Of a stretch of DNA of 64,000 nucleotides, positions 1-64,000 are shown in pieces; positions within the stretch are counted from its first letter, which is position 1; the number at the start of each line of letters is the position of its first letter. The notes beneath the pieces were generated by a model, which was given only the letters and a program-made list of their open reading frames with translations, made no database searches and was not told where the DNA came from. The DNA comes from a virus (Duplodnaviria; Heunggongvirae; Uroviricota; Caudoviricetes). The translations under genes and the position numbers were made by a program. The DNA lies in the IMG/VR virus record IMGVR_UViG_3300017650_000002; one strand, written 5' to 3'.

Positions 1-58
1 ATCTTCGTCCGTGATCCGCAAGGGATTATCTGGGAATCTTTCGAGGGAGTGTGGATAA

Positions 59-250
59 ATGCATGAATATGAGGTAGGAGATAAGGTACGGTTTGTAAGT
101 CGTAGCCAGGACGACACGCGAGACTATGTGACTGTTGGAAATGTGTACACGGTAGCAGAAATCGGCTCCCATGGGATGGAGTTGTGGGTTAAGGTTGATC
201 ATCCCGTAAGACTCGCCGGTATGTTTGCTAGTGAAGTCGTCCCGGCTTAA
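59..250 (+). CDS. hypothetical early protein (63 aa)
   Basis: Complete ORF on the dominant + strand of the left arm; compact spacing with neighbours; no recognisable motif. Confidence 0.45.
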   Translation: MHEYEVGDKVRFVSRSQDDTRDYVTVGNVYTVAEIGSHGMELWVKVDHPVRLAGMFASEVVPA

Positions 251-277
251 TTAAACTATTCTACAGGAGAGTAAAAC

Positions 278-481
278 ATGCTTAAGGTGGGCGATAAGGT
301 AAGGATTCTCAAAAAAGGAATTGCTAGTCATTCCATTGAAGTAGGACAGGAGTATGAGGTTGTCTACTCGGATGACGAAACAGTAGAAATTTCCGCCCCC
401 GAGTCTCCCTACTTCTTTCTGTATAGCCCCAATGCATGCTTTAAGTATGTAGAGGGTGTCCACTGGGAGAAGGTGGAATAA
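278..481 (+). CDS. hypothetical early protein (67 aa)
   Basis: ORF preceded by GGAGAG RBS-like sequence ~8 nt upstream; followed by terminator/promoter cassette at 502-536. Confidence 0.45.
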   Translation: MLKVGDKVRILKKGIASHSIEVGQEYEVVYSDDETVEISAPESPYFFLYSPNACFKYVEGVHWEKVE

Positions 482-501
482 GTTACAATGTTTTACATAT
501 A

Positions 502-536
502 GCCCCGTTGACACGGGGCTTTTTGTTGTCTAAAAT
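502..536 (+). promoter_or_regulatory. combined rho-independent terminator hairpin (GCCCCG-TTGACA-CGGGGC + T-tract) with sigma70-like promoter: -35 TTGACA (508-513) sits in the hairpin loop, 17-nt spacer, -10 TAAAAT (531-536)
   Basis: Direct reading: GCCCCGTTGACACGGGGCTTTTTGTTGTCTAAAAT; near-identical copy at 2456-2490. Confidence 0.6.
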
Positions 537-570
537 CTCTTTAACGTAATCAAACACAAAGAGGTAAATC

Positions 571-780
571 ATGAATAAGATTTTTGGGTATGACTGGGAA
601 GATATAAAATTGGCCCAACAAGGGGACATGTCCGGATTGCGCAAACCTGTTGGTGATAGTTCTCCCACCTGGACCGAAGAAGACCAAAAGGTCTTAGACC
701 AGTACAAAACTATAGAAGCTTTGGAGCAAGCGGGGATGTATGGTGTTTTGGACAGAGCCAAGCGGTTAGGGATTATTTAA
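571..780 (+). CDS. hypothetical early protein (69 aa)
   Basis: ORF immediately downstream of promoter cassette; AAAGAGG RBS 8 nt upstream of ATG. Confidence 0.5.
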   Translation: MNKIFGYDWEDIKLAQQGDMSGLRKPVGDSSPTWTEEDQKVLDQYKTIEALEQAGMYGVLDRAKRLGII

Positions 781-815
781 TTCAAACAAATTATGCTACT
801 TAAAAGGATAAAGGT

Positions 816-1061
816 ATGAAGGCAACGATTAGGAAGGGCTGTAGCGCATTCTATGAATGCATGGGTACTTGGGTCCCCTGCAAGGTGGAAAGCGTCTCAA
901 ACGGCCTGATAACGGCCTCTGTGAGCCGTTGTATACCTGGACTGAACTATCAAATAGGGGAGCCCCTGGTGTCCACCCTGAAATTCAACAGGATTTTTCC
1001 TGCCCTGGCTGTAGACCCTGGTAGTATGTATGTCCGTGGGTATGATGTTATAGAAGACTGA
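816..1061 (+). CDS. hypothetical early protein (81 aa, Cys-rich N-terminus)
   Basis: ORF with AAAGGA RBS upstream; same strand as operon. Confidence 0.45.
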   Translation: MKATIRKGCSAFYECMGTWVPCKVESVSNGLITASVSRCIPGLNYQIGEPLVSTLKFNRIFPALAVDPGSMYVRGYDVIED

Positions 1062-1101
1062 TTGACATAAGCAAAAATCTCTGTTTTAATATGTTTTCTT
1101 A

Positions 1102-1320
1102 GTGGAGGGCAGTACAATGATTGGCACCAAGAAGCGTTTCAACTATCCCGACTACGGGCATCCTGATACACACCCGGACTATAGCTTGCACAGGGGGCAG
1201 GTAGTAGAGATTACTGCTGAGGCCCTTCTATTCGAGAAGGGGGCCGATGTCGCTTATTACATTAAAGCAGCAGATGGCTGGGAAGGGCTTGCGTGGGAAA
1301 GTGAACTGGAGGATATCTAA
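1102..1320 (+). CDS. hypothetical early protein (72 aa)
   Basis: ORF with GGAGGG RBS upstream. Confidence 0.45.
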   Translation: MEGSTMIGTKKRFNYPDYGHPDTHPDYSLHRGQVVEITAEALLFEKGADVAYYIKAADGWEGLAWESELEDI

Positions 1321-1321
1321 T

Positions 1322-1528
1322 ATGGTTTCTAACTTTATGAATGCGGGGCATGATATGACTAAGGCGCAGTACATTTCTATCAAGGATGAGTATACATGGT
1401 ACAATGACGGTTACCATTGCTACTATGCAGGAGGAAACCGGGGAGATTGCAAACATCCACTCTTCTCAGATGCCTATGAGTGTTGGCATCAAGGCTATTC
1501 TGCTGCTGAAGATGAGGATAAAGAATAG
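1322..1528 (+). CDS. hypothetical early protein (68 aa)
   Basis: In-frame ATG right after stop of preceding gene (TAATATG), translational coupling; listed ORF 1247-1528 trimmed to this start. Confidence 0.4.
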   Translation: MVSNFMNAGHDMTKAQYISIKDEYTWYNDGYHCYYAGGNRGDCKHPLFSDAYECWHQGYSAAEDEDKE

Positions 1529-1714
1529 TGGCACGTAAGGTAGCCAGAATCCCAAATCTTAGGGCGATGTTTAAGGTAGCAGGGAATAGGTACGAATGGC
1601 ACAGTCCAGTAGGAATGACTGACGAAGAACTTGAAATTTGTGGTATTATGGTTTTTACAGACCATCAGACAGGTACTACCTACTCCCCCATCCTCCTTTA
1701 AGGGAATCTGTGAA

Positions 1715-1918
1715 ATGAAAAATATTCAAAAGACCATCATCCGTAAAATTTCTAACGGTCTTGCTGTAGAGTACGATGTATCTAAGCGTGGAGAGGTTAA
1801 ACTCATCATTGCTGGACAGTCATACATCATAGATCACAATGCAGCAGAGAGTCTTGCTTATGTACTGCAAGAAGCTTACGACGATATACAACTAGAAATA
1901 GACTCTGATGAGGATTGA
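1715..1918 (+). CDS. hypothetical early protein (67 aa)
   Basis: Internal start MKNIQKT of ORF 1631-1918 with AAGGGA RBS; upstream part looks non-coding. Confidence 0.4.
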   Translation: MKNIQKTIIRKISNGLAVEYDVSKRGEVKLIIAGQSYIIDHNAAESLAYVLQEAYDDIQLEIDSDED

Positions 1919-2022
1919 CCATGTTTACAGTTATGTATACTCTTCTTTCTATCTTTTTTTGGAGTAGGAGTAGGATTAGCTATATCCTATGTAATACTTA
2001 AGATGTAATAAGTCTACTTCAG

Positions 2023-2313
2023 ATGAATACATTAAATACATTCTTCGCTTTGGCTCAGAATGTGTTTAGTGTAGCACACGAAATTCGATCTGTCAACCGA
2101 TCTGGTTGCAAAAAGAAACCACTTTTGCCAAAAAGAAACCGCTTTAGGAGAAATAGTCAAATGAAACCCCATAAACACGCAGAAGTTATCAAAAAGTGGG
2201 CAGATGGGCACCCTGTCCAGTGGAGAGAGGGTCCACTTGATGGCTGGAAAGATACAATCGCCCCGTCCTGGGGATTTGCGGTAGAGTTTCGGGTAAGGCC
2301 AGCTACAAAGTGA
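2023..2313 (+). CDS. hypothetical protein (96 aa; alternative start at 2161 giving 50 aa)
   Basis: ORF contains a 12-bp direct repeat CAAAAAGAAACC x2 (2109-2140); no clear RBS at 2023, so start uncertain. Confidence 0.35.
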   Translation: MNTLNTFFALAQNVFSVAHEIRSVNRSGCKKKPLLPKRNRFRRNSQMKPHKHAEVIKKWADGHPVQWREGPLDGWKDTIAPSWGFAVEFRVRPATK

Positions 2314-2455
2314 TTTGGTCTGGCCAAATCGGGGCCTGTCCCCTATTTCTTTGACAGCCTGGATGATTGCAAGGAGTTTGCCCCTCACTGTCTCAGTTAT
2401 CATTCGATAGAAATTCCTGAGTAGATTTCCTGATACTTACAAAGTTTTACAAATA

Positions 2456-2490
2456 GCCCCGTTGACACGGGGCTTTTTGTCGTCTAAAAT
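2456..2490 (+). promoter_or_regulatory. second copy of terminator-hairpin/promoter cassette (-35 TTGACA 2462-2467 in hairpin loop; -10 TAAAAT 2485-2490)
   Basis: ATAGCCCCGTTGACACGGGGCTTTTTGTCGTCTAAAAT; ~38 bp shared with the copy at 498-536. Confidence 0.6.
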
Positions 2491-2521
2491 CCTTATATCA
2501 ACTCAAACAAAGGGGCTAACA

Positions 2522-2689
2522 ATGGAAATTATCCTGAAGTTTAATGGAAAGCAGGTAACGTCTTTCTATTATGTGGAAATAGGGGTGTTTGAAATTCCTC
2601 TATCCGACGGCCGGCAGGTTCATTTCCGAACTGGGAGTGATATGTATCAATTCCTGAAAGAAAATGCTGATGCCATTGAATACGATTGA
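2522..2689 (+). CDS. hypothetical early protein (55 aa)
   Basis: Start MEIILKF directly downstream of promoter cassette with AAAGGGG RBS; listed ORF 2462-2689 trimmed because its 5' end overlaps the terminator hairpin. Confidence 0.45.
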   Translation: MEIILKFNGKQVTSFYYVEIGVFEIPLSDGRQVHFRTGSDMYQFLKENADAIEYD

Positions 2690-2757
2690 GAAATAACTTG
2701 CATAGATTTTAAGATCATGCTGTAATAGAGTCACTGAAAATACATCAAGGAAACGAC

Positions 2758-2964
2758 ATGCAAAAGATTAACATTGAAGACGTAAAAAGCTTTGGCTTCC
2801 TGTTCATTAAGATTTTTGCCTTGATTTTCTTGGCAGTTAATGCTATCGTCCTTACGTCGCCTGGGGTTTCCCTGGTGGCTGAGGTAGTGAAGCTTTTTAA
2901 CCCGGAACAAATGGCCGTCCTGGCTGCCTCTTTGACGGCCTACCACAAGATTATCAAAAGCTGA
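2758..2964 (+). CDS. small membrane protein (68 aa, one hydrophobic helix)
   Basis: ORF with AAGGAAA RBS; central stretch FGFLFIKIFALIFLAVNAIVL is a predicted TM helix. Confidence 0.45.
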   Translation: MQKINIEDVKSFGFLFIKIFALIFLAVNAIVLTSPGVSLVAEVVKLFNPEQMAVLAASLTAYHKIIKS

Positions 2965-3130
2965 TACAATGTATAAACTTGCCCAATACCTGAACCCAGA
3001 GACTAACCGCCACCAATGGGGAGCCGTACACACTGGCACAGGGGTGTGGTATTTCGCTAAACGTTATGGAAAACATGAGGCCAACTGCCTTGTTCGCATC
3101 CTGAATCAACAAGTTAAATAGAGGACAGAC

Positions 3131-3511
3131 ATGATTATCGCTGAAATGCTCAAGAAAGGTAAATCTTTGATTCTGAACAAGGAAAATTGGAACCAAGATG
3201 GTGCATATGTAGCTGATATGCCGCTGACCTATGCCCACATGCTTTCAGACAAGTCTAATCTGTGCATGTGTGGAGTAGGAGCCGTAGTGGTAGCAGTTGA
3301 TACCCAAAACTTCTACTTGAACGACCTGCTGAGCATCGGCGATTGGATGAGTAGTAAGGTAAGAAAGATTACCAAAGGTAAGTTTATCTCCTTTTTTGAA
3401 TTCAATGATAGCGACAAGACCACTCATCAAGACGTACTCGATATGTTTGATAGGCTCATTGCAATAGCAGAGGTCGAAAAAGCCACCCTCCAACTCAACA
3501 AGAAGGCGTAA
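3131..3511 (+). CDS. hypothetical protein (126 aa)
   Basis: ORF with GAGGA RBS; + strand operon context. Confidence 0.5.
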   Translation: MIIAEMLKKGKSLILNKENWNQDGAYVADMPLTYAHMLSDKSNLCMCGVGAVVVAVDTQNFYLNDLLSIGDWMSSKVRKITKGKFISFFEFNDSDKTTHQDVLDMFDRLIAIAEVEKATLQLNKKA

Positions 3512-3514
3512 ACC

Positions 3515-3778
3515 ATGAAAATCCTTAGTATTGACGCCTGGAAAACCGAAGGTGGTTGGACTTGGAATAATTGGTATGCGCACGGGGTGATTACGAAAGC
3601 TGACTTCGAGAAACTTGACAGTAACCGCAAGGTGTTGTCTTGGCTACGTGAAGAAGGCTACCTTTCGGAGTATTCAAAGGGGCGTGTCGCTATTGAGGAT
3701 GACCAATACAATCTTGTGATTGTAGACAAAAACACAAAAGAACCCCTGTATGCAATCGAGTATGGACCGGAGTACTAA
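3515..3778 (+). CDS. hypothetical protein (87 aa)
   Basis: ORF starts 4 nt after previous stop (coupled). Confidence 0.5.
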   Translation: MKILSIDAWKTEGGWTWNNWYAHGVITKADFEKLDSNRKVLSWLREEGYLSEYSKGRVAIEDDQYNLVIVDKNTKEPLYAIEYGPEY

Positions 3779-3887
3779 ACGTGAAAACTGTACAGCAAAT
3801 CTTTGACGTAGTGATTCAAGCAGGATTCTACGGCCCTCGTAATGGGGCTACAATGAATATTATCTCCATCGGAGGGGCTACCAATAT

Positions 3888-4109
3888 GTGTACATGTCCA
3901 GTTGGATGTGTGGGTCTTTAGGGGACGCCTATAGGACGGTCGTTATCACGTACGATGAATATACGGTTGCAAAGCGTGCCATCGAAGAGTACATAGGCAA
4001 AGGTAACTTTTTAGGGACAGAGTTATCTAGAGCGGGGCACGATTCGGATTTTGATGCAAGACTAGCCATTTATTCCAATTGGGCCAATCGGCCTAAGCTG
4101 GAATTGTAA
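3888..4109 (+). CDS. hypothetical protein (73 aa)
   Basis: Complete ORF, same strand. Confidence 0.4.
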   Translation: MYMSSWMCGSLGDAYRTVVITYDEYTVAKRAIEEYIGKGNFLGTELSRAGHDSDFDARLAIYSNWANRPKLEL

Positions 4110-4603
4110 AAGATTGTAAAATGGGCAAAATACGCTTGACTTAGGTTTTTGACCATGTTGTAATACGTACATGGCAAGCAATACAGCAAGCCAACAAACA
4201 CAAGGCAGACAGACATGGAATTCAGCGCAAAAATTTTCGTAGTCCCGGCTTTCGAGTTTCGGGGTGAGCGTTATGTCCCTCAAGTGGTTATGTCTGATGG
4301 TGCTTTGCAGTGGTCGGGAAGCCAAATGACCTGCAAAGAAGAGGCTCAGAAGGTTGCCACTGCTAAGGCAAAGTCCTACAACGAAGTGTGAGCAAATGGG
4401 GCTTCGGCCCCTAAGGAATTACAACGATGCGAATGTACGCCCATTTTGAAACCCTGCCGGTGTCGACCATCTTTCACCAGAACGGAAACACCTATCGTAA
4501 GCAATCTAGCCGCACGGCAAAGCTTTTGGAGTATGATCGGGTGTTTTACTTCAGCAAGAAAGAGTATTGCGTAGTTGGCCCCTACTCCCTTCTGTGAAAT
4601 ATC

Positions 4604-5152
4604 ATGAAATACAATCACACGGCAACGTCCTACAAAGTTAACGTTCTTCGCATGAAATTTGCCTCCATGCCTGAGAATCAAGGGGTAGATTTCGATAATT
4701 GGGTACGTAACCAAATTGGCATGAGTAGTGAAGAGTATGACCAATATCTGGCGCATGGGCTGGATGTTGACACTATTGTCAAACACTTCCTGATTGCCGC
4801 CATCTGGGCTGATGCCCCAGAGGGGACAAACCCACGGGTCACAAAGGAGGCCAGGGATTGGGCTACGTCTTTCGTTCAAAACTTCATAGGGTCGTACACC
4901 TACACTGTGAGAGAAGTTTTGGGAATGCCTGGGTATGGTAATCATCCCGACATTGGTAGCCCTGAAGCTGCATTCGGACATGATCTATACCTTACGTGTG
5001 CTGGACATGGTGTAGGTTTTCAGGACAGGAAGGAGCTAGATCAGGGACATGACCGGTTGCACCTGGGCGAATACCTATACAATGAGATACGTCAATCCCA
5101 TCAGGAGTGGCATATAGAGCCTCAGTTTTACCGTGGCTGGATGTACCTATAA
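4604..5152 (+). CDS. hypothetical protein (182 aa)
   Basis: Longest ORF in early block on the operon strand; the overlapping antisense ORF 4376-4981 is treated as spurious. Confidence 0.5.
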   Translation: MKYNHTATSYKVNVLRMKFASMPENQGVDFDNWVRNQIGMSSEEYDQYLAHGLDVDTIVKHFLIAAIWADAPEGTNPRVTKEARDWATSFVQNFIGSYTYTVREVLGMPGYGNHPDIGSPEAAFGHDLYLTCAGHGVGFQDRKELDQGHDRLHLGEYLYNEIRQSHQEWHIEPQFYRGWMYL

Positions 5153-5170
5153 GTAGCACATTTACAGGAG

Positions 5171-5395
5171 ATGGAAGTGAATCTTTATATCGCACGTCGT
5201 AAGTATAAGGGATGGGATGGAGAGATTAAGTTTCAATACTACGGTTTTAGTCGCCGCCATCCGCGCCGCTTTTCTGAGACTAATAGCCCATTTGATGGGG
5301 AGTGGCTGTATGGTTCTGCCCTCACCCTGACAGGGGATGAATTTCTTTTGGTGAAAGAAGAGTATCCAGAGGCAGAAGCTGTACAAGTGGGATAA
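5171..5395 (+). CDS. hypothetical protein (74 aa)
   Basis: ORF with GGAGATGG RBS-like sequence; followed by hairpin GCCCCttttGGGGC at 5415-5428. Confidence 0.4.
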   Translation: MEVNLYIARRKYKGWDGEIKFQYYGFSRRHPRRFSETNSPFDGEWLYGSALTLTGDEFLLVKEEYPEAEAVQVG

Positions 5396-5414
5396 ATGTA
5401 AAAGTCTGTAAATA

Positions 5415-5434
5415 GCCCCTTTTGGGGCTGTTCC
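5415..5434 (+). terminator. putative weak intrinsic terminator hairpin GCCCC-TTTT-GGGGC
   Basis: Read directly; T-tract after the stem is short (TGTTCC), hence low confidence. Confidence 0.35.
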
Positions 5435-5516
5435 CGCTTGCATTCCATTTTCAGATGGTCTAATATCTTTACATGGACGAAGCAATCAAGCTTCCCACAA
5501 CGAAGAGAGAAGAGAA

Positions 5517-5723
5517 ATGATTTATCTTTACTATGTTTCTAGAGGCTTAGCCAGTTTGCACAAGATGTATTCTAACGGCAACGATGTTAACCAAAAACCT
5601 GTTAAGATTGGAAAGTATTCCTCTGACAAAGAGGCAAAAGAGGCTTGCATAGATCACCACAAGAAAGCTTGTAAAATGGCAGACGCCGCAGGCCGTGAAC
5701 GCCCTGAAATTCGATTCTTTTAA
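5517..5723 (+). CDS. hypothetical protein (68 aa)
   Basis: ORF with GAGAAGAGAAATG RBS region. Confidence 0.4.
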   Translation: MIYLYYVSRGLASLHKMYSNGNDVNQKPVKIGKYSSDKEAKEACIDHHKKACKMADAAGRERPEIRFF

Positions 5724-5734
5724 GGAATACAACC

Positions 5735-5947
5735 ATGAAAACCTGGAATATCTGCACCGATGGTAAGCCATACAGCCGTGTCACAACGGGCAACAAGGCA
5801 ACTCCTGAAATGGCCCTAGCAGCTTGGGAAGCTGAGGCTCCGTGGCTTCGTAGTGCCCTAGAGGGATGCTTTCCTGGTGTGGTAATCACTGCTACGCCCT
5901 ACATATCCTCAGGTTTGGATAACTACGGCACTCGTCGCGGCGGGTAA
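5735..5947 (+). CDS. hypothetical protein (70 aa)
   Basis: ORF 12 nt downstream of previous stop. Confidence 0.4.
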   Translation: MKTWNICTDGKPYSRVTTGNKATPEMALAAWEAEAPWLRSALEGCFPGVVITATPYISSGLDNYGTRRGG

Positions 5948-6082
5948 GAGATATCAAAATGTAGTAGGAAATACCTATTAGGCCCATAGCTAAATTCAAT
6001 AGCCATGGGCTTGCATTCGTTCCTAGTTCCTGTAGAATTCTGTTCATGCACTAACGCATACACATACAGAGAGAGAGAAATC

Positions 6083-6253
6083 ATGAAAATCACAAAAAAT
6101 CTTTGGTCAAAGCGTTACAGCGTAGCTCGCGGATGGTACTGGAAATATGAAAGGGATGTAACTGACTTTAGTGCTGACGGATGGGTAGAAATTTATGAAA
6201 AAGATGAACCTAACGTTGAATTTAGGGTATCTGTGCAGAAACCTAGAACGTAG
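6083..6253 (+). CDS. hypothetical protein (56 aa)
   Basis: Internal start MKITKNLW with purine-rich RBS (AGAGAGAGAGAAATC); followed by strong terminator. Confidence 0.4.
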   Translation: MKITKNLWSKRYSVARGWYWKYERDVTDFSADGWVEIYEKDEPNVEFRVSVQKPRT

Positions 6254-6268
6254 CAAATAAGCAACATA

Positions 6269-6296
6269 AGCCCCTTAATCGGGGCTTTTCTTATTT
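6269..6296 (+). terminator. rho-independent terminator AGCCCC-TTAATC-GGGGCT + TTTTCTTATTT
   Basis: Perfect 6-bp GC stem followed by T-run; ends the left early operon. Confidence 0.7.
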
Positions 6297-6842
6297 CAAT
6301 AACAGACTAAGTATCAGACAGCTATCAGCAGGAAAGAAGAGAAAGAAAAGAGAAATAGACCCTCTAAAACAGCTTCTGAGGCTTCAAAAGGAGATTGGCA
6401 ATACCAAACCTAGTCTAAACAAGAAAATCGCTTAAAAGGGCTTATAGCAATTCTCTAAGACTATTGTAGGGCAAGGCTTGTATGCTATAAGCCTGCCCTA
6501 TATAACAGCCCATTAAGGGGGACATGGCACGTTAGGGCTATGGACCCATACACTAATCAATAGAGAATATCTAATACCTATATAAATCAATACTTAGGAG
6601 CTATCAGAGGGGGACACTAAGTAGAAAAATGTGCATGCCGCGCCGCGCATGCTTCTAAGATATAAAGGTCGGACGTTAGGTACTAACGGGTACTGTAGGG
6701 TCGGGCCTGCCCTACTCTGTCCCCCTTAAATGTCAACCAGATTTACAATTTATTACATTTCACGCCTGGAAATGTTGTATTCCTGCACTGTTACACAATA
6801 TTATTGCTTGTTGTATCTTGTTACATTTACATTCTTGCGGGC

Positions 6843-6866
6843 AAAAGAAAAGGCCCCGAAGGGCCT
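6843..6866 (-). terminator. terminator for reverse-strand gene 6956-7552 (GGCCC-CGAA-GGGCC hairpin with A-tract on + strand = T-tract on - strand)
   Basis: GCAAAAGAAAAGGCCCCGAAGGGCC read on + strand. Confidence 0.55.
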
Positions 6867-6955
6867 GTTGAGTCTACTTAAATAGGTAGCATAGGGTAGA
6901 CCCCAGCCCAATGCCAGCCAGGACAGCCGCCAGATAAAACAACCAGAGAGGAACT

Positions 6956-7552
6956 TCAATCATACTGGCCTCCTACGTTTTCCAGGTAGGAAATACACAT
7001 GTCCACCAGCTTGTAACGACCCAGGCCCATACGGCTTTCCTTGTCCCAGTTGTGAACTCCCTGAAGGGGCAAGTGACTTTGTTCTGGCATTGTTTCAATA
7101 ATCTCGTATACAGGGTAAGTGCAGTTATGGAGACCGGCAGCATAAGCTACATTGCTCACCAGAGTATACCCGCAGGCGGATTCGCTTTCGGGATGGACCA
7201 GTTCCGTGACGTTAAAGCATACACCGTATGTTGGGTGTTGGGGGCCGTTGTCACGAAGGGAATAGAGGGCCAGCAGCATAGCTTGTACTTCATCGTCATC
7301 AGATTGTCCGATATCTTGCATATCCTTTTCCTCACGCTCGTATTGAACAGATTGGTTGACACCCAGCATTAGGTTTTCCAACGCTGTCATGTCATACATA
7401 GTGCCAACGAAGGGGTAGCACTTATCACCCTTTTCATTATACCAGGGGGTATAAGCCTTACTCATTAGCAGGTCTGCCTCAGGTGTGAGGGAATATGCAC
7501 GCATGCCACATCCAACATCCATTACTACCTTTAGCCCTACAGTCTTGCTCAT
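6956..7552 (-). CDS. hypothetical protein (198 aa), isolated reverse-strand gene inside the + strand early region
   Basis: Strong RBS (AAGGAGATACCTTAATG on - strand), own terminator, and ~700/800 bp ORF-free flanks; no recognisable domain. Confidence 0.6.
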   Translation of the reverse strand: MSKTVGLKVVMDVGCGMRAYSLTPEADLLMSKAYTPWYNEKGDKCYPFVGTMYDMTALENLMLGVNQSVQYEREEKDMQDIGQSDDDEVQAMLLALYSLRDNGPQHPTYGVCFNVTELVHPESESACGYTLVSNVAYAAGLHNCTYPVYEIIETMPEQSHLPLQGVHNWDKESRMGLGRYKLVDMCISYLENVGGQYD

Positions 7553-7771
7553 TAAGGTATCTCCTTGTGTTTATACAGCCTATACGATAACCCAAATAAC
7601 AACTAGGGCCTAATTGATTGTCTTGATGATGTTTGCATGCCCTATAGTCTCTGCCTACAAGGGGGCCAAATGTAACTAGACTCTACTTATTGTAAGAGTA
7701 TGATGATTTCCCTAGACATAGCTTGCCCCATATGATAGCCATTCCTGTTACACTCTTTTACACTTTAGTTC

Positions 7772-7801
7772 TTGACATCGTGGATATTTCTAGATTATAA
7801 T
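7772..7801 (+). promoter_or_regulatory. consensus sigma70 promoter: -35 TTGACA (7772-7777), 18-nt spacer, -10 TATAAT (7796-7801)
   Basis: Read directly in an ORF-free region; followed by a ~180-nt leader containing three GCACCT(T/C) repeats and a GGTGCTCAGCACC palindrome. Confidence 0.6.
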
Positions 7802-7981
7802 GAATAGGGGTAACGTGGGGAGGGAGGGTGCTCAGCACCTCAGATCAATGTCTGGCCCTCAGATGTATAGAGGCAGTTTATGGAAGCACCTTGGATGGTT
7901 AGCGGGTCAATAAGAAGCACCTTAACTAAGTAGACAAAGATATTTAGGTGTGCTACAGTAGGATATTTAAAGGAGGGGTAC

Positions 7982-8080
7982 ATGGAGTTTTGGAGTGTTT
8001 TTATGTGGCCTATTTGTGTGGTAGTTTTGATAGCATTTGTAGCTAATCTAGGATCTATTGAGGATTGGGTAGATGAATAG
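7982..8080 (+). CDS. putative small hydrophobic peptide (32 aa: MEFWSVFMWPICVVVLIAFVANLGSIEDWVDE)
   Basis: Strong SD AAGGAGG 4 nt upstream of ATG; downstream of promoter 7772-7801; below the ORF-track size cut-off. Confidence 0.3.
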   Translation: MEFWSVFMWPICVVVLIAFVANLGSIEDWVDE

Positions 8081-8094
8081 ATACAAATATTTGA

Positions 8095-8123
8095 TTGACA
8101 GGGATACTGCCCTAGGATACAAT
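8095..8123 (+). promoter_or_regulatory. sigma70-like promoter: -35 TTGACA (8095-8100), 17-nt spacer, -10 TACAAT (8118-8123)
   Basis: Read directly. Confidence 0.5.
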
Positions 8124-8354
8124 GGGTGCTGTCTTTTCTACAGGGGGTTTGGAAAATGAGCAAGCTTGACATGTTGATTGTACTAGGCTCCTCTGTGGGG
8201 GTATAAGCCAATTTAGGGGTTTGAGACACGACTGGGTAATCTTAGATAGCCTCTACGAAGATGTCCAAGATTTAGCTGAATTGATGAGAGAGAAGCAAGA
8301 GAAGGCTCAGAAGAACTATTTATCTATCATGCCGAAATACAACGGGAGGAAGAA

Positions 8355-8621
8355 ATGAAATTTGAAAAATGGATGATTGGAGAGAAAGTAGAGGAGATTA
8401 GCACAGGGGATTGTGGTGTGGTGGTTGACAACTGCTCCCAAGAGGGATGTGCGTATGTCAGTTGGTCTTCTGGGTATCACAAAGGATATACCCTATGGAT
8501 TGACCTGGAGAAGGTTAGGTTTGTTCGGGAGGACATAAAAGAACACCGAAAGGCTGAAGTCATCAAGGAGAGCTTGGGTAAAATTGAAGAGCTTCTATCT
8601 AAAATCAAAGAGATGATCTAG
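8355..8621 (+). CDS. hypothetical protein (88 aa)
   Basis: ORF with GGGAGGAAGAAATG RBS. Confidence 0.45.
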   Translation: MKFEKWMIGEKVEEISTGDCGVVVDNCSQEGCAYVSWSSGYHKGYTLWIDLEKVRFVREDIKEHRKAEVIKESLGKIEELLSKIKEMI

Positions 8622-8751
8622 GAGGAAAGGAAGATGACCGAGAAAGATCAAGCTTGCCTCCAGGCTAACTGGTTTGCCTTTTCTTTTCTGATGCCGGGGG
8701 GTTTAAGGTGGACAACCTGCATGAACAGGACTTGTTAGTGGTTTCGGGCTG

Positions 8752-9066
8752 GTGTTAACTTATACAGTAGGAGGGATGATGGAAAAATATGAGTGGCTTG
8801 ATGTGTTGAAGGGAGCCTACCGTGTGGCTAAGGAAGTTGTTCCCATCACACGTACAGGACATATGGATTTTGATAACGAGTTTGCCTACCTCGTGCATGA
8901 GATTGAAACTTTTGCAAGTGGAGGAAAACATGAGCTTTCATTTATGTTCAGTAGATTCACTTCTGATGAGTATGCCATGGCTGCCTTATGGAAGCTGGAG
9001 GCAGAGTATGGTTTGAATGTCAAGATTTACAAAGACTACGCCACTGTATCGGGGTGGGCAGTATGA
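8752..9066 (+). CDS. hypothetical protein (104 aa)
   Basis: ORF with AGGAGG RBS. Confidence 0.45.
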   Translation: MLTYTVGGMMEKYEWLDVLKGAYRVAKEVVPITRTGHMDFDNEFAYLVHEIETFASGGKHELSFMFSRFTSDEYAMAALWKLEAEYGLNVKIYKDYATVSGWAV

Positions 9067-9230
9067 GTAAGTTCTCAGAGTTGATTAGAAGGTCACGACA
9101 ATTGAAACAGGAACATCTGAAGAAGGTTAAGAGATGGGTAGAGCTTGAAGAGCTAAACCCAGTATATGGAACTGAAGCTTGGTGGGAGAAGTACCACCTC
9201 AGCGAAAGACTATTCAAGGAGGTTCGATGA
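9063..9230 (+). CDS. hypothetical protein (55 aa)
   Basis: ATGA start/stop overlap with the upstream gene (translational coupling). Confidence 0.35.
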   Translation: MSKFSELIRRSRQLKQEHLKKVKRWVELEELNPVYGTEAWWEKYHLSERLFKEVR

Positions 9231-9409
9231 AATGTTTTTGGTGGGGCCATGATTGGTATGTCCTGTCTAAAGGCTGGTTCACCACGGTCTACGAAGATAG
9301 ACTGGTTTATGGTATAAGTCTGAGGTGTAAAATCTGTGACAAGCAACACTTCAGCACATGGGACAGGTCTATCAGCGATGAACGTGCAAAACACTTAGCA
9401 AGGGGGTAG
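9227..9409 (+). CDS. hypothetical Cys-rich protein (60 aa)
   Basis: GGAGG RBS, ATGA overlap with the previous gene; C..C...C..C spacing suggests a small Zn-binding protein. Confidence 0.35.
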   Translation: MKCFWWGHDWYVLSKGWFTTVYEDRLVYGISLRCKICDKQHFSTWDRSISDERAKHLARG

Positions 9410-9410
9410 T

Positions 9411-9677
9411 ATGAGCTTTGAGCTTTGGTGTAAAGAAAATGAGGTACGTTGGAGGGAGAAAAGTTCACAAGATATCTATCTGGCCCCACAACATAAGTTA
9501 GTCCTGAAGTCATACATCTTAGACGGCCCTCTGTTCGTCTTTTCGGATGATCTGGGACACTCGACTGAACGTACGATTTGGGAGACTGAAGAACTATACT
9601 CCCTAATCAGGCCATACCTGTCCAAGAGGATGTGTATGGAACTAATTAAGCTGGTCCAAGAGGATATTGAAGGATGA
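9411..9677 (+). CDS. hypothetical protein (88 aa)
   Basis: ORF 2 nt after previous stop. Confidence 0.45.
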   Translation: MSFELWCKENEVRWREKSSQDIYLAPQHKLVLKSYILDGPLFVFSDDLGHSTERTIWETEELYSLIRPYLSKRMCMELIKLVQEDIEG

Positions 9678-9856
9678 TTTCATTTTACAGTTTATGGTAT
9701 CTATCTTGGTTCGGTTATGCATTTCTGGTTGGGCTGGGCCTTGGTGTTTTTGTTCCATGGGTGCCTTTACAGATTTTAATGCTAATACTCTTTTGTATGC
9801 TGTTTCTAGTGTGTGAGGCGGCTATGTGCCACCTCTTAAGACAGGACAAGGAATAA
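9674..9856 (+). CDS. small membrane protein (60 aa, 2 TM)
   Basis: Overlapping start; hydrophobic throughout. Confidence 0.4.
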   Translation: MISFYSLWYLSWFGYAFLVGLGLGVFVPWVPLQILMLILFCMLFLVCEAAMCHLLRQDKE

Positions 9857-9860
9857 AATA

Positions 9861-9896
9861 AGCCCCTAGGGATTTCTCCTTAGGGGCTTTTTCTTT
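9861..9896. terminator. bidirectional intrinsic terminator at the convergence of the + early arm and the - metabolic arm (AGCCCCTAGG...CCTAGGGGCT flanked by A- and T-runs)
   Basis: 10-bp stem, T-tract TTTTTCTTT downstream and AAAATAA upstream. Confidence 0.7.
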
Positions 9897-9935
9897 ACTT
9901 CAGTATCTTCTTAGCCAACTTATTCTTGTAGGCTT

Positions 9936-10691
9936 TCATGTAAGACCTAGGAGGCTCTTGTAAGACGTATAGCAATCCTCAACAACTTGTGAGATATTGG
10001 TGAGCAACCTTGGGATGTATCCGCCCTGATAGGTGCCTGGAATGGGCAGCATATTGTCCCCAATTATGTCTGCACCTGGGAGGGAAGCAACATCCCTGTA
10101 CCAAGTCTCTACGTACTGGCCGTCCACTTTACCCAACTCCACAAGCAGGTGAAACCCTCCCCTGGTGGTTACAACGGATAAGCAGCCTGGATTGATCTTA
10201 CCACGTAGGCGTGCCAATGTGTGCCCCAGAACTACTCCATCAAAGTCAATATCTACAAACACCTTCCTGGACATAGCCTTGTGCAGTGCTGTCAAGCTTT
10301 CCTGATAGACATTAGGATTATCCTCTCCATCTGCCACAACATCAGCCAGACGCTTGAGGGCCAGCTTCGCTGCCTTTACATGACTACGTGGGTTTACTGT
10401 CACATAGGCTGCCAGGGCCTCCTGTGGCACTTCAAGCCCCTTAACTGCGTAGGATCCGATGGGACTTTCCGTCTGAAGCAGCTTTAATAGCATACGATCC
10501 TTCCCAGCTACCCAACGTGCACATTGGTGCTTGTCAGATTTCATCGTGCCAATCCCTAGGTCCCTCATGTACTTATTTCTAGCCAACAAGGAGAAGTAGT
10601 AAGTCTCTCCCTTCTTTGTATCTGGCAGCCAACCGATAAACTTGTCTAGTTCATCCTGGTCCATAACCACCATGTATGTTTCTTTCATCAT
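9936..10691 (-). CDS. hypothetical protein (251 aa); weak resemblance to the catalytic motifs of archaeo-eukaryotic primase/primase-polymerase proteins
   Basis: Contains hhhDhD (VFVDIDFDGV) followed ~35 aa later by TTRGGFHLLVEL (sGxGxH-like); inference only. Confidence 0.55.
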   Translation of the reverse strand: MMKETYMVVMDQDELDKFIGWLPDTKKGETYYFSLLARNKYMRDLGIGTMKSDKHQCARWVAGKDRMLLKLLQTESPIGSYAVKGLEVPQEALAAYVTVNPRSHVKAAKLALKRLADVVADGEDNPNVYQESLTALHKAMSRKVFVDIDFDGVVLGHTLARLRGKINPGCLSVVTTRGGFHLLVELGKVDGQYVETWYRDVASLPGADIIGDNMLPIPGTYQGGYIPRLLTNISQVVEDCYTSYKSLLGLT

Positions 10692-10759
10692 TCCTCCTCA
10701 TGTACAAATAAATACGAAAAATCGACACATCCTAGGGACATGTCGATTCTATAAGCATA

Positions 10760-11047
10760 TCATAACTTTTGATGCCGCCTTCCGTAGCTGGTCCTAAGAT
10801 CCTGTAATGTTTCCTTTCTAACCGCTTCAGCCCTTTCGTCATACTTTTTAACAACCCAGGCCAATAGGAACCAAAATGGTGGGAACACCGGAAGGATTAT
10901 GTGTACTAGGAGTTGAGCAACATAGTACAGAAAACCCTTAATAGCAGACCAGAGGTCGATTAGCACTTCTGGTAGCCTACCCCATGCTTTCAGGCAATCC
11001 ACCGAGACGGCTTTTAGGTATTGAAAGTAGGTCATAGCTTGCTCCAA
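10760..11047 (-). CDS. membrane protein (95 aa, 2 TM)
   Basis: ORF on the - arm; hydrophobic segments. Confidence 0.45.
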   Translation of the reverse strand: MEQAMTYFQYLKAVSVDCLKAWGRLPEVLIDLWSAIKGFLYYVAQLLVHIILPVFPPFWFLLAWVVKKYDERAEAVRKETLQDLRTSYGRRHQKL

Positions 11048-11271
11048 ATATTATAGTTGTCCCTCATAAACTTTCTACCCCTACTGGTTGGAAGTTTATT
11101 CTTTCCGATTAGTTTCATTCGGATCATAATCATATCCAGGGTATGTCCCACATAATACCCAGCGGATTTATGTACAACCCCCTCCACTAGAATCTCTAGG
11201 TGGTTAGAATTGGATCCAAAATTAGTACCCTCAAACTCACTTTCGATTTCTTCAAGTGTTACTGACTTCAT
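11032..11271 (-). CDS. hypothetical protein (79 aa)
   Basis: ORF on the - arm overlapping the next gene by 16 nt. Confidence 0.4.
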   Translation of the reverse strand: MKSVTLEEIESEFEGTNFGSNSNHLEILVEGVVHKSAGYYVGHTLDMIMIRMKLIGKNKLPTSRGRKFMRDNYNIWSKL

Positions 11272-11454
11272 ATATCCTCCCCTCTTGCCAGTATCCGTAT
11301 TTGGTGCATAACTGAATCTGGATTAGTCCTGAAGTAGTGTGACAAGGATTGCACAAGCACATCAGTCCTTGGATCACCCTTCCCAGACATGTACAGGAAA
11401 TCTAGAGCCATCTCTTCCAGCTCACTTACTGTATATTTCACATGCCCTCCAATG

Positions 11455-11480
11455 CAAACAGGGGCCGAAGCCCCTGAATT
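11455..11480 (-). terminator. putative terminator hairpin GGGGC-CGAA-GCCCC downstream of gene 11482-12639
   Basis: The same hairpin sequence recurs at 20510-20523. Confidence 0.4.
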
Positions 11481-11481
11481 C

Positions 11482-12639
11482 TTACTCGTAAACTGTGATT
11501 GTTTGCTTCTTTGGTGTTACCTTTTGGACTGTAGCATAGTCCAGCTCATAGCCGTAGTGGCTATAGTAGCTGTAAAGCACTTTGTAGAACACTCCGTCAA
11601 TGTTGAAAACTGTGTAGCAGTCTTCTGCTCCACCTTCTCCACCACCGTCCTGTTCTACGAACACACCCTCTTCCAAGAAGTCACCGTCTGCCAGAATGGA
11701 ACTGAATTCATCCATGGCTGCTTCTCGTGCCTCTGCCACAGCCTCCGCATCGCTCATATCCACATTACGGAAGTAATAGCTTTCAGTGTCTACCTTGGTT
11801 GACAGCAGTTCCTTCAGGGTTTCTAGACTAATGGTCTTTGACATATAAATCTCCTTTAAATTAAGTTTCTCCAACACATTCATCATCTCTGTGTGGAGTG
11901 GTTTTAGAAAATGTTCCAGGTTCAGAATGATAAACTCTGAAGCCCACCCCTTTGTAAGGACTGTCACAGTTTTGTGCAGACTCTTATTCCAGGCTTGTTG
12001 TATTGTAATTGACTGTCCCTTATTTGTCAACTGAGGGATTAGCCACCGCTCCAGTGCAATAACAGCTATCTCCTCTTTGAACATCCGTATTTGGCTGTAC
12101 ATAGGAAGATTGTTGAACTTATTACGATCAATAAACACTTCGTGTCCATCTTTCAAACAAGTAGTGTACACTGGTTTCTCTGGATATGCAACCATCTCAT
12201 GCAAAAGATCATGTTCGTGTTGCTTTGGCACAAAGTCATCAAAGAATTCATCCTTAGTCTTGTATAAGGAAAGGAAGTCTTTGTTGCCATGCTCCACCTT
12301 CCAGTGTTCTTTCAAAGTGTTGTAGAGGATTCGGTTATACCTACCACTAGTCCTCTGACTCAGCACCAAAACATCCTGCACATGCTTCCACCAGAAGATG
12401 TCATAAGTTAGGTGGGACAATTTAATAGCTAATAGGTCCCTATTTACAGCCACTCCCCAGATTTGACTTTCGTAGGAAAAGTCGAACATCACTTCCCCCG
12501 GCATTACGCAGACATCCTCCCTACCATCAGGTAGGTAGTCCCTGCTATCTGTCCAAACATCTAAGTCTGTAGGTCTATCAGACTTCCTATGAATAGACCA
12601 AGTATTCATAGCCTTCCTTCCAACAACAATCTTACCCAT
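11482..12639 (-). CDS. hypothetical protein (386 aa)
   Basis: Long ORF; start trimmed to MGKIVVGRK because the 5' extension runs into the high-GC neighbour; no recognisable motif. Confidence 0.55.
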   Translation of the reverse strand: MGKIVVGRKAMNTWSIHRKSDRPTDLDVWTDSRDYLPDGREDVCVMPGEVMFDFSYESQIWGVAVNRDLLAIKLSHLTYDIFWWKHVQDVLVLSQRTSGRYNRILYNTLKEHWKVEHGNKDFLSLYKTKDEFFDDFVPKQHEHDLLHEMVAYPEKPVYTTCLKDGHEVFIDRNKFNNLPMYSQIRMFKEEIAVIALERWLIPQLTNKGQSITIQQAWNKSLHKTVTVLTKGWASEFIILNLEHFLKPLHTEMMNVLEKLNLKEIYMSKTISLETLKELLSTKVDTESYYFRNVDMSDAEAVAEAREAAMDEFSSILADGDFLEEGVFVEQDGGGEGGAEDCYTVFNIDGVFYKVLYSYYSHYGYELDYATVQKVTPKKQTITVYE

Positions 12640-13282
12640 TTGCCACACCCTCGTAGGTGTCCGCAAACTTGGGCTTGCCAGTCTGGGGTGTGGCATAGAG
12701 GTAGCTATTGAACGGTGCATCGGAAGTCAGCCAGGTTAGGTTGCCGAAACCGTCGATCCTGGCGACCGGCTTCACCTCGCTGGCCTGGGGCGCGGCAAAG
12801 AGCGGCATTTCGTCATGCTCCGCGACATGGCCAGCCGGACGCCAGTACACCCAAGCGTCGCTGCCTTCGTCGCGCACGCTTTCCAGCACATCTTTCTCGA
12901 TCCAGCAGACTGGCTGCGCCTCCCCGGCTACAGGGGCGCTTGCCATGTCATGGGCGATCTTCGCCGCGTCGGTTGCGCATCGCTCAAAGTTGTCGCGTGA
13001 AATGCCGAACCCCAGCGCGGTTTCGTAGTGGCTTGCGGCCACATCGCGCAGACGTTCAGCTAGCACCTCCGGATCAAACGCCGCCCGCTCATCGGCTACA
13101 GGGGCGCGCAGCTTGGATAGCAAGGCGGCCTGCACGGCAGCGCACGCCATCAACAGGCCATCTGGCGAATACGCTTCCTTGGAATTCGTTTCCCATGCTG
13201 CGGTAGCGATAGCCAGCAACTGGTCATCGCTGAACCCGATTTCTTGCCCTGCCGCCTGGGTAATGTTGTTCTGGTTAGTCAT
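12632..13282 (-). CDS. hypothetical protein (216 aa), compositional outlier (~62% GC vs ~42% background); paralog of 58799-59581
   Basis: GGAGGA RBS and TAAATG coupling to the upstream gene; shares the N-terminus MTNQN and motifs ASAPVAGEA and AAPQASEV with the 58.8 kb ORF. Confidence 0.55.
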   Translation of the reverse strand: MTNQNNITQAAGQEIGFSDDQLLAIATAAWETNSKEAYSPDGLLMACAAVQAALLSKLRAPVADERAAFDPEVLAERLRDVAASHYETALGFGISRDNFERCATDAAKIAHDMASAPVAGEAQPVCWIEKDVLESVRDEGSDAWVYWRPAGHVAEHDEMPLFAAPQASEVKPVARIDGFGNLTWLTSDAPFNSYLYATPQTGKPKFADTYEGVANG

Positions 13283-13524
13283 TTAGTCCTCCAATAATCC
13301 CCATTAAGTATATCCTGTGCATGTTCCTTGAAGTTTTCACACTGAGAACAAGAGCACCAATAGTCAGGTTTTGAGTCGTAAGCATCAGCCACTTCCACTG
13401 CAAGCTTCATCAAAGCGTGCACACGTTTGAGTATAACTTCGTTGTCAGGATCACAAACCAACTTAATTGAAAGGTCCTCCAGAAACGTGGAGTAGTCGTT
13501 TTGGATGTTAGTGCCTATTTCCAT
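13279..13524 (-). CDS. hypothetical protein (81 aa, Cys-rich)
   Basis: ORF on the - arm. Confidence 0.4.
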   Translation of the reverse strand: MEIGTNIQNDYSTFLEDLSIKLVCDPDNEVILKRVHALMKLAVEVADAYDSKPDYWCSCSQCENFKEHAQDILNGDYWRTK

Positions 13525-13814
13525 GATACCTCCATCGGTCCAGGTCGTCCATAGAAATCCGTTCCAACAGAAACTTGGTAATCAAGAAGTCCAAGTTCAT
13601 GAGAGATATCACTAAGGATGTCTCTGGCTTGTTCATCTGTCAGTTCTGCTGAGTAGTGACAGCTTACGAGTACACTACTGCAGTTTTCCGTAGGATCTTT
13701 CCAGACTGAACTGAGGCAATGGGTGATCCTCTCCACAATATCTTCGTAGTATTTCATCTCCAATCCAGTCTTGGATGTACGGAATCGCATCTCTTCTGCA
13801 TTCTTGATCCTCAT
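13515..13814 (-). CDS. hypothetical protein (99 aa)
   Basis: ORF on the - arm. Confidence 0.4.
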   Translation of the reverse strand: MRIKNAEEMRFRTSKTGLEMKYYEDIVERITHCLSSVWKDPTENCSSVLVSCHYSAELTDEQARDILSDISHELGLLDYQVSVGTDFYGRPGPMEVSWK

Positions 13815-13823
13815 AGGCCCTCC

Positions 13824-14138
13824 TTAAGTATGTTCCACATATCGAATTCCTGCAACCTTAATGGCCTCTTCACAAATTTGACAAGGCTTTGCATTCATCG
13901 GTTTACCTTGGTTATTATATCTGAAAACCAGAATCTTGTGTGCTTTTGACAAATCTTTACATTTGACAATGGCAGCAACTTCAGCATGAAGAAAAATTTT
14001 GTGCTCATTTCCCGATTTCTTGGCGTACATAGCCTGAAGCGGGTGAGTCTTCTCATAGGAGTTCTGCCCTATGGACAACACCCTTCCACGTTTGTCCTGA
14101 ATAATTGCCGTCATGCTCTGTTTGGTAGTCATTTCCAC
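13824..14138 (-). CDS. small cytidine/deoxycytidylate-deaminase-fold protein (104 aa)
   Basis: Zinc-binding CDA signature H-A-E (HAEVAAI) ... PCxxC (PCQICEEAI). Confidence 0.5.
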   Translation of the reverse strand: MEMTTKQSMTAIIQDKRGRVLSIGQNSYEKTHPLQAMYAKKSGNEHKIFLHAEVAAIVKCKDLSKAHKILVFRYNNQGKPMNAKPCQICEEAIKVAGIRYVEHT

Positions 14139-14176
14139 ATTCCAAGTTAAAAACGTAGTCTATCACACCTCTGGAC

Positions 14177-14202
14177 AAAAGAAAAGCCCCAAAAGGGGCT
14201 TT
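14177..14202 (-). terminator. intrinsic terminator GCCCC-AAAA-GGGGC with flanking A/T runs
   Basis: AAAAGAAAAGCCCCAAAAGGGGCTTTGTCTT; downstream of - gene 14270-14641. Confidence 0.5.
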
Positions 14203-14269
14203 GTCTTAAATCCTACACAACCAAACGGACATGTTAAGCCAGCTCATCGCCAGCATGATATCGGGGAGG

Positions 14270-14641
14270 TTAACAAAGATCGTCATTTTCTTTCCTAAAC
14301 CGACGAATACGATCATTAACCTTGTTCAAGGCTGCGCGCATTTCGAAATACTCTGTGCTCCAAGCCTCTGTTGCTACGGATAGGGCATATACCAATCCTC
14401 CCAGTCCCTTTACGTTCTCAAGAGGAAACATAAGGCCTTGGTTATTAAGCTTTGCCCGTCGAATACCTTCCTTACGGTCAAAATTTACGTCGTGACACAC
14501 CGACCAGCTTGCCGATACATACTTATCCTCGTAGTCAATTGTAAATACTACGGTAATTCCATGCATATTACTTACGTCAGCAGGATACCAGCCACCAACG
14601 TGGTGACGAATGTGACGTACAACTTCCACTGTGTTGTTCAT
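14270..14641 (-). CDS. hypothetical protein (123 aa)
   Basis: ORF on the - arm. Confidence 0.45.
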   Translation of the reverse strand: MNNTVEVVRHIRHHVGGWYPADVSNMHGITVVFTIDYEDKYVSASWSVCHDVNFDRKEGIRRAKLNNQGLMFPLENVKGLGGLVYALSVATEAWSTEYFEMRAALNKVNDRIRRFRKENDDLC

Positions 14642-14650
14642 TATTACTCC

Positions 14651-15043
14651 TTATAGATATTTTTCCACATATTCAACAACCTTCTCGTACCCGTCTACAC
14701 CTTTGTAGACTCTATCGTTTACATACATGATACTGCTGTGTCGGGTAAAGTGAATATTGTTGACTTCAGGCAGACCAGCCCAGGCCAATACCTTGTTTGG
14801 GATCTTGTCTGGCTCTTCCTCATAATCTGGGAAGAGTACATTCCAAGATTTCTTCTTTTCCTTTGCGTATAGATCCATAATCACACCACCAGCGCAGAAA
14901 CAGTTCACCATTTTATCGCCACCTTGGTCATCCCAAAGTGCCTCTTTGAGACTGCCCTCAGTCTTTTTGTACTTACCTGAAGTAAGTGCATCCAGGAACT
15001 TCCTCTTGATTTCAGGCTTCATCTTACCAAATTTCTTACTCAT
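14651..15043 (-). CDS. hypothetical protein (130 aa)
   Basis: ORF on the - arm. Confidence 0.45.
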   Translation of the reverse strand: MSKKFGKMKPEIKRKFLDALTSGKYKKTEGSLKEALWDDQGGDKMVNCFCAGGVIMDLYAKEKKKSWNVLFPDYEEEPDKIPNKVLAWAGLPEVNNIHFTRHSSIMYVNDRVYKGVDGYEKVVEYVEKYL

Positions 15044-15068
15044 AATTCCTCCTTTGTTCAGTGTAGGA

Positions 15069-16211
15069 TTATTCTAGCACAACCCACTTACCATTGTCAA
15101 CACGTACATTCCGAAGTTTTATGCCTACGGGTTTTGTTGGAATTCCGGCATCAGAGTATTCCTCAAACTCGACGGTAATGAAACTTCCGATTAGCTTCTC
15201 TGCGTTAACGCAGAGACGATAGTTCACGTCAGGGTCAGCTTCTTTGAGCATCAGGCACTCCACTTGAACTCCGTTTTCCAACTCACACAACAGCACACCC
15301 TGTTGATTTTTATCCTCCTCCACACTAACTACACGAGCTTCTGTCTCCTGCCTTGGCTTACGCTTAATTACATCATAGCTTCGCTTACCAAATTCGTATT
15401 GACCGTACACGTTCCTCCAGACACTGCCTTCATAGCCAGCTTTTACATAGTTGTCATGTACACTGTCGTAGATTTCCTTGGTGTACACATAGGAGGTATC
15501 TACAACCTTAAACAGGTATTCCAAGTCCAGGTTTATAATGTCCGTTGACAGAGAGTCCATCAGACGTGTACGAAGTTCAAACCCGACATTAGAAGCCGGA
15601 ATGTCATAGATCCACAGTTGGAGCTTATCAGTGTTCTCATTTGGCTTTCGGAACGCAGACACAATCTGCTGCAAGCTCAGCCCACCTTCAGACTCCAGTC
15701 CAGCATAGGCTTCACAGTCCAATCCAAGTGGAATTGCATTGTTAAGGGCCAGCTTGTTTATGCCGTCTTGTAGGTGCTTCGGAAGGGAGTATGGCTCCCC
15801 AGCTTTACTCCATGCTTGCCCGTCCCTGTCAATCATAACACGAATACCATTCAGCTTTGGCTGAACGTATCCTGGATACACAACTTTGTGCGGATAATGC
15901 TTGTAGTCCTGGCACTTCATAGGGGTGAATTCTTGGAAATTCAGGGCCTCTTCTTGGGTTTCAAAGTATCCCGATTTCTTCTGCTTAACCCACTTGGCCT
16001 CTGCCTCGATATCTGCCTGCTGTTCTGGTGTAGTCTCATTTGACTTGCCAATGTTCTTTGCAGTTGCCTTTGTCACCTTGGTTTGAATTTTTCCACCAAC
16101 CTTACCGTGCTTAACGTGGATTTCATCCCCACGAGTAAACACAGCCCAATACTTCAAACCTCCCTTGCTGTCTTTTCCATAAAGCTCTAGCATCACTTCT
16201 CCTTTATCCAC
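15069..16211 (-). CDS. ATP-dependent DNA ligase (minimal Chlorella-virus-like adenylation + OB domains with N-terminal extension)
   Basis: Motif I PKLNGIR (KxDGxR-like), motif IV/V YEGSVWRN...YEFGKRSYDVIKRK; architecture parallels the PBCV-1 ligase. Confidence 0.6.
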   Translation of the reverse strand: MDKGEVMLELYGKDSKGGLKYWAVFTRGDEIHVKHGKVGGKIQTKVTKATAKNIGKSNETTPEQQADIEAEAKWVKQKKSGYFETQEEALNFQEFTPMKCQDYKHYPHKVVYPGYVQPKLNGIRVMIDRDGQAWSKAGEPYSLPKHLQDGINKLALNNAIPLGLDCEAYAGLESEGGLSLQQIVSAFRKPNENTDKLQLWIYDIPASNVGFELRTRLMDSLSTDIINLDLEYLFKVVDTSYVYTKEIYDSVHDNYVKAGYEGSVWRNVYGQYEFGKRSYDVIKRKPRQETEARVVSVEEDKNQQGVLLCELENGVQVECLMLKEADPDVNYRLCVNAEKLIGSFITVEFEEYSDAGIPTKPVGIKLRNVRVDNGKWVVLE

Positions 16212-16384
16212 TCATCGAATGTCATCCGCTTAGACTCAAATGGATCTGAGTCTAGATACTCCATATACCTGTAGAAATCCATTCTAAACCTAAGCTCAGA
16301 TGCAAGCATCTTTGTGATGCTACGCATCTCACGGAGACATCCCATGAACATACACAGCCTCTCGTACTCACTTAGAGAGTTCAT
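16193..16384 (-). CDS. hypothetical protein (63 aa)
   Basis: Small ORF overlapping its neighbours. Confidence 0.35.
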   Translation of the reverse strand: MNSLSEYERLCMFMGCLREMRSITKMLASELRFRMDFYRYMEYLDSDPFESKRMTFDEWIKEK

Positions 16385-16580
16385 TGATCTTCCTGGACAA
16401 ATCTACGTTGTTTTCAATCAAAAACCACTTCTCTTGTAAGATTCTATTGAGTACAGACTTCATGAAGGACTCAAATTGAACTTCTTGCAGATTTGGATTT
16501 GACATGATGAAGGATTGAATAGTTCCATCCCTCTTGTTTGGATCTAAAGATTTTACATACTCAATCTGGGATGGTGTCAT
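16368..16580 (-). CDS. hypothetical protein (70 aa)
   Basis: Small ORF in the operon. Confidence 0.35.
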   Translation of the reverse strand: MTPSQIEYVKSLDPNKRDGTIQSFIMSNPNLQEVQFESFMKSVLNRILQEKWFLIENNVDLSRKINELSK

Positions 16581-16810
16581 TGATCTTCCACATAGCAGTA
16601 GACCAGCTTACTTAGGCACACTTCCTCTAATGTAGATTCGTCCATCACTTCAAGGGCATCCTCGGGGTAATCTGTGCAATCTAGCAGGGCTGCAATAAGG
16701 CAGCCCCTCCAAGTGGTCCAAGACCCGTTTAAATCTCCACTCTTGTATAGATCAATCTCCCAGCCTGGAATTGTACTATAGAACTCTCGCGTGAACATGT
16801 AAGTTTTCAT
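16577..16810 (-). CDS. hypothetical protein (77 aa)
   Basis: Small ORF in the operon. Confidence 0.35.
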   Translation of the reverse strand: MKTYMFTREFYSTIPGWEIDLYKSGDLNGSWTTWRGCLIAALLDCTDYPEDALEVMDESTLEEVCLSKLVYCYVEDQ

Positions 16811-16812
16811 AT

Positions 16813-17355
16813 CTACTCCCTTAAATACTCGATTGCTGATTCCAGGAATTTTATGGAATCTTTAAAATGCCCCAAGCCTATGTTGCAACTTTGACATAAG
16901 AGACCCCTTACCTTTTTCGTATCGTGGCAGTGGTCCACATGAAAATCTCCCTTTCCGCCTGGATTGTCTGTACGACATATAGCACACAAACCAAGCTGTG
17001 ATTTTAAAAGGTCGTCGTATTTCTCTAAGGAAATTCCATACGTCCTTTTCATATAGTGGCCTCTTGACTTCCTTCGCTCCGCTAGTTTTCTCTCTTCACT
17101 CCAAGACTCCCTCCTAGCTCTAGCTTTCTCAGTTTTTAGGATGTTGTAGTTAGGGTTATCTTTAGTATACTGAGACTGTCGAGAAGACCAGCAGCTTGTA
17201 CAAATCAGCCTCCTTGTCCTTACCAGATACTCACTCCTATTGTCTGTTGACAATAGTATTCCACAATCGGAACAGTCCCTACTCTTTCCAGACCTCCTGA
17301 CACGTCCTGCTCTATGCCCATTAGAAGCGTTTGCCACCTGGCTTCTTCCTTTCAT
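16813..17355 (-). CDS. recombination endonuclease VII (T4 gp49 family, His-Me finger)
   Basis: CxxC ... HVDHCH ... GLLCQSCN zinc/His-Me motifs typical of Endo VII. Confidence 0.6.
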   Translation of the reverse strand: MKGRSQVANASNGHRAGRVRRSGKSRDCSDCGILLSTDNRSEYLVRTRRLICTSCWSSRQSQYTKDNPNYNILKTEKARARRESWSEERKLAERRKSRGHYMKRTYGISLEKYDDLLKSQLGLCAICRTDNPGGKGDFHVDHCHDTKKVRGLLCQSCNIGLGHFKDSIKFLESAIEYLRE

Positions 17356-17746
17356 CTGGACGATGATCAGTTCTTCGTTCGTTATACTTCATTTTATCCA
17401 CAAGGATCTTACCTGGGTCGATGCTGCTATCGTCATCCTGATAACGGCCAAGTGTATCACCGCTCCGAACCAGAACATCGATAAGTTCTGTCAATACACC
17501 CTTATATTGAGGTAGATGGTTGTCATTTGAATCCACACGAATAGCCTCTTGTGCCTCAAACACCTCATTAGCGATCAGTGTGACCTTTGTGTTTTGCTTG
17601 TGAACATCACTCCAATCATAACCATCCCACCAGCCACTCTCCAGTGCTGCCCTGTGTGTAAAGTACACAAGCGTATTTACAGCCTCACGAAGATCCTCAT
17701 AATCAAATTCGTCCATAAAGAACTTACCGTTCCCATCAATTGCCAT
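17321..17746 (-). CDS. MazG-like nucleoside triphosphate pyrophosphohydrolase (putative)
   Basis: All-alpha NTP-PPase-like pattern TLIANEVFEAQEAIR ... LTELIDVLV; start trimmed to MAIDG. Confidence 0.4.
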   Translation of the reverse strand: MAIDGNGKFFMDEFDYEDLREAVNTLVYFTHRAALESGWWDGYDWSDVHKQNTKVTLIANEVFEAQEAIRVDSNDNHLPQYKGVLTELIDVLVRSGDTLGRYQDDDSSIDPGKILVDKMKYNERRTDHRPDERKKPGGKRF

Positions 17747-18170
17747 ACATTTTCCTCCAAAATTTTTCAACAACTTCTTTTCCAACAGACATCTTACCAC
17801 GAATCAGATCCCTTCGGATGCATTCTTCAAGAGAGACTTGCATATAAATAGTATGCACCTTGTATCCCAAGCTTTCCAACTTACCAATCAGACTTGATGT
17901 CTTATTAGGGTCGCAGTAGGAAGCATCAGTAAAGATTAAATCATAACCCATCTTGACACACTCGTCAAAGTACTTCTTCCACAAGGACGTGACCATCTTT
18001 TCGTCCTTACTGTTATGGCTCCAAGTAGCCCAAGAGCCCCCTGGTTGAACAACTCCAAACCTAAAATTGTCTCGATTGATTTCTCGGACGGATTTGTACT
18101 CATTCATCACTTCTCGGGCATAAGTGGACTTACCACTGCCAGGAGGTCCAACAACAATCACAGCATCCAT
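17736..18170 (-). CDS. polynucleotide 5'-kinase-like P-loop kinase (T4 Pnk kinase-domain-like, no phosphatase domain)
   Basis: VVGPPGSGKSTYAREV ... INRDNFR matches T4 Pnk GCPGSGKSTWARE ... INRDDYR. Confidence 0.55.
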   Translation of the reverse strand: MDAVIVVGPPGSGKSTYAREVMNEYKSVREINRDNFRFGVVQPGGSWATWSHNSKDEKMVTSLWKKYFDECVKMGYDLIFTDASYCDPNKTSSLIGKLESLGYKVHTIYMQVSLEECIRRDLIRGKMSVGKEVVEKFWRKMYGN

Positions 18171-18355
18171 CACTCCTCCCACCCAAAATGATATTTCCAA
18201 CCTTGTGTTCCAAAGTAGTCATCTTGATCAGTCTCATCAAGCATAACTAGCAGTGCAAGGATCAAATGTCTAAACTCTTCACCTTTTGACCCATACTCAG
18301 ATGAAATCTTTCCAGTAAACATCAAAAATTCAGTGTAGTTCATATTATACCTCAA
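18170..18355 (-). CDS. hypothetical protein (61 aa)
   Basis: Small ORF. Confidence 0.3.
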   Translation of the reverse strand: MRYNMNYTEFLMFTGKISSEYGSKGEEFRHLILALLVMLDETDQDDYFGTQGWKYHFGWEE

Positions 18356-18392
18356 TTAATGGTTTCAGTGTCAACAACTTCACAGATATTTT

Positions 18393-18854
18393 TCAATCTT
18401 TCCTCACCTTTCCGTAAAACTTAAGTTCAGCAGATTCCCTGGCCGAAACAGCACAGTCAAAACTTTCAAACAACCCTAGGTGATGTTGCCTACCTTTGTA
18501 TGTTATTGAAGCTGCCCATTTACTAGCTCCTTTGTGCCAGTATACACCTGTTCTACCACTTGTGTTCTTATCTGACTTTCTTTTATTATAAAGTTGATCA
18601 GTTTGGTTAGACCATTTGCAATTCTCTTTGCAATAGTCACCATCCACGTCAACCCTATCTAAAGACATACCCTCTGGCCGATCTCCCATATCGTTGTGGA
18701 AATTTATAAAATCTCTCCATTCTTCACAAACTTTTATACCACGTCCACCATATCTGAAATATCCATCAAAGTTGGGATTGGTGCATCTCTGTATCATCAT
18801 TTCCCAACTTTTATAGGATGGTGTATCCGTTTTGAGATGTCTTACCCAACTCAA
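18393..18854 (-). CDS. homing-endonuclease-like protein (HNH_3-like N-domain + AP2 DNA-binding domain)
   Basis: YKSWEMMIQRCTNP...YGGRGIKVCEEW...RVDVDGDYCKENCKW plus AP2-like GRTGVYWHKGASKWAASITYKGRQHHLGLFESFDCAVSA; three paralogs in the window. Confidence 0.55.
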   Translation of the reverse strand: MSWVRHLKTDTPSYKSWEMMIQRCTNPNFDGYFRYGGRGIKVCEEWRDFINFHNDMGDRPEGMSLDRVDVDGDYCKENCKWSNQTDQLYNKRKSDKNTSGRTGVYWHKGASKWAASITYKGRQHHLGLFESFDCAVSARESAELKFYGKVRKD

Positions 18855-20158
18855 GATATAGTCTCCGTATCTATAGTTTCACAAATACCTTCAAGCACTT
18901 TGAAGGCGTAGCTCTTATTCTTCAAGAACCTAGTCTTTCCGTCATGCTCAATACGGATGATAATACCTTCCGAAATTTGAGTAGGGTTGATTAGGTCTTC
19001 AGTTAGAGAAGCTGGTCGTTCAGTTAGATTGTGCACCAAAGTGGTCAGAAAGTCTTGATCACCATTGTACACAATTTTATTAAAAACTTCCAGAGGACCA
19101 AGCAATCCACGTTGATTACACCAAGCATCCAACTCTTGTTGAGACATTTCCACAGTCTCTCCACCAACCGTCAGGCGAGTGATACGGTAAATATGGAAAC
19201 GATATTCATGCTCCTTACAACCATAGCTATAAGTCACAGTGTTTCCATACTTCTTAGTATACTCCTTATCCTTTAGGGCTGAAACATCGTGGTCAGGCAT
19301 AATAGGCTTCCCATTAGCATACCCAGCAATCTCACCATAAATGGTCATACCATATTCCATATGAGGCTTTAGAGATTCCAAAACTTCAAAACGGAAAGCT
19401 TCTGATCCATGATATCCTTCCTTGTTTGCATCACCAAGAATTACGTTTCGAGTACCTACAACATAGCTCTTCTTAGTTTCTGGAAAGATTGGAACAATTT
19501 TATTTACAAGCTTCTGGAATGCGTTAAGTTGTACAACCTCCGGCAGATAACCAACACGGAAAGAAGTGCCATGAACCTTGTGGTGGAATGACAGAATTGC
19601 ACCTTCAGGGATGGTCTGAACATAATGCTTAAATTGCTCTGAGTCCACATGCTTTGCAAAATCAGGAAACAGGTTAGCTTTACGAGATTTGTTCTGTCCA
19701 TTTGCAGCAGCAATCTGTTTCTTTGCAGCTTCTGAAATGTATTTCTGGCAAATCAGCTTCCCATTAAGTTCGGTAAACTGGTAACCAATGTCAAGCACAA
19801 AGCTTCCGACATATCCAATAGAATCAATCGACGAAAAGAATCCAGTTGACTTTACACCAAGAAATGGTTGTGCCCGGACACGACGTGAAGGTTCAAAGAA
19901 ACCCTTCTTAGTATTGTCCTTGTTGTCTTGTGAAGACCGGAACAAGTTATTCTCGCGGCAAAACTCCTCAGACAGCTGTAGGTCAACAGGAAATAGAATG
20001 CCGATATAACCAACACCCCAGTCCTTGCTTACAACAACTTGCTCACCCAGAACAGTGGCCAGATGGATACTATCTGCGGGATTCATTTCTCCAGTAGTCT
20101 TGTCCTTTACCATAATTGGGCTAACTGCGTCAATCTTTGCTACGATTGCTTGATGCAT
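18851..20158 (-). CDS. RNA ligase, Rnl2-like nucleotidyltransferase with N-terminal extension
   Basis: Motif I HHKVHGTSFRVG (cf. T4 Rnl2 EKIHGTNFSL), later EGIIIRIEHDGKTRFLKNKSYAFK (motif IV/V). Confidence 0.5.
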   Translation of the reverse strand: MHQAIVAKIDAVSPIMVKDKTTGEMNPADSIHLATVLGEQVVVSKDWGVGYIGILFPVDLQLSEEFCRENNLFRSSQDNKDNTKKGFFEPSRRVRAQPFLGVKSTGFFSSIDSIGYVGSFVLDIGYQFTELNGKLICQKYISEAAKKQIAAANGQNKSRKANLFPDFAKHVDSEQFKHYVQTIPEGAILSFHHKVHGTSFRVGYLPEVVQLNAFQKLVNKIVPIFPETKKSYVVGTRNVILGDANKEGYHGSEAFRFEVLESLKPHMEYGMTIYGEIAGYANGKPIMPDHDVSALKDKEYTKKYGNTVTYSYGCKEHEYRFHIYRITRLTVGGETVEMSQQELDAWCNQRGLLGPLEVFNKIVYNGDQDFLTTLVHNLTERPASLTEDLINPTQISEGIIIRIEHDGKTRFLKNKSYAFKVLEGICETIDTETIS

Positions 20159-20160
20159 AG

Positions 20161-20490
20161 TTATTTCCTCCAGTCCACAAGATCATCAAAATGTTTCTTC
20201 CTTTCGTCCCTGTTTTCTTCACTCATGATGCTTTCTGTTGGGACGATTGGCTTAACTTGTTCGTATTTAACCACAGGGTTACTGCCTCTGTCAACTGTTC
20301 TAAATGTAAGTCTTTGATACTGACCTACCCCTGAAAATACTAACGAGAAAGCAACTACAGTAATAAGTCCAAACTGTTCCGCGATGTGATTGAATTTACC
20401 AGTCTTCTTACACAGCCACAAGATAGCCATCAGAACTGCAAAGGGGGCAATTGCACCGACTAAGGTGTTGATAATGAAAGCTTCCAACAT
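20161..20490 (-). CDS. small membrane protein (109 aa, 2 TM + charged C-tail), possible NfeD-like partner of the SPFH protein
   Basis: Hydrophobic N-half; immediately downstream of the SPFH lipoprotein gene. Confidence 0.45.
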   Translation of the reverse strand: MLEAFIINTLVGAIAPFAVLMAILWLCKKTGKFNHIAEQFGLITVVAFSLVFSGVGQYQRLTFRTVDRGSNPVVKYEQVKPIVPTESIMSEENRDERKKHFDDLVDWRK

Positions 20491-20500
20491 CTATTTCTCC

Positions 20501-20532
20501 AAAAGAAAAGGGGCCGAAGCCCCTTGTTTTAT
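20501..20532. terminator. bidirectional intrinsic terminator AAAAGAAAA-GGGGC-CGAA-GCCCC-TTGTTTTAT
   Basis: Read directly. Confidence 0.6.
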
Positions 20533-21416
20533 CGTACTTGCATCTGACCTGCGATGGTGTCCAGCATCTTCATGGGCAAGAAGACCTTGTTGTCGCTTTC
20601 AGCGACCTTCTTCATGATTTCAAGTTCTTGATACTTGACGTATTGAGGGGTAATTGATTCACCCAAAATACGATTCACCTGTGCATCAGCTTCAGCCTTT
20701 TCAACGTCAACCTTACGCTGCATTCGAGTTTCCTGTAGGGTACGTTCCAGCTGAGTCTTGGATAGTTCAAGCTGAGCTTGCTCCGTACGAATCATCTCTG
20801 CACGCTTTGCTGCATTCTCCTGTGACTCCACAATAATCTTTGGATACTGTAGGTTAGACAGGCCAATGAACCGGACAGAGAATGGCGTCTTCTCTTGGAT
20901 GCTCTTTGCCAACTTAGCTGACAATTGCTGGTTTACAGACTCTAGATTTGACGCAATATCATTAATCTGATATTGAGACAGGAATTCTCGTGCCTCAGCC
21001 AAAATAATTTGCTTCGCATAAGTCTTGTAAATGGTTGAGGTTGGAATCCAACGTAGGCCATTCTCATGCTGAGGAGTGATACGAGCATACATCTCATCGT
21101 ACTTGTCCTCTCGCAGGGTTAGAGTGGCTTGCAGTGAGAAGGTCATGTTCAGACGATCCTTTGGCATGAATAGGGTCATCTCTTCTGTCACAGCCGAATC
21201 TGCTACGGACAATAGAACAACTTCCTCACAAACCTGACCAGGGAATCCACAAAAATCTAGTCGGAACTTAGAAGTTTGCTTGAAACCATCCTCATACCCA
21301 TGCTTGGTCATGATCTTGCCAACGTATGCGCTTGGGATTTCTACTTGCTTACCGCAAGCAGCCAAACCAACAGCCATAGCAGCTACGGCCAGGAACTTAA
21401 AAACACGTTTAAACAT
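20529..21416 (-). CDS. SPFH (band-7/prohibitin/HflC-like) domain lipoprotein
   Basis: Signal peptide with lipobox LAAC; coiled SPFH-like core (RTEQAQLELSKTQLERTLQETRMQRKVDVEKAEADAQVNRILGESI). Confidence 0.55.
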   Translation of the reverse strand: MFKRVFKFLAVAAMAVGLAACGKQVEIPSAYVGKIMTKHGYEDGFKQTSKFRLDFCGFPGQVCEEVVLLSVADSAVTEEMTLFMPKDRLNMTFSLQATLTLREDKYDEMYARITPQHENGLRWIPTSTIYKTYAKQIILAEAREFLSQYQINDIASNLESVNQQLSAKLAKSIQEKTPFSVRFIGLSNLQYPKIIVESQENAAKRAEMIRTEQAQLELSKTQLERTLQETRMQRKVDVEKAEADAQVNRILGESITPQYVKYQELEIMKKVAESDNKVFLPMKMLDTIAGQMQVR

Positions 21417-21460
21417 TAATTTCTCTCCTTCTGTTAAAAGACTATAAACCTACAGACAAC

Positions 21461-21724
21461 CTATTCTGTATCTTTATATAAATTCAAATTGGACTTGAGC
21501 CAGATAAGGTCTGTGCACTCAACAAAAGTTTCAATATCAACTGCATGAAACCTACGTCCCGCTAGACGTTCAAAAATTTCATCTCTGCCAATAAACATAA
21601 CCTGATGAGATTTCAAGTCTACAACACTCTCCACAAGCCTAAAAACTCCATTGTTTAGCTTGGCGTAGTCTCCCGCTCTAGACCTTGCAACATGTCTGTT
21701 TTCGTAAATCTTAACGACTAACAT
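21461..21724 (-). CDS. hypothetical protein (87 aa)
   Basis: ORF on the - arm. Confidence 0.4.
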   Translation of the reverse strand: MLVVKIYENRHVARSRAGDYAKLNNGVFRLVESVVDLKSHQVMFIGRDEIFERLAGRRFHAVDIETFVECTDLIWLKSNLNLYKDTE

Positions 21725-21824
21725 TTAGTCCTCCTGATCGTGATGCGTCATCATACCACGACTACTTACAAAAGACAATACTTCGTCTAAGTGCCATGGC
21801 TCCATCTTGTCATCCATTCTGGCG

Positions 21825-22370
21825 TCAATCTTTATGATATTTGCCATAAGATTCACCAAGGTTTTCTAGTTTATCTATTAAACTATCCCTAAAAATTGAA
21901 GCCATTTTAAATGCCTCTGATTCCCCATATTTTTCTATGGAGAACCACTTTGTGGTTCTTCCACCACTCGGGGATTTAGCAGAAGCTACGTAGTGAGTTA
22001 GCACACCATTAGTCCTCCCTAAATGCACCCCAACCTTTCCAGTGGAATTATCTTTCCTCTTTCTGGTATTTCTACTTTGGGCTTCCTTCAAGATCCAGCA
22101 ACAGTTGCCTTTACAGTAGTCGTCATCTACGTTAATCCTCTCAAGAGTTGCACCTTCAAAGTATTCTGCACCCATCTGCTCTAAAAATCCTTGGAATTTT
22201 TCCCACTTTGGGTCATAGGATATACCTCTCCCTCCATAGTTACAGTAGTACTTACTGTTTTTGTTGTTGCATCTCTTCTTCATATCGGCCCAGCTTTCGT
22301 AGATCTTACTACCTCTGAGTCCGTGCCTAAAGTTTGGGTTATTTGACCCATTTTGATTTAAATTTGTCAT
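21825..22370 (-). CDS. homing-endonuclease-like protein (HNH_3-like + AP2 domain), paralog of 18393 and 31383
   Basis: IYESWADMKKRCNN...YGGRGI...ERINVDDDYCKGNCCW and C-terminal AP2-like segment. Confidence 0.5.
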   Translation of the reverse strand: MTNLNQNGSNNPNFRHGLRGSKIYESWADMKKRCNNKNSKYYCNYGGRGISYDPKWEKFQGFLEQMGAEYFEGATLERINVDDDYCKGNCCWILKEAQSRNTRKRKDNSTGKVGVHLGRTNGVLTHYVASAKSPSGGRTTKWFSIEKYGESEAFKMASIFRDSLIDKLENLGESYGKYHKD

Positions 22371-22373
22371 ACT

Positions 22374-22940
22374 CTACCTATGATGGTCCCTCTCTACGAA
22401 ACTTCTGGTCTTCATATATTCTTCAATCTCCTCTAGGCTAAATGGTAGCATATGATTGTCTTTTCTGTTATCAATACCACAGTCAAAAATTTTTCCGCCA
22501 AGGTCAATTAACGACCCGTGGCAGTGTCCGTGTAGCATCCAACTTCCTTTGTCCATCCTATTCCAAGATAGCAGGGGAAAATGGCACATAATAATCTCTT
22601 GTTTGATGCCATTGCTAAGAGTTACTGAGATTTGCTTTAAATCTGAGATTGATTGGAAGACTTCTTTATGGTGTTGTTTTCTAAGTTGTGTGTGATTCCC
22701 CTTAATTAAATGTTTCTGACCATTAAGTCTGCTTATGTTGCTATAACCAACTTCTCTATCACCTAAACATTCGTCCCCAAGGATATATACTACATCGCCC
22801 TTACTAACAACTGTGTTCCAAGCTTCTATCAGAAGCTCGTCATGTTCTTGAATAGTTTCTCCACTACGGGTTTCTCTGCAAAATTCTAAAAGTCTTGCGT
22901 GCCCTAGGTGTAGATCCGATGAAAACCAAGTATTACTCAT
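22374..22940 (-). CDS. calcineurin-like metallophosphoesterase (Ser/Thr or nucleic-acid phosphatase)
   Basis: WFSSDLHLGH, GDxxxxG, GNH and GHxH motifs; start trimmed to MSNTWF. Confidence 0.6.
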   Translation of the reverse strand: MSNTWFSSDLHLGHARLLEFCRETRSGETIQEHDELLIEAWNTVVSKGDVVYILGDECLGDREVGYSNISRLNGQKHLIKGNHTQLRKQHHKEVFQSISDLKQISVTLSNGIKQEIIMCHFPLLSWNRMDKGSWMLHGHCHGSLIDLGGKIFDCGIDNRKDNHMLPFSLEEIEEYMKTRSFVERDHHR

Positions 22941-23096
22941 TATACCTCCAAAAGAATTGCATCCTCCAGTACCTGAAGTGCCCACACGGGGTCCTCAAAT
23001 ACACCCCCAGTACTCACTAACAGTTTAAATGAGTCAACATCATAACCCTTTTCTCTTAGGGCGTCAACCACCTCCAGAAGGTCTTTTACCTTAAGC

Positions 23097-24782
23097 TCAC
23101 GCATAATTTCCTCCAAAAGCAGAAAGAAGTCTCAAACTTCCGTCGACATTGTGTGAATTCTCATACTCATCGTCAAATGGTGACATTAGGTCCATTTGTT
23201 CTTGTGCTGCCACGGCATGGTCTGAAGAGTTTAACAGATCACTGACAACATTTGATTCAAACCCAGGCTCCAAATGAAAGATATTAACATTTGACAGAGT
23301 ATATCCTTTGACCCCAATAATTGGGGAATTAATCTTCAAACTCTTCTTGGCACGAGTAGCGGCGACATACAACAGATTCTGTTCTTGCCCCACAAAGCCA
23401 GCCCAGTTTCCACGCTCATCAGTCTCATGTGGTAGGAAGTCCTCAGCAAGTTCCACATTATCAAACTCAAGGCCCTTAGATCCATGGGCTGTAATCAACC
23501 TTACATCAGGATTCTTAGATGGACGATATCCTTCCAAGGCGTTCATGATTTCGTCGTAACGGCCATCCTTGATAAACTTCACCACACGTTTAAGCTCCTG
23601 ATCAGAGCTTGCATCAACTTCAGACAGAAGCTCGGACCAGTTCACATAGGGAACCAAGGACTGATGCTTCACACTCTTCATGTCTCCACGGCTTAAGGCC
23701 AGGGTAGAAGACATCATGGCCTTGAAGTCAGACACGTCAATCGACATGTTAACATTCTTACCTTCCAAGATCAAAGTCAGTGCCGTTTCAATAAGCAAAG
23801 CATTTGTCCTGAAAATAATAGTGTACGGGCTTCCGTCTATCTTGTCAACAATCTTTGTGGAGATGTCTTCATTTCCAAAGAACTTGAGTGTGCGATTGCC
23901 AGAACTATCCAAAAGGATATCCTTTGCAACCTCAGCAATTTCTTGCCCAAATCGGAAAGACTTTGACAAAGAATACTCAGGCCAGTCACAAATCTGCATC
24001 GCGTTTAAACTGCCACGCCACCCATAAATACTCTGATGGTCGTCACCAACACCAACAACCTTACCTTTGTGATTCAGAATAACATCCAGTAGGCACCCAT
24101 TCATATCCTGAAACTCATCCACATAGACAATCTCGTACTGGTCAAAGTTTGGCTTCGATAGCTGCCAAAGCTTGAGATAGGTGTCATGAGTGATTTTGAT
24201 ATCACTCTTTGGATCCTTTCTTAGGTCCCAAAGCTGTCGAGCATACTTCAGGACACGCTGTGCGTACGTCTTTCGGTCAAAACTGTCAAGCTTAAGGACT
24301 TTTTCAGCTTCTCGGAAGGAGACATGCTTCTCCTTAATCTCCATATCGCCAGAATACTCAAAATTTGACACGGTAGATAGAATGGCATAACCCATGGCAG
24401 CGGATGTCACGCTACGTGAGTCGGTAACGACGAACGGAGCCACCTTGAAGTAACGAGCCACCTCAGACCCAGTACCGCAAACGTTATTGTACTTACCACC
24501 AACACCAGGAATACGAACAAGCTTGTGCTTGATGCTATCCGCATGGCTACGATAGGCATAGCTGTGTGCAGTCCTAACCTCTACGTGGGCAGGAAACTTA
24601 CTACGTGCCTCGTCTGCCATATGCTTGTTGTACGCAATGTACAAGCTTGGAACCTTGTAGGCATTTGCAGCAAGAGTTAGTGTAGTAGTTTTTGCAGCAC
24701 CAGCACGGGCTGAAACCTTAACCTTTTGAGTTGATCCGATGGCTTCAACGATTTCAACCTGCTCTTGTGTTGGGGTAAACAA
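23097..24782 (-). CDS. UvrD/Rep-family SF1 DNA helicase
   Basis: Walker A ARAGAAKTTTL, motif II VYVDEFQD, motif VI TAHGSKGLEFDNV. Confidence 0.65.
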   Translation of the reverse strand: MFTPTQEQVEIVEAIGSTQKVKVSARAGAAKTTTLTLAANAYKVPSLYIAYNKHMADEARSKFPAHVEVRTAHSYAYRSHADSIKHKLVRIPGVGGKYNNVCGTGSEVARYFKVAPFVVTDSRSVTSAAMGYAILSTVSNFEYSGDMEIKEKHVSFREAEKVLKLDSFDRKTYAQRVLKYARQLWDLRKDPKSDIKITHDTYLKLWQLSKPNFDQYEIVYVDEFQDMNGCLLDVILNHKGKVVGVGDDHQSIYGWRGSLNAMQICDWPEYSLSKSFRFGQEIAEVAKDILLDSSGNRTLKFFGNEDISTKIVDKIDGSPYTIIFRTNALLIETALTLILEGKNVNMSIDVSDFKAMMSSTLALSRGDMKSVKHQSLVPYVNWSELLSEVDASSDQELKRVVKFIKDGRYDEIMNALEGYRPSKNPDVRLITAHGSKGLEFDNVELAEDFLPHETDERGNWAGFVGQEQNLLYVAATRAKKSLKINSPIIGVKGYTLSNVNIFHLEPGFESNVVSDLLNSSDHAVAAQEQMDLMSPFDDEYENSHNVDGSLRLLSAFGGNYA

Positions 24783-24792
24783 TTATCTCTCC

Positions 24793-24984
24793 TTAAAAGT
24801 CTGGGTATTCGGTCGATTCGGATACAACTTCGTCCCTAAGCATCAGCTTTATTTTCACGAAGCTTGTATCGTAGTATGCATATGCTTTGTGGAATTCTAG
24901 TTGTACAGAAAGATTTTCTCGAATAAAATCTTCGATCAAATCTCTAACTTCATTCTCAAGATCATGTCCTAGACTTTCCATCAC
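24793..24984 (-). CDS. hypothetical protein (63 aa)
   Basis: Small acidic ORF. Confidence 0.35.
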   Translation of the reverse strand: MMESLGHDLENEVRDLIEDFIRENLSVQLEFHKAYAYYDTSFVKIKLMLRDEVVSESTEYPDF

Positions 24985-25550
24985 CCCTCCTTGTAAAATA
25001 TGTGACCGCCGATGATTTTAACCACTTCCAAGTCTTTTGTCCACTTTGGAGGCTTTATCCTGTCTGAATGATACCACTTAGCCCCTGGCACAGGATTTTC
25101 AGAAATCCCGAAAACAGCATCATACGCCTCTTTATAAGCTAAGTCAAAGTCTTTCTTCGTAGGCTCTGACTGTTTGTGCTTATCCTGTCGGTAGGAAAAT
25201 TGGTACTTCTGTTCAACCACTCCACGGATAGTATTCGGCCAGCCCTTGTCCTTAACCCGTTCAAGGATTACATAAGCCACGGCACGCATCCCAATAGGTC
25301 CCTCCCCACGAGCTTCATACACTAAAGCTTCAGCAAGCCCTCCACACCACCGATGCTCGAACACACAGTTATGATAAGGAGGGTCTAAATTCAGTATGGA
25401 GCCTAGCTTCTGTGGATTTATCTGAAATACCTTGACATCTGAGTCTTTAACCCTCCAATCTGTGTAAGGAGTCCAGAAAGAAAATACAACAATCAGTGTT
25501 ATGAGTATTACAGCAGTGTAAGCTCCAAGCTTATCAATCAATTTTCTCAA
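24981..25550 (-). CDS. SleB-like cell-wall hydrolase with N-terminal membrane anchor
   Basis: Hydrolase_2-like core LAEALVYEARGEGPIGMRAVAYVILERV preceded by a TM helix. Confidence 0.5.
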   Translation of the reverse strand: MRKLIDKLGAYTAVILITLIVVFSFWTPYTDWRVKDSDVKVFQINPQKLGSILNLDPPYHNCVFEHRWCGGLAEALVYEARGEGPIGMRAVAYVILERVKDKGWPNTIRGVVEQKYQFSYRQDKHKQSEPTKKDFDLAYKEAYDAVFGISENPVPGAKWYHSDRIKPPKWTKDLEVVKIIGGHIFYKEG

Positions 25551-25944
25551 TCTCTACTCCTTTTGATTGCAGATAGTCTAAGCCATCTGTTTTTCTGTAA
25601 GAATAGCGATAGTACACCTTTTCGATATCGAAATCAACTAATTTTTTTGCACACTCTAGACATGGGGCGTGAGACACATACATCTCTGGATGCACGATGT
25701 AGAAGTCTGCATAGGCAAGCTTGTCAAGGGCGGCAATCTCTGCATGACGTACTGTCGGAAGGGTTGTATTGAACACAGACTCACAAACCTCTGTAGGCCA
25801 TCCTGGGGGCTGTCCATTACATCCCTGCGCTATGATATGACCACCATCGACAATCATGGCCCCAACCTTCAGCCTCTTAGCTTCGCTTGTCTGCCCGAAC
25901 CGTTCAGCCATGTCCATAAAAGCTTCAACGTATTTACGCTTCAT
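25534..25944 (-). CDS. dCMP deaminase
   Basis: HAEIAAL ... PCLECAK zinc motif and overall dCMP-deaminase length/pattern; start trimmed to MKRKYVEAF. Confidence 0.6.
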   Translation of the reverse strand: MKRKYVEAFMDMAERFGQTSEAKRLKVGAMIVDGGHIIAQGCNGQPPGWPTEVCESVFNTTLPTVRHAEIAALDKLAYADFYIVHPEMYVSHAPCLECAKKLVDFDIEKVYYRYSYRKTDGLDYLQSKGVEIEKID

Positions 25945-26132
25945 TTCCACCTCCAAACAACCCACACATACAAACCAAACTTCATAGGCTTTCCGGTAGA
26001 TGGGTCAAGTACGTGTAGATAGCCATTTTCCATCCTTCCGAAGTAGGACTTCTTTGCACAGATACTGTCCAGGCAAGTATCTGTATCCACAGGTAGACCC
26101 TTTGGCTTGATCTTCATTTTTCGCATTTTCAC
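25941..26132 (-). CDS. hypothetical protein (63 aa)
   Basis: Small ORF. Confidence 0.3.
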   Translation of the reverse strand: MKMRKMKIKPKGLPVDTDTCLDSICAKKSYFGRMENGYLHVLDPSTGKPMKFGLYVWVVWRWK

Positions 26133-26398
26133 TTTTTACAATCCTCCTTTTTAGACTTCCAGTTTGGATTATGGCAGTGTTGATGAGCAACACCAATCCC
26201 CAGTCCTATTACACGAAGTACAAAACTCCTGTGCCACTGCCAACCATTCTTTGGCCTTCTATATAGAAGTTGAGTTGGTGCGGAGATATGAACGATATCC
26301 TGACCCTCTCCACCAAACTTCCATTCAACTTTAGGAGTCAAGAGCATAATCGTGTAGTCACCAAAATGAAATGTGTACTCCCCTTTAATAAGTTCCAT
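26129..26398 (-). CDS. hypothetical protein (89 aa)
   Basis: ORF on the - arm. Confidence 0.4.
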   Translation of the reverse strand: MELIKGEYTFHFGDYTIMLLTPKVEWKFGGEGQDIVHISAPTQLLYRRPKNGWQWHRSFVLRVIGLGIGVAHQHCHNPNWKSKKEDCKK

Positions 26399-26783
26399 TT
26401 CCCCTGCCTCCTTCTAAATAAGACTTTACACGTCTCACCACTTCTTCGTGGTACATATTGAAACAAGGAACACCAAACATCTTAGCCACTTCCCAAGCAG
26501 TCCTAGTCCCGCCAGATATAGAGCTTCCGGACGGCTTTGAGTAGCACAACAGGAATTTGGATGGAGTTTCCAAGTCCTGACCCAAAACTTGGAACACGTT
26601 GCGAGTGTGCAGTGCACGAAGGCCACGGGTTAGTTTGTCCCACGCTGGGTGAATCTCAGAAGCAATTTTTACTGCCTCGTTGTACAAATTCCCTGGCTTA
26701 GGTAAGTACATTCCTGATTTTGGATTGTGTACGTGTCCATTGAAACCATTCCAAGGTAGAAATATCTCAAATTTATCCTCCAC
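26385..26783 (-). CDS. hypothetical protein (132 aa) with LOG/SLOG-like glycine motif (SGGTRTAWEVAK)
   Basis: Motif resemblance only. Confidence 0.4.
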   Translation of the reverse strand: MEDKFEIFLPWNGFNGHVHNPKSGMYLPKPGNLYNEAVKIASEIHPAWDKLTRGLRALHTRNVFQVLGQDLETPSKFLLCYSKPSGSSISGGTRTAWEVAKMFGVPCFNMYHEEVVRRVKSYLEGGRGNGTY

Positions 26784-27065
26784 TATTCTGACACCACCCC
26801 AAAACGCAGTGTCAGCACCATCAGCGCCACCAGACCTAAGAGTCCACCCCTTGTCGTGTAGTCTAGTCGCAACTCTCCATCAGACTTAAAATCTCTTTTG
26901 GGGTTTCCCTTGCGCCAACTCCTGTGTAGTATTTCATGCCAGTAATGCCACAGAAGCTACAACTGTAATCAGAATCAGCCAGAACCACGGACCCCGAGGG
27001 TTGTATTCACCAGCCATAGGATCACCAATGTAATTTGGCGTAATCATACAAAACATATTTCCTCC

Positions 27066-27308
27066 TTATCGGACAGCAGCCTTCATGGCTTTTTTGACAA
27101 TGTAAAAGTTTTTACCGTACAGCATATCAGACCACTCCTGGGCTTTAGCCCTGTTCCTTGTTCTGAAGTATACGTTCTCATCCATAGCGTTTTTCACATA
27201 GTAGTTTGTAGGATCCTTGAACTCATCTTCACTCCACTCGTGGTATGGCACAAAGACTAAATTTTCACCAATTTGATCCAAAATTTCATCATACTTACTT
27301 TTTGACAT
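27066..27308 (-). CDS. hypothetical protein (80 aa)
   Basis: Start trimmed to MSKSKYDEIL with GGAGG RBS. Confidence 0.4.
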   Translation of the reverse strand: MSKSKYDEILDQIGENLVFVPYHEWSEDEFKDPTNYYVKNAMDENVYFRTRNRAKAQEWSDMLYGKNFYIVKKAMKAAVR

Positions 27309-27390
27309 TCTACCTCCTGTGATTGACGTGCACATCATAGCACAAAAACTTTTCATGGGCAACAAAAAGCCCGCGCAAGGCGGGCATGGG

Positions 27391-27585
27391 TTACGTAAGG
27401 TTACGAACCTTCTCAAGGGCTTCCTGGGCGTCCTCAATGAGGGTTAGAAGGGCATCCTCAGCGTCGTGGTAATGTACCAGTCCTAGGTCAACCCCAGTCA
27501 CTGTTGTTCCGGCGTCTACGACCACGCCAAATTCTACAAAATTACCCTCTACGTCCTTAGACTTCTTAATTACTAGGTTGATCAT
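27391..27585 (-). CDS. hypothetical protein (64 aa)
   Basis: Start trimmed to MINLVIKK. Confidence 0.35.
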   Translation of the reverse strand: MINLVIKKSKDVEGNFVEFGVVVDAGTTVTGVDLGLVHYHDAEDALLTLIEDAQEALEKVRNLT

Positions 27586-28207
27586 CTTGACTTCCTTTTT
27601 GTTTAGTACGTGGCTTGCGAGTTGCTTTAGCCTTTTGTTCTGGATTTGCCATAGCCTTAAGTCGAGATACAATCTCTTCCTCCATCAGGTCTAGGTCGAA
27701 GTTTTCATTTAGCAGCTTATTGATTTCCTCTTCGCTCAGGAAACCGCTGTAGACATCTCTGAATAGCTTTGAGATATATTTGTCGTTAAATTCTGTCCAA
27801 GACTTAACGCTACTCATGTGTCCGCCAGCGCCATAAGATGCACCATGTACCATCATGGATGAGTTTGGCATGACAACAAACTGTTTGTTGGCTAGAAACA
27901 GCATTGTGGCTGCACTAGCAGAATATGATTCGAGAATTCCTACAGTTTCTGCTGGGGTATTCTTAATGGCATTGTAAATTGGAAGAGCTACATCAAGTCT
28001 TCCTCCTGGACATCCAATAAACCGGAATAGAAAGATGTCGTCTTCCGAGGACGTTTGAAGCAACGACAGCAGACCAGTGTAATCCCTTGCATTAATTATC
28101 GCACTGTCGAAATACACTGTGTAGGTGTTGCTGACGTTTTGTTCTTTTGAAATCATGATTGGATCAGACATCCTCTCATCCTCTGTATCGTCACTGACTC
28201 TTTTCAT
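27566..28207 (-). CDS. ClpP-family serine peptidase
   Basis: ClpP-like core GGRLDVALPIYNAI...ESYSASAATMLFLA...MMVHGAS; AGGAGGA RBS before MKRVSDD. Confidence 0.5.
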   Translation of the reverse strand: MKRVSDDTEDERMSDPIMISKEQNVSNTYTVYFDSAIINARDYTGLLSLLQTSSEDDIFLFRFIGCPGGRLDVALPIYNAIKNTPAETVGILESYSASAATMLFLANKQFVVMPNSSMMVHGASYGAGGHMSSVKSWTEFNDKYISKLFRDVYSGFLSEEEINKLLNENFDLDLMEEEIVSRLKAMANPEQKAKATRKPRTKQKGSQDDQPSN

Positions 28208-28958
28208 TCTTATCCTCCTGCTCAAAAGCTTTAATCCACTCACGGACAATACCATGACGGACAATATCACTGTATTCATCAAAATCTACATATCCAGCAC
28301 CGATACTTGGATGTGATTGTGAGATTTCAATCAGTTTTCTCAGCCCGCTGCCAGCCTCTAGCTCGCTCTGAGTAATATCCCCGCACAACACCATTGTTGA
28401 ATTCTTTCCTTGACGGGTTACGAGCTTCTTAGCATCCTTGAAGTTTAGGTCTTCAGCTTCATCGCAGATGATGAAGGCATCAGATAGGGAATAACCCTTG
28501 ATAACTTCCATAGGTACAAATTCGATAACACCCGATTCAATGTAGAGTTCCGTAACATTCTTTCCGAGATATTCATACATGACACTCAGCACAGGACCTA
28601 GCCAAGGTTGCATCTTTTCGACTAAAGTACCCTTAAAAGCCCCTAGGGACTTCGTGTTTGACACGTTAGGCCTTGTCAGGTATATCTTCTTAATTTCCCC
28701 CATCCTGAGCTTTCGGCACGCGATAGCTGTTGGAATGTAAGTCTTTGACGTACCTGCATACCCCGTAGCAAACACCAAATCTTTGGTATTTACCAAATTA
28801 ATGTAGGCTTTCTGCTTTGGTGTCATAGCCTGTAGCACAGGTAGGTTACTCTCCCTATTCTCCATGTGTTTTCCAGAAACAACAGGAGAAGACTTGTCCT
28901 TTCTGTTCCTCGTAGTACGTTCTTCCATGAACTGCCTCTTACCATTTCTACGTGCCAT
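28191..28958 (-). CDS. phoH: PhoH-like ATPase
   Basis: Walker A GYAGTSKTY, Walker B ICDEAEDL, LCGDITQ motif; GAGGAGGAAG RBS. Confidence 0.65.
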   Translation of the reverse strand: MARRNGKRQFMEERTTRNRKDKSSPVVSGKHMENRESNLPVLQAMTPKQKAYINLVNTKDLVFATGYAGTSKTYIPTAIACRKLRMGEIKKIYLTRPNVSNTKSLGAFKGTLVEKMQPWLGPVLSVMYEYLGKNVTELYIESGVIEFVPMEVIKGYSLSDAFIICDEAEDLNFKDAKKLVTRQGKNSTMVLCGDITQSELEAGSGLRKLIEISQSHPSIGAGYVDFDEYSDIVRHGIVREWIKAFEQEDKNEKSQ

Positions 28959-29101
28959 ACTTCCTCCTCTTGAGCAACTTATACCTAAGTATACCATGGC
29001 ACACAAGCAACGTCAATACCTGTGAAATATTACGTAAGTATATGAAATAAAAGGAAATAAATAGGAAAGGGAAAGAAAAGAAAAATAATTGTTTTACCCT
29101 A

Positions 29102-29130
29102 TTGACAAATGGAGAAACTAGTGTATAATT
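29102..29130 (+). promoter_or_regulatory. strong sigma70 promoter: -35 TTGACA, 16-nt spacer, extended -10 TGTATAAT
   Basis: Read directly. Confidence 0.6.
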
Positions 29131-29143
29131 AATCTTTAATATT

Positions 29144-29183
29144 TAATATATACTAATATATACTAATATATACTAATATATAC
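29144..29183. repeat. tandem repeat (TAATATATAC)x4
   Basis: Four perfect 10-bp units. Confidence 0.9.
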
Positions 29184-29315
29184 TAGTATTTCTTTTATTT
29201 ATTAAGCTCTATTATGTTTTTATATACATAGATAGTATTACTTAAGAAATAATATCTATGCATTAAGATTGTTTTATTCTTATGTAACAGTTTCTCATAA
29301 GAAAGATGTAAGGTG

Positions 29316-29344
29316 TTGACAAACTGTCCTACACATGATATACT
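29316..29344 (+). promoter_or_regulatory. sigma70 promoter: -35 TTGACA, 17-nt spacer, -10 TATACT, directly upstream of gene 29368
   Basis: Read directly; AAGGAAA RBS follows. Confidence 0.55.
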
Positions 29345-29367
29345 TATCCCATAAGTAAGGAAATACT

Positions 29368-30192
29368 ATGCCTTTGATAGTGCTAGATACCCAGGATTGG
29401 GTAGATGTTGCAGAATTTACAGGAATTCCTCTGACCCAGGATATGGTGCTAAGGAATTACGGAAGTCAATCAATCCTCGTTAAGGTTTCATCATCTAAGC
29501 CAACAACACAGGATGGCTACCCAGTTATGTCTGGTGAGGTTGTCTCAGTGCGGAACCTTCAAGTGAAGGTGTGGGCAAAGGGAACTACTGGAGTTAAGGT
29601 CTGGGTTGAAGATCAAGATTCAAATCCAATTTCCCAGTACAACATGGTAGGCTTGCAGACAGACCTTATCACAGGGTCTGGTGAGGACGTACTAGGTACG
29701 AAGAGGATTAGAGTTGACCAGGGACAAACATCCTTCTGGCAGGGAAGGCAATTCCGTACTTTTCAGGAGTTGAATATACCAGCAGGGACTAGTCATACGA
29801 TTCGGATAACAGTAGGGGTAAATACAATCCTTAAGTTTTTATCCTTAAACGTGTTGACAGGAGATGCAAAACTATCCATAATAGGTTCTGGGGTTTCTGG
29901 TGGTACATATTCTACTATATTACCTGTCATAAGAAAAAATTCAATGACAGTAACTCCGAATGTACTATCGCAGAATATGATAGTATCAGGAGGTACAGTT
30001 ACAGGAGGGACTTTGCTGGACGTTATACGAGTTGTCGCAGCAGAGGGGCAAGGAAATAGAAAAGAGGCTTCAGTTGGGGATGTGCAGGATGATGAAAGGG
30101 CTGTTGGCCCTGGAATCTTTTTCTACAAGATTGAAGTCATAGGCTCAGTTCCGGTAACAGGGGTTATAAACCTCTTCTGGGAAGAGCGATGA
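29368..30192 (+). CDS. hypothetical protein (274 aa), Gly/Thr/Val-rich, possibly virion-associated
   Basis: First gene of the rightward arm; beta-rich composition; no recognisable motif. Confidence 0.5.
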   Translation: MPLIVLDTQDWVDVAEFTGIPLTQDMVLRNYGSQSILVKVSSSKPTTQDGYPVMSGEVVSVRNLQVKVWAKGTTGVKVWVEDQDSNPISQYNMVGLQTDLITGSGEDVLGTKRIRVDQGQTSFWQGRQFRTFQELNIPAGTSHTIRITVGVNTILKFLSLNVLTGDAKLSIIGSGVSGGTYSTILPVIRKNSMTVTPNVLSQNMIVSGGTVTGGTLLDVIRVVAAEGQGNRKEASVGDVQDDERAVGPGIFFYKIEVIGSVPVTGVINLFWEER

Positions 30193-30287
30193 TTTGGGTG
30201 CTGGTGGTTCTCCTCCTTTCCATCGGCATCCTCCTAACTCGGGGTTAGTCGCCCAAGAGTGGACACCGAGGTACAGAGGTATAGGGA

Positions 30288-30316
30288 GTGACTTCCCAGG
30301 AAGTATGTGCTATAAT
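30288..30316 (+). promoter_or_regulatory. sigma70-like promoter: -35 GTGACT, 17-nt spacer, -10 TATAAT, upstream of the tRNA/HNH block
   Basis: Read directly. Confidence 0.45.
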
Positions 30317-30469
30317 GGTCGTAAGTAAAGTTCACTAGTCAGATAGTCTACCAAAGCTGACACAATTCCTTGGTAGCCAAGTTGGTAAGGCAGCACACTG
30401 TTAATGTGCCTACGCGCTAGTTTGGTCCTGGACCAAGATGGAATCTTTAATCAAACCTGGGGGCTATAG

Positions 30470-30856
30470 TTGTCAAAAAGTAAAAAGGACCTCCAACTTG
30501 GAATGAGTGTAAGTACAGCGCAGTCTAGGCTCCTAAGGGATATATTGTGGTCCCTAGTCGTGGAGACTGGTAGAAATTACTGCTGCAAGTGCAAAGAAGT
30601 TATGGATAGGAATACGTTTTCTATTGAGCATATAAAGCCGTGGCTGGACAGTGAGGATCCAGTTGGTTTATTTTACGACCTAGAAAATATATCGTTCTCC
30701 CACTTAACCTGCAACATATCCAATGCCAGAAGGGTTGTGGTATACAGAAAAGGCCAGGAAAGAGACAATAGAACAAAAGAACTAAACAGGTTGAGTAAGA
30801 GAAGAAACTACTGTCCAGACAAGAGAAGAGAAAAATATCTCCTGACGGGTAAGTAA
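30470..30856 (+). CDS. small HNH endonuclease
   Basis: CCKCKEV ... SIEHIKP ... SFSHLTCN (HNH Cys/His/Asn pattern). Confidence 0.5.
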   Translation: MSKSKKDLQLGMSVSTAQSRLLRDILWSLVVETGRNYCCKCKEVMDRNTFSIEHIKPWLDSEDPVGLFYDLENISFSHLTCNISNARRVVVYRKGQERDNRTKELNRLSKRRNYCPDKRREKYLLTGK

Positions 30857-30881
30857 ATCTAGCCCAGGGAGCCAAAATTAA

Positions 30882-30957
30882 TGCGGGAGGGAGGCAAGGT
30901 GTTCTCACGACTCTCATAAGGTCGCCTAGCTGGGTTCGATTCCCAGTCCCGCAACCA
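30882..30957 (+). tRNA. tRNA-Met/Ile2 (anticodon CAU)
   Basis: Manual cloverleaf: acceptor TGCGGGA/TCCCGCA, D GAGG/TCTC, anticodon stem CGACT/GGTCG with loop CTCATAA, T-arm CTGGG-TTCGATT-CCCAG, encoded CCA. Confidence 0.6.
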
Positions 30958-31211
30958 GCGTTGCTCTGGGAAATCCCATCCGGGTTAGTACAATCGTCAG
31001 AGCTAGGAAATCAGCAAACACCGGTAGTGCTGAGGACGACAATAGCTTCCGGGAAGCTCTAGTAATGCCGATTTGTCTTAGTGGCGTTCCTGCTTCACTT
31101 TGAACGACAGTACTAGAGTTAGGGCAGGGTCTTTAAGGCACAGGATCAGTGCTAAAGCCCTCTTCCTCCAGGATAGAGCCTAATAGGCCCCCGGAATAGG
31201 GGCAAGAATTT

Positions 31212-31285
31212 GCAGGTAAGCACAAGGTGTGCCGCAGGCCTTCCAAGCCTCGCAGAGTACGGTTCGATTCCGTCTACCCGCTCCA
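31212..31285 (+). tRNA. tRNA-like sequence, possibly tRNA-Gly(UCC), with non-canonical short D-arm (may be degenerate)
   Basis: Good T-arm (GGTTCGATTCC) and CCA; anticodon loop CTTCCAA; acceptor 6/7 paired; D-loop only 3 nt. Confidence 0.3.
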
Positions 31286-31292
31286 TTTTAAA

Positions 31293-31368
31293 GCTGTTGT
31301 AGCTCAGTTGGCAGAGCGCTTCACTTGTAATGAAGATGTCGTGAGTTCGATTCTTACCAACAGCACCA
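31293..31368 (+). tRNA. tRNA-Thr (anticodon UGU)
   Basis: Perfect cloverleaf: acceptor GCTGTTG/CAACAGC, D GCTC-AGTTGGCA-GAGC, anticodon stem CTTCA/TGAAG with loop CTTGTAA, T-arm GTGAG-TTCGATT-CTTAC, CCA. Confidence 0.85.
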
Positions 31369-31382
31369 GATAAGGAACTACA

Positions 31383-32039
31383 ATGGCTAAGCCAAAAAAT
31401 AAGTGGGAAGAAGGCCAGATGTTGGAGCTTATTGGGTTTGACCATTTTTACGTAAAACCTTCTGATGGCAAGAAGGAAAAACGGTTTAAATTCCTGTGCC
31501 ATTGTGGAAATACTGTGGTGACTTCAAAGAGAAAGGTTGAGACAGGTCACACAAAATCATGCGGATGCCTTAAGGTGACTCATGGTATGAAGAGCCATGA
31601 ACTGTATAATGTGTGGAACCTTATGCATCAAAGGTGCAAAAATACTAAATTTAGTAAGTACAAGAACTATGGAGGCCGTGGCATACGTGTGTGCGACGAG
31701 TGGAGTAATCCAATAACAGGATTTAGTTCATTCCTTTCCCACGTAGGAGAAAGGCCAGGGGATGAATATACACTGGAACGTGTCGATGTTGACGGGGACT
31801 ACTGTCCTGGAAATGTGGCGTGGACAAATGATAACTCCTTACAAGTCTTTAATCAGACTGTTAGGGAAAATAACACCTCAGGTAAAACTGGGGTGAGTTA
31901 CGACAAGTCTTGCGGTAAGTGGTGTGCCACAATTAGCAAGGGAGGTATCTCAAAGAAGCGTAAGTTTTCTACTTTCGATCTTGCCTCTGAACAGAGGGAT
32001 GCCTGGGAAATCGAATTTTATGGATTTTTAAAGAAATGA
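31383..32039 (+). CDS. homing-endonuclease-like protein (Zn-finger N-term + HNH_3-like + AP2 domain)
   Basis: LYNVWNLMHQRCKN...YGGRGIRVCDEW...ERVDVDGDYCPGNVAWTN and AP2-like GKTGVSYDKSCGKWCATISKGG...FSTFDLASEQRDAW; starts 15 nt after tRNA-Thr. Confidence 0.6.
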   Translation: MAKPKNKWEEGQMLELIGFDHFYVKPSDGKKEKRFKFLCHCGNTVVTSKRKVETGHTKSCGCLKVTHGMKSHELYNVWNLMHQRCKNTKFSKYKNYGGRGIRVCDEWSNPITGFSSFLSHVGERPGDEYTLERVDVDGDYCPGNVAWTNDNSLQVFNQTVRENNTSGKTGVSYDKSCGKWCATISKGGISKKRKFSTFDLASEQRDAWEIEFYGFLKK

Positions 32040-32455
32040 CACAACAGAATTCATCGTGGGTAAAGGGAGGAGGGTCCCCAAATCCTTCAGGAAGGCCTCC
32101 AGGCCAAATTAGTAAGCCTATTTCTCCTCTCCGTAAGACTTTGAACAAGCTGAAGGAGCTAGAAGATCAGGCCCTAGAGAATATCTCTGCTGTAGTGAAT
32201 GGGACAAAAATTGTCCTGGATGGCAAGGAAGAGGAAGTGGATAAGCAGAAGCTTGAAACTTCTAAGTGGGTAGTAGGCTCAATTGCCTCCCTAACTCGTG
32301 CTGCACTACAAGATGAGGAACTACGTCTGAAGATCAAGATGGGAAATCTGGAACCAAGCCCAGATAGTCCAACATCAAAACAAGAGGACGAGGATGAAGG
32401 AAAAGAAGTTAAGGCTTCATTCTCCCTGTCTCTTGTAAAAGACACGAAAGAGTAA
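32036..32455 (+). CDS. DUF5681-like protein (possible small terminase-like subunit), low-complexity acidic C-terminus
   Basis: N-terminal WVKGGGSPNPSGRP resembles the WxxGQSGNPxGRP signature of DUF5681 proteins that accompany large terminases; ATGA overlap with the upstream endonuclease gene. Confidence 0.4.
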   Translation: MTQQNSSWVKGGGSPNPSGRPPGQISKPISPLRKTLNKLKELEDQALENISAVVNGTKIVLDGKEEEVDKQKLETSKWVVGSIASLTRAALQDEELRLKIKMGNLEPSPDSPTSKQEDEDEGKEVKASFSLSLVKDTKE

Positions 32456-32532
32456 CTATCCGTAGGAAAGTCAGGTAATCCACTTCATTTGGAATGAAGA
32501 GACCGCTGGATCGAAGCCAGCCGGGTAGACCA
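32456..32532 (+). tRNA. tRNA-Pro (anticodon UGG)
   Basis: Acceptor CTATCCG/CGGGTAG, U8A9, anticodon stem CTTCA/TGAAG with loop TTTGGAA, T-arm GCTGG-ATCGAAG-CCAGC (A at position 54 is unusual), CCA. Confidence 0.6.
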
Positions 32533-32537
32533 TATAT

Positions 32538-32620
32538 GGGCGAGTGGTGTAATGGTAGCCACGGTGGTCTTAGAAGCCACTGCTTTTAGCGTGTCAGTTC
32601 GAGTCTGACCTTGCCCACCA
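32538..32620 (+). tRNA. tRNA-Leu (anticodon UAG), class II with long variable arm
   Basis: Acceptor GGGCGAG/CTTGCCC, anticodon stem GTGGT/GCCAC with loop CTTAGAA, 12-nt variable arm with GCT/AGC stem, T-arm GTCAG-TTCGAGT-CTGAC, CCA. Confidence 0.75.
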
Positions 32621-32626
32621 AAATAA

Positions 32627-32702
32627 GTTGCTATCGTCTAAAGGTTAGGACTACAGGTTTTCAACCTGTCAATCGCGGGTTCAAGTCCCCGTGGCAACTC
32701 CA
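32627..32702 (+). tRNA. tRNA-Glu (anticodon UUC)
   Basis: Acceptor GTTGCTA/TGGCAAC, D GTCT/GGAC, anticodon stem ACAGG/CCTGT with loop TTTTCAA, CCA; the T-stem has only 3 clean pairs (GCGGG/CCCCG). Confidence 0.55.
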
Positions 32703-33095
32703 AATATAGCTTCAGAGTGTTAAAGGACACACGCATACCTGTCACGTATGAATGAGGGGATCGTTACCCCTTGAGGCTGCCAAGATATCCGGCTTTAGTC
32801 CGGTTGAATTCACCTGGACCGTTATAGCTGCGGCTATTTCCAGGCGAGACAGATGATTCGCTACCGTCTGTCTCACTGCTAGGCCCGTTGGGACTCTTCC
32901 CTTATTGGGCCATCCGCTACCTGAGAGTAGCAGCCTCGTGCAATGCGAGGCTTAACACGAAGCTGGTAATCGTGGTGTGGAGAGGATGTCACTTTATGGA
33001 CATCGGCGGCTAGGGCAGGCAGAGTGGCCCTAGCCTAATACAACACGGTGGAGGAATCCTTAGGGATGTCCTCCATTCTTTATTTGAGGATCAAT

Positions 33096-33437
33096 ATGAA
33101 AGTTTACGAGATTTCAACGGTGCAGGCAGTAGAGTTTGCAGATGCACTCCTACAGTTCGGTAAGGTTGGTGCTAAACTGGAAGTGGCCTACAAGGGACAA
33201 CTTCTACGTGCAAGGGTTGCTGTTGAAGATGATGCTGAGGTTCCAAGCCTTCGTTGCATTCGACTTGCAGCAGGACAGCCTGTGGAAGAAAAGAAGAATA
33301 CATTCCAAACTACTCTTGTTGATGAGAAACTGACACGAGAGCAGCTAGAAGTTATGAGCCTGGGTGAGGTACGGAAGGCTACAGGTATTTCCAAGGGCGG
33401 AAAGGAAGAAGTTATTAAGCAATACCTAGGAGAGTAA
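33096..33437 (+). CDS. hypothetical protein (113 aa) upstream of the large terminase; possible DNA-binding/small-terminase-like
   Basis: Start MKVYEIST with GAGGA RBS; C-terminal helix-extension-helix-like segment (LTREQLEVMSLGEVRKATGISKGGKEEVIKQY). Confidence 0.4.
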   Translation: MKVYEISTVQAVEFADALLQFGKVGAKLEVAYKGQLLRARVAVEDDAEVPSLRCIRLAAGQPVEEKKNTFQTTLVDEKLTREQLEVMSLGEVRKATGISKGGKEEVIKQYLGE

Positions 33438-33438
33438 C

Positions 33439-34818
33439 ATGATTATCGGGCCTAGATCAGAATTCCAGGCCAGATACCTAAATTCTGATGCAGACATCAT
33501 TATTGCTGGAGGTGCGGCAGGAAGCTCTAAATCTTATGTAGGGCTGATGAGGCACATCAGGTGGTTTGAAGATCCATACTATCGTGGGTTCTGTATTCGG
33601 AAAAACTCCACTGCTATTATGAAGGAAGGCGGACTGTTTGATGAAGCTGTAGAGCTTTACAGACAGGTTGAGCCTAAGATTCAAATTAAGTTAAAAGACC
33701 AAAAGATTGTATTCCCATCAAGGGCTTCCGTATCATTCACACACTATGAGAATGACGCAGCAGGAAATACATTCCAAGGGTTGCAACTGTCAAGTGTCTT
33801 CTATGATGAAGCCACGCATGCTGCTGAGAAACACATTTGGTGGCTTGTGTCTCGTTTACGCTCCAAAGCTGCGATGAACCCATGCATCTGGTTGACATGT
33901 AACCCAGATCCAGACTCATACCTAAGGGAATGGGTGGATCCATGGTTATTCCCAGAAGGTCATGAGAAGGCAGGACTTCCAAACCCTGAAAAGAATGGAA
34001 GCGCCAAGTATATCATACGACAAGATGGTGATCTACGTTGGGCGGACACAAAAGAAGAGCTAATCGACCTTTATGGAAAAAACTGGCTTCCAATCGATCA
34101 CAAAGAACAGATTCAGCCAAAGAAGATCGAAGTGCACCTAGGGACCATCTATGATAACCCAACTCTTATGGAAACAAATCCAGGCTACCTATCAAGCCTA
34201 GAGGCTCTTCCAGAGGTTGAGAAGCAGAGGTTGCTACTAGGTAACTGGAACGTCCGTGAACAAGCTAGCTCCTATTTTAGCAGGAACTGGTGTGAGGAAG
34301 TTTCATACATCAATCCAAATGAAATACAGTCCACTGTTAGGACATTTGACTTCGCTATGACATTGAAGTCAGATCTTAACACTTCCCCTGACTACACAGT
34401 TTCAACCTTGATGCACAAGCTGAAGGATGGTACTTATGCTGTAGCTAGTGTAACAAGACATAGAATGCTTTCTGGGGATTGGATTAATTTCATTATAGAA
34501 ATTAGTAAGGATGACCCAAAAGGGACTTCATACTACCTCCCATTAGATCCTGGTCCTATGGCTAAACGTGCACACATAATCCTGAAGAGGGATCTTGCGG
34601 AGCTTGGATTAGCCTGTCAGACAATTAACACAAACAGTTCAAAGCTAGACAGGTTTAGGCCTTTCTCTGCATTTGCTCAAACCGGTGGTGTTAAGTTTGT
34701 AAAGGGCTGTGGGGTTGATTTGGAAAACAAAATCAACAACGAAAACAAGTTTATCTATAATGAGCTTGAAGCCTTTACTGGCGAAAGAAAGAAAGGAGAG
34801 AATGGGCACGACGATTAA
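33439..34818 (+). CDS. terL: terminase large subunit
   Basis: Walker A IIAGGAAGSSKSY, Walker B/coupling VFYDEATH, C-terminal nuclease-domain-sized region. Confidence 0.8.
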   Translation: MIIGPRSEFQARYLNSDADIIIAGGAAGSSKSYVGLMRHIRWFEDPYYRGFCIRKNSTAIMKEGGLFDEAVELYRQVEPKIQIKLKDQKIVFPSRASVSFTHYENDAAGNTFQGLQLSSVFYDEATHAAEKHIWWLVSRLRSKAAMNPCIWLTCNPDPDSYLREWVDPWLFPEGHEKAGLPNPEKNGSAKYIIRQDGDLRWADTKEELIDLYGKNWLPIDHKEQIQPKKIEVHLGTIYDNPTLMETNPGYLSSLEALPEVEKQRLLLGNWNVREQASSYFSRNWCEEVSYINPNEIQSTVRTFDFAMTLKSDLNTSPDYTVSTLMHKLKDGTYAVASVTRHRMLSGDWINFIIEISKDDPKGTSYYLPLDPGPMAKRAHIILKRDLAELGLACQTINTNSSKLDRFRPFSAFAQTGGVKFVKGCGVDLENKINNENKFIYNELEAFTGERKKGENGHDD

Positions 34819-34915
34819 CAAATAGGTCGTCTTTAAATCTATTGAAAACGGTGAAAACCCTCGTAAGAATTTACCTGGACAATACCGTGCGAAGCCTGGC
34901 AACAGGAACGTGTAA

Positions 34916-34954
34916 CGACTATCCCTTCGGGGAGTACACCCAAGTGGGTGGAAG
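34916..34954 (+). repeat. 39-bp intergenic element CGACTATCCCTTCGGGGAGTACACCCAAGTGGGTGGAAG (two hairpins), copy A
   Basis: Identical 39-mer recurs at 47807-47845; both copies are followed ~25-30 bp later by a GATATAGTC motif. Confidence 0.85.
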
Positions 34955-35031
34955 CGGTAGACACACAAAAGTGTGATGATATAGTCTAATCTGCATAGTA
35001 ATATGCAGCAGCCTTAACATGGAGAATTTCT

Positions 35032-35769
35032 ATGGCACATTTAAAAACAAGCATTCAGTATAAAGAATTTTACGAGTCTAACCTTTGGGGAACTATGCAG
35101 GTTGTCGATAGAAAACCTGGAAAGTTGAAGGTTAGGTTTACAGAGACAGGGTATGAGACTTGGGCTTACACCTACAACGTGTTGAACGGAAAAGTTGAAG
35201 ATAAAGTTGCTAGAGAGTCTTCAAAAACTAGGTGGAAACCCTACCATAAAGAGTTTTTGTCAAACTCTGGACATAGGTTCACGGCTTATGAGAAGTTAGG
35301 GAATAAGCTTAGGATTATCTTCCCTGTCACAGGATATTCAACAGTTGTGTACCAGAACAATGCAATTTCGGGTAAGGTTTCAGACCCTTACGAAATTTCT
35401 GTCCTTGGCGTAGGCTTTATTGGGGAATTTGACAAGTCAGTCCCTTATTGGAAACAGGCTAAGCAACTTTGGAATAATATGATGAAACGGTGTTATAACC
35501 CAAATGACACACGTGGATATTTTGGTGAATGCTTTGTTAGTGAAAGTTGGAAATGTTTTTCAAACTTCTTGAATGATATAAAACGATTGGAAGGATTCCA
35601 AGAGTGGTTGTCAGGAAAAATCCCGTATGATCTTGACAAAGATTCAAAGGTACTTGGGAACAAAGTTTATTCTTTTCCAGCTTGTAGATTTCTCCCTAGG
35701 ACTGAGAATAGATCACTAGGGGCAATCAATGCAAGAAAGGCTGGGCCTGTACTAACGACACAGGCTTAA
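35032..35769 (+). CDS. homing-endonuclease-like protein (N-terminal DNA-binding repeats + HNH_3-like core related to 18393/21825/31383)
   Basis: LWNNMMKRCYNP ... DLDKDSKVLGNKVYSFPAC pattern shared with the paralogs; free-standing between terminase and portal. Confidence 0.45.
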   Translation: MAHLKTSIQYKEFYESNLWGTMQVVDRKPGKLKVRFTETGYETWAYTYNVLNGKVEDKVARESSKTRWKPYHKEFLSNSGHRFTAYEKLGNKLRIIFPVTGYSTVVYQNNAISGKVSDPYEISVLGVGFIGEFDKSVPYWKQAKQLWNNMMKRCYNPNDTRGYFGECFVSESWKCFSNFLNDIKRLEGFQEWLSGKIPYDLDKDSKVLGNKVYSFPACRFLPRTENRSLGAINARKAGPVLTTQA

Positions 35770-35889
35770 TACAATGATTGTTGACACAATATCCGATGGA
35801 TTCTATGTGCTTGCCCGTAATAAGAGCATCCCAAGTTTCCACAGTTCGGCTACGAGTTTGATGCAACAAGTTAAATAACTGGAGGGCAA

Positions 35890-37356
35890 ATGGCCTTAGA
35901 AGAAAAACTTGAAGAAGGGCCTTTTCCTGCCCTACGCATGGCTAAGGGTCAAAGGTCTTTCAATGGACTCCAAGTTATTGGTGGAAAGATCCTTGAAGAA
36001 TGTAATCGAGACTTAAGGTGGCCCCAGTGTATGGTGACATACAAGGCCATGTTTAAGGACGCTACAATTGCTCCTGCCTTAGCCTTGATGGAAATGAATA
36101 TCTCAAAGGTGAAGTGGACGGTAAAGATTCCAGAAGGATATGATGAGCAGCTTTCTGAAAAAGCTGATTTCCTTCGTTCTGTGATGAACGATATGGATCA
36201 CTCCTTTGAAGACTTTATTAACTCGGTGTCAACATTCAATCGTTTTGGATTTGGTCTGAACGAGAAAGTATACCGTAGGCGTCTTAAATCGAAGGGTAGT
36301 AAGTATGATGACAATCTGTATGGAATTGCAAGCCTTCCTATAATCTCTCAAGACACTATAGCTTCTTGGGAATGGGATGCAGATGGCAGAAAGCTTACAG
36401 GGATTAAGCAATGGGTTAATAAGCCTCACGGGCAAGATGGAATTGTATCCTCCATCGAAGCCAGCCCAGTGGCTATTCCAAGACATAAATTCCTTATGTT
36501 CAGGGCAGATCCACTGAAGAATAACCCAGAAGGTCTAAGCCCACTTAACGGTGTGTATATGGCCTGGAGGTTTAAGACTGAGCTAGAGCGGTTTGAGTCT
36601 ATGGGTGTGTCCCAGGACCTACGTGGCCTGAAGGTTCTTAAGATTCCTGCACGGTATATGTCTGAAGAGGCCAGTGAAGACGAAAAGGCCACTTATGAAA
36701 TGTTTACCAAGGCGATGGCCTTGCTTCACAAAGGTGAGCAGTCTGCAATAATTATCCCTTCAGATGTTTCTGAAGAGAAGGTGCCGCTATTCGACTTTAA
36801 GCTTGAATCTGTTATGGGACAATCAACCCATAACATTCATGAAATCATAGGACGTTACAGAAAAGAAATAATTACTGGACTTCTGTGTCAGCAACTTATT
36901 CTAGGACAAGATGGGAGTGGTTCTTTCGCCCTATCAGAGTCTCTAGAGGGAGCAACAGATACAGTAATTGATGCCCGTCTTAGGGAAATTCGTAATCAAC
37001 TAAACCATGATCTTGTACCACAACTTTTCGCTTTGAATGGTTGGGACACAGATATTCTTCCGTACTTCGATTTTGAAGAAGTCAAGAAGAGCAGCATGGA
37101 TGATTTCTCCAAGTCTATCCAACGTATTGCATCTGTTGGTGGGCTAGTTCTTAATGCTGAAACTATTAATACTATTCACGAGAAGCTTGGACTTCCAGTT
37201 CCATTTGACCAAACAGATATTGATATCGAGGAAGTTAGGGAAATGACAACTCCTGATATCAGTAATGCCGGAGAAGGAATGCAAACTGGGTCTGGGAACG
37301 GAACATCTAGTTCCGCTGCCGGTAGAGATAATTCAGCTTCAAATTTGGAGAATTAA
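35890..37356 (+). CDS. portal protein
   Basis: 488-aa protein immediately after the terminase module and before protease/scaffold/capsid; acidic disordered C-tail. Confidence 0.55.
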   Translation: MALEEKLEEGPFPALRMAKGQRSFNGLQVIGGKILEECNRDLRWPQCMVTYKAMFKDATIAPALALMEMNISKVKWTVKIPEGYDEQLSEKADFLRSVMNDMDHSFEDFINSVSTFNRFGFGLNEKVYRRRLKSKGSKYDDNLYGIASLPIISQDTIASWEWDADGRKLTGIKQWVNKPHGQDGIVSSIEASPVAIPRHKFLMFRADPLKNNPEGLSPLNGVYMAWRFKTELERFESMGVSQDLRGLKVLKIPARYMSEEASEDEKATYEMFTKAMALLHKGEQSAIIIPSDVSEEKVPLFDFKLESVMGQSTHNIHEIIGRYRKEIITGLLCQQLILGQDGSGSFALSESLEGATDTVIDARLREIRNQLNHDLVPQLFALNGWDTDILPYFDFEEVKKSSMDDFSKSIQRIASVGGLVLNAETINTIHEKLGLPVPFDQTDIDIEEVREMTTPDISNAGEGMQTGSGNGTSSSAAGRDNSASNLEN

Positions 37357-37815
37357 ATGAGTGATAGTCTGTTATCCAAAATTTGTTCAAGACTTGGCAT
37401 TGTAAAAGCCAAGGAGGACAAAGAAGAGGAGATGATTAGCTACGAAGTTGTCTACGAACCAAACACTAAAGACGCCCACAATCAATGGATGAGTGAAGAC
37501 ACTATCCGTAAGGGTTGTGAAAACTTTAATGCTAATCTTGCTAAGGGAGTGGTTAAACCAAACCTATTCCACATGAAAGACACCGATCAGTTTGAAATCG
37601 TAAAAACCTGGATTAACGAAGAGCTTGATGTAAAGGTACAAGGTACTGAAGAGGCCATTTCAAAGGGATCCTGGGTGGCAATGATCAAGTACAACGACAG
37701 TAACCTGTGGGAGCTTAGAAAGGCGAACATTGTACAGGGAGTTTCTATTGGATGCCTTGGCACTGTCAATGATGAAACCGGGGAGATTACCAATCTCTCT
37801 TTTGACGGAGAGTAA
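37357..37815 (+). CDS. putative prohead protease / head maturation protein
   Basis: Position between portal and scaffold; 152 aa; no confident motif. Confidence 0.35.
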   Translation: MSDSLLSKICSRLGIVKAKEDKEEEMISYEVVYEPNTKDAHNQWMSEDTIRKGCENFNANLAKGVVKPNLFHMKDTDQFEIVKTWINEELDVKVQGTEEAISKGSWVAMIKYNDSNLWELRKANIVQGVSIGCLGTVNDETGEITNLSFDGE

Positions 37816-37816
37816 T

Positions 37817-38773
37817 ATGCTGGTAATCAAGAATAGGGATGAGGAGAAGGAGAAGAGTTCTCCCCATCTCGCACTTACGCATGAAGCTCAGGGAGGGCCT
37901 GCAAATGGCCGACGTGCTGCGCTTCTGCTTAAGAATGTTGAAGATATGACTACAGATGACAAGTTATTTCTGGAGACATTCTTGAAGTCCCAAGACCCTA
38001 AGGATGAGATTGAGAAATCGTCTTATCAGTCTTTATATCGCAAGCTAGATGTTGCTGTATCTAGTTATGTGAAGGACAAGATTGATCGCTGGGGATGGGC
38101 CTACGTTAGAGATTTTGACGATAAGACAGTTATTTTCTCTGGCAACGGTGGGGTATATGCTATCTCCTACTCTGTTGATTCCTCTTCTGAGGTTTCACTT
38201 GGTGAAGAAGCTACCCTTGTGAATGAAGTCCTATCTTGGGAAGACAGCGAAGGAAAGATTGTTGTTTCTCAAAGTGACTCCATTCCTGGCGATGTTTCAC
38301 AACTGGTAGCTAAATCATTCATGGAGCCTCGTGCTGATGATGAGAAAGTTGCTACGATTTTTAAATCTATCTATGAAGAAGGTAAGCAAATGGATGAACT
38401 AAAGGTTCAAAATGAAGCCCTTACTCAAGAAGTAGCCACTCTTAAGGCTGACCTTGAAAAGGCCCTAAAAACCCTAAATGAAGCTGCTGAAGCTAAAGCC
38501 CTAGAGAAGGCTGAAAAGCGTCTAGAAGTTATTAAGGGATTTGCCATCGATGGTGAAGTTGAGGCTCTACACAAGTCTCTAGCCTCTCTTGATGATGAGT
38601 CTTTTGATACAGTCACCAAGTCAATGGCTGCTGCTGTTAAGGCTAAGGAAGAAGGCTCAGAACTGTTTAAGACAGTCTCAAGCGCAACTGCCCCAGTAAC
38701 ACAAAGTCAAGTCGAAAAGACATCAGGTCAGATGCTAGTTGAAGCTATGTCTGCCCTAAACAAGAATAAGTAA
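37817..38773 (+). CDS. scaffolding protein
   Basis: Acidic, Ala/Glu/Lys-rich coiled-coil sequence located just before the decoration and major capsid genes. Confidence 0.5.
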   Translation: MLVIKNRDEEKEKSSPHLALTHEAQGGPANGRRAALLLKNVEDMTTDDKLFLETFLKSQDPKDEIEKSSYQSLYRKLDVAVSSYVKDKIDRWGWAYVRDFDDKTVIFSGNGGVYAISYSVDSSSEVSLGEEATLVNEVLSWEDSEGKIVVSQSDSIPGDVSQLVAKSFMEPRADDEKVATIFKSIYEEGKQMDELKVQNEALTQEVATLKADLEKALKTLNEAAEAKALEKAEKRLEVIKGFAIDGEVEALHKSLASLDDESFDTVTKSMAAAVKAKEEGSELFKTVSSATAPVTQSQVEKTSGQMLVEAMSALNKNK

Positions 38774-38792
38774 TAAACCCAAAGGAAAAGAA

Positions 38793-39257
38793 ATGGCTCT
38801 ACAAACCTTTAAGCAAGACATCCTGACAGACCTAGTTGCTCACGAAGACAGCCCATATGACGGTTATGCCCGTCGAGTTGTAAACGTCACCCTAGGTGCT
38901 AATGCTATTGTTAAGATGGGTACTGTTGTATTCCGCACAGCTTCAATTGATCAGACCCTTCCATACGCCCCAGTTACCCCAGCTAATGCTGCCACAGCCC
39001 TGGTTGATGGCAATGAACTAGCTGTCGTTTTTGGCGACAAGTTTGGTGCAAAGACTGAGTTCACAAACGTCACTGCCGGTAATGCCCCATGTGTATCCTT
39101 CGTTCGCGGTGAAGTTCAGCTAAAGGATCATCTCCTAATGGACAACTGTGGTATTACCAGCCGCACTTCAGCCGAATACAAGGCTCTGAAGGGAATTCTG
39201 GAACTACAGGGTGTAATCATCGAAACAACCCTAGGACACGTTCCAGCTGGTCTGTAA
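38793..39257 (+). CDS. head decoration protein (lambda gpD-like placement)
   Basis: 154-aa beta-rich protein directly upstream of a lambda-E-like capsid gene. Confidence 0.4.
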   Translation: MALQTFKQDILTDLVAHEDSPYDGYARRVVNVTLGANAIVKMGTVVFRTASIDQTLPYAPVTPANAATALVDGNELAVVFGDKFGAKTEFTNVTAGNAPCVSFVRGEVQLKDHLLMDNCGITSRTSAEYKALKGILELQGVIIETTLGHVPAGL

Positions 39258-39282
39258 TACAACAAGAATAACGGAGAATTAA

Positions 39283-40356
39283 ATGACTGATCAAGTTCAA
39301 CTAAGCAAGGCTATTGGTAACATCTTTGTTCCAGGCAAGCGTATCGATATTACCCCTACCGTTGAGGTGGTTGGTAATACCTGGGGTCTGATGAACGCCC
39401 TAGGCCTGTTTGAAAATGAAATGAAGTCCCAGAAGCTAGTACAGATCAACACTGTAGAAGATGTTGATACCCTACTAACTGACCGTAACTGGGATGAGCG
39501 TAAGAACACAATGAAGCGTGGTGAGCGTAAGTACACCACAGTTGCTATTCCCCACTTCCCAGTGCAGGACGCTGTTCTTCCTAACGACCTAGACGGTAAC
39601 ACCGATATCGACGCTCTGTTTGCAGGACGTATCGACATGCCACTGACACTACAAAGCGTAATGTCAAAGAAGCTGCTGGCTATGCGTAAGGCTGCTGCCC
39701 TTTCACTAGAGTATGCACGTATGCAGCTAATCAAGGACGGAAGCGTCTATGCTCCTAACGGCACCGTAGTTACCAACTTCTACACAGAGTTTGGTGTCAC
39801 ACGTCAGACCATCCCTCTAGATCTAGCTTCAACAACAGATAACCCAATCGGTAAGATGGGTGGTGTTTACGCTCAGGTTCAAGATAGCGTCCTGTCAGGT
39901 GACACTGTAACTGATATCGTAGCTCTGTGTTCACCAGAGTTCTTCGAGGCCCTAATCACTAACCCATTCGTTACTGAATCATATCAGTATTTCAATCAAG
40001 CTCAGGGTCCACAAATCCTGAACCAACGTCTAGCTACTCGCGCTCCTCTGGACGCTCGCTATCGTGTGTTTGATTATGGTGGTATCACATTCATCGAAGT
40101 ACGTGGTGGTGTTGGTGGTGTCCGTTACGTTGAAGCAGGCAAGGCTTATGTATTCCCACGCGGTACAGATTCCTTCCGTACTTTCTTCGCTCCAGCGAAT
40201 AAGTTTGCTTCAATCAACCAGACTGCACAAGAAGTCTACGCGTTCACATACGCAAACGAGGAGGATGACATCATCGAACTCGAAACAGAAACTAACTTCC
40301 TGAACGCCCTAGTGCGTCCTCAGATTGTTATGACTCTGGACATGGCTGCTGCTTAA
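39283..40356 (+). CDS. major capsid protein (lambda gpE-like family)
   Basis: 357 aa, compositionally biased and highly expressed-looking, followed by a strong terminator; lambda-E-like pattern. Confidence 0.65.
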   Translation: MTDQVQLSKAIGNIFVPGKRIDITPTVEVVGNTWGLMNALGLFENEMKSQKLVQINTVEDVDTLLTDRNWDERKNTMKRGERKYTTVAIPHFPVQDAVLPNDLDGNTDIDALFAGRIDMPLTLQSVMSKKLLAMRKAAALSLEYARMQLIKDGSVYAPNGTVVTNFYTEFGVTRQTIPLDLASTTDNPIGKMGGVYAQVQDSVLSGDTVTDIVALCSPEFFEALITNPFVTESYQYFNQAQGPQILNQRLATRAPLDARYRVFDYGGITFIEVRGGVGGVRYVEAGKAYVFPRGTDSFRTFFAPANKFASINQTAQEVYAFTYANEEDDIIELETETNFLNALVRPQIVMTLDMAAA

Positions 40357-40371
40357 TAGGCAGCATCGAAA

Positions 40372-40400
40372 GGGGGAGGCTTGTCCTCCCTCTTTTTGTT
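40372..40400 (+). terminator. intrinsic terminator GGGGGAGG-CTTGT-CCTCCC + TCTTTTTGTTT after the capsid gene
   Basis: Read directly. Confidence 0.65.
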
Positions 40401-40423
40401 TATACATATATTGGAGCTATTAC

Positions 40424-40900
40424 ATGGCAATTACTCCTGAACAACAGGCTAAGATTGATTTGGTGAGGTTGCTGGTTGGTGACACTCCAGAAAGTATTTT
40501 CTACCCAATGCTCACAGATGAGCAATATTTTGCAATCTTAGAGCTTGAGAATTGGAATGTAATGAGGGCAGCCAGACGTGCAGCCATTTCTATTGCATTT
40601 CAACTCGCTAGGACAAACTCCAGGGAAAGAACTGGAGATATTGAAGTCTGGAACAACTCGTACTCAGAGTATAGAAAAGTTCTGGAGCTACTTATTAATG
40701 ATTCTGGGGCTTTCAACCTGCCCGCAGGATTAAGGCCTTATGCTGGAGGGATCAGCAAAGAGGAGATGTGTAAGCTGCTTAGCGACCCCGATGTGGTACG
40801 TAGCCCTCTTACACAGATATCCCCATGTGTAGCGTGGTGGACAAGACTTGACAGAGATTGTTGTTACCCCAACGGATCAAAATTTGGAGTTAGGTTATGA
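40424..40900 (+). CDS. head-tail connector / head completion protein (putative)
   Basis: Position after the capsid gene; 158 aa. Confidence 0.4.
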   Translation: MAITPEQQAKIDLVRLLVGDTPESIFYPMLTDEQYFAILELENWNVMRAARRAAISIAFQLARTNSRERTGDIEVWNNSYSEYRKVLELLINDSGAFNLPAGLRPYAGGISKEEMCKLLSDPDVVRSPLTQISPCVAWWTRLDRDCCYPNGSKFGVRL

Positions 40901-41214
40901 AATTTCCCAATAACGCAGCGAGATTAGATTATCTCGCAAAGCAGGAATTAGGTGAAGCCCCAACTTGGGACACTATAGAAGGTAAACCGGCTGTTCTGGC
41001 AGAAGGACAGACACAGGAAGAGGCAAGGTCAGCAATTGGCGCTGGCACATCAGACTTATCGTTAGGCTCAACTTCCAGTGAAGCAGCCCCTGGTAATCAT
41101 GACCATGCCATAGCAGCAGATGTAGCAAGTGGGCTTGCTTCGGCAGCAGATCTACAATCAGCATTTATAGCTCTGTCTATTAGAATTAAAGCTCTTGAAG
41201 ACGCAACACCATAA
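40897..41214 (+). CDS. hypothetical structural protein (105 aa)
   Basis: Overlapping start; Ala/Ser-rich. Confidence 0.4.
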   Translation: MKFPNNAARLDYLAKQELGEAPTWDTIEGKPAVLAEGQTQEEARSAIGAGTSDLSLGSTSSEAAPGNHDHAIAADVASGLASAADLQSAFIALSIRIKALEDATP

Positions 41215-41312
41215 CGGGGTTTTAAGTGAAGTATATGAGTTCATAGTGCTATTTTCTAATAATAGTCCTGAAGATTGTTTTATAAAATACAGTAGGTGGT
41301 AAGGAGATAATA

Positions 41313-41699
41313 ATGGCAATCACACAAAGAACTTTCCCCACCTTCTCCCTTACCAATAAGGTTAGTGTGACTGTCAGGAGAAAGGGGAAAGGTGATTGGG
41401 TTGATGGAGAGTGGATCACTTCCCCTGATACCCTAGTCACAATAGAAGCTAACGTCCAGCCAGTACAATTTAAAGAAATCATGATGATGTCTGAGTCTGA
41501 AAGGACAAAAGAATGGATCAAGCTGTATTCTGTAGATGAGCTTCGTGCAGGCATGGAAGGTCCTGGCGGATGGGAGGCTGATATAGTTGTATGGGAAGGT
41601 CTTACATATCGAGTCATGAAATCTAGAAAGTATGTGATGGGAGTTTTGGACCATTATCATGCCATGGCCGCTAGAGAGCCTGTTTCTGCCAAGGATTGA
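41313..41699 (+). CDS. head-tail joining protein (putative)
   Basis: Position; 128 aa. Confidence 0.4.
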   Translation: MAITQRTFPTFSLTNKVSVTVRRKGKGDWVDGEWITSPDTLVTIEANVQPVQFKEIMMMSESERTKEWIKLYSVDELRAGMEGPGGWEADIVVWEGLTYRVMKSRKYVMGVLDHYHAMAAREPVSAKD

Positions 41700-41700
41700 C

Positions 41701-42198
41701 ATGCTGAAGATCAAGACTTACGCAAAGGTAGAAGTTGATAACAGGATGTGGGAGAAGATGAAGGGGAACCTTCTGAAGGGTGGAGACAAAACAGTTCAGG
41801 TGGGATGGTGGGCAGACTATCACCCATCTGGACCCCCTACCGCTCAGATTGCAGCTTGGAACGAAGAGGGCCATGTAAACATGGGAATGTTTGCAGGAAC
41901 TATCACTCCAGCCCGTCCCTTTATTCGTAAAGGGTTTGTCCCAGAGTCTAAGAAAATAATCCCTAAGTTTTATAAGGATATACACCTAATAGCTATTGGC
42001 AAGAAATCTTGGACGAGTTTTTACAGAGAATTCGGGACAAAACTTCTTAAGATCATGCAAGAGACTATACACAAGTGGGACACCCCACCTAATAGTCCGG
42101 CTACAGTTGGCTTGAAGGGATTCAATAATCCACTTATAGAAACTGGGTACATGCAATCCTCTGTTAAATACAGAATAGTTAGTAAGGGTGGAAAATGA
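41701..42198 (+). CDS. tail completion / neck protein (putative)
   Basis: Start trimmed to MLKIKTYAK; position between head completion and sheath. Confidence 0.4.
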   Translation: MLKIKTYAKVEVDNRMWEKMKGNLLKGGDKTVQVGWWADYHPSGPPTAQIAAWNEEGHVNMGMFAGTITPARPFIRKGFVPESKKIIPKFYKDIHLIAIGKKSWTSFYREFGTKLLKIMQETIHKWDTPPNSPATVGLKGFNNPLIETGYMQSSVKYRIVSKGGK

Positions 42199-42707
42199 GT
42201 ATTGTAAAACAGATAAGACCAAAATTAAATAATGCCCTTAAAGATATTCTTGACACGATTGGGTACACAGATACAAAGGTAATCTATTCCGATCAGAACG
42301 GATTGGAGCCAGATAACACTTATGGGGTTGTAAATATACTTAACATATCTCAGGTTGGCTTCAGAGATGAAAGTACTTTAATTTACGCTCAGCCGGATAA
42401 TCTAGAGTTTGTAACACATCATACTATATCTACACAGATAAGTTTTGTCGGTACAGAAGCTGGAAGTGTTGCCTACGATTTTAGGCAAAATATGGTCAAT
42501 AACAGAAGATGCTTCGAGATTCTTATGAGGTCAAATTTTGGTATTGCAAGCAGAGGGGATGTTAGGCGCATTCCACAAAAAAGAGAAAGTGCGTGGGTGG
42601 AAGCCTACAACATGGATATTGACTTTACATTCTCAGTGTTCTCTCGTGAATCTTACGATTGGGTTGAGGATGCAGTAGTTAATGAAGAGTTAATAATTGG
42701 TGATTAA
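42195..42707 (+). CDS. tail terminator / sheath stabiliser (putative)
   Basis: Overlapping start; position immediately upstream of the sheath gene. Confidence 0.4.
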   Translation: MSIVKQIRPKLNNALKDILDTIGYTDTKVIYSDQNGLEPDNTYGVVNILNISQVGFRDESTLIYAQPDNLEFVTHHTISTQISFVGTEAGSVAYDFRQNMVNNRRCFEILMRSNFGIASRGDVRRIPQKRESAWVEAYNMDIDFTFSVFSRESYDWVEDAVVNEELIIGD

Positions 42708-42722
42708 ATTAAGGAATAAATA

Positions 42723-44069
42723 ATGTCACAAATCGATAATATTGTTCAGGTAAACATCAGCCGCAATACCACACAAATTGATATTGCTGCTTTTGATATC
42801 CCCCTGATCCTGGTTGCAATGACAGACTCAGATGCAGGATTTACTGATAGGGTTAGGACTTATACGGACCTAGAAGGGGTTGCAGCCGACCTTGGTGTAA
42901 ACCATAATGGATATAAGATTGCACAAAAGCTTCTAGGTGGACAGCTTCGCCCAGCCACATTTAAGATTGGTAAGGTAAATAAGCAGTCTGGGTCAGAAGA
43001 AACTTACGCCGAAGGTCTGCTGGCAGTTACAGAGTTTGACGACACATGGTATGTTCTGATCACAGACACACATCTGGACGAGGATATTGACGAAGTAGCA
43101 AACACCATCCAGGCTATGAGGAAGATCTATGCCACATCCACCTCATCCCAGCTTGCATACCAGCAGACTCAAACTGTAGAGTACACAGCCACAGTTAAGT
43201 TTGACCTAACTGGCGCAGCTGACGGGGATAAGATTTCTGTGCTGATTGCAGGAGAGAAGTATCAATCCACAATGGCAACAGGGGATTGGGGCACATTCAC
43301 TTACGTGGGGTCTGGCTCAGGAACATTTGCAGGGACCTTCACTCTTGACGATCTTACTGGAATCCTAACAGTTGAAAACTCAATTGCTTACACAGTTACC
43401 CGAGCAGATCAGGTAATCGCAGCTGGATTTACAGGTCAAGTTCCACAAGAGGATGTCTCACTGACTGACCCCGTTGGTATGGACATTGCCCAAAGACTAC
43501 AGTTCAAGGGCATGGATCGTACATTTATCATGTTCTCCAACACAGCAGACTCTGAATGGCCTGAAGCTGCATGGGTAGGACCACAGATTGTAGAAGTTCC
43601 AGGTAGCAACACTTGGGAATATAAGGCTCTGGCCGGTGTTACAGTTTCAACACTAACCTCAAGCCAGATCACAATCCTGGAAAGCCGTGGGTATAACTAC
43701 TATATCAGGGTGAAGGGAGCCAATATCTCCAGGCGTGGTAAGGTTGCTCAAGGGGAGTGGATCGACGTAATGATTCTTGTGGACTGGCTACACGCCAGAA
43801 TCCAAGAGCAAATCTTCTTCCGTCTGATCAACTCAAGAAAGATCCCTTACACAGATGCTGGTGCTGTTATCATCGAAAACGAAATTCGTTCTGTTCTATC
43901 ACAAGCACAAGCTAATGGTGGTATCGATCAGTACACAGTAGTATCTCCTCGTGTCCTGTCAATTCCAGAAATGCAAAGGGCTGCCCGTGTTATGGGTGAC
44001 TTCACCTTCGACGCTAGGCTGGCTGGCGCTGTTTCTGTGGTTGTCATTCGTGGTGTTGTGCATGCTTAA
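42723..44069 (+). CDS. tail sheath protein (DUF3383-like)
   Basis: 448-aa protein preceding tube-like genes in a contractile-tail module. Confidence 0.5.
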   Translation: MSQIDNIVQVNISRNTTQIDIAAFDIPLILVAMTDSDAGFTDRVRTYTDLEGVAADLGVNHNGYKIAQKLLGGQLRPATFKIGKVNKQSGSEETYAEGLLAVTEFDDTWYVLITDTHLDEDIDEVANTIQAMRKIYATSTSSQLAYQQTQTVEYTATVKFDLTGAADGDKISVLIAGEKYQSTMATGDWGTFTYVGSGSGTFAGTFTLDDLTGILTVENSIAYTVTRADQVIAAGFTGQVPQEDVSLTDPVGMDIAQRLQFKGMDRTFIMFSNTADSEWPEAAWVGPQIVEVPGSNTWEYKALAGVTVSTLTSSQITILESRGYNYYIRVKGANISRRGKVAQGEWIDVMILVDWLHARIQEQIFFRLINSRKIPYTDAGAVIIENEIRSVLSQAQANGGIDQYTVVSPRVLSIPEMQRAARVMGDFTFDARLAGAVSVVVIRGVVHA

Positions 44070-44158
44070 TGCATGATATAGACCAGACATAACTTGACAA
44101 AAATAACAGCCCGTGTTACAATTTATTGTAATTGGGCTGTTGTACTAAAGGAAAAGAA

Positions 44159-44686
44159 ATGGCAGTAAATCAACAAATTCTAGCGTCATACAGCCCTGAG
44201 TCTGTAGTAGTAGTTATTAGCAACGATAAGATGCAACACGTAATTACAGGTATGGCAGAAGGATCATTCCTGAATATCTCAAGGGTGATTCCTCATGCAA
44301 CACTGTACACAGGGGCTGACGGATCTAACGTTCGTGTAACTCGAAACGTAAAGAACTGCGACATCACTCTAACCCTACACCAAGGGTCTGAGTCAAATGA
44401 CGTTCTGTCTCAACTTCTGATTATGGATGAAGAGTCACGTAACCTAGACAATATCTTCAATATCACTATTAGGGACACATCAGGACGTTCAGTGTTTACA
44501 TCCCCAAGTGCTTTTATCGGTACTGTCCCTGACTCAGGGTTCGCAGCTGAAGCTTCAGAAAGGGAGTGGATCCTGCACGCAGTTGGAATGGATACTGTGA
44601 TCGGTGGGAACGGTAAATTCACAGCATCAACACAAACCACTCTAGAAGAACTTGGTGTTCAAGTAGACGACTACTGGAAGATGTAA
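44159..44686 (+). CDS. tail tube protein (paralog 1 of 3)
   Basis: Start MAVNQQ with AAGGAAAAG RBS; shares the YSPESV ... AEGSF ... core with the next two genes; followed by a terminator. Confidence 0.5.
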   Translation: MAVNQQILASYSPESVVVVISNDKMQHVITGMAEGSFLNISRVIPHATLYTGADGSNVRVTRNVKNCDITLTLHQGSESNDVLSQLLIMDEESRNLDNIFNITIRDTSGRSVFTSPSAFIGTVPDSGFAAEASEREWILHAVGMDTVIGGNGKFTASTQTTLEELGVQVDDYWKM

Positions 44687-44700
44687 AGCTCGTTAGAGAG

Positions 44701-44728
44701 AAGGGGGCTTAGGCCCCCTTTCTATTTG
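44701..44728 (+). terminator. intrinsic terminator GGGGGC-TTAG-GCCCCC + TTTCTATTT after the first tube gene
   Basis: Read directly. Confidence 0.65.
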
Positions 44729-44738
44729 GAGAAAGGAA

Positions 44739-45239
44739 ATGAGTAAAAAATTAGCAAACTACTCCCCAGAGTCTGTCATTATTCTGGTAGCAGGGTTGCA
44801 CACAGTGACAGGGTATGCGGAAGGTTCCTTTATCTCTATAGAGAAAGTTACCCCAACGTCCTCAGCTAGAGAGTCTGCGGATGGAGTTGTGTCAAGAGTT
44901 ATACGTAATAGCTCCCTATATAATGTCAGGCTGACGTTAGCCCAATCTTCTGATAGTAACGGTGTTCTGTCTATCTTCCATAACGTAGATAGACTCACAA
45001 ATGGGAGGGCTAAATTTCCATTTATTATGAAAGATAAGAGGGGCAGCAGTGTAATGTTTGCTGCTGAAGCCTGGATAAGCAGTGTTCCAGAGTCCACATT
45101 TTCAAGTGGTGTGGAGGGGCGGACGTGGGAGATTGTCTGCGCAGGTGCCACAAATAATGTGGGCGGTAATTATGACGAAAGCTCAATTGTTGAGGATGTT
45201 CTTGGTGTCGGTGCTGGTCTTTTAGGGGGTGTACTATGA
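44739..45239 (+). CDS. tail tube-like protein (paralog 2; tube or tube-initiator)
   Basis: Homologous to 44159-44686 (NYSPESVIILVAGLHTVTGYAEGSF...). Confidence 0.45.
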   Translation: MSKKLANYSPESVIILVAGLHTVTGYAEGSFISIEKVTPTSSARESADGVVSRVIRNSSLYNVRLTLAQSSDSNGVLSIFHNVDRLTNGRAKFPFIMKDKRGSSVMFAAEAWISSVPESTFSSGVEGRTWEIVCAGATNNVGGNYDESSIVEDVLGVGAGLLGGVL

Positions 45240-45682
45240 GTGTGAGAAGCTACTCACCTAATGATGTCACTCTAACCTTTGGTGGATATGTCCTTACAAA
45301 CTGGGACAGTATTGAGGTTAAGAGGCTACAACCAAGCTTCAAGATGGTTAGGGGGATCAGAGGAAAGAACACAAGAATTAGGACCCAGAACACAGCAGCA
45401 GAGATAACGATAACAGTTCCTACCACCAGCATAACTAATGTTGTGCTAAGTGAGATAGTTGAACAGGATGAAATCCTGGGGACAGGCAGGATCATTGTAT
45501 CAATCAAGGATGTGTCAGGAATGGAAGTGTTTAACACACCTGATGCATTTATAGAGGGACAGGCTGTAAGATCATATTCTTCAGACATGTCAACAAGAGT
45601 GTGGACTTTGCAGTGTATGACATCAGTAATCACTCAGTCCGAATCAGTCGGGATCGAGAGTATCTTTGACTCAATATTTTAA
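45236..45682 (+). CDS. tail tube-like protein (paralog 3, more diverged)
   Basis: SYSPNDVTLTFGGYVL ... pattern aligned with the two upstream paralogs; overlapping start. Confidence 0.4.
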   Translation: MSVRSYSPNDVTLTFGGYVLTNWDSIEVKRLQPSFKMVRGIRGKNTRIRTQNTAAEITITVPTTSITNVVLSEIVEQDEILGTGRIIVSIKDVSGMEVFNTPDAFIEGQAVRSYSSDMSTRVWTLQCMTSVITQSESVGIESIFDSIF

Positions 45683-45692
45683 GGAGAAATAA

Positions 45693-46013
45693 ATGACAGT
45701 CGCAATTAAAGAACAGCATACAGTGGATATTGGTCAGAATACTTATATCATCACTGCGCTAGGAACTTCAGCTGGGTTTGAAACTATGAAGGTCCTCCGG
45801 GAAGTTGGGGATGAGGGCATCCCTGATCCACTATTCATCCGTAAGCTGATCGTAGGTAGTGTTACAGTCAATAATATGCCTGTTACGGTTGAGAAGTATG
45901 AGCAGATGTTTAGTCGTAAGTTTCACGAGGCTATCGAACTGTTCCAAGCCATCGTTAAGTTTAACTTTGGTGTTGAAGACCCAAACGTTCAGGGCGATAC
46001 GTCAGAGACTTAA
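45693..46013 (+). CDS. tail assembly chaperone (putative)
   Basis: Position between the tube genes and the tape measure gene; 106 aa. Confidence 0.4.
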   Translation: MTVAIKEQHTVDIGQNTYIITALGTSAGFETMKVLREVGDEGIPDPLFIRKLIVGSVTVNNMPVTVEKYEQMFSRKFHEAIELFQAIVKFNFGVEDPNVQGDTSET

Positions 46014-46063
46014 AACCAGACGTATCGCAAGGCAGTAAGAAAACTACGGCCGAATACAAAAAG

Positions 46064-46252
46064 ATGCTAAAAGAGTTTCAGGGTGATTGGAGAATCATGA
46101 AGATTTGTATGGCCTCTAGTGATCCAATTGAAACTCTTCACAAGATCAGGACTGACCAGTATTCAATACGGACAGTTCTGGATATCTTGGAGATGTTGGA
46201 TGTAAGGGAAACTATCAGAGAAGATTTATCCAAGAACCCTGCACAACAATAA
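46064..46252 (+). CDS. hypothetical protein (62 aa), possible second tail chaperone ORF
   Basis: Position. Confidence 0.3.
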   Translation: MLKEFQGDWRIMKICMASSDPIETLHKIRTDQYSIRTVLDILEMLDVRETIREDLSKNPAQQ

Positions 46253-46266
46253 TTAAGGAATAAGTT

Positions 46267-47082
46267 ATGACTGCAATTAGTAGCTATTATGCCAACGTTG
46301 GTGTAAGGATAGATAAGTCATCTTTATCTCAAGTTTCTAGATATCTAAGGTCTGTAGAAAACCAAGTCAGAAGGTTTCAAGCTAATATAACAAAGAACTC
46401 TCAGATAAATCTGAAGTTAAATTTGAACAACAAGGCCTTGCTTGGAAATATTAGATCTTTATTTAATAAATCCTCGTCTACATTTAAAATAAACGCAACA
46501 CTGTCTCCTCAGAGTTTAAATCACATGAGGGCACAAATTAGAAGTGCGATTAGCGGTATTACTGTCTCCCCAAGGATTAGACCTAACGTAGTGGCTCCAA
46601 GAAGCCAGCCAGGGTCTTCGGGGGGTAGGCAAACAGGACCAAGCCGTAACCCTACTAGCAGGCCTACAAGCCCATTCCACAACCCTATGATGGTAGGGGG
46701 AGGGGTTGGTGCCTTTATGAGGTATGGCGCATTCTCACTACCATTTGTTGCAGGTTCTTTTGGTTTGAATGCCCTTTCTAACAGGGCCGCAGTATTGCAA
46801 AACCAGGACATGATGATGGACGTGTCCATTGGTGCCCTAGGCTCTGCCGGAGAGTCAGAGAGATACAAGAAGTTTCTTAATGACCTCGGAGATAGGCTAG
46901 GAAGGACAACAGAATCAATGACCCCGTTCTTCTCTCAGATGCTCTCAGGAGCTAAGGGGACGGAACTAGAACCTCACCTCCAAGAGGGATTTGCATCTCT
47001 TATGGAATTTGGTTCAGTGATGGGGCTTGGTACTGAGTCTATGAAGGGAACAATTAAAGCCTTCACCCAAATGATTTTGTAA
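46267..47082 (+). CDS. tape measure protein, N-terminal segment (putative)
   Basis: Low-complexity Ser/Gly/Pro/Asn-rich protein with a Gly-rich hydrophobic patch, followed by an HNH gene and a second TMP-like ORF. Confidence 0.45.
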   Translation: MTAISSYYANVGVRIDKSSLSQVSRYLRSVENQVRRFQANITKNSQINLKLNLNNKALLGNIRSLFNKSSSTFKINATLSPQSLNHMRAQIRSAISGITVSPRIRPNVVAPRSQPGSSGGRQTGPSRNPTSRPTSPFHNPMMVGGGVGAFMRYGAFSLPFVAGSFGLNALSNRAAVLQNQDMMMDVSIGALGSAGESERYKKFLNDLGDRLGRTTESMTPFFSQMLSGAKGTELEPHLQEGFASLMEFGSVMGLGTESMKGTIKAFTQMIL

Positions 47083-47179
47083 TAAAGATCGCTTACAGGG
47101 AAACTTGTAAGGCAATATCTCTTGAAATGCTGGAAACTCCTAAAGATCACACACTACAAAGTAGTCTTAACAGACAAGC

Positions 47180-47207
47180 TTGAATGTTTGAAAAGTTGTG
47201 GTATAAT
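47180..47207 (+). promoter_or_regulatory. sigma70 promoter: -35 TTGAAT, 16-nt spacer, extended -10 TGGTATAAT, driving the HNH gene
   Basis: Read directly. Confidence 0.5.
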
Positions 47208-47231
47208 GAATCCTTTTAGGAGGATTCTGAA

Positions 47232-47795
47232 ATGGACAATCAGCAGGGAAGATTCAAAACTAAAGTAAGACAATATAAAGATTTGCCCTTGTATGTCGCA
47301 GAGGACGGAATTATGTTCAATGCTAAGGGCGAACAGAGGTCTACCCACTTACATCGAAGCGGATATCTTCGAGTTGAGGTAATGGTAAACCGAGTAAGAC
47401 ACATACTGCCAGTTCACAGAACTGTAGCTGAACTCTATCTAGACCCTCCAAGTGAGGGGCTTGTTGATAAGTGTTCCAGAGAGCATTGGGGTAAAGTTCT
47501 AGTGTGTCACAAAGATAATAATGTGTTGAATAACCACTACACAAACCTGTACTGGGGAAGTTTGGACGATAATACAAAACAAGCCTTTAAAGATAAGCTT
47601 GTGTCCAACAGCCCAGGGGAAAGAAACGGACAGGCAAAAATGACCAATGAACTGGTCCATGAAATCTGTAGGTTCTACCAGAATGGTGGTTCTAGAAAGT
47701 CTGCGGAGATTAAGTTTAATATCTCCAGGCATCAGGCTTATTCTATATACACTAGAAGAAAATGGCTAGACATAAGCCAACATTATAAGTTTTGA
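47232..47795 (+). CDS. HNH homing endonuclease (classical HNH_3 type)
   Basis: VCHKDNNVLNNHYTNLYWGS (H-N-N core) and AGGAG RBS; inserted between the two tape-measure-like ORFs. Confidence 0.65.
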   Translation: MDNQQGRFKTKVRQYKDLPLYVAEDGIMFNAKGEQRSTHLHRSGYLRVEVMVNRVRHILPVHRTVAELYLDPPSEGLVDKCSREHWGKVLVCHKDNNVLNNHYTNLYWGSLDDNTKQAFKDKLVSNSPGERNGQAKMTNELVHEICRFYQNGGSRKSAEIKFNISRHQAYSIYTRRKWLDISQHYKF

Positions 47796-47806
47796 ATAAC
47801 CCTCAT

Positions 47807-47845
47807 CGACTATCCCTTCGGGGAGTACACCCAAGTGGGTGGAAG
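47807..47845 (+). repeat. 39-bp intergenic element, copy B (identical to 34916-34954)
   Basis: Exact 39/39 identity. Confidence 0.85.
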
Positions 47846-47975
47846 TGGGAGAGTCCGTAACAGCTAGGCTGATGGATAAGATATAGTCAAGACTTCAAGG
47901 AAACTTGAAGCTGCGTGTAATGACGCGGGGAGTGATTAACGACCATTCCTGAATAAATCGGGTAAACAACAAATT

Positions 47976-49178
47976 ATGGCTGAAGAACTGCGGGGTCAGG
48001 CTGCTGAACACCTACCCCCTGTTGTACGTATGATGGCTGAGGCTGTCACAGGTGGAGACGTGAAGGCACTGAACAAGATGATGGAGAAGGGGGAGTTAGA
48101 CCCCAACAAGCATCTTCCACTATTGTTCAAGGCTATGAGGGCTAATGCCCAGCCATTCATGGAGCAGTATTTTAAAACAATCACATTCTGGCAAGGAAAG
48201 GCTCAGAAAAGCCAGGAGGACTGGCTTAAGAAGTTTCTAGGATCAGGTGGTACTCAAGCTCTAGCTGGCTTCTATAAAACCTGGAATCAGGTCATTGGAG
48301 ATTCCATCCCAATGGCTGAGAAGCTAGGTGGGATATTCAAGAGTATGGTCCACTACTTCAACGCTGCCCTCCTTGCTCCGGGTGAGATTATGGATTGGTT
48401 TAACGGGACAGCCAGAGGTGATAACTTCATGAAGGCTATCTTCGGGGACAGCGCAGACCAATCCTTGGCAGATATTCGTGAAATGTTCTCCACAATTGCA
48501 TCTTCATTCAAGAGTATGATAGATAGCATGACTGGGGATATGACAGGTCTTAGCACTCTGATGGGTGCTGTAGGGGATCTAGTGGGTATGGTTGCGAATG
48601 CCGTTAAAAATCTTATCAGGGTACTGGATGCCTATACAACTGGTGGGTTTTCAGGTATCCAACACGAACTCAAGAGGCAGGACGTAGAAAGATACTACGA
48701 CGGAGTTGCTAGGAGGGAACTGGCAGCTTCTGGCATGGACTACGATGAGAGGGATGTCAGAAAGGTAAGAGAAGGGTATATGATGGATTGGGACAGTAAA
48801 TATTCTGCCCCAAGTGCCCCTCCAGATCAGTCTGCCTCAGCAAGCTTCGGTGGGATGTTATCACAAGGTTATCAAGAGACAAAGGATCTTGTGAACTCCG
48901 GAAACTTCTCTATGGGTGCCCTCTGGGACATTCTAAATAAAGACCGGTCTTCAGGGATTGTTGGTAATGTTCCATCAAACACACCTTCCATAATGTCAGG
49001 ACCATCAGACAGTACAGTTACTGTTAGAGTTATCCAGGATCCATTGCAAGTTAATGCGGTAGTGGAGGCTCGTACAGATGCAGAGGCTGTAGCCCAAGAG
49101 GTTAAAGCCAGAATAGAGGAAAACGACAGGAGAGTTACACAAGGGTTACTATCCAACTTTCCTATGACAGCGCAGTAA
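47976..49178 (+). CDS. tape measure protein, C-terminal segment (putative)
   Basis: 400-aa alpha-helical, Ala/Met/Gly-rich protein immediately upstream of the baseplate genes. Confidence 0.45.
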   Translation: MAEELRGQAAEHLPPVVRMMAEAVTGGDVKALNKMMEKGELDPNKHLPLLFKAMRANAQPFMEQYFKTITFWQGKAQKSQEDWLKKFLGSGGTQALAGFYKTWNQVIGDSIPMAEKLGGIFKSMVHYFNAALLAPGEIMDWFNGTARGDNFMKAIFGDSADQSLADIREMFSTIASSFKSMIDSMTGDMTGLSTLMGAVGDLVGMVANAVKNLIRVLDAYTTGGFSGIQHELKRQDVERYYDGVARRELAASGMDYDERDVRKVREGYMMDWDSKYSAPSAPPDQSASASFGGMLSQGYQETKDLVNSGNFSMGALWDILNKDRSSGIVGNVPSNTPSIMSGPSDSTVTVRVIQDPLQVNAVVEARTDAEAVAQEVKARIEENDRRVTQGLLSNFPMTAQ

Positions 49179-49187
49179 GGAGTTTAT

Positions 49188-49976
49188 ATGTCTTTAGCAA
49201 TTAAGTTTGGAAGTTCTACAGACCCAGCTGTGCTATCAGGTGCTATCTATTTTGACGCAGTTACTAAGTACAGCAAGGATTTTAGTGGTAGGGTTACAGA
49301 ACACCCCCTGGAGGCAGGGGCTTCTATATCAGACCACTATATCTCATCTAATCCTAAGTATTCAATATCTGGGGTGATATCAAGTGTAGATATCTCAAAC
49401 ATCCCAAGTATGATTAAGATTGATGACCAAGAGGTCATGAATAATAGTGAAGAGCCTCTTCCAGTTTCTGTAGAGGATACCAGCGGTCTTAGAAAGTTTC
49501 TACCCGGTGTGTTAGATCAATTCTTTGGGCAAGTCAAACCTACAGTTAGGCTAGATGACTCCGAGAGAATGAACTATAAGATGAGTTTTGAGAATTTCTT
49601 TGAACTCCTTATGAGTGGTCTGGCCTATAACGAGAAGAGAAAGAAATGGGAAAACAGGATGACAACAGCAACTCTATATGAGATGCAAGGTTTCACCCCT
49701 GTTAAGCCTATCCCAAATCTCGTTGTAACATCTATTAAGTTGGACGAAGACGAGGAGTCTGGAGATGCACTATTCGTATCTATGACACTGGAACATGTCA
49801 ACTTTGTAACTCTGGAGAAGGCTGAAGCACCTAAGCCTCAGAAGAACACATCCACAGAGAGGGGAGCTTCTGAGAAGACACAGATGGGTAACAAACCTGG
49901 GACTGTGGATGATGTTAAAAATCCTCCTAACGACAGGACATCAGTTCAAGGTGAGCTTGAACAGGCAAGGAGATAA
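49188..49976 (+). CDS. tail/baseplate protein (Mu gp43-like position, DNA circulation protein?)
   Basis: Position after the tape measure genes. Confidence 0.4.
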   Translation: MSLAIKFGSSTDPAVLSGAIYFDAVTKYSKDFSGRVTEHPLEAGASISDHYISSNPKYSISGVISSVDISNIPSMIKIDDQEVMNNSEEPLPVSVEDTSGLRKFLPGVLDQFFGQVKPTVRLDDSERMNYKMSFENFFELLMSGLAYNEKRKKWENRMTTATLYEMQGFTPVKPIPNLVVTSIKLDEDEESGDALFVSMTLEHVNFVTLEKAEAPKPQKNTSTERGASEKTQMGNKPGTVDDVKNPPNDRTSVQGELEQARR

Positions 49977-49979
49977 CCT

Positions 49980-50306
49980 ATGGCACTACATTACGTTAAC
50001 CTACCTCTATATCAGAATCCAGACTACGAGTATTCTATAGCCTTGGAGAGAGTGTCTTATAAACTAAGATTCTACTACGTGGAGAGGGTTCAACAGTGGT
50101 CTATTGACCTTAGGTATGCAAATAACGACCCCATAGTCCTGGGCGCTTGTCTGGTTCCAGATTTCCCACTGTTTTTAGACTACGATATAGAGGACTTATC
50201 TGGGACGTTTTGGTTAGAACCAATAGGCCCTCTAGACAATGAAACAGTAATCAATCCATACGAACTGAATGAGTACTACAAACTGTATTATTTTTATGAG
50301 GATTAA
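49980..50306 (+). CDS. hypothetical baseplate-associated protein (108 aa)
   Basis: Position. Confidence 0.4.
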   Translation: MALHYVNLPLYQNPDYEYSIALERVSYKLRFYYVERVQQWSIDLRYANNDPIVLGACLVPDFPLFLDYDIEDLSGTFWLEPIGPLDNETVINPYELNEYYKLYYFYED

Positions 50307-50309
50307 GTT

Positions 50310-51230
50310 ATGGCGTCACCCTACCAGAGAGGAAGGGTTTACTCTCTAATCGTAGGCACAGCCGAAGACGCTGTTGAAATAAACAACCTACAGATTAAAT
50401 TCAAAGTAGAGAAATCCAGCAGCAACAAAGATAAGAAAAATACAGCTTATGTTGAAATTTATAACCTGTCAGAGGACAGAAGGAAAAGACTGGAAGAGGA
50501 CTATGTCCAAGTATCCCTATCAGTTGGATACGTTGATACAGAAATTCTTCCACTCTTCCAGGGACAAGTCACAAATATAACTACATCAAAATTGGATAGC
50601 TTTTTGACTAGAAGGCAGGGCACTGATTTAGTGACCAAACTCCAACTTGATGAGCTATATACAGAGATGAACAGTAAGGTTTTATCGGCTTTTGTTCCAG
50701 CTGGTAGTACCGTTGGTTCTGTCGTCAGGCGTGTCATAAAAGATATGCCTGAAGTGACAAGACAGGAGATGGGGGGTAGTGGTGTAAACACTCTGCTTCC
50801 AAATGGGTATCCTGTATCAGGAACTCCAAGACAGGTGTTAGATCGTCTTAGTAACGACTATGACATAGAGTGGCAGATAGACGGTGGGGTTCTGTATGTA
50901 TCAGACTCTGACGGAACTTTCTCAAACAATAATGAGTTTGTACTGTCAATAGGTCAGCAGTCTGGACTTATTGATAGACCAGAATATGTCAACGAAGAAG
51001 CTAAGAGGTTACGTAGACAGGCTCAAGGAAGGAAGACAAAGAAAGAGCCTAAGAAGAATGCTATAAAATTTAAAATGCTCCTAAATGCTTCTGTTGTGGC
51101 AGGTAGTGTAATCTATCTTGATTTTGAGGACCTTACGGGGTACTACAAGGTTGATGAGGTAATACACGAGGGAGAGTATAGGGGTAACAACTGGTACTCC
51201 CTGCTAACTTGTACAGAGAGGGTGGAATAA
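50310..51230 (+). CDS. baseplate hub protein (Mu gp44 / P2 gpD-like position)
   Basis: 306 aa, precedes the spike gene. Confidence 0.4.
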   Translation: MASPYQRGRVYSLIVGTAEDAVEINNLQIKFKVEKSSSNKDKKNTAYVEIYNLSEDRRKRLEEDYVQVSLSVGYVDTEILPLFQGQVTNITTSKLDSFLTRRQGTDLVTKLQLDELYTEMNSKVLSAFVPAGSTVGSVVRRVIKDMPEVTRQEMGGSGVNTLLPNGYPVSGTPRQVLDRLSNDYDIEWQIDGGVLYVSDSDGTFSNNNEFVLSIGQQSGLIDRPEYVNEEAKRLRRQAQGRKTKKEPKKNAIKFKMLLNASVVAGSVIYLDFEDLTGYYKVDEVIHEGEYRGNNWYSLLTCTERVE

Positions 51231-52021
51231 TGTCTCAGAGAGAGCCAGGACTGCAAGAAGTCTTGAATGCACAGTTCGACTACCTTATGGGTGGAATTTA
51301 TACATCGATTCCTGGAATTGTAGTTTCAGTTTCACACTTAGGTGAAAACAGGATTGTTGTGCAACCTAGCTTGAATATGGTAACTAAGGATTTGATGGAG
51401 GTGACTGAGAGGCCAGTGTCCATTAATGTACCCTTCCATCAGCCACAGACGAAGCAGGGTGGGCTATCCATACCAATTCAAACTGGGGATCCTGTATTCC
51501 TCATCTTCTCTATGAGAGGTTTAGACAGTTGGAAGTCAGGGAATGGGTACCCAGTAACACCAACAGATAGGCGAAAATTTGATGCCAGGGACTGCATGGC
51601 TATCCCTGGTGTTTTTCCTTTCAGTCAGTCACCTAACAGGCCAGATAGACATACATTAAGTCATGACCCTAACGATGTTGTTCTTGTCCACAACCTAGGG
51701 ACAGGGGTAGAGGTTGAAGTCAGATTAAAAGCAGGTGGAGGCTTACAGATAAATGCCCCTGGACAAACAGTGGAAGTTAATTGTGAAAATTCACAGGTGG
51801 TGGCTACCAAGAAGGTGAGCTACAGTGCCATGGATTATGAAATAACATGCACAAACTACAAACTTACCACAGGAAATTATCAAGTTGATGTTGAGGCAGG
51901 TGGCTCTAACGTGTCTAACGGAAACTTCAGAATGAATGGAAGCTTCATCCTAAATAGCATTCCAATGGAAGGACACAGGCACCAAGAAACTGGATCTATC
52001 ACAAATGGACCACAGGTTTAA
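51230..52021 (+). CDS. baseplate spike / assembly protein V-like
   Basis: Start MSQREPG overlapping the previous stop by 1 nt; gpV-like size (263 aa) and beta-rich C-terminus. Confidence 0.45.
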   Translation: MSQREPGLQEVLNAQFDYLMGGIYTSIPGIVVSVSHLGENRIVVQPSLNMVTKDLMEVTERPVSINVPFHQPQTKQGGLSIPIQTGDPVFLIFSMRGLDSWKSGNGYPVTPTDRRKFDARDCMAIPGVFPFSQSPNRPDRHTLSHDPNDVVLVHNLGTGVEVEVRLKAGGGLQINAPGQTVEVNCENSQVVATKKVSYSAMDYEITCTNYKLTTGNYQVDVEAGGSNVSNGNFRMNGSFILNSIPMEGHRHQETGSITNGPQV

Positions 52022-52030
52022 GGAGAAGTT

Positions 52031-52393
52031 ATGGACCTATTGATGAATAGGGACGGTAGTGTACATGACCTGATTTTTATTAATGGGGAATGTCCTACTA
52101 CCGGAGATTTAATTGATGTCGTAACCCAGAGGTTATATATACGTCTACGAACATTCCTAGGGGAATGGTTTTTAAACGTAGAGTACGGAATCCCATGGCT
52201 AGAAGAGATTCTAGGGCATAAAGTACCAAAGAGCAGGGTGGATATGATATTACAGGATCAAATCCTTGCTGAAACCGGTGTTAGACAGATTACAGAATTT
52301 AAATCCACTTTGGACAATTTATCCCGTACATACACATGCTCATTCAGAGTTATGATTGAGAGTGGAGAAGAGTCACAAGTAATCACAATTTAA
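52031..52393 (+). CDS. baseplate wedge protein W/gp25-like
   Basis: 120 aa; position between the V-like and J-like genes. Confidence 0.4.
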   Translation: MDLLMNRDGSVHDLIFINGECPTTGDLIDVVTQRLYIRLRTFLGEWFLNVEYGIPWLEEILGHKVPKSRVDMILQDQILAETGVRQITEFKSTLDNLSRTYTCSFRVMIESGEESQVITI

Positions 52394-52403
52394 AGGATAG
52401 ATT

Positions 52404-53852
52404 ATGGCAGGAATGACAGAAGCTGGTCTAGAGATTAAACGACTTGGAGAAGTAATTACAGACCTGAAGACAGATGCTGTACCTATCTTTCAAGATTTAG
52501 TCCCACCAGGAGATAATGTAGACGTAGGGGACAGTTCAACTATTGGCAGGCTAATTGGCCTAGTGTCTCCAGGGTATTCAGATCTTTGGGAAGCTATCTT
52601 ACAGATTTATTGGGCGTTTGACCCTAACGCAGCTTCAGGTATCGCCTTAGATAACTTGGTTATGTATGGCGGGCTGACAAGAAACTCAGCCTCCGCTACA
52701 CAGGCCACAGTCTTGGTGTGGGGAGACGAGAATACTTTAATTCCTAACACGGCTCAAGTTAGGAGTACAGACAACAATCTTTATAACGTAGCCATCCCAG
52801 TGTCTCTAACAAAGGGACAATGTAATGGATTCGAGATTTCGATCCCAACTGTCACTGACGGAACTACATACGGATTTAACTTAACCTTAGGATCGTCATC
52901 TGTAGTTATTCAGTATACAGCTGGACCGTCAGACACAACTACTACAGTAGTTGATAATCTTCTATCAGAGGTGGGACTTTACTCATGGCTACAAGGGTCA
53001 AGAGAGGGATCAAATCTGAGGGTAGTGTCAACCAACGTATTTGACTACATCTCGTTTAATACCATCTCCTCAAGCACAGTTGTCAGGAAGATCAGGAATA
53101 GGACTGAGGTTGTAAATACGGTGACAGGTAGAATTCCTCAATCTGCCAATACAATCAATAGCATCGCCACTCCAATTCTAGGTTGGGATAGCGTAAATAA
53201 CCCATTTGATGCAGTAGAGGGTAAGGACACTGAATCTGATGAAGAGCTTAGATCCAGGTTTAGGGATAGTAAGTTCATCAGGGCACAGAATATCACAGAT
53301 TCGCTCTACTCAGCTGTCCTTGATGTTGATGGTGTTGTGAACTGCGGAGTGTTTGAGAATGATACAGATGTTTATGATCCTGTTTTTGATCTAACTCCTC
53401 ATAGTTTTAAGGTGGTGGTACTGGGAGGTAATCCTAATGAAATCGCAGAAGCAATCTGGAAAAACATTCCAACGGGCATCGGGGCCTTAGGTAACACTTC
53501 AGCCCAAATCATAGACGCACAGGGAATAGCCCGAGATGTTAAGTTTGAGAGGCCTGTTAGTGTCCAAACTTACATCACTATGGAACTAAAGGCAGAGACT
53601 GGACAATTCCCTGCTAATGGTGCTGACTTGATCAGATCTAGCCTTATTACATATTTCCAGAATAATTTTGAAATTGGGGACGAGGTTGTCTACAGTAGAC
53701 TGTACACTCCAATCAACTCAGTTCCAGGTCATCAGGTTAATAGTCTGTTTATCGGAACTTCCCCGTCGCCAACAGGTACGGCAAATATACCAATTCCTTA
53801 CAACGGTATTGCTTCTATCATGGCGTCGGACATAGTAATTACGGTGGTGTAA
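52404..53852 (+). CDS. baseplate J-like protein
   Basis: 482 aa; position and size in a Mu/P2-type baseplate cluster. Confidence 0.55.
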   Translation: MAGMTEAGLEIKRLGEVITDLKTDAVPIFQDLVPPGDNVDVGDSSTIGRLIGLVSPGYSDLWEAILQIYWAFDPNAASGIALDNLVMYGGLTRNSASATQATVLVWGDENTLIPNTAQVRSTDNNLYNVAIPVSLTKGQCNGFEISIPTVTDGTTYGFNLTLGSSSVVIQYTAGPSDTTTTVVDNLLSEVGLYSWLQGSREGSNLRVVSTNVFDYISFNTISSSTVVRKIRNRTEVVNTVTGRIPQSANTINSIATPILGWDSVNNPFDAVEGKDTESDEELRSRFRDSKFIRAQNITDSLYSAVLDVDGVVNCGVFENDTDVYDPVFDLTPHSFKVVVLGGNPNEIAEAIWKNIPTGIGALGNTSAQIIDAQGIARDVKFERPVSVQTYITMELKAETGQFPANGADLIRSSLITYFQNNFEIGDEVVYSRLYTPINSVPGHQVNSLFIGTSPSPTGTANIPIPYNGIASIMASDIVITVV

Positions 53853-54587
53853 ATGATTATACCATTCGAGATTAAAGACTATCTAGCGCAGGCTAGGGAT
53901 ATGGTGACGTTTGCATTTGAAGAGTCCCCTGTTTTCGATAAGTATTTACAGCTTCTAACCCAACCCTCCTTAGAGATTCAAGAAGTCCTAAGACAGCTGA
54001 TGCAAGAGAGAAGCATTGATACAGCGGTTGGTGCACAGCTTGACATCATAGGTAGAATTGTAGGTCAAGACAGGACACTGATTGACTCAGACTTGATACC
54101 ATTCTTTGGATATGAGGGTAATCCTGCCTCTAACAGTTATGGAGATTTATCCGTAGGCTCTTCAGGTGGATACTACTGGGATTATAATAAACCATTATCT
54201 GGCAATGTAACCCTAAGTGACGAGCAATACAGGCTATTCATCAAGGCAAAGATTCTAAAGAATATCACTAGGTCCACACCAGATGAAGTGATTGAATTCA
54301 TTAAGTTTGTTTTTGGTGCTGAGGTGGTTAACATCTCTTACAGTCAAAATGCTTATGCTGTTATTTTGGTCAGCAATGACTTAAACCAGTTTGAAAAAAC
54401 TCTTCTTCAGTACGTTACTACCAAAGGTTTTAGATCCTACTTCATCCCTAAGACAATTGGGGTTAGGTACGAATTTGGTGAGTTCAATGTTGACAATCAC
54501 TTTTCATATGCAGGAGTTCCATCTGGAAATGGCTACGGCTCGGTTGGCAACCCCTCTGTTGGCGGTTTTTACGCAACATTATTTTAA
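53853..54587 (+). CDS. tail protein I-like (DUF2313-type)
   Basis: 244 aa directly after the J-like gene (ATG overlaps the stop). Confidence 0.5.
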   Translation: MIIPFEIKDYLAQARDMVTFAFEESPVFDKYLQLLTQPSLEIQEVLRQLMQERSIDTAVGAQLDIIGRIVGQDRTLIDSDLIPFFGYEGNPASNSYGDLSVGSSGGYYWDYNKPLSGNVTLSDEQYRLFIKAKILKNITRSTPDEVIEFIKFVFGAEVVNISYSQNAYAVILVSNDLNQFEKTLLQYVTTKGFRSYFIPKTIGVRYEFGEFNVDNHFSYAGVPSGNGYGSVGNPSVGGFYATLF

Positions 54588-54605
54588 ACGAGTAAAGGAA
54601 ATACA

Positions 54606-55304
54606 ATGGCAGAAATTCTTAAGCCTGACATGACAAATCTGTGGGCGTCTGGTGGTGCTTCAATAGCCCCTTCAGAATCTAAGATTCAAATTGGGTGGAC
54701 ACCAGAAATTCCCCCACATCAATGGCAAAATTGGTGGCAATTTAGGGTCGATAGTGGAATTGGGTACATGTTTCAACATGGTATCCCAGAGTGGGATGCA
54801 GCTACGGAATACTTCTCTGGTAAGAGTTTTGTACAACACAATGGTGAGATTTATAAATGCATATTAGGAAACATAAATCAGCAACCAGATACCAATCCCA
54901 CTTACTGGGAAATTCTTTTGGGGGACGCAAGTACCTCTGCGAAAGGGTTGATCAAACTTGCTACAACTTCACAAGCTCAGAGTCTAACTGACGACGCCAC
55001 TGCCATCACCCCGAAGAAGTTGTCGGATGCGTTCAAGGGGTCCAACCAATTGCTTGGGGCAAGCGGCTACCAAAAACTCCCCGGTGGGTTGATCCTCCAA
55101 TGGGGTCAGGGGATTTCTGCCACATCGGGGTACAGCACACACACTTTCCCTATTGCATTCCCGAATGCACCTCGGGTATTGGTGGCTTCTGCCTCAGGGC
55201 TGTCATTTGTAACGACAAACGGATTTGTGGGGAAAACGGGCTGTTCTCTGGGAACGTCCCCATCGGGGGGCGTCACGCTAAATTATCTTGTTATTGGAGA
55301 TTGA
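54606..55304 (+). CDS. tail fibre protein (short)
   Basis: Gly/Ser/Thr-rich C-terminus; followed by an Tfa-like chaperone gene. Confidence 0.5.
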   Translation: MAEILKPDMTNLWASGGASIAPSESKIQIGWTPEIPPHQWQNWWQFRVDSGIGYMFQHGIPEWDAATEYFSGKSFVQHNGEIYKCILGNINQQPDTNPTYWEILLGDASTSAKGLIKLATTSQAQSLTDDATAITPKKLSDAFKGSNQLLGASGYQKLPGGLILQWGQGISATSGYSTHTFPIAFPNAPRVLVASASGLSFVTTNGFVGKTGCSLGTSPSGGVTLNYLVIGD

Positions 55305-55313
55305 GACTAAATC

Positions 55314-55784
55314 ATGAAAATTTATTTTTCTGCAAGCGAAAACGGATTCTACACCGAAGAAATCCACGGAAATATTATCCCAGAGGATGCTGTAGAGATA
55401 TCAGAATCTAACTATGCAAGTCTGATGCAAGGACAAGAATCAGGTGGTATCATAACGTCTGACGATAGTGGAAGTCCAATTCTGGCTGACCCCCCACCAC
55501 TAACTGCGGAACAGATACAAGAGTACAAGGTTTCACTGGTTCAGTCACACATGGACAACGCTGCTCGTTGTCTGCGTTATGACAGTATAGCAAATGCTAT
55601 CACTTACGCAGAAGAACCATCAGTGCCAAAATTTCAAAAAGAAGGTCAGGCATTTCGTGCTTGGAGGAGTTTAGTGTGGGAGAAGTGCTATGAAATTTTG
55701 GGGGAAGTCGAATCCGGGCAGCGTGCTGTCCCAACGGACGATGAACTCTTGGCAGAGCTTCCAAAACTAATACTTCCAGGATAA
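55314..55784 (+). CDS. tail fibre assembly chaperone (Tfa-like)
   Basis: Characteristic N-terminus MKIYFSASENGFY. Confidence 0.55.
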   Translation: MKIYFSASENGFYTEEIHGNIIPEDAVEISESNYASLMQGQESGGIITSDDSGSPILADPPPLTAEQIQEYKVSLVQSHMDNAARCLRYDSIANAITYAEEPSVPKFQKEGQAFRAWRSLVWEKCYEILGEVESGQRAVPTDDELLAELPKLILPG

Positions 55785-55811
55785 ATATAGAAGCCTACAG
55801 GCTTCTTTCTA

Positions 55812-56411
55812 ATGGAGATACCCATGGATAAATCAACTTTAGCCAAATGGCTTGCTGCGGGCACCATAAGTATTGGTGGAGCTCTCTCCGTGGGGAGTCT
55901 TATTGAACCTCACGAAGGGTCTGTTAAAAACAAACAAGGAATGCACATAGCATATTTAGATGCTGTAGGCATTCCTACAGTTTGCTATGGTCAGACTGGA
56001 AAAGACTTATATGAAAGAACTATCAGAATAGGGATGCCACCTTTCTCAGAGCAAGAATGCACAGAGATGCTTCTGAAGACTGTAGTTAAGCTTGAGAGAG
56101 AAATCGACAGGCTGGTGAAGATAGACTACAAAAGTGACTACCAGAAAGCAGCTTTGATTTCTTTTGTCTATAACGTTGGGGTTGGCAATTTCTCTTCATC
56201 TACCCTCCTTAAAGATCTTAACAGGGGGGAGCATGATCTTGCATGTGATCGACTTTCTGATTGGGTTTATGCCAAAAAGAAGAAGCTTGGGGGCCTTGTG
56301 AAGAGAAGGGAGGAGGAAAGACAAATGTGTCTAGGCAATGTTCCCCAAGATGTGAGGATGACATATACAGAGATTGTTAACTTGGTTAAAGAAACTGCGG
56401 AGAAGAAATGA
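55812..56411 (+). CDS. SAR endolysin (GH24 lysozyme with N-terminal signal-arrest-release helix)
   Basis: Gly/Ala-rich weakly hydrophobic N-helix (LAKWLAAGTISIGGALSVGSLI) followed by EG...YLD.VGIPT.CYGQTG lysozyme catalytic region. Confidence 0.65.
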   Translation: MEIPMDKSTLAKWLAAGTISIGGALSVGSLIEPHEGSVKNKQGMHIAYLDAVGIPTVCYGQTGKDLYERTIRIGMPPFSEQECTEMLLKTVVKLEREIDRLVKIDYKSDYQKAALISFVYNVGVGNFSSSTLLKDLNRGEHDLACDRLSDWVYAKKKKLGGLVKRREEERQMCLGNVPQDVRMTYTEIVNLVKETAEKK

Positions 56412-56809
56412 CTGTAGCCGTGAGAAATATTCTTCTATCACTGATAGTGTCTCTGAGTTTACTTAGCCTAGTTCTGTATGTTGCCAATCTAAGGCAAGAC
56501 AGGGACATAGTTAGTTTTAAGAGCAGAGTGTCAGAACTTTCCCAAGAAAACTCCATCCTCAACAGCAGGGTAGCCACATTAAAAATGATGTGGTTTGCTA
56601 CTAATGTAGCCTCTAAAGAACAGCAAGAGGGTTTGAGTAAGAAAGAGCAGACTGAAAGAGAAACTATGGCGGAGTTGGAAAACCTGCCAAAAAACTTAGG
56701 AGCTAGTGATGCTAAAGATGATCAGTCTGATGTTCTTCCTGCTGATGTTGTCAGGGTGCTACAGCGGCACTGTGATCAGATACGTGGAAAAACCTGTGAC
56801 AATCCCTGA
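56408..56809 (+). CDS. i-spanin (Rz-like)
   Basis: N-terminal TM helix + coiled-coil periplasmic domain; overlaps the endolysin stop. Confidence 0.5.
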   Translation: MTVAVRNILLSLIVSLSLLSLVLYVANLRQDRDIVSFKSRVSELSQENSILNSRVATLKMMWFATNVASKEQQEGLSKKEQTERETMAELENLPKNLGASDAKDDQSDVLPADVVRVLQRHCDQIRGKTCDNP

Positions 56810-56999
56810 ACATCTCATGAGGGATCCTTGTGAAGTGGTGGGTCCAGGCAAGACAGTTACATCATTGAAAAGGGGGTATGTCAAAAATACTTCTTGTGCA
56901 GGTAAATACGCAGAGGTTTTAAATGGGATTCGTACTTACAATAGGAAAGTATCTGACGAAAATACTGAGTTGGTTGAAGGTGAAGATAATGCAAGATGA
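56706..56999 (+). CDS. o-spanin (Rz1-like lipoprotein), overlapping i-spanin in another frame
   Basis: Signal peptide with lipobox LSGC; Pro/Cys-containing short periplasmic domain; genetic architecture typical of overlapped spanins. Confidence 0.5.
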   Translation: MMLKMISLMFFLLMLSGCYSGTVIRYVEKPVTIPEHLMRDPCEVVGPGKTVTSLKRGYVKNTSCAGKYAEVLNGIRTYNRKVSDENTELVEGEDNAR

Positions 57000-57345
57000 A
57001 GTCAGGCCTAAGGATAGTAAGTGGGATAGGATCCTCCTAAACCTGCTGGGATATGCTCTTGCTTTCTTGGTCATGTTTGGGTATTTCGGGTGGAAAGACA
57101 TCAAAGATAGGCAGCAAGCTCAAGAAGAGAAGATATCCTACCTATACCAGGACAAAGTATCTCGTGCAGAGTTCAGGGAAGAAATCAATAACATGAGATT
57201 TCAGATTGAAGGCACAAAGACTGACCTAATCGCAAGGACAGAGTCTTCTAGGTCCGACATCATAAATAGACAAGATACTATGAAGTCTGACATTCTTGCT
57301 AGGATTGACCTTCTGATACCACACTTGACATCAAAAGGTAAATAA
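56989..57345 (+). CDS. holin/antiholin-like membrane protein (1 TM)
   Basis: Start trimmed to MQDEV; single TM (ILLNLLGYALAFLVMFGYFGW) + charged coiled C-terminus. Confidence 0.4.
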   Translation: MQDEVRPKDSKWDRILLNLLGYALAFLVMFGYFGWKDIKDRQQAQEEKISYLYQDKVSRAEFREEINNMRFQIEGTKTDLIARTESSRSDIINRQDTMKSDILARIDLLIPHLTSKGK

Positions 57346-57687
57346 ATGACTTTTGGAAGAGGAGCCTTGATCGTTGCCGTCATAATTGGATTCCTCTTCC
57401 TAGGTATATTTTTATTCCGGGCCTCCGACTACCAAAGTGATATTCTTAGATTAAATAGGGAGTATCTGGTAATAGAGGAGCGGATGAGTACGAAGGCTGG
57501 AAACTGGATAAACTACCTTGAGTCCAGAGTGAACCGTGTGGCACAATCACAGGATGAATACCAAGCCTCTACATCAAGTAGAATAGACTTCCTTGAAGAA
57601 AGAATAAAGAGGCTAGAAGCTACAGTACAAAAACAAGAGGAGCAAATAAGCTCCCTAAATAAGAGGGTTAACCAAAGCCCCAAATAA
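57346..57687 (+). CDS. lysis-associated membrane protein (1 TM + coiled coil)
   Basis: N-terminal TM (ALIVAVIIGFLFLGIFLF), remainder coiled-coil; last gene of the lysis cassette. Confidence 0.4.
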   Translation: MTFGRGALIVAVIIGFLFLGIFLFRASDYQSDILRLNREYLVIEERMSTKAGNWINYLESRVNRVAQSQDEYQASTSSRIDFLEERIKRLEATVQKQEEQISSLNKRVNQSPK

Positions 57688-57688
57688 T

Positions 57689-57727
57689 AAGCCCCGGCCT
57701 AGAGATAGGTGCGGGGCTTTTCTTTAC
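57689..57727. terminator. bidirectional intrinsic terminator AAGCCCCG-...-CGGGGCTTTTCTTT at the convergence of the lysis cassette and - gene 57724-58308
   Basis: Read directly. Confidence 0.7.
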
Positions 57728-58308
57728 TTGTAGGAAATCATCTGGTATCCCCAGAAGGTGTCCAGTTCAGTCCAAAATAGATCCAGACTTCCCTGATTTT
57801 TCACATTGAAGTAGTTGTAAATGGGGATATCTGGATGATCAATCCAGTTCCTACTGTCTCCGGTGAAGTCTCTGCCTGGACGGTGAATACGTAGAATATA
57901 GATGTTCTCAGAACCAAATGTACTGATCAGAGGACCAAGCTCTTCGTTGAACCCACCATCGCTGCAAGCTGCAACAATTGATCCCTGGTCAGCTAAGGCC
58001 TTCAGCTTGACAGCTTCCGCTCGTCCAAAGTAATCTTTGCCGAAATTGGGCTTAACGATCATCTCTGAGACTCGAATTAGGGCTTGTCTGCAAGATACAC
58101 CACCTAGCTCAGCCCTGGGTAGCTCCTTGCCTTCGCGAGTGTACCAAGAGTTCCATAGAGCCTCTGAAATGCAATACAGCTTCAGGGTGAGGGCTATTAG
58201 CTCAGTCTTGAAGCTGAAAGAGTGGGTGCCATACTTGCGCTTGAAGTAGGCGATTGCCTCGTCCTTGCCTGCGTCTGCTGGTGCATTGGCAATGATGATT
58301 TTAGTCAT
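57724..58308 (-). CDS. P-loop kinase, T4 gp1-like deoxynucleoside monophosphate kinase (putative)
   Basis: N-terminus MTKIIIANAPADAGKDEAIAYF resembles MKLIFLSGVKRSGKDTTADFI of T4 dNMP kinase; size 194 aa. Confidence 0.4.
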   Translation of the reverse strand: MTKIIIANAPADAGKDEAIAYFKRKYGTHSFSFKTELIALTLKLYCISEALWNSWYTREGKELPRAELGGVSCRQALIRVSEMIVKPNFGKDYFGRAEAVKLKALADQGSIVAACSDGGFNEELGPLISTFGSENIYILRIHRPGRDFTGDSRNWIDHPDIPIYNYFNVKNQGSLDLFWTELDTFWGYQMISYK

Positions 58309-58370
58309 TGTTTCTCCTTATAAAAGATGAACTCCCATTGTACCACAGAAACATGCAACGTCAATGAGAC

Positions 58371-58399
58371 TTGACAACCAGAAAAATCTGGGCTAAGAT
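58371..58399 (+). promoter_or_regulatory. sigma70 promoter: -35 TTGACA, 17-nt spacer, -10 TAAGAT, heading the replication module
   Basis: Read directly. Confidence 0.5.
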
Positions 58400-58429
58400 G
58401 GAGGCCTCAGTCAAACAAAGGAGAAAGAT

Positions 58430-58786
58430 ATGGAAGCAACTGAAGTTATGACGCATCTGTATGGAAAGACTTATGCAGAAGTAGTTGAATCCTTGAGTGT
58501 TCAAGACGATCAGGGGGATTGTTGCGGTTGGGCAGACTGTGAAATAACAGATGAGATTTATCATCTAGATGGGTCTGATGAAGCTGTGTTGGTTAAAGTC
58601 ATTCAGTATGACTATTCCAGTGATTGTAGTGATAGATGTGTGGTAAACTTCATCTTTGATCTAGGTGATAGCAAAGGCTTGATCTTAGGGTATGACCTGA
58701 GTGCGGGGTCAGGGTCTGGTTGGAGCTATGGAGCCTTTGTATCATTGAGTTACAATAAAGAGATAGTTGCTTCTGTCAGCTATTAA
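58430..58786 (+). CDS. hypothetical acidic Cys-rich protein (118 aa)
   Basis: AAGGAGAAAG RBS. Confidence 0.45.
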   Translation: MEATEVMTHLYGKTYAEVVESLSVQDDQGDCCGWADCEITDEIYHLDGSDEAVLVKVIQYDYSSDCSDRCVVNFIFDLGDSKGLILGYDLSAGSGSGWSYGAFVSLSYNKEIVASVSY

Positions 58787-58798
58787 TAAGGAGGTTAA

Positions 58799-59581
58799 AT
58801 GACTAACCAGAACAGAACCGAACAGGCGGGCGAGCCTGTAGCCGAAATCTGTATCGGCGTAAGCACTACCGGGCAAGAAGCAACCATCTGCATTATGCAG
58901 CCGCATAATGACGGCACCACCACGGTGATCTATTCCCAAACGCACCCGCTCGGCGACAGCATGGGCCGCGCCTCGCTGGCAAGCGCACCTGTAGCCGGGA
59001 AAACCAGGGAGGCCGTGGATTACGTTCGCGGCGGCGCGCTGAACTTTGACGCACACCCAGATGGCGCCCCTGTAGCCGATGAGCTGGCGGCCGTAGACCC
59101 GTGCGGGTATGTCGCCGTCAAGGTGTCGGCGGTCGATTGGCTCAAGGATAAATTCCCGGCGCTGACGATCAAGGCCGGACTCTGCGAGCGCATCGGCGGA
59201 CGGCTCTATACCATCACTCGCCTGATGCGCGACCATGACGCCGCCCTGGCAAGCGCCCCTGTAGCGGGGGAGGCGGTGGCCGCCATGCTCCGCAATCGCC
59301 GGCATCTCGGGAGTGGCGACAACGGAAAGCAGTTTTACTCCGATTTTTCCGAATGGTTCCCCGCCACGGTTGGCCATGCCAGGGCTGTTACGTCGCCCAA
59401 CCGTAACGAGCTGGGAACTTGGGAGGTTCGTTGGCTGGTGGACGCCGCACCCCAGGCCAGCGAGGTAGACGTCATCGAAGAAATCGCCAAGCAATGGGAC
59501 GGTTGCATCTACGACGCCGGGCCGGGAGGCGATATAGATATTGGTCAGGCTATTCGTGGTGCAGCGAATAAGAGGAGTTAG
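58799..59581 (+). CDS. hypothetical protein (260 aa), compositional outlier (~65% GC); paralog of 12632-13282
   Basis: AAGGAGG RBS; first 16 nt ATGACTAACCAGAACA identical to the 13282 paralog; internal repeat LASAPVAG(K/E) x2; shared AAPQASEV. Confidence 0.55.
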   Translation: MTNQNRTEQAGEPVAEICIGVSTTGQEATICIMQPHNDGTTTVIYSQTHPLGDSMGRASLASAPVAGKTREAVDYVRGGALNFDAHPDGAPVADELAAVDPCGYVAVKVSAVDWLKDKFPALTIKAGLCERIGGRLYTITRLMRDHDAALASAPVAGEAVAAMLRNRRHLGSGDNGKQFYSDFSEWFPATVGHARAVTSPNRNELGTWEVRWLVDAAPQASEVDVIEEIAKQWDGCIYDAGPGGDIDIGQAIRGAANKRS

Positions 59582-59583
59582 GA

Positions 59584-59886
59584 ATGAGTTACAAAATGTT
59601 TCTTGATGACGAACGTTACCCTACAACACCAGATTGGCTAGTAGCACGAAGCAGTTTCGATGCTGTTCATTTTGTAAGTAACTTCGGAATGCCGAAGGAG
59701 ATTGCCTTTGACCATGACTTGGGTGGGGCTGACACCTCCATGGTATTTCTCAGGTGGCTAGAAGAGGAGTTGATACAAGGTAGGGTTGAATTTCCTGAAA
59801 ATTTCAGCTACACTGTGCACAGTCAGAACCCGGTCGGGGCTACAAACATCATGTGTCATATGGAGTCTCTACTAAAATATTTCTAG
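59584..59886 (+). CDS. hypothetical protein (100 aa)
   Basis: ORF starting 2 nt after the previous stop. Confidence 0.45.
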   Translation: MSYKMFLDDERYPTTPDWLVARSSFDAVHFVSNFGMPKEIAFDHDLGGADTSMVFLRWLEEELIQGRVEFPENFSYTVHSQNPVGATNIMCHMESLLKYF

Positions 59887-59899
59887 GAGGAACGTTGTA

Positions 59900-60184
59900 A
59901 TGAATGTAAAATTCATTCTGGCTTTGGCGCAGAAGATCCGGGAGGTTGATGGGGACAATAGCCTTGGGGCGAGCGCCTTAGCTGAGGAGCTAACCCCTTT
60001 CCTCGAAGAAATCCTTATGAAGGAATTTCTTGACCCATACATCGAGGCTTTGGCGGATTGTCGTGACTCATTTCCAGAGCCACAGGTTTCAAGCAGTCTG
60101 GAGCATTTTTGGGCTGAAGCTATGTCAGACCCACTAGCGGTTCCTGCTTACATAGAGGCTTGGTTGATGGAGTTACAAACATAA
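59900..60184 (+). CDS. hypothetical acidic protein (94 aa)
   Basis: GGAGG RBS. Confidence 0.45.
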   Translation: MNVKFILALAQKIREVDGDNSLGASALAEELTPFLEEILMKEFLDPYIEALADCRDSFPEPQVSSSLEHFWAEAMSDPLAVPAYIEAWLMELQT

Positions 60185-60199
60185 GTTGTAAGGAGAGGT

Positions 60200-61978
60200 A
60201 TGTCGTATATTGTAGAGCGTATGGGCCTAAGTATTGACTTAGCCCTAGAGGGTAAGGTTGCATGCCCTCGTTGTGTCAGTAAGGGGAAGGATAGGAGTGG
60301 AGATAACTTACAGGTGTACGGGCTAGATAATGATGGGCGTCCTAGAGGCGCTCATTGTTTTTCTTGTGAGTACACAATTGCTTCCGAAGAGTGGAAGGAA
60401 GAGAACGGGTATGTTGAAGAAAAGGAGTATGTGACAGTGGGTAAAGAATTCAATGACGAGGTGAGGAAGATCATTTTCAAAAGTACGGGAAATGATCCGA
60501 AGGGTTATCGTGGTATTAGGAAGGATGTCTCAGAGTTTTACGGAGTTCGCTACCGGTATAGCGAAGAGACGGGCGAGGTAGTGGAGACACTGTACCCCAC
60601 TACAATGGAGTACAAGCCAGCAGGGTATAAGGTACGAAAGCATCCAAAGGATTTTTCTGGCCCCTGGGGTGACACAGGGAAAGACTGTGAGCTATTTGGT
60701 CAGGTAAGGTTTCAGACGCAGACAGGCTTTTGTCTCATTGTTGGAGGGGAGCACGATGTTTTAGCAGCCTATCAGATCCTAAAGGATAATCAGAAGACAT
60801 CGAAGTTTGATCCTCCAGCTGTAGTATCTGCCACTATTGGCGAGTCAGGTGCTGTTAAGCAGATTCAGGCAAACTATCAATGGTTTAATCAGTTTAAGCA
60901 AGTTATCATTTGCATGGATAACGACACAGTGGGGAAGGCTTCAGCTGAGAAGATTGCCAGGGTACTGCCACGGGGCAAGGTCAAGATCATGAAGATGCGG
61001 TATAAGGATCCTAACAAGTACCTTGAACTTAAAAAGGATTCCGAATTTGTCTCAGACTTTTTCGGTGCTGGTACGTGGACTCCAGCCGGTGTTCACGGGT
61101 CTGGCAGTTTGTACGAAGCAGCATTGAACTATGCAGAGTTGAAGCAGCTATCTTTACCACCATTCCTGCCAAAGTCTAGGGAGATGTTTGGTGGAGAGGG
61201 TTTGGTCAAGGGAGAAATCTCTGTAATCTTTGCAAAGACCTCTGTAGGTAAGAGTAGCTTCGTAGATGCCTTTACGATCAACTGGGCGCTTTTTGAGCCT
61301 GAGGAAGTGGTTGGTGTTCTGTCCCTAGAAGCTACAGTGGACAAGTACTCAACAAACTTGTTTTCTAACTATTTAGGTGTTAAACTGATTCGGATGGCAA
61401 ATGCTCAAGAGCGTGTAGCCTATCTAAAGCAGCCTGACGTTAAAGCCAAGATTGACTACTTAACCAAGACAGAAGATGGCACAGATAGGTTTTTTGTGTT
61501 TGATGACCGTGGCGGTGATTTGGAAACTGTCAAGGAGAAGATCCTTGAAATGATTATTCAGTGTGGTGTTACAATTCTGATTGTTGACCCATTCTCAGAC
61601 CTTATGGCTGGTATGGATTTAAATTCTCAGGAAGAGTTTGTAGCTTGGATCAAGAAGCTTCTTAAGGAGTATCCTCAGGTTTCTCTGGTGCTGGTTTGCC
61701 ACACCAAGAAGAGCCAAACTAAGGAGGGTAATTTGGTGGAAGAGGACATCATTGGCACATCAACCATTATGAAGTCTGCCGCACAAACCATCTCGTTGGA
61801 GCGTGATAAGCTGAATCCCAATGATATCTTGAAGAACGTGACGGTTGTTACAATCCACAAGAATCGGCATTATTCATCAACTGGAGTGGCTGATAAGGTG
61901 TACTATGACTTCAAGACAGCACAGCTTATCAATTTTGAAGAATGGCTAAAGGATAACCCTAATGCCTTGGAACTATAA
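60200..61978 (+). CDS. bifunctional DNA primase/helicase (T7 gp4-like)
   Basis: N-terminal Zn ribbon CPRC...CFSC, TOPRIM-like LIVGGEHDVLAAYQ, DnaB-type Walker A GEISVIFAKTSVGKSSFV and Walker B LILIVDPFS. Confidence 0.8.
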   Translation: MSYIVERMGLSIDLALEGKVACPRCVSKGKDRSGDNLQVYGLDNDGRPRGAHCFSCEYTIASEEWKEENGYVEEKEYVTVGKEFNDEVRKIIFKSTGNDPKGYRGIRKDVSEFYGVRYRYSEETGEVVETLYPTTMEYKPAGYKVRKHPKDFSGPWGDTGKDCELFGQVRFQTQTGFCLIVGGEHDVLAAYQILKDNQKTSKFDPPAVVSATIGESGAVKQIQANYQWFNQFKQVIICMDNDTVGKASAEKIARVLPRGKVKIMKMRYKDPNKYLELKKDSEFVSDFFGAGTWTPAGVHGSGSLYEAALNYAELKQLSLPPFLPKSREMFGGEGLVKGEISVIFAKTSVGKSSFVDAFTINWALFEPEEVVGVLSLEATVDKYSTNLFSNYLGVKLIRMANAQERVAYLKQPDVKAKIDYLTKTEDGTDRFFVFDDRGGDLETVKEKILEMIIQCGVTILIVDPFSDLMAGMDLNSQEEFVAWIKKLLKEYPQVSLVLVCHTKKSQTKEGNLVEEDIIGTSTIMKSAAQTISLERDKLNPNDILKNVTVVTIHKNRHYSSTGVADKVYYDFKTAQLINFEEWLKDNPNALEL

Positions 61979-61987
61979 GGAGTAGAT

Positions 61988-62164
61988 ATGAGCGATATGA
62001 TTACTATTAGAGTCTATGCATCAACCAAAATGGTTGGGTCAAAAGTTTACGATGAGTTTAAAGTAGAGCGAGAGGTTTGGGAGTCTCTAACTGAGGAGCA
62101 ACAAGAAGAGTGGAGAATGGATGCCTTTTGGAATCTGGTAAGTTGTTGGTCTGAAGAGTTGTAA
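61988..62164 (+). CDS. hypothetical protein (58 aa)
   Basis: Small ORF with GGAG RBS between the primase-helicase and downstream genes; below the ORF-track size cut-off. Confidence 0.3.
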   Translation: MSDMITIRVYASTKMVGSKVYDEFKVEREVWESLTEEQQEEWRMDAFWNLVSCWSEEL

Positions 62165-62409
62165 TAAGGTAGTAGGTGTGATAGAATGGGGTATTCTCTT
62201 AGGGGAGTACCCCATTTACGTTTAAGGAGGGACAATGATCAGTTGGATATGGAGTTTGTTGTTTACAGGCCACATACATAAGTGGAAATCAGACGGCTAT
62301 GTCTCTGGTACATACGTCCGCTATCGAAGGCCTTACATCATCAACAAGATGAGATGTAAAAAGTGTGGTATTATCAAGCTTGTAGAAAGCACTGTCTAAG
62401 GAGATAATT

Positions 62410-62664
62410 ATGATTGTGATTATGCAGATTGAAGAAGACACTCCATATGAAGGATACTACACCCATTATTACACGCTGAAGTGTGATAGTGTAGAGGCAG
62501 CAAAAGAGTCTTGGAATAATGCTGTTGAATCTGGCAGGAAAGAGAATTTGGGTAGGTTCAAATTCCACGGTCTACTTTGCACAACAAGGGAGCTTGACTG
62601 CTATTGGGTAGTTGACTTCATGACAGTTGAAGAGTGGGTTGAAGCTAGGAAGTTGGAGGCATGA
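62410..62664 (+). CDS. hypothetical protein (84 aa)
   Basis: AAGGAGA RBS. Confidence 0.45.
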   Translation: MIVIMQIEEDTPYEGYYTHYYTLKCDSVEAAKESWNNAVESGRKENLGRFKFHGLLCTTRELDCYWVVDFMTVEEWVEARKLEA

Positions 62665-62771
62665 TGACATTCTGGGATTTTGCAACTTTTTGTATTTTGG
62701 TTTACTACCGAAAGAACATTGGCAGGTTCATCCTCACTGCGTGGGAAGCTAGTAAGAAATAAGGAGTAAGT

Positions 62772-64000
62772 ATGAAACCAATTTTCAATTGGGATAAGGC
62801 CACAGTCTTCGACATCGAAGGGGATGGTCTTCTAGATGAAATTACAAAGATGCACGTCCTTTCCTTTCAAATGCAAGGAAAGGATGACGTATCCAGTATC
62901 GATCCGCGAGACGGGATGGAACGTGTGGAGAAGATGTTCAAGTGGCACATTGACAATCAGGTGCCCGTAATTGCCCACTATGGTATCTTGTTCGACATTC
63001 CAGCCTTGGAAAAGTTGTTTGGATTTGATCTTTCAGAGTTGATGGTGATCGATACTGTAGCTGTCTCTTGGTATCTGAACACAGACCGAAAGCTTCACGG
63101 TCTGGACAGCTTTCATGAGGACTACGGCATTAAGAAGCCTGAGATTGATGACTGGAAGAACTTGACATACGAAGAGTACCGTCATCGTTGTGAAGAGGAC
63201 GTTAAGATTAACAAGGCCCTCTGGGAGGACTTGAAGGGTAGGCTGATTGAGATGTACACCCTAGCCCAGGCTGAGATTGATGCAGGAAATGTGGGCGGAA
63301 CCCGTATGTCTGCGGATGAAGAAATCTTCCTAGACCAGTTTAAGGGGGATTCTGTAGAGAATGCTATCAACCGTATCTTGACATTTCTAATGTTTAAGAT
63401 GGATTGCGCACGGCTACAGGAAAAGACCGAGTGGGACTTGGACATGGACTTCTTGAATGAGTCCTTGGAAGGCATGTACGAGAAGCTTGAAAAGGCCAAG
63501 GGTGAGCTTGAAAGCGTTATGCCTAAGATTCCTAAGTACTCTGATAAGAAGAAGCCTGCAAAGCCCTTTAAGGCCAATGGTGAGAAATCTGCCGCTGGGC
63601 TATCCTGGGATGCTGTGCTAAAGGACTACCAGGAGAAAACTGTGGACGAGTTTGGTACACGTCTGGTTATCGACAGCGATAAGGAAGACTGCCTTAGGGT
63701 TCTGAAGAAGTACGAGGAGCCCAACGCAGGAAGTAGCGATCAGATCAAAGCTTTGTTGTTTTCAAAGGGCTGGATTCCCCAGACATTTAAATATGTCAAG
63801 GATGAGGAAGCATTCAACCTCTGGATCGCCAGCAAGCCTACAGAGGGTAGCCCAAGGTTTATGTGGACTCACTGGAAGGAATCCAAACCCAAGGAACGTG
63901 CCATTCCACAGGTTACTAAGGCAGGAGAGGACGGCAGAGAGCTTTGTGAGTCTGTAGAGGACTTGGCAGAGGAAGTACCTGAAATTCGTCTGTACAGCAC
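62772..64000 (+). CDS. DNA polymerase I family (family A) with N-terminal 3'-5' exonuclease domain, truncated by window end
   Basis: Exo I motif VFDIEGDGL, Exo II-like HYGILFDIPAL; AAGGAG RBS; reading frame open to the window end. Confidence 0.7.
   Translation, partial: MKPIFNWDKATVFDIEGDGLLDEITKMHVLSFQMQGKDDVSSIDPRDGMERVEKMFKWHIDNQVPVIAHYGILFDIPALEKLFGFDLSELMVIDTVAVSWYLNTDRKLHGLDSFHEDYGIKKPEIDDWKNLTYEEYRHRCEEDVKINKALWEDLKGRLIEMYTLAQAEIDAGNVGGTRMSADEEIFLDQFKGDSVENAINRILTFLMFKMDCARLQEKTEWDLDMDFLNESLEGMYEKLEKAKGELESVMPKIPKYSDKKKPAKPFKANGEKSAAGLSWDAVLKDYQEKTVDEFGTRLVIDSDKEDCLRVLKKYEEPNAGSSDQIKALLFSKGWIPQTFKYVKDEEAFNLWIASKPTEGSPRFMWTHWKESKPKERAIPQVTKAGEDGRELCESVEDLAEEVPEIRLYS

Follow-up and report, generated by a model that had tools for sequence, protein, structure and literature searches.

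The gene-free stretch at 6254-6873 of the window, i.e., of the whole 64,000-nucleotide stretch of viral DNA that was analysed, is a real, non-coding region of cis-acting type. Our best explanation, held with a little less than even confidence, is that it would be the terminal-repeat and packaging region of a Felix O1/PAK_P3-type myovirus. Regions of this type are known already in such phages, and the one in the window is best supported as a further case. The argument is carried by its position, its lack of genes, its insulation from transcription, its DNA-level structure and the class of its motifs: a gene-free stretch rich in palindromes and repeats, lying at the slot where relatives have their direct terminal repeat (DTR), would most likely be a genome-end and packaging region.

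Source phage and borders of the gene-free region

Judged from its genes, the source phage is a ~92-kb Felix O1/PAK_P3-like myovirus. The window encodes the large terminase subunit (TerL), portal, tail sheath, baseplate, helicases, an RNA ligase and six tRNAs. The portal protein was 51% identical to that of Pseudomonas phage vB_PsaM_M1 (hereafter M1; Ounavirinae) and 41% to those of Nankokuvirus (PAK_P3, Ab03), while TerL shared 59.6% identity with M1, 37% with Pakpunavirus and 33% with Felixounavirus. TerL matched PHROG 979 in a profile search and, by pairwise identities, was kin to terminases of phages whose packaging uses short terminal repeats. Short DTR packaging is known among members of these groups (PMC4482731, PMC13510664, PMC12846349, PMC11737134, PMC3185647). 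The window sequence was found again in a metagenomic contig of 92,018 bp, and several short contigs matched it as well; these were 99-100% identical and therefore offered no variation usable for covariation or conservation. No close relative was found in phage, viral-contig or protein collections, and megablast and blastn searches with the gap gave no nucleotide match in the phage collection. Exact and degenerate pattern scans for the 12-mer inverted pair in viral contigs, and for the bipartite box in metagenome contigs (both described below), likewise returned nothing.

The preliminary description had delimited an ORF-free region of ~700 bp at 6254-6955. No ORF of at least 60 aa was indeed present there, the longest being 51-52 aa, and 6254-6873 was gene-free, with zero genes placed in it by the gene callers of public assemblies. 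The last 82 bp (6874-6955), by contrast, lie within a called minus-strand gene. A 29-aa peptide is encoded at 6874-6963, which leaves 6254-6873 as the true non-coding span. No other gap in the first 19.6 kb of the window reaches its 620 bp. It follows an early plus-strand operon that has consensus sigma-70 promoters at 508 and 2462 and whose last gene occupies 6083-6253, and two convergent terminators at the 3' end of this operon enclose it (Table 1). A comparable terminator was present at the matching border in two metagenomic relatives (L012 and L040, see next section). Past the left terminator, the plus strand runs through a pure purine tract; in M1, a pyrimidine-rich tract was seen after the early terminator. 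No sigma-70 promoter scoring at least 9/12 was found in the gap. CTATAGGGCA, read on the minus strand, was considered as a T7-like promoter, and this reading was dropped, as there was no single-subunit RNA polymerase among the scanned window proteins and there were three local copies only.

On the right, the gap adjoins a two-gene cassette in which the gene for the hydrophobic 29-aa peptide overlaps the stop of a 198-aa gene. The cassette proteins had no Pfam or PHROG match. The 198-aa protein had no homologue among 5.8 billion proteins and could not be used as an anchor. A 182-aa upstream protein was also dropped as synteny anchor, being a promiscuous accessory gene that is not syntenic. The cassette separates the gap (gap 1) from a second gene-free gap (gap 2), in which the motifs TGTAAC, GTTACAC and TTTACAC occur at 7671, 7747 and 7756 and which contains a perfect sigma-70 promoter.

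Table 1. Positions of the features discussed in the text (window coordinates)
Feature	Position	Strand	Details
Intrinsic terminator, end of early operon and left border of gene-free region	6268-6287	+	Hairpin AAGCCCCTTAATCGGGGCTT with T-run
Pure purine tract, 26 nt	6330-6355	+	AGGAAAGAAGAGAAAGAAAAGAGAAA; AT skew 0.28-0.29
Compound palindrome A	6431-6517		Outer stem CTTAA/GGGCT ... AGCCC/TTAAG around hairpin 6467-6500
Bipartite box, copy 1	6491-6524	+	GCCTGCCCTATA-N12-AAGGGGGACA
Compound palindrome B	6606-6729		Closed by GAGGGGGACA (6607-6616) / TGTCCCCCTT (6718-6727)
Short T/G-rich motif cluster	6743-6870	+	Five TTACA and four YTGTTR, all on the plus strand
Intrinsic terminator, end of 198-aa/29-aa gene pair and right border of gene-free region	6851-6866	-	AGGCCCTTCGGGGCCT with TTTTCTTTT
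Two-gene cassette	6874-7552	-	198-aa orphan (6956-7552) and 29-aa hydrophobic peptide (6874-6963)
Gap 2, gene-free	7553-7981		Bipartite box, copy 2, at 7635-7668
Perfect sigma-70 promoter in gap 2	7772-7801	+	
Group I intron in TerL gene	34743-35008		Called between ORFs 33439-34818 and 35032-35769

Palindromes, repeats and a possible RNA

Among the 700-bp loci of the 64 kb, the region ranked second in repeat density, with 34 pairs of 8-mers against a mean of 8.7 (sd 7.2); 19 of the 34 pairs were inverted. All of the sequence items listed in the preliminary description were recovered where it had placed them or a few bases off. The 13-bp imperfect hairpin (TAGGGCAAGGCTT 6467-6479 / AAGCCTGCCCTA 6489-6500) sits inside compound palindrome A, which also encloses an overlapping 11-bp inverted repeat (GGCTTATAGCA 6439-6449 / TGCTATAAGCC 6483-6493). 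GCCTGCCCTA was found again at 6705-6714, in a second, weak hairpin (GTAGGG 6695-6700 / CCCTAC 6710-6715). The inverted pair reported as 11 bp exists, though it is actually 12 bp long and perfect (TTAAGGGGGACA 6513-6524 / TGTCCCCCTTAA 6718-6729), and its third copy was present as AGGGGGACA at 6608-6616. Compound palindrome B holds the GC palindrome at 6633-6652, which was also as described, together with a hairpin at 6673-6688 and the GCCTGCCCTA hairpin (6695-6715), and its right arm pairs perfectly with 6513-6524 too. Furthermore, both half-boxes of the bipartite box are re-used in palindrome B, and the second copy of this box, in gap 2, has the identical 12-nt spacing.

Folding with DNA parameters showed that the segments 6430-6530 and 6600-6735 beat shuffled sequences on both strands (z -2.3 to -3.6). 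Palindrome A reached z -3.1 on the plus and -3.6 on the minus strand, and palindrome B -2.5 and -2.3, respectively. With RNA parameters, only palindrome B on the plus strand stood out of the two (z -3.6, against -1.75 on the minus strand). That both palindromes fold equally well on both strands points to a structure at the DNA level.

The plus-strand preference of palindrome B is one ground on which the region could be read as one or more non-coding RNA genes, the candidates being a ~125-nt structured plus-strand RNA at 6603-6732 and a minus-strand small RNA ending at the terminator-like GC hairpin 6652-6633, which is followed by a T-run on that strand. The RNA z of -3.6 for 6600-6735 goes along with four G-U pairs that are mismatches on the other strand, the whole gap gave RNA z values of -3.7 (plus) and -2.6 (minus), and small RNAs are expressed elsewhere in related phage genomes (PMC4933390). 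However, the DNA-parameter folds were equally significant on both strands, no promoter of at least 9/12 occurs in the gap, and terminators insulate the region on both sides. The structured regulatory RNA that the preliminary description had offered as its alternative also found no counterpart in databases: the Rfam scan it had proposed (Rfam 15) returned no match in the region at gathering score, the best match at E up to 10 stood at chance level (19.9 bits against a cut-off of 50), and ARAGORN found neither tRNA nor tmRNA. Homologous sequence for covariation was not found by nucleotide searches, pattern scans or gap alignment, and PAK_P3 shows no transcription at the syntenic place (PMC4933390). 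Taken together, we consider an RNA gene very unlikely. The pairing of the 12-bp inverted repeat was rejected as stand-alone proof of a closed RNA domain. Of perfect 12-bp inverted repeats whose arms are at most 300 bp apart, the window has one, and 1.4 are expected in random sequence.

The right part of the gap contains the T/G-rich motif cluster. The TTACA repeats that had been noticed at 6740-6830 are five in number (6743, 6753, 6791, 6821 and 6827, spanning 6743-6831), and YTGTTR occurs at 6788, 6808, 6818 and 6865, with CTGTTACACAAT at 6788-6799 within the cluster. Both motifs have here their densest cluster of the whole window, TTACA reaching 5 per 100 bp (background 0.15) and YTGTTR 4 per 120 bp (at most 2 elsewhere). 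The array of the window has only 4-9 motif copies. The most enriched 6-mers of the gap were AAATGT, TAGGGC and GGGGGA, and the top one (AAATGT/ACATTT, p 3e-5) was borderline once corrected for 2080 6-mers. Collectively, then, the region is beyond chance, while its items taken singly, the 12-bp inverted pair among them, often are not.

The corresponding slot in related phages

Synteny was anchored on DUF7275, a conserved protein encoded at 11482-12720 on the minus strand. A common order was observed in all lineages whose flanks reach the slot: an early plus-strand ORFan operon, a gene-free gap directly behind its terminator and the next cluster. A repeat-laden gap of 0.6-1.6 kb was present in seven other lineages, i.e., M1, Alteromonas phage V22, three metagenomic relatives (L012, L040 and L044), Nankokuvirus and Felixounavirus. 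Pakpunavirus also has a gap at the same slot, and the repeat there carries one HNH gene. The preliminary description had named ordinary small genes here in related phages, with repeats that are not conserved, as one refuting outcome. The region stands up to this objection, since the relatives carry gene-free, repeat-rich DNA at this place instead.

Most of the gaps have short repeats of their own. In L012 the gap measures 1.1 kb and contains at least 8 copies of TTCTAATTGTAAC. In L040 it is 808 bp long, contains AATGTTCC and lies 4.7 kb past the DUF7275 gene, as in the window. The gap of L044 (792 bp) has six copies of GAGATAATC, that of V22 (1.6 kb) has AAAATATMCCCTTTCTT and that of M1 (866 bp) has TCTGTA; the arrays of V22 and L044 are regular and iteron-like. 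The paper on V22 does not discuss the gap, and neither a non-coding RNA nor a small terminase subunit is reported in it (PMC7289586). In PAK_P3 (921 bp) the most enriched 6-mer was GTTACA/TGTAAC (p 3e-9), which independently ranked first in the L012 gap as well (p 3e-8), and motifs akin to CTGTTACACAAT of the window were found in both (GTTACACAAT in PAK_P3, CTGTTACAATTAG in L012). Cross-alignment of all syntenic gaps gave matches at the motif level only, plus one match between M1 and the promoter-leader segment of gap 2. For the latter, the single gap of M1 shares a 17-nt identical stretch, and 69 nt at 70% overall. As the M1 gap shares promoter and leader with gap 2, the two gaps of the window look like one ancestral gap, uninterrupted in M1 and split in the window by the orphan cassette, which would be an insertion.

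These comparisons bear on whether the gap is a functionless spacer or a decayed remnant between convergent operons, in which repeats arose by chance. Several of the repeats, taken singly, do not exceed what chance would give, no relative shares the sequence, and the neighbouring cassette is an orphan, all of which would fit such a reading. Phage genomes are compact, however, and yet this gap is the largest in ~20 kb and the second most repeat-dense locus. In addition, two motifs have their unique densest cluster of the window here, and a gap of this kind has been kept at the same place in eight lineages. We therefore regard a mere spacer as quite improbable.

Putative DNA-binding proteins are encoded beside the gap in some relatives. 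In L012 the neighbour is a 108-aa HTH_36 protein that matched PHROG 'replication initiation protein' families (E 2e-11). The gap-neighbour HTH protein of L044 is homologous to that of L040 and passed the threshold of the Pfam family 'phage terminase small subunit' (24.8 bits, cut-off 22). The HTH proteins of the relatives had no homologue in the 64 kb of the window.

The preliminary description had seen in the region the classic anatomy of a replication origin. In such an origin the repeats would bind an initiator while the neighbouring T/A-rich segment melts. This anatomy was not borne out in the window. What had been called iteron-like repeats are three 9-mers at distances of 92 and 102 bp, one of them inverted relative to the other two. 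The supposed AT-rich unwinding segment has a minimum of 32% GC per 100 bp, which makes it merely the 13th most AT-rich locus of the window. There is no DnaA box in the gap, and the adjacent genes have no family match and include no DNA-binding or initiator gene. The iteron-type origins of lambda (ori) and plasmids (oriV) resemble the region in being non-coding DNA with repeats and a T/A-rich flank, but the region has neither their regular array of 17-22-bp direct repeats nor a strong unwinding element nor an adjacent initiator gene. A far better origin-like site is the divergent gap at 29,007-29,367, which lies between consensus promoters and contains 4.6 copies of TAATATATAC with a 10-bp period at 12% GC (position 29131). 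Furthermore, Hi-C coverage in PAK_P3 suggests a single replication start near the record ends, away from the 63-kb gap (PMC13510664). In favour of an origin there are the repeat-dense, non-coding nature of the region, the regular arrays of V22 and L044 and the gap of L012, whose repeats adjoin a protein resembling the DNA-binding domain of replication initiators and which therefore favours an origin in that phage. Origin and terminal repeat could also coexist. For the window, we regard an origin as unlikely, less so than a spacer.

Characterised terminal repeats and a proposed packaging model

In the relatives with mapped genome ends, the slot coincides with the terminal repeat. PhageTerm classed PAK_P3 as 'T7-like DTR' and placed its termini 'around 63 kb' (PMC13510664), a position that corresponds to the syntenic gene-free gap, and transcription of this region is negligible (PMC4933390). 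Ab03 was deposited with an annotated 771-bp repeat at both ends, which lies in the syntenic gap and was mapped from sequencing read peaks (PMC4482731). The 1153-bp repeat of Pakpunavirus Ab01, where the terminal repeat has likewise been mapped from reads, also falls in the syntenic slot and carries one 197-aa HNH gene (PHROG 953).

The closest parallel is the DTR of Nankokuvirus (KPP10/PAK_P3/Ab03; 756-771 bp). Like gap 1, it is of sub-kilobase size, lies in a gene-free gap directly after the early ORFan operon and precedes a strong sigma-70-type promoter that serves the next cluster. Its short repeats, present in both orientations (ATTGTGTAAC six times, GTTACACAAT two to three times), resemble CTGTTACACAAT and the TTACA cluster of the window, and its TTGTGTAAC arrays resemble CTGTTACACAAT as well. 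However, the two have no alignable sequence, and motif copies are less numerous in the window. The window further differs from Nankokuvirus by its prominent compound palindromes, its G5ACA boxes and the minus-strand two-gene cassette that splits its gap, and it is known from assembled contigs alone. The DTR of Pakpunavirus (PAK_P1/Ab01/Adele; 1153-1165 bp) has the same position as the region in the window, with early plus-strand genes, non-coding DNA, the repeat and then the next cluster. Its single ~197-aa gene amid non-coding DNA parallels the 198-aa gene of the window, which stands between gaps whose boxes are 1144 bp apart. However, the HNH endonuclease gene of Ab01 is unrelated to the 198-aa orphan and differs in orientation, and the repeated motif of Pakpunavirus, TTTGCAT, is unlike those of the window. 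In Felixounavirus H12 (PP952733), ~1.65 kb between a plus-strand small-gene cluster and a minus-strand cluster is almost gene-free, and the record ends fall inside this gene-poor stretch. It contains ~20-30 YTGTTAR motifs, including ~20 TGTTAA, and 11 copies of TGTTAAGA. The motifs match CTGTTAC/CTTGTTAC of the window in class and polarity, but they are far more numerous than in the window, and TerL identity is merely 33%. T7 has a short, non-permuted terminal repeat with short-repeat arrays, and nearby inverted repeats are used in end processing. The likeness to T7 is one of mechanism only, since T7 is a podovirus of unrelated sequence with a 160-bp repeat and its own RNA polymerase.

Protein binding could also explain the region without a physical terminus. 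It would then be a platform of operator or architectural sites, for example for a phage nucleoid-associated protein or a regulator by which the early region is organised or silenced. The 198-aa cassette has one copy of the box GCMTGCCCTATA-N12-AAGGGGGMCA on each side, L012, L040 and L044 encode HTH proteins beside the gap, and at 3 min the early region of PAK_P3 forms a loop whose anchors are two gene-free sequences that are not transcribed (PMC13510664). However, a binding partner in the phage is only putative. In addition, one of the PAK_P3 loop anchors is the terminus region itself, so that the platform is hard to separate from a terminal repeat. We hold such a platform to be a rather doubtful explanation on its own.

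Under the terminal-repeat reading, the region would be the DTR or part of it, together with the packaging-recognition DNA, with its two copies collapsed into one in the assembly. Terminase and a putative DNA-binding partner would recognise the short-repeat array on concatemeric DNA, and terminase would cut at fixed sites at both repeat borders. The repeat would be duplicated so that each virion DNA carries a copy at both ends, and after injection the two copies would recombine to give a circular genome. The flanking terminators would keep transcription out of the repeat DNA. By analogy with the mapped relatives, the region would be duplicated at the virion ends, and its motifs and boxes are candidate terminase recognition or cutting sites. 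The borders of the repeat may lie within 6290-6850, or the repeat may also take in the 198-aa cassette and gap 2. Contig ends from several samples clustered in the gap (6095, 6127, 6268, 6335, 6587 and 6658) at no single base. They were set aside as a proxy for physical ends, being scattered and not decisive, with other breaks due to strain variants. The mapped comparators are distant (portal 41%, TerL 33-37%), and the record of M1, the closest cultured relative, was opened arbitrarily.

If the terminal-repeat reading is true, it would settle where the genome of an uncultured, marine-type myovirus of ~92 kb physically ends and in which order its genes truly lie, and it would explain the largest non-coding region of the phage. 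The slot after the early operon is always gene-poor or gene-free in Felix O1-, PAK_P3-, PAK_P1-, V22- and M1-like phages; in most lineages it is filled with lineage-specific short repeats, and in the mapped cases it is the terminal repeat. Annotators would thereby have a simple rule for choosing the point at which such genomes are opened. For replication or RNA-regulation biology, the finding is ordinary.

We know of no small terminase subunit identified in the Felix O1 supergroup. The slot would provide a candidate cis-site, with a neighbouring HTH protein in some relatives, for the packaging-recognition step of the group. A more specific version of the packaging model, to which we give little credence, is that the short-repeat arrays might be the packaging recognition site of the Felix O1 supergroup. 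In that version the two 34-nt boxes (6491-6524 and 7635-7668) might be the cut sites, the repeat would be ~1.1 kb long, and the 198-aa gene would be present twice per virion.

An origin-like gap at 29 kb

The divergent intergenic gap near 29 kb separates DNA-metabolism genes on the minus strand from tRNA and terminase genes on the plus strand. Its repeat tract lies at 12% GC in the window's most AT-rich 100 bp, and the same gap holds a purine tract and two consensus sigma-70 promoters (TTGACA at ~29103 and ~29317). It is a better candidate for an origin or unwinding element than the gene-free span 6254-6873, the proposed terminal gap.

Features located in the window
Feature	Position	Strand	Detail
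Terminator hairpin with T-run	501-536		AGCCCCGTTGACACGGGGCT
Terminator hairpin with T-run	2455-2490		AGCCCCGTTGACACGGGGCT, identical copy
198-aa acidic orphan protein with overlapping 29-aa hydrophobic peptide	6874-7552	minus	
Perfect sigma-70 promoter, then ~170-nt leader	7772-7990		
251-aa protein	9936-10691	minus	VDIDFDG and TTRGGFHLLV motifs
Local GC island	12600-13350		58-65% GC (window 44%)
216-aa ORF	12632-13282	minus	overlaps GC island
Origin-like gap	29007-29367		
Repeat tract in origin-like gap	29144-29189		TAATATATAC x4.6, 10-bp period
Terminase large-subunit ORF	33439-34818		
Group I intron	34743-35008		Rfam RF00028, 72 bits
ORF following the intron	35032-35769		

Terminal borders and gap-flanking proteins in related phages

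In phages Ab01 (Pakpunavirus) and Ab03 (Nankokuvirus), all four mapped terminal-repeat borders (GTGTTA^AG, GTGGTT^AA, ATGTTCA^AG and CTTGTT^AA, with ^ at the border) have G/T-rich sequence ending in GTT(N) before them and A(A/G) after them, a pattern that may be a cutting-site signature common to both phages. In Felixounavirus H12 (PP952733), a gene-poor stretch of 1.65 kb spans the record ends and contains, counting both orientations, about 20 TGTTAA, 11 TGTTAAGA and 8 CTTGTTAG.

The corresponding gene-free stretch past the early-operon terminator is flanked by HTH proteins in several relatives. In L012 (9666-11115), for example, it carries at least eight copies of TTCTAATTGTAAC and adjoins a 108-aa HTH_36 protein matching a PHROG 'replication initiation protein' (E 2e-11), whose homologue occupies the same place in L014 (13940-14344). 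In L044 (15525-17054) and L040 (15150-16672), the flanking HTH proteins are homologous to each other (E 4e-17). That of L044 scored 24.8 bits against Pfam PF10668, 'phage terminase small subunit', above the cut-off of 22, and is a candidate small terminase subunit for Felix O1-like phages, a group in which no such subunit is known.

Putative cassettes and regulatory elements

In the two early terminator hairpins the loop contains a perfect -35 TTGACA, and TAAAAT comes 17 nt after it. They are putative terminator-promoter cassettes, similar to the 'promoter early stem-loops' known from certain T4-type phages. Searches of 5.8 billion proteins gave no homologue of the orphan protein-peptide pair, and Pfam and PHROG gave no match; the pair resembles a cassette that was inserted into the proposed terminal gap. 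The promoter-leader element has a counterpart in phage M1 (L018, 17040-17130), in which the promoter spacer/-10 region is conserved. A small hairpin, GGTGC-TCA-GCACC, is likewise conserved between the two phages, apparently with changes that compensate each other. In one assembly (L025), 33 bp are inserted at 7886, amid AGCACC repeats.

Other loci

The motifs of the 251-aa protein, without match in Pfam or PHROG, resemble catalytic motifs of archaeo-eukaryotic primases/primase-polymerases. The group I intron lies between the terminase large-subunit ORF and the next ORF, and the GC island is possibly acquired DNA.

Follow-up and report, generated by a model that had tools for sequence, protein, structure and literature searches.

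The window analysed here—the whole stretch of 64,000 nucleotides from a caudoviricete phage (IMG/VR record IMGVR_UViG_3300017650_000002)—contains two short, GC-rich genes. Gene A (positions 12632–13282, minus strand) encodes a protein of 216 residues and gene B (58799–59581, plus strand) one of 260 residues; both open reading frames were confirmed where an initial annotation of this DNA had placed them. The GC content amounts to 61.0% for gene A and 61.6% for gene B (70% and 69%, respectively, at third codon positions) against 44.0% for the whole window. The sharp GC islands described in that annotation are thus real, although its figures of 62–65% against about 42% have to be corrected. Among all 650-nt segments (mean 0.440, SD 0.034, maximum 0.638), values above 0.54 are reached only at these two genes, which lie about 5 SD over the mean. 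The edges of both islands are abrupt, and the first and last ~120 nt of each gene show a lower GC of 0.52–0.55. The Shine–Dalgarno sequences and the translational coupling noticed earlier are also present: gene A follows a GGAGGA and its ATG overlaps the preceding stop codon (ATGA), with the ATG of its downstream neighbor sitting 8 nt inside its 3′ end; gene B follows an AAGGAGG, and the next gene begins 2 nt past its stop. Replication and nucleotide-metabolism genes surround both.

Both genes are built from modules that are separated by linkers. In gene A, an N-terminal module is followed by linker 1 (AALLSKLRAPVADERAA, 13079–13129, minus strand), a helical module, linker 2 (MASAPVAGEAQ, 12912–12947, minus strand), a small α/β module (VCWIEKDVLESVRDEGSDAWVYWRPAGHVAEHDE, 12807–12911, minus strand), linker 3 (PLFAAPQASE(V), 12774–12806, minus strand), and a C-terminal tail. 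Linker 1 shares 95 to 100% nucleotide identity over 30 to 47 nt with many Achromobacter/Bordetella loci, and linker 2 is 100% identical over 26 to 34 nt in many loci. The α/β module is exchangeable: its protein sequence is 95 to 98% identical to that in two proteins (P0003 and P0004) that otherwise differ from the gene A product, and the DNA of nt 338–508 of gene A—the module together with both flanking linkers—is 92 to 93% identical to two further loci (L048 and L050). The cluster of this module has 12 members, with seven different left and 12 different right neighbors. Gene B has five modules, and its linkers and linker-like motifs likewise number five, all on the plus strand. A linker-like PVAEIC motif (58835–58852), which holds a CCTGTAGCCG core, marks the 5′ end of a tract of homology to a prophage of Achromobacter xylosoxidans; it is followed by the linkers GRASLASAPVAG (58964–58999), PDGAPVADELAA (59056–59094), AALASAPVAGEA (59239–59275, at the 3′ end of the tract), and DAAPQASEV (59441–59467). 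The C-terminal module after the last linker is 85% DNA-identical to two GC-rich contigs (L143 and L222).

The three linkers of gene A and the four of gene B with its one linker-like motif are 95 to 100% identical in DNA to Achromobacter/Bordetella loci. Each gene bears at least two linkers of the types LSKLRAPVADE, ASAPVAGEA, and AAPQASE, with the invariant strings GCC-CCT-GTA-GCC and CCCCAGGCCAGCGAG. Of the eight segments in the two genes, seven group with modules from other proteins; the last segment of gene A (residues 170–216) is a singleton among the clustered modules. DNA tracts of 78 to 100% identity span the rest of both genes, save the last ~140 nt of gene A. A C-terminal tail, AALSAQPGAQK, which is found in most related proteins, is absent from A, B, and several others and was treated as optional rather than defining.

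On the DNA level, the two genes share a 16-nt 5′ end (ATGACTAACCAGAACA, encoding MTNQN; 13267–13282 on the minus strand in gene A), as had been noted; even with two mismatches permitted, it has only two matches in the window, against 0.05 expected. Further common strings are a 21-nt one (GCGCCCCTGTAGCCGATGAGC, encoding APVADE) that was missing from the earlier list, a 19-nt one (TGGCAAGCGCCCCTGTAGC), and a 17-nt one (CCCCAGGCCAGCGAGGT). Of the core CCTGTAGCCG, the window contains six copies where 0.08 would be expected, and five of them lie inside genes A and B; the sixth copy, at 63411, lies outside any family motif and is a chance match. The peptide motif reported as LASAPVAGEA is indeed shared, except that gene A reads MASAPVAGEA. 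From such motifs the initial annotation concluded that the genes are paralogs. However, BLASTP aligns only the 11 N-terminal residues and the linkers of the two proteins (best match 12 residues, E = 0.006). Hence, the two genes do not qualify as paralogs in the ordinary meaning of the word, and the motifs are inter-module linkers of a family rather than traces of common descent of the gene bodies. A lack of alignment beyond the motifs, combined with matches to different well-known families, had been named in that annotation as speaking against its view; the former was observed and the latter was not, as neither protein matches a well-known family.

Judged by their sequences, both genes belong to a large, hyperdiverse, and previously undescribed family of Achromobacter/Bordetella phage proteins. 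A profile search (E ≤ 1e-3) returned 1,295 clusters at 50% identity. All named homologues belong to Achromobacter, Bordetella, or phages of these—covering all phage types—and those of gene A are all from Achromobacter or Bordetella. In one genome per species (185,579 species), the 23-nt linker motif was found at 32 loci, 30 of them in Achromobacter/Bordetella and two in MAGs. When 50,697 phage records were searched on the DNA level, matches came solely from Achromobacter and Bordetella phages, and these represent mutually unrelated types (Mano, phiAxp-2, PHB04, PHB09, the N4-like JWDelta and Axy24, ART, and the IFTN temperate phages). The member proteins have 140 to 550 residues and consist of mostly unannotated modules of about 35 to 75 residues, separated by the Ala/Pro-rich linkers LSKLRAPVADERAAF, ALASAPVAGEAQPV, and YAAPQASEAV. 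In the family alignment, the linkers are near-invariant and the modules between them cannot be aligned. Cutting 100 proteins at their linkers yielded 337 modules in 129 clusters, and the same module recurs with many different neighbors and at different ordinal positions, which lends support to the earlier suggestion of a diversifying, cassette-like family.

Relatives carry their family genes in early-gene surroundings: in a Bordetella bronchiseptica prophage, the gene lies between a cI-like repressor and an integrase, in a second prophage near an excisionase-like gene, in a Mu-like prophage in the early region, and in phage IFTN1 next to RecT and exonuclease VIII. The family members are probably early accessory proteins directed at the host. 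Searches of Pfam and PHROGs with A and B gave nothing significant; one weak match was to phrog_660 (E = 0.016), a family without known function. Likewise, NCBIfam and PADLOC profiles matched no families in A, B, and six relatives. The PF04447 domain (DUF550, dATP/dGTP pyrophosphohydrolase) has no match in A or B above the Pfam gathering score. It is present as one module in three relatives and is, together with HTH_19 in one member, the sole family found in the 98 rows of the alignments A1 and A2. AF2 models calculated with the family alignments reach a mean pLDDT of 65 for A and 59 for B; Foldseek found no match with E < 0.1 in the PDB and BFVD, an absence that is weak since the models have a pLDDT of only 59 to 65. 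PDB sequence profiles provided no credible match for either protein. A tblastn search against cultured phages returned nothing for A and only a 50-residue match in Stenotrophomonas phage C121 for B. Modules are of small size, and the linkers probably undergo masking as low-complexity sequence in such a search. A synthetic protein query of concatenated linkers gave merely four weak matches. Each module might be an independent small binding or enzymatic domain that targets the host, for example its defences, its nucleotide pools, or its regulation.

The exchange of modules is best resolved in gene B. Over 58964–59275 (plus strand; nt 166–477 of the gene), 305 of 312 positions (97.8%) agree with a gene carried by an A. 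xylosoxidans Mu-like prophage (L007/P0041), and within this tract module 3 (59095–59238) is identical in all 144 of its nucleotides. Module 1, upstream of the tract, is still 77% identical; outside these flanks, identity drops to 19% ahead of the first linker-like motif and to 28% beyond nt 477, and the first 36 nt of gene B are unrelated to the prophage gene. Identity thus shifts stepwise at successive linkers. More generally, 23 of the 24 ends of long blastn tracts fall in linkers, which make up ~20 to 24% of the genes (binomial p about 8e-14). Mismatches between gene B and the prophage gene favor the third position of codons (22 of 37, p = 0.001), a pattern that points to purifying selection on a coding sequence. 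For the window copies, there is no clear signal of AT-ward amelioration (21 versus 10 in one comparison, 5 versus 14 in another), so the timing of the acquisition is read from identity alone.

We consider it likely that A and B belong to a mosaic family of linkers and modules, shared by temperate, Mu-like, N4-like, and large lytic phages, and were acquired recently, in linker-bounded pieces, by the window phage in an Achromobacter/Bordetella host. The linkers would provide islands of near-identity of 30 to 50 nt at which phage or host recombination enzymes cross over, and the modules would move as cassettes through these crossovers. The window phage—a phiPMW/rV5-like myovirus of 44% GC—would in this way have recently gained both genes, or their interior cassettes at the least, while inside an Achromobacter/Bordetella cell, with GC-rich prophages or co-infecting phages as donors.

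That the genes are horizontally acquired and compositionally foreign, as first proposed, is supported by the closest relatives found, which have no GC island at the corresponding positions; with 36 to 54% identity in the flanking proteins, these relatives show the absence of the island but are too distant to define an exact junction. Among 172 motif-bearing loci from IMG/VR and metagenomes, a true family gene with low-GC flanks occurs in the window phage only. Three low-GC metagenome contigs with the 23-nt motif turned out to be chance or unrelated matches. The window phage encodes tRNAs reading A-ending codons, and a GC-rich phage contig with a family gene is present in the same JGI sample. 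By terminase, the nearest cultured relatives are phages of Pseudomonas, a GC-rich genus; no cultured relative infects Achromobacter. The likely exchange with Achromobacter/Bordetella prophages makes these bacteria the probable host of the window phage.

The two genes might instead descend from one acquisition with a subsequent duplication inside the phage genome, their interior modules having been swapped later with prophage copies so that paralogy survives at the anchored ends only. The shared TAAATGACT... with its same synonymous ACT and the lower GC of 0.52–0.55 over the first and last ~120 nt would fit such a history, as would an interior of gene B that is nearly identical to the prophage gene next to an unrelated beginning of 36 nt. 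However, 16 to 19 nt are very little evidence, and Achromobacter loci include both MTNQNR and MTNQNN starts (L017 and L014), so two independent acquisitions account for the data just as well. At their C-terminal ends, moreover, A and B are unrelated to each other, that of B having its own GC-rich counterpart. We regard a duplication as somewhat unlikely.

The linkers are conserved beyond their protein sequence. APVA(G/D)E is encoded by GCC CCT GTA GCC in 67 of 68 copies. Compared with the remainder of the same genes, linkers use GTA for 100% of valines (13.7% elsewhere), GGG for 79% of glycines (18% elsewhere), and GAG for 98% of glutamates (46% elsewhere), and CCT stands at 18% outside linkers; most of the loci behind these statistics were retrieved by a DNA pattern holding one linker type, which biases the values for that linker and spares the APVADE, APQASE, and LSKLRA linkers. 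Such near-fixed synonymous sites on codons little used elsewhere could mean that the linkers are kept for a function of their DNA or RNA—as target of a site-specific nuclease or recombinase, as RNA hairpin, or as CCT-GTA rare-codon pauses between domains—with recombination as a side effect or actively driven. The linker 2 type ASAPVAGEA folds into a hairpin of −18.6 kcal/mol (z = −2.15), and in phages Mano and JWDelta the family gene is directly followed by an HNH endonuclease gene. On the other hand, this is the only one of five folded linker copies that beats shuffled sequences, and marginally so, as 3 of 200 shuffles fold as well; neither gene A nor gene B adjoins a nuclease gene. Concerted evolution through frequent crossovers alone can hold linkers uniform. 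We find a dedicated function of the linker DNA or RNA quite improbable.

The initial annotation had read the low-GC 5′ end as a conserved phage junction behind which two paralogous cargo genes, for example anti-defence or host-takeover cassettes, were inserted. The real GC islands, the coupling of both genes to their phage neighbors, and a 19-nt string (TAAATGACTAACCAGAACA) identical in A and B, whose Thr codon is ACT where Achromobacter copies have ACC, would agree with this. Yet the start is the own N-terminus of the family: MT(N/D)QNNAAQA, encoded ATGACCAACCAGAACAAC..., begins family genes in GC-rich Achromobacter and Bordetella loci—bacterial and prophage—and Achromobacter loci encode the MTNQN start as ATGACCAACCAGAAC.... 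With MTNQNNITQAA in A and MTNQNRTEQAG in B, both proteins resemble the common form MT(N/D)(Q/H)NN-AAQ, as do many family loci. No such junction is found in the relatives of the window phage, the bodies of A and B do not align with each other, and neither protein matches an anti-defence family in PADLOC. The junction is thereby largely refuted already, and the model as a whole appears very doubtful. That Achromobacter DNA was fused to a low-GC phage contig through misassembly or contamination, as the abrupt GC boundaries might suggest, is exceedingly improbable, as identical genes and context are present in five independent assemblies (ERZ27256372, ERZ27256359, JGI 3300017565, SRR7976247, and SRR7976150) and the reading frames overlap flanking phage genes on both sides.

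The proposed linker-bounded exchange has counterparts in other phages. The distal tail-fiber genes of T-even phages recombine between conserved "His boxes," and in the host-specificity genes of Streptococcus and Lactococcus phages collagen-like repeats flank variable regions. Here as there, short conserved motifs within a gene part variable domains, and crossovers swap cassettes between phages. In contrast to these adhesins, which are virion proteins for receptor binding, the linker family is non-structural and sits in early regions; its linkers are common to all phage types of one host lineage and near-invariant at synonymous sites. The polyvalent proteins of phages and conjugative elements, said to have been described by Iyer et al. 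in 2017, are reportedly very large, with recognizable enzymatic domains. They resemble the family in carrying several independent, presumably host-directed domains per polypeptide in varying combinations, whereas family members have just 140 to 550 residues and almost no module in a known family.

Phage Rad52-like recombinases are relaxed in their demands and can recombine DNA whose homology is short and diverged (De Paepe et al. 2014, PMC3945230). The coliphage system of that study is similar in its mosaics of >90% identity flanked by short homology, its exchange with resident prophages, and its intragenic segments of ~100 bp. Virulent coliphages showed no recent mosaics with temperate ones there, whereas here a lytic-looking large myovirus shares a 312-nt tract of 97.8% identity with a Mu-like prophage, and the islands of homology recur as an intrinsic part of a gene family. 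The Ea22/exo–xis region of phage lambda (PMC7093339, PMC10834534) recalls the prophage copies by its position in an early operon, between xis/int and the repressor or recombination genes, as well as by its high sequence diversity and multi-domain proteins with flexible parts. Homology to Ea22 was rejected (hhalign with profiles A1 and A2: probability 0.1, E = 0.6–0.7; no Pfam match). Ea22 is a coiled-coil architecture lacking repeated linkers, and the window-phage genes lie among replication and nucleotide-metabolism genes, unlike the prophage copies beside int/xis.

Tentatively, the linkers might even act as an "adaptor code," a communal combinatorial library of host-directed modules open to all Achromobacter/Bordetella phages, be they temperate, Mu-like, N4-like, or large lytic ones, and maybe served by a dedicated enzyme recognizing the CCTGTAGCC core; we see this as a possibility rather than an expectation. 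If true, it would be a population-level diversification of non-structural phage proteins that bridges temperate and virulent phages as well as a GC difference of 20 points, with early accessory cassettes swapped during co-infection or the infection of lysogens.

The likely reading of recent linker-bounded acquisition gives a host prediction for a phage lineage (about 92 kb) that is uncultured, and this prediction stems from a near-identical DNA tract and not from composition. It would also mean that genetic material recently passed from a temperate Mu-like prophage to a low-GC, lytic-looking myovirus with tRNA genes, and such temperate-to-lytic flow bears on how safe it is to use phages therapeutically against Achromobacter, a cystic fibrosis pathogen. 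The family itself, with >1,000 clusters at 50% identity, has no Pfam, NCBIfam, or PADLOC model and is a pool of >100 uncharacterized small domains, which are probably host-directed. As its linkers make breakpoints readable, it offers a natural system to measure the shortest homology for phage cassette exchange.

The window contains two GC-rich reading frames, gene A (12632–13282, minus strand; 216 aa, 61.0% GC) and gene B (58799–59581, plus strand; 260 aa, 61.6% GC), and the initial annotation's observation of this pair is confirmed, down to the Shine–Dalgarno sequences and the overlaps with neighboring phage genes. The islands are real: the window has a GC content of 44.0% overall, and across all of its 650-nt windows (mean 0.440, SD 0.034) a GC fraction above 0.54 is reached only at genes A and B. 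A chimera was rejected, since the same genes recur in the same context in five independent assemblies. Both genes open with the same 16 nt, ATGACTAACCAGAACA (two matches in the window versus 0.05 expected), and share further strings of 21 nt (GCGCCCCTGTAGCCGATGAGC), 19 nt (TGGCAAGCGCCCCTGTAGC), and 17 nt (CCCCAGGCCAGCGAGGT). Six copies of the core CCTGTAGCCG are present in the window versus 0.08 expected, five of them inside genes A and B; the sixth (63411–63420, minus strand) falls within no family-like reading frame and is regarded as coincidental. BLASTP aligns the two proteins only over the first 11 residues and short linkers. Hence, the gene bodies are unrelated and the paralogy that had been proposed does not hold.

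By homology search, 39 relatives were retrieved for A and 62 for B, and every organism-named one comes from Achromobacter or Bordetella. They match as a mosaic—13 to 57% of the query is covered at 75 to 99% identity and at differing positions, the proteins being otherwise different. The architecture of the family is modular: multiple alignment displays a beads-on-a-string layout, in which unalignable modules lie between the linkers LSKLRAPVADERAAF, ALASAPVAGEAQPV(A/C)W, and PLYAAPQASEAV, with MT(N/D)QNNAAQAA as N-terminus and AALSAQPGAQK as the usual tail. Splitting 100 proteins at the linkers gave 337 modules, which fall into 129 clusters; in the one that includes residues 122 to 163 of A, the 12 members are flanked by 7 different neighbors on the left and 12 on the right. 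Searched with a family profile, 1.84 billion representative proteins yielded 1,295 clusters at 50% identity (E ≤ 1e-3), whose sampled named members likewise come from Achromobacter or Bordetella. Among the 98 rows of the two family alignments, the only known domains are PF04447 dATP/dGTP pyrophosphohydrolase (three members) and HTH_19 (one member), neither of which was found in A or B. Neither protein is covered by a Pfam, NCBIfam, or PADLOC model or by a solved structure, and fold searches with their AF2 models—only moderately confident—were uninformative. The modules are probably independent host-directed domains. The C-terminal module of B (window 59423–59572, residues 209–258) matches a hypothetical protein of Stenotrophomonas phage C121 at the protein level (51%); at least some modules are thus not confined to the linker family or to the Alcaligenaceae.

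The family is restricted to one host lineage and occurs in every phage type of this lineage. In one genome each of 185,579 species, a 23-nt linker pattern marks 32 loci, 30 in Achromobacter/Bordetella and two in MAGs. The cultured phages with matching DNA are all phages of Achromobacter or Bordetella and belong to unrelated types: Mano, phiAxp-2, PHB04, PHB09, and ART, the N4-like JWDelta and Axy24, and the temperate B. avium IFTN phages. The position in prophages is the early operon. The family gene lies between a cI-like repressor and int in a B. bronchiseptica prophage, near an excisionase-like gene in another, and in the early region of a Mu-like prophage; in phage IFTN1, it adjoins RecT and exonuclease VIII. 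This parallels the ea22/exo–xis region of phage lambda in position and diversity (PMC7093339, PMC10834534), while homology to ea22 is not detectable. Two Achromobacter phages that are unrelated to each other carry an HNH endonuclease gene directly after the family gene (Mano gp47, locus L004 5461–5895; JWDelta gp23, locus L055 3072–3419), which could be fortuitous or point to nuclease-driven exchange. Directly downstream of B, a 100-aa gene (59584–59886, plus strand) carries PF20274 (cREC_REC), a receiver-like domain associated with the processing of cyclic phosphates or RNA ends; elsewhere, the window also has an RNA-ligase-like gene.

The linkers are invariant at the DNA level. Across the loci retrieved, 67 of 68 copies of APVA(G/D)E are written GCC-CCT-GTA-GCC. 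Codon use in these loci, most of which were retrieved by a pattern containing the ASAPVAGE linker, differs sharply between the linkers and the rest of the same genes: 100% versus 13.7% for Val GTA, 79% versus 18% for Gly GGG, and 98% versus 46% for Glu GAG. The APVADE, APQASE, and LSKLRA linkers, which lie outside the retrieval pattern, are equally uniform. This uniformity may stem from concerted evolution alone or from a nucleotide-level function; hairpin potential is seen only in the ASAPVAGEA linker and is marginal there (z = −2.15). In Achromobacter, the region around the start codon of family genes reads ATGACCAACCAGAACAACGCCGCCCAGGCG, and the low-GC 5′ end previously read as a conserved phage junction is therefore the family's own N-terminus in Achromobacter loci. 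What stands of the earlier interpretation is foreign, diversifying cargo. Near the start, both window copies carry the Thr codon ACT, not ACC—a weak hint that the two copies have been in contact or that a duplication occurred.

Homology tracts are bounded by linkers. Against the gene of a probable recent donor, an A. xylosoxidans Mu-like prophage (P0041, locus L007), the identity of gene B is 19% in the N-terminal 36 nt, 77% in module 1, 92% in the ASAPVAGK linker, 98% in module 2, 95% in the APVADE linker, 144/144 in module 3, and 97% in the ASAPVAGEA linker, and drops to 28% directly thereafter; nt 166 to 477 are identical at 305 of 312 positions. Of the mismatches, 22 of 37 fall on third codon positions (p = 0.001), as would be expected of functional coding sequence. 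In gene A, nt 338 to 508 are 92 to 93% identical, linker to linker, to two GC-rich IMG/VR contigs, and a further contig matches the N-terminal 190 nt at 86% identity; for the C-terminal module of B, two other contigs reach 85%. Overall, 23 of 24 long tract ends lie inside linkers, which make up ∼20 to 24% of the genes (p ∼8e-14). The linkers probably provide 30 to 50 nt homology islands for relaxed homologous recombination, and the modules would, owing to these islands, transfer as cassettes. In phage tail-fibre genes, cassettes are swapped at conserved motifs, which the proposed mechanism resembles. It is likewise akin to the mosaicism reported by De Paepe et al. (PMC3945230), where relaxed recombination by phage Rad52-like recombinases on short, diverged substrates is demonstrated and recent temperate–virulent mosaics were not found among coliphages.

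The carrier of genes A and B, whose longest contig measures ∼92 kb, carries a virion module of the myovirus type, which includes a Mu-type portal, an HK97-like capsid protein, and a T4-like baseplate wedge. Its terminase is 56 to 60% identical to those of the Pseudomonas phages vB_PsaM_M1, SYP, and phiPMW, and its primase–helicase is 49% identical to Vequintavirinae counterparts (window 33439–40356 and 60200–61978). The lineage is without a close cultured relative, and 50,697 phage records contain no match to it at the DNA level. The nearest IMG/VR relatives share 36 to 54% protein identity in flanking genes and bear no GC island at the corresponding positions. In the nearest one (locus L041), a 236-aa ORF at 5124–5834 follows a DUF7275 gene and, by eye, resembles a homing endonuclease of the HNH/AP2 type; at that position, the window lacks a counterpart.

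Among 172 linker-motif loci in IMG/VR and JGI metagenomes (median flank GC 0.62), this phage alone pairs a true family gene with flanks of low GC. A further three low-GC metagenome contigs bear the exact 23-nt motif (L176 1763–1785, L182 443–465, L223 2104–2126) in an unrelated Thr/Ala-rich protein (…AASAPVAGETLRITVAG…) of one lineage seen three times—probably a chance match. Six tRNA genes (30882–32782; Met-CAU, Thr-UGU, Pro-UGG, Leu-UAG, Glu-UUC, and Asp-GUC), four of which (Thr, Pro, Leu, and Glu) read A-ending codons, would fit a low-GC phage supplementing a GC-rich host. A GC-rich, phage-like 37-kb contig with the family linker motif (L083/L200) was found in JGI 3300017565, a sample also holding the window phage; hence, Achromobacter-type phages co-occur with it. 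The family is new and unannotated, and its evolution is a process of known kind in an unusual setting. The simplest reading is that the window phage infects Achromobacter or Bordetella and has exchanged DNA with resident prophages.

Follow-up and report, generated by a model that had tools for sequence, protein, structure and literature searches.

Why should a virulent phage of roughly 92 kb encode an SPFH (Band-7) lipoprotein and, next to it, a small protein with two transmembrane (TM) segments, and do the two gene products belong together? SPFH proteins are universal membrane scaffolds whose roles in bacteria are poorly defined. They have been on record in phages since 2006 (PMC1524935), and published accounts from 2020 and 2026 call their role in phages unclear. 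The stretch of DNA analyzed, referred to below as the window, comprises 64,000 nucleotides of the phage genome, and the features discussed are collected in Table 1. A first-pass annotation of the window had described the locus as "not a standard phage function," which is an overstatement since PHROG 200 already lists this family among phage proteins and tblastn identified homologues in 139 GenBank phage records, sharing 23–51% identity across 80% or more of the length.

Table 1. Positions of the SPFH gene, its partner gene, and associated features in the window
Feature	Positions	Strand	Basis
SPFH/Band-7 lipoprotein gene, 295 aa, PHROG 200 member	20529..21416	(-)	ORF, Pfam, PHROG, AF2, Foldseek
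Predicted lipoprotein signal peptide, residues 1–21, with lipobox L-A-A-C at its end	21354..21416	(-)	Sequence, PROSITE-type pattern
Predicted SPFH alpha/beta core, residues 24–190, including Cys56/Cys63	20847..21347	(-)	AF2 secondary structure, Pfam
Predicted long helix (residues 193–254) and second helix (257–273)	20598..20840	(-)	AF2, Foldseek
Intrinsic-terminator-like hairpin AAGGGGC-UUCG-GCCCCUU, then UUCUUUU	20497..20525	(-)	Terminator scan, folding
Partner gene, 109 aa: predicted TM1, K-rich loop, TM2, disordered linker, C-terminal helix (EENRDERKKHFDDLVDWRK)	20161..20490	(-)	ORF, KD scan, AF2
Endolysin, i-spanin, and overlapping o-spanin (typical lysis set)	55812-56999	Opposite to the pair	

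The product of the longer gene, which has an AAGGAG ribosome-binding site 8 nt 5' of its start, is by profile matches and structure prediction a true SPFH protein. Pfam Band_7 (PF01145) matches residues 64–217 with 36.5 bits, above the gathering score of 23.6 bits, and the same domain is carried by all 86 of the 86 database homologues. PHROG 200, annotated "lipoprotein," matches residues 1–291 with an E-value of 7.2e-42. The AF2 model has a pLDDT of 83.5 overall and of 82–95 over most of the helical region 193–273, and shows a 62-residue helix followed by further helices after the SPFH core. Foldseek searches with this model returned prohibitin, HflK/C, stomatin, erlin, and QmcA with E-values between 5e-12 and 1e-6 across some 290 aligned columns, including full-length alignments to the cage subunits 8rrh, 7vhq, 7wi3, 9z7u, 9vvg, and 8z5g, and the TM-scores were alike, at about 0.5, for HflK/C, prohibitin, stomatin, and erlin. 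The two modeled helices are likely counterparts of the wall-forming and cap-forming helices of solved SPFH cages, and monomer predictions of this conserved helical region suggest that the protein may assemble into a ring or cage on the membrane. An NCBIfam search gave nothing significant for this protein, HflK and HflC models included, or for the partner, PADLOC-DB v2 contained no defense family matching either protein at E-values up to 1, and a PHROG 11227 "protease" match was weak (E 1e-3). A scan of IMG/VR viral contigs with the SPFH protein gave no confirmed relative. The lipoprotein signal with its LAAC lipobox and the SPFH core had both been proposed in the first-pass annotation, and both hold up; the generic coiled coil considered there as the outcome counting against an SPFH assignment was not seen, and the fold is a genuine SPFH fold.

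At the N terminus of the SPFH protein (MFKRVFKFLAVAAMAVGLAAC), K/R falls within residues 1–7, the h-region is uncharged, and the LAAC lipobox has its cysteine at position 21. The sequence thereby passes a lipobox test that asks for K/R in the n-region, hydrophobicity in the h-region, and the pattern [LVI][ASTG][GA]C within the first 35 residues. The protein is predicted to be a bacterial lipoprotein of the Lgt/LspA type with the lipid at Cys21. A lipobox is present in all 18 homologous phage loci, and in an alignment of 28 homologues (A1) Cys21 is conserved in at least 90% and Gly22 in 100%. The same alignment contains two further invariant cysteines, Cys56 and Cys63. Across the 18 loci both are present in 13, neither in 5, and a single one in none, and this joint presence or absence fits a disulfide in an oxidizing compartment, which points to the periplasm. 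The SPFH domain is thus likely to be exported and to face the periplasm. Residue +2 after the lipobox cysteine is Gly in 12 of the 18 loci and Ser, Val, or Phe in the others. According to the enterobacterial sorting rule, a lipoprotein with Gly and not Asp at +2 is sent to the outer membrane, and by this rule the lipid anchor would lie in the outer membrane, making a co-planar complex with an inner-membrane partner harder to picture.

The partner gene is preceded by a GGAG ribosome-binding site. A KD scan of its product gives hydrophobic helices at residues 6–24 and 36–54 followed by a 55-residue tail, and the AF2 model, of low confidence (pLDDT 59, three-sequence alignment), places helices at 2–30, 35–62, and 91–108 with no β-strand; the earlier description of a 109-residue protein with two TM helices followed by a tail is upheld. 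The N terminus is devoid of K/R in 18 of 19 partners, whereas the short inter-helix loop holds 1–7 K/R, and from this charge distribution the N terminus and the tail are both predicted to lie outside, in the periplasm. Pfam, PHROG, NCBIfam, and PADLOC gave no family match for the window partner. An NfeD-like OB domain, as the stomatin-NfeD comparison of the first-pass annotation would imply, was not found: PF01957 (NfeD) did not match the window partner or 11 other partners at E-values up to 1, a PDB profile search did not return YbbJ/NfeD, and the low-confidence model is all-helical. Pfam matches to the partners were weak and scattered over unrelated families, chiefly transporters and membrane DUFs. 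The name FxsA (PF04186), given to the KVP40 partner by its depositors, was rejected because no partner matches PF04186 at E-values up to 1.

Homology among the partners themselves was equally faint. Nothing outside the partner's own cluster emerged from an exhaustive HMMER search of 1.84 billion representatives, hhalign of window-type against KVP40/T5-type partners gave a probability of 25%, and an HMM built from the C-terminal part across partners was not significant. When the window clade was omitted from the HMM, the window partner came out on top among 688 ORFs, yet with an E-value of 0.27. An iterated partner profile reached only L006 above threshold, and below threshold 12 of its 20 top matches among 1284 ORFs were positional partners. 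The C-terminal motifs NRDERKKHFDDLVDW and NREDRDAHFKSLTDY are matched by BLASTP with an E-value of 1e-4, and an N-terminal h-h-N-h-h motif, defined after viewing the data, occurs in 18 of 32 partners compared with 26 of 572 background ORFs. Because homology between partner clades is not statistically demonstrable, the partner "family" rests on position and architecture. At the level of sequence comparison the partner is an orphan, and it evolves very fast.

Position and architecture are nonetheless highly consistent. A two-TM ORF of 90–160 residues is adjacent to the SPFH gene in all 18 phage loci, which represent T4-like, T5-like, PAK_P-like, phiKZ-like jumbo, Busanvirus, and Plateaulakevirus lineages, and its placement varies between directly downstream, set apart by one inserted ORF, and upstream with a 4-nt overlap. 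A partner of the same architecture is found in at least 16 of 19 bacterial loci, with carriers among the Gamma-, Beta-, and Alphaproteobacteria, Verrucomicrobiota, Phycisphaerae, and Bacteroidota. Two bacterial contexts were inspected, and both are non-prophage chromosomal: the Methylotuvimicrobium pair, whose SPFH protein is 54% identical to the phage protein, has VWA/M48/PP2C neighbors, and the Litoribacillus pair lies near OsmC and phosphatidylserine decarboxylase genes. By comparison, only 2 of the 67 window ORFs of 80–170 residues (about 3%) contain two or more TM segments. The small two-TM gene is a real and conserved partner of the SPFH gene, and the operon logic therefore resembles that of SPFH-NfeD. 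The proposed stomatin-NfeD likeness is thus retained for the presence of a conserved small membrane partner beside the SPFH gene and lost for the identity of that partner. Neither the examined GenBank records of homologues nor the consulted papers on phage SPFH proteins mention a pairing with a small membrane protein.

The two genes are on the same strand and are separated by 38 nt. A terminator scan identified one good hairpin with a T-run at 20508–20525, usable on both strands, which occupies the gap separating the stop codon of the SPFH gene from the start codon of the partner gene. It folds with −14 kcal/mol (z = −2.27 relative to shuffled sequence), and the regions 5' of the SPFH gene (z = −0.69) and 3' of the partner gene (z = +1.61) fold no better than shuffled sequence. 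Of 16 related loci, 11 have a similar hairpin just after the stop codon of the SPFH gene. The hairpin in the window is probably leaky, as the space ahead of the partner ribosome-binding site is too short to hold a promoter. At the other end, the partner stop codon (20161–20163) lies 2 nt from the ATG of a gene for a 435-residue RNA ligase (18851–20158), and the GGAGG ribosome-binding site of the ligase gene sits within the 3' end of the partner gene. The claim that bidirectional terminators bracket the pair as an autonomous unit is contradicted by this arrangement. Overall, the first-pass observation is confirmed in part and its interpretation supported in part. An intergenic terminator together with tight coupling of partner and RNA ligase is harder to reconcile with an obligate 1:1 complex than with stoichiometry that is unequal or regulation that is partly separate.

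The pair is placed in the replication and nucleic-acid-repair arm of the genome and not in the structural/lysis arm, with genes for a UvrD helicase, a metallophosphatase, the RNA ligase, an AAA_33 kinase, endonuclease VII, and a DNA ligase in its neighborhood. The RNA ligase is of the Rnl type (PF09414) and not RtcB. No tRNA-like gene adjoins the pair, and the nearest tRNA genes are 10 kb away. A literature search for the transcript timing of phage SPFH genes gave nothing usable. The combination of a lipoprotein and a small membrane protein brings to mind lysis proteins, and two such assignments were considered. A two-component spanin (Rz/Rz1) pairs a small outer-membrane lipoprotein with an inner-membrane protein that has a single TM segment and a periplasmic coiled coil, both with genes in the lysis region, whereas the lipoprotein here is a 295-residue SPFH fold and its partner is predicted to have two TM segments and a disordered tail. 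A class II holin is a small two-TM protein with both termini inside and its gene next to that of the endolysin, whereas the termini of the partner are predicted outside, and the partner is conserved beside SPFH genes in bacterial chromosomes. Both were rejected in view of the lysis cassette at 55.8–57.0 kb, and a lysis role for the pair is unlikely given that these lysozyme/spanin genes are about 35 kb away.

The pair is best explained as a two-gene envelope module in which a periplasm-facing SPFH lipoprotein scaffold and an inner-membrane two-TM partner would condition the envelope of the infected cell. This explanation draws on analogy, and in our estimate its chances of being right and wrong are about evenly balanced. 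As in solved SPFH cages, the lipoprotein would use its long helices to form an oligomeric ring or dome on a periplasmic membrane leaflet, with the lipid anchor in place of the N-terminal TM helix of HflK/C, prohibitin, and erlin. The partner would be the resident membrane component of the SPFH complex, its TM hairpin positioned in or beneath the enclosed membrane patch and its C-terminal amphipathic helix docked on the SPFH oligomer. It may do for the phage SPFH protein what NfeD does for QmcA, as an unrelated protein at the opposite membrane face. The hairpin after the SPFH gene could potentially cause the scaffold to be made in excess of the partner. The pair would then be a mobile host-type accessory module that keeps the infected cell's envelope stable or compartmentalized up to programmed lysis. 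More generally, a lipoprotein-SPFH gene with a two-TM neighbor may constitute an undescribed periplasm-facing two-component SPFH system, in which a fast-evolving helical membrane protein replaces NfeD. Such a system would be mobile, would extend over at least five bacterial phyla and at least six lineages of large virulent phages, repeatedly inside phage RNA-repair gene sets, and would let phages install an SPFH microdomain of their own in the host envelope. We put this generalization forward tentatively, its probability falling a little short of even.

The patchy, mobile distribution of the pair over phages, chromosomes, and a plasmid and the very fast evolution of the partner suit exclusion or defense at least as well as they suit maintenance of the envelope, and the patchy spread combined with the identity to the Methylotuvimicrobium protein suggests horizontal transfer. 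In an exclusion reading, the pair would be made early and would block DNA entry or envelope penetration by other phages, the bacterial copies serving as an anti-phage barrier. The exclusion proteins known so far are membrane proteins or lipoproteins made early, an example being Llp of T5 (PMC9586334). The predicted envelope location and the position in a non-structural arm are consistent with such a role, and the neighbors of the pair in Methylotuvimicrobium (VWA, PP2C, AAA_33) and Litoribacillus (SbcC-like ATPase, NinG-like) look like those of a variable region or a conflict region. Exclusion proteins are, however, usually receptor- or route-specific, and the module is common to myo-, sipho-, and podophage lineages with different receptors and injection devices. 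We also know of no exclusion protein that resembles a 295-residue cage-type scaffold, and the PADLOC result offers no support. Exclusion or envelope defense is therefore considered unlikely, although several features of the locus would suit it.

The Foldseek matches include the HflK/C-FtsH complexes 7vhq, 7wi3, and 9paw, raising the alternative that the periplasmic SPFH oligomer mimics HflK/C by binding the periplasmic domain of host FtsH, or another envelope protease, and alters the turnover of membrane or regulatory substrates. The phage protein is predicted to be on the same membrane side as HflK/C, its KVP40 homologue was first annotated through the HflK model TIGR01933, and the faint PHROG 11227 match would point in the same direction. 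However, the NCBIfam HflK/HflC models (TIGR01933/TIGR01932) are unmatched, and the structural likeness to HflK/C is no better than that to prohibitin, stomatin, or erlin. The 64-kb window contains a single SPFH gene and no K/C pair, the SPFH protein is without an N-terminal TM helix, and the conserved companion in both phages and bacteria is a two-TM protein and no protease, all of which renders HflK/C mimicry improbable.

The small size of the partner, its two TM segments, and its charged C-terminal tail are generic holin-like features and would also be compatible with a holin- or viroporin-like channel formed by partner oligomers and restrained or timed by an excess of SPFH scaffold, as stomatin does with ion channels. 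PDB entry 9zd2 shows stomatin bound to a channel, and the terminator after the SPFH gene would hold the partner sub-stoichiometric. Against this, T5-like phages and the partner-upstream clade have the two genes overlapping or directly abutting, suggesting near-equal synthesis; the endolysin/i-spanin/o-spanin cassette is separate from the pair; the predicted N-out/C-out topology differs from that of class II holins; and the pair is present in ordinary bacterial chromosomal contexts. A gated channel is accordingly given a low probability. Lower still is that of the pair being the membrane arm of a phage RNA-repair kit, in which a Band-7 protein is linked to an RNA ligase as in RtcB loci. The metallophosphatase, RNA ligase, and AAA_33 kinase genes flank the pair, the same gene set surrounds it in another order in T5-like Aeromonas phages, an RNA ligase gene is nearby in PAK_P5 and Boevelstad, and the literature contains Band-7 genes by RtcB, with PaFlo8 in the rtc locus of P. 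aeruginosa. A periplasmic SPFH domain would nevertheless be out of reach of cytoplasmic RNA repair enzymes, no RNA ligase gene was seen in the examined flanks at 12 of the 18 phage loci or in either bacterial context inspected, and the linkage may merely mirror a shared early-gene island. That the two genes are unrelated neighbors, adjacent by chance or inherited synteny, is disfavored to the point of being barely credible: non-significant partner-clade comparisons and the terminator between the genes would agree with it, but adjacency recurs throughout the phage loci and in at least 16 of the 19 bacterial loci, across phyla and despite order inversion and ORF insertions, over a low background of two-TM ORFs of that size.

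As the locus adds one further member to an already catalogued family, its value lies in the comparative pattern and not in the single window. If the pairing is functional, it would offer genetics and cryo-EM a compact SPFH system of two genes at the periplasmic side, with a type of SPFH partner other than NfeD. It would be testable in cultivable PAK_P-type Pseudomonas phages, KVP40, and T5-like Aeromonas phages, and would reveal what a virus gains from carrying its own membrane scaffold.

Comparison with known systems places the envelope module among several related arrangements. Its closest relatives are the phage proteins of PHROG 200, for example KVP40.0339, PAK_P5 gp042, Acidovorax phage ACP17 ASD50492, AhSzq-1 gp024, and the Band-7 ORFs of RB43, 44RR, and Aeh1, which like the window protein have a lipobox, a length of 283–303 residues, and an adjoining two-TM gene. 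The best protein identity among them is 50.7%, and megablast of positions 19000–23000 against GenBank phages returned no close DNA relative. Band-7 proteins encoded beside the RtcB RNA ligase (Burroughs and Aravind 2016, as cited in bioRxiv 10.1101/312249) and the SPFH protein PaFlo8 in the P. aeruginosa rtc locus (PMC13086221) share with the phage pair the position of an SPFH gene beside RNA-repair genes, a likeness known from published descriptions, and differ in that the phage ligase is of the Rnl type and no tRNA-like gene adjoins the phage pair. An HflK/C-like protein, PM0222, is encoded by a P. multocida prophage (PMC9872710). HflK/C in complex with FtsH (7vhq, 7wi3, 9paw) matches the model over the full length with TM-scores up to 0.54 and forms its cage on the periplasmic face, but consists of a K/C heterodimer with a TM helix, in contrast to the single phage gene with its predicted lipid anchor, for which no protease link was found. 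The prohibitin and erlin structures (8rrh, 9o9z, 9vvg) are the best Foldseek matches (E 5e-12), and their cages are on the non-cytoplasmic membrane face, as predicted for the phage protein; they differ in being eukaryotic, organellar, TM-anchored hetero-oligomers of two paralogues with 12–15% identity to it. In E. coli QmcA-YbbJ and other SPFH-NfeD operons (Tan et al. 2024, as cited in PMC13086221), an SPFH gene is likewise accompanied on the same strand by a gene for a small membrane protein with N-terminal TM segments and a soluble C-terminal part, and QmcA (PDB 8z5g) is a structural match to the phage SPFH protein (Foldseek E 1.6e-8). In contrast to YbbJ, the phage partner has neither an OB fold nor PF01957, and whereas QmcA is TM-anchored and faces the cytoplasm, the SPFH protein of the phage is predicted, as a lipoprotein, to be on the periplasmic side. 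The phage pair may thus be regarded as a variant of the known SPFH-partner operons, with a role proposed by analogy to them.

The SPFH protein (295 aa) begins with MFKRVFKFLAVAAMAVGLAAC, in which three basic residues among the first seven are followed by an uncharged hydrophobic stretch and a lipobox, L-A-A-C, with the cysteine at position 21, satisfying the PROSITE-type lipoprotein pattern. Pfam Band_7 matches it with 36.5 bits, above the gathering score of 23.6. An AlphaFold2 model built from an alignment of 28 homologues (mean pLDDT 83.5) shows an alpha/beta core (residues 24–190), a 62-residue helix (193–254), a second helix (257–273), and short C-terminal helices. Comparison of the model with the PDB by Foldseek, over approximately 290 aligned columns, gave prohibitin (8rrh, E = 5e-12) as the best match, with further matches to HflK/C (7vhq, 7wi3, 9paw), stomatin (9z7u, 9oh9), erlin (9vvg), and QmcA (8z5g). 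The TM-scores to these proteins are all about 0.45–0.55, a PDB sequence-profile search reached E values of 0.002 (prohibitin) and 0.005 (stomatin) at best, and no SPFH subfamily is clearly the nearest. The protein is a genuine SPFH lipoprotein, as the first-pass annotation had proposed from its signal peptide, LAAC lipobox, and SPFH core. Because the predicted helices match those of cage subunits, the region described there as coiled corresponds to the wall and cap segments of SPFH proteins that form cages and is not a generic coiled coil.

Gly-22, Cys-56, and Cys-63 are invariant in the alignment of 28 homologues, and Cys-21 is present in at least 90%. Among 18 loci, Cys-56 and Cys-63 occur together in 13 and are both missing in five, with no locus retaining a single one. 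This all-or-none pattern is that of a disulfide and thus supports exposure to the periplasm; combined with the signal peptide, it suggests that the SPFH domain faces this compartment.

Features of the window discussed in this section
Feature	Coordinates	Strand	Remarks
AAA_33 kinase	17736-18200	-	
AP2/HNH-type homing-endonuclease-like ORF	18393-18854	-	
RNA ligase, 435 aa	18851-20158	-	
Partner, 109 aa	20161-20490	-	ORF; Shine-Dalgarno GGAG 7 nt ahead of ATG
Intergenic hairpin and T-run	20508-20525		-14 kcal/mol, z = -2.27
SPFH lipoprotein, 295 aa	20529-21416	-	ORF; Shine-Dalgarno AAGGAG 8 nt ahead of ATG
AP2/HNH-type homing-endonuclease-like ORF	21825-22370	-	
Metallophosphatase	22374-22985	-	Identified via the orthologue in the related locus L005
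SleB-type cell-wall hydrolase	24981-25550	-	Pfam Hydrolase_2, E 3e-22
Six tRNA genes	30882-32782	+	Met-CAT, Thr-TGT, Pro-TGG, Leu-TAG, Glu-TTC, Asp-GTC
Lysis cassette	55812-56999	+	
Lysozyme-type endolysin	55812-56411	+	
i-spanin	56408-56809	+	N-terminal TM helix and coiled coil
o-spanin	56706-56999	+	Other frame, overlaps i-spanin; lipobox LSGC

Hydropathy places hydrophobic helices at residues 6–24 and 36–54 of the partner, followed by a 55-residue polar tail, in agreement with the two TM helices and soluble tail originally described. An AlphaFold2 model from three sequences (pLDDT 59, low confidence) contains helices at 2–30, 35–62, and 91–108, with residues 63–90 disordered. As this model has no beta strand, it lends no support to an OB fold within the tail. 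Searches of Pfam, PHROGs, NCBIfam, and PADLOC returned nothing significant for the window partner, NfeD (PF01957) matched none of 12 partners from different clades, and a PDB profile search with the partner did not find NfeD/YbbJ. The partner is not NfeD; of the stomatin-NfeD-like pair suggested by the first-pass annotation, the conserved small two-TM neighbour stands, whereas the NfeD identity does not. FxsA (PF04186), noted by the KVP40 depositors, was also rejected (0 of 12 partners). Judged by sequence, the partner is an orphan, with two relatives found in a word-indexed search and its own cluster alone when 1.84 billion representatives were searched exhaustively with HMMER.

In all 18 phage loci examined, the SPFH gene has a neighbouring ORF of this architecture. 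These partners are 90–160 aa long, with an N-terminus lacking K/R, two TM helices joined by a short K/R-rich loop, and a polar tail of 50–78 residues, often with a C-terminal helix that bears a basic-x-x-F-acidic motif. The partner is directly downstream in the window, L005, L006, Ep020, ACP17, 4L372XY, KVP40, 1.081.O, VspSw_1, AhSzq-1, L009, and L010, is separated by one inserted ORF in Boevelstad, L007, and L008, and is directly upstream in RVTF4, PAK_P5 (gp041), HHBS36_1, and KPN8; in HHBS36_1 and KPN8 its overlap with the SPFH start is 4 nt. Since at least two TM segments are found in just 2 of 67 window ORFs of 80–170 aa, the adjacency is far beyond chance, and its persistence through changes in gene order argues for functional coupling. 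L008 (3842–5448) carries an additional 424-aa opposite-strand gene and an 82-aa ORF between the two genes; both are absent from the near-identical L007, indicating that an insertion split the module while the partner was retained.

The pairing extends to bacteria. Of 19 loci obtained from bacteria or MAGs by scanning one genome per species, at least 16 have the same neighbour, including Methylotuvimicrobium buryatense (SPFH protein 54% identical to that of the window), Thiopseudomonas, several Comamonas, Lampropedia, Litoribacillus, Achromatium, another gammaproteobacterium, Cyclobacteriaceae, Verrucomicrobiota, and Phycisphaeraceae MAGs, and a Paracoccus plasmid. The three exceptions comprise a truncated contig, a tandem second SPFH gene, and a locus where no partner was seen. 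In a Bdellovibrionales MAG (L034, 4919–6001), the SPFH lipoprotein gene is followed, in place of the two-TM partner, by that of a longer SPFH lipoprotein paralogue of 360 aa, a tandem arrangement reminiscent of HflK/HflC. Neither of the two bacterial contexts checked is a prophage: the pair adjoins VWA, M48 peptidase, PP2C, and nucleoside phosphorylase-like genes in the first, and OsmC and phosphatidylserine decarboxylase genes in the second.

Partner clades are weakly linked in sequence, with an hhalign probability of 25%. In a leave-out HMM search the window partner ranked first of 688 ORFs (E = 0.27), BLASTP against the Methylotuvimicrobium partner gave E = 1e-4 over the C-terminal 23 residues, and positional partners made up 12 of the 20 best sub-threshold matches of an iterated profile among 1284 ORFs. 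An N-terminal h-h-N-h-h motif, defined post hoc, is present in 18 of 32 partners and 26 of 572 background ORFs. Because these links are weak, partners of different clades are termed positional and architectural equivalents; they are probably fast-evolving homologues.

The pair had been described as bracketed by bidirectional terminators, which proved incorrect. The scan found a single strong hairpin with a T-run, inside the 38-nt gap between the two genes, whereas neither the 44-nt spacer on the upstream side of the SPFH gene (z = -0.69) nor the junction after the partner (z = +1.61) folds better than shuffled sequence. The partner's TAA lies 2 nt from the ATG of the RNA ligase gene, whose ribosome-binding site, GGAGG, falls within the partner's coding end. 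With its sole strong hairpin intergenic and the partner abutting the RNA ligase gene, the pair does not form an insulated unit. Expression of the partner either depends on read-through of the hairpin or is partly uncoupled from that of the SPFH gene. Immediately after the SPFH stop codon, 11 of 16 loci (L001–L017) have a GC-rich hairpin, usually with a T-run behind it, irrespective of the gene that comes next. This points to a conserved end or attenuator of the SPFH transcript; such a hairpin would favour a scaffold more abundant than the partner. The two genes overlap or are spaced by 2–11 nt in T5-like phages as well as some others.

By analogy with its structural relatives, the lipoprotein may form a ring or cage. 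The charge distribution of the partner suggests that its tail is also periplasmic, and the partner could be the cage's resident membrane component, docking via its C-terminal helix and filling the role of NfeD on the other side of the membrane. The residue after the lipobox cysteine is Gly in 28 of 28 aligned homologues and in 12 of 18 loci. Asp at position +2 is the enterobacterial retention signal, and lipoproteins without it are predicted to reside in the outer membrane. Under this enterobacterial rule, the SPFH lipoprotein, which lacks Asp+2, would be anchored in the outer membrane, and the partner tail would then have to span the periplasm. The favoured role in the phage is accessory envelope conditioning, stabilising or compartmentalising the envelope during infection. 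We consider the overall reading, a periplasmic SPFH cage with a membrane partner that conditions the envelope, about as likely to be right as wrong, its structural part being much firmer than the biological role. The pair might instead act in superinfection exclusion or envelope defence, which is rather unlikely. Action on FtsH or another protease in the manner of HflK/C is distinctly improbable; no NCBIfam HflK or HflC model matches the SPFH protein. A small channel gated by the SPFH protein is more doubtful still.

The minus-strand arm carrying the pair also encodes a UvrD-type helicase, a metallophosphatase, two AP2/HNH-type homing-endonuclease-like ORFs, RNA ligase, an AAA_33 kinase, endonuclease VII, and DNA ligase. 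The metallophosphatase, RNA ligase, and kinase form an RNA-repair-type set (17736–22985) that encloses the pair. A functional link of the pair to RNA repair we regard as very improbable. T5-like Aeromonas phages (AhSzq-1 and L010) have this set around the pair too, in another order, and an RNA ligase gene is nearby in PAK_P5 and Boevelstad. Band-7 genes have been reported to adjoin RtcB and to occur within the Pseudomonas aeruginosa rtc locus. The AP2/HNH-type paralogues (42% identity over 102 aa) flank the SPFH/RNA-ligase block and look like recent mobile insertions, as they are missing at those positions in the close relative L005, whose SPFH protein is 86% identical. The tRNA genes are located where the minus-strand arm switches to the plus-strand arm. 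A spanin or lysis-cassette role for the pair was rejected because the phage has its own endolysin and spanin genes 35 kb away on the opposite strand. The SleB-type hydrolase is a second muralytic enzyme, separate from this cassette; its gene adjoins that of the UvrD helicase in the early/replication arm and is also present in the relative L006.

The window represents a new phage: megablast of positions 19000–23000 gave no match among GenBank phages, and the portal protein shares 51% identity with its counterpart in Pseudomonas phage vB_PsaM_M1 and about 41% with those of PAK_P-type phages. An identical SPFH protein is recorded on a 92,018-bp metagenomic contig, and the gene order recurs in three metagenome samples. 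The SPFH function had been thought non-standard for a phage, yet the protein matches PHROG 200 ("lipoprotein", E = 7e-42), and tblastn found homologues (23–51% identity) in 139 GenBank phage records, labelled "hypothetical protein", "lipoprotein", or "SPFH domain / band 7 family protein". They include KVP40-type vibriophages, PAK_P/KPP10-type and phiKZ-like jumbo Pseudomonas phages, T5-like Aeromonas and Vibrio phages, Klebsiella jumbo phages, and Acidovorax phage ACP17, and BFVD holds many Band-7 models from phages and giant viruses. SPFH ORFs of T4-like phages were tabulated in 2006 (PMC1524935), and papers of 2020 and 2026 call the reason for SPFH proteins in phages unclear (PMC7760394; PMC13239085). 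The locus is a new member of an already catalogued phage family, and the SPFH gene alone is nothing unusual in large phages infecting Gram-negative hosts. A limited literature search found no description of the SPFH/two-TM pairing, and a two-gene module strictly conserved in both phages and bacteria is a useful finding that can be tested. The pair is a variant of SPFH-partner operons, with a lipid anchor in place of the TM helix, a partner other than NfeD, and a predicted periplasmic orientation.
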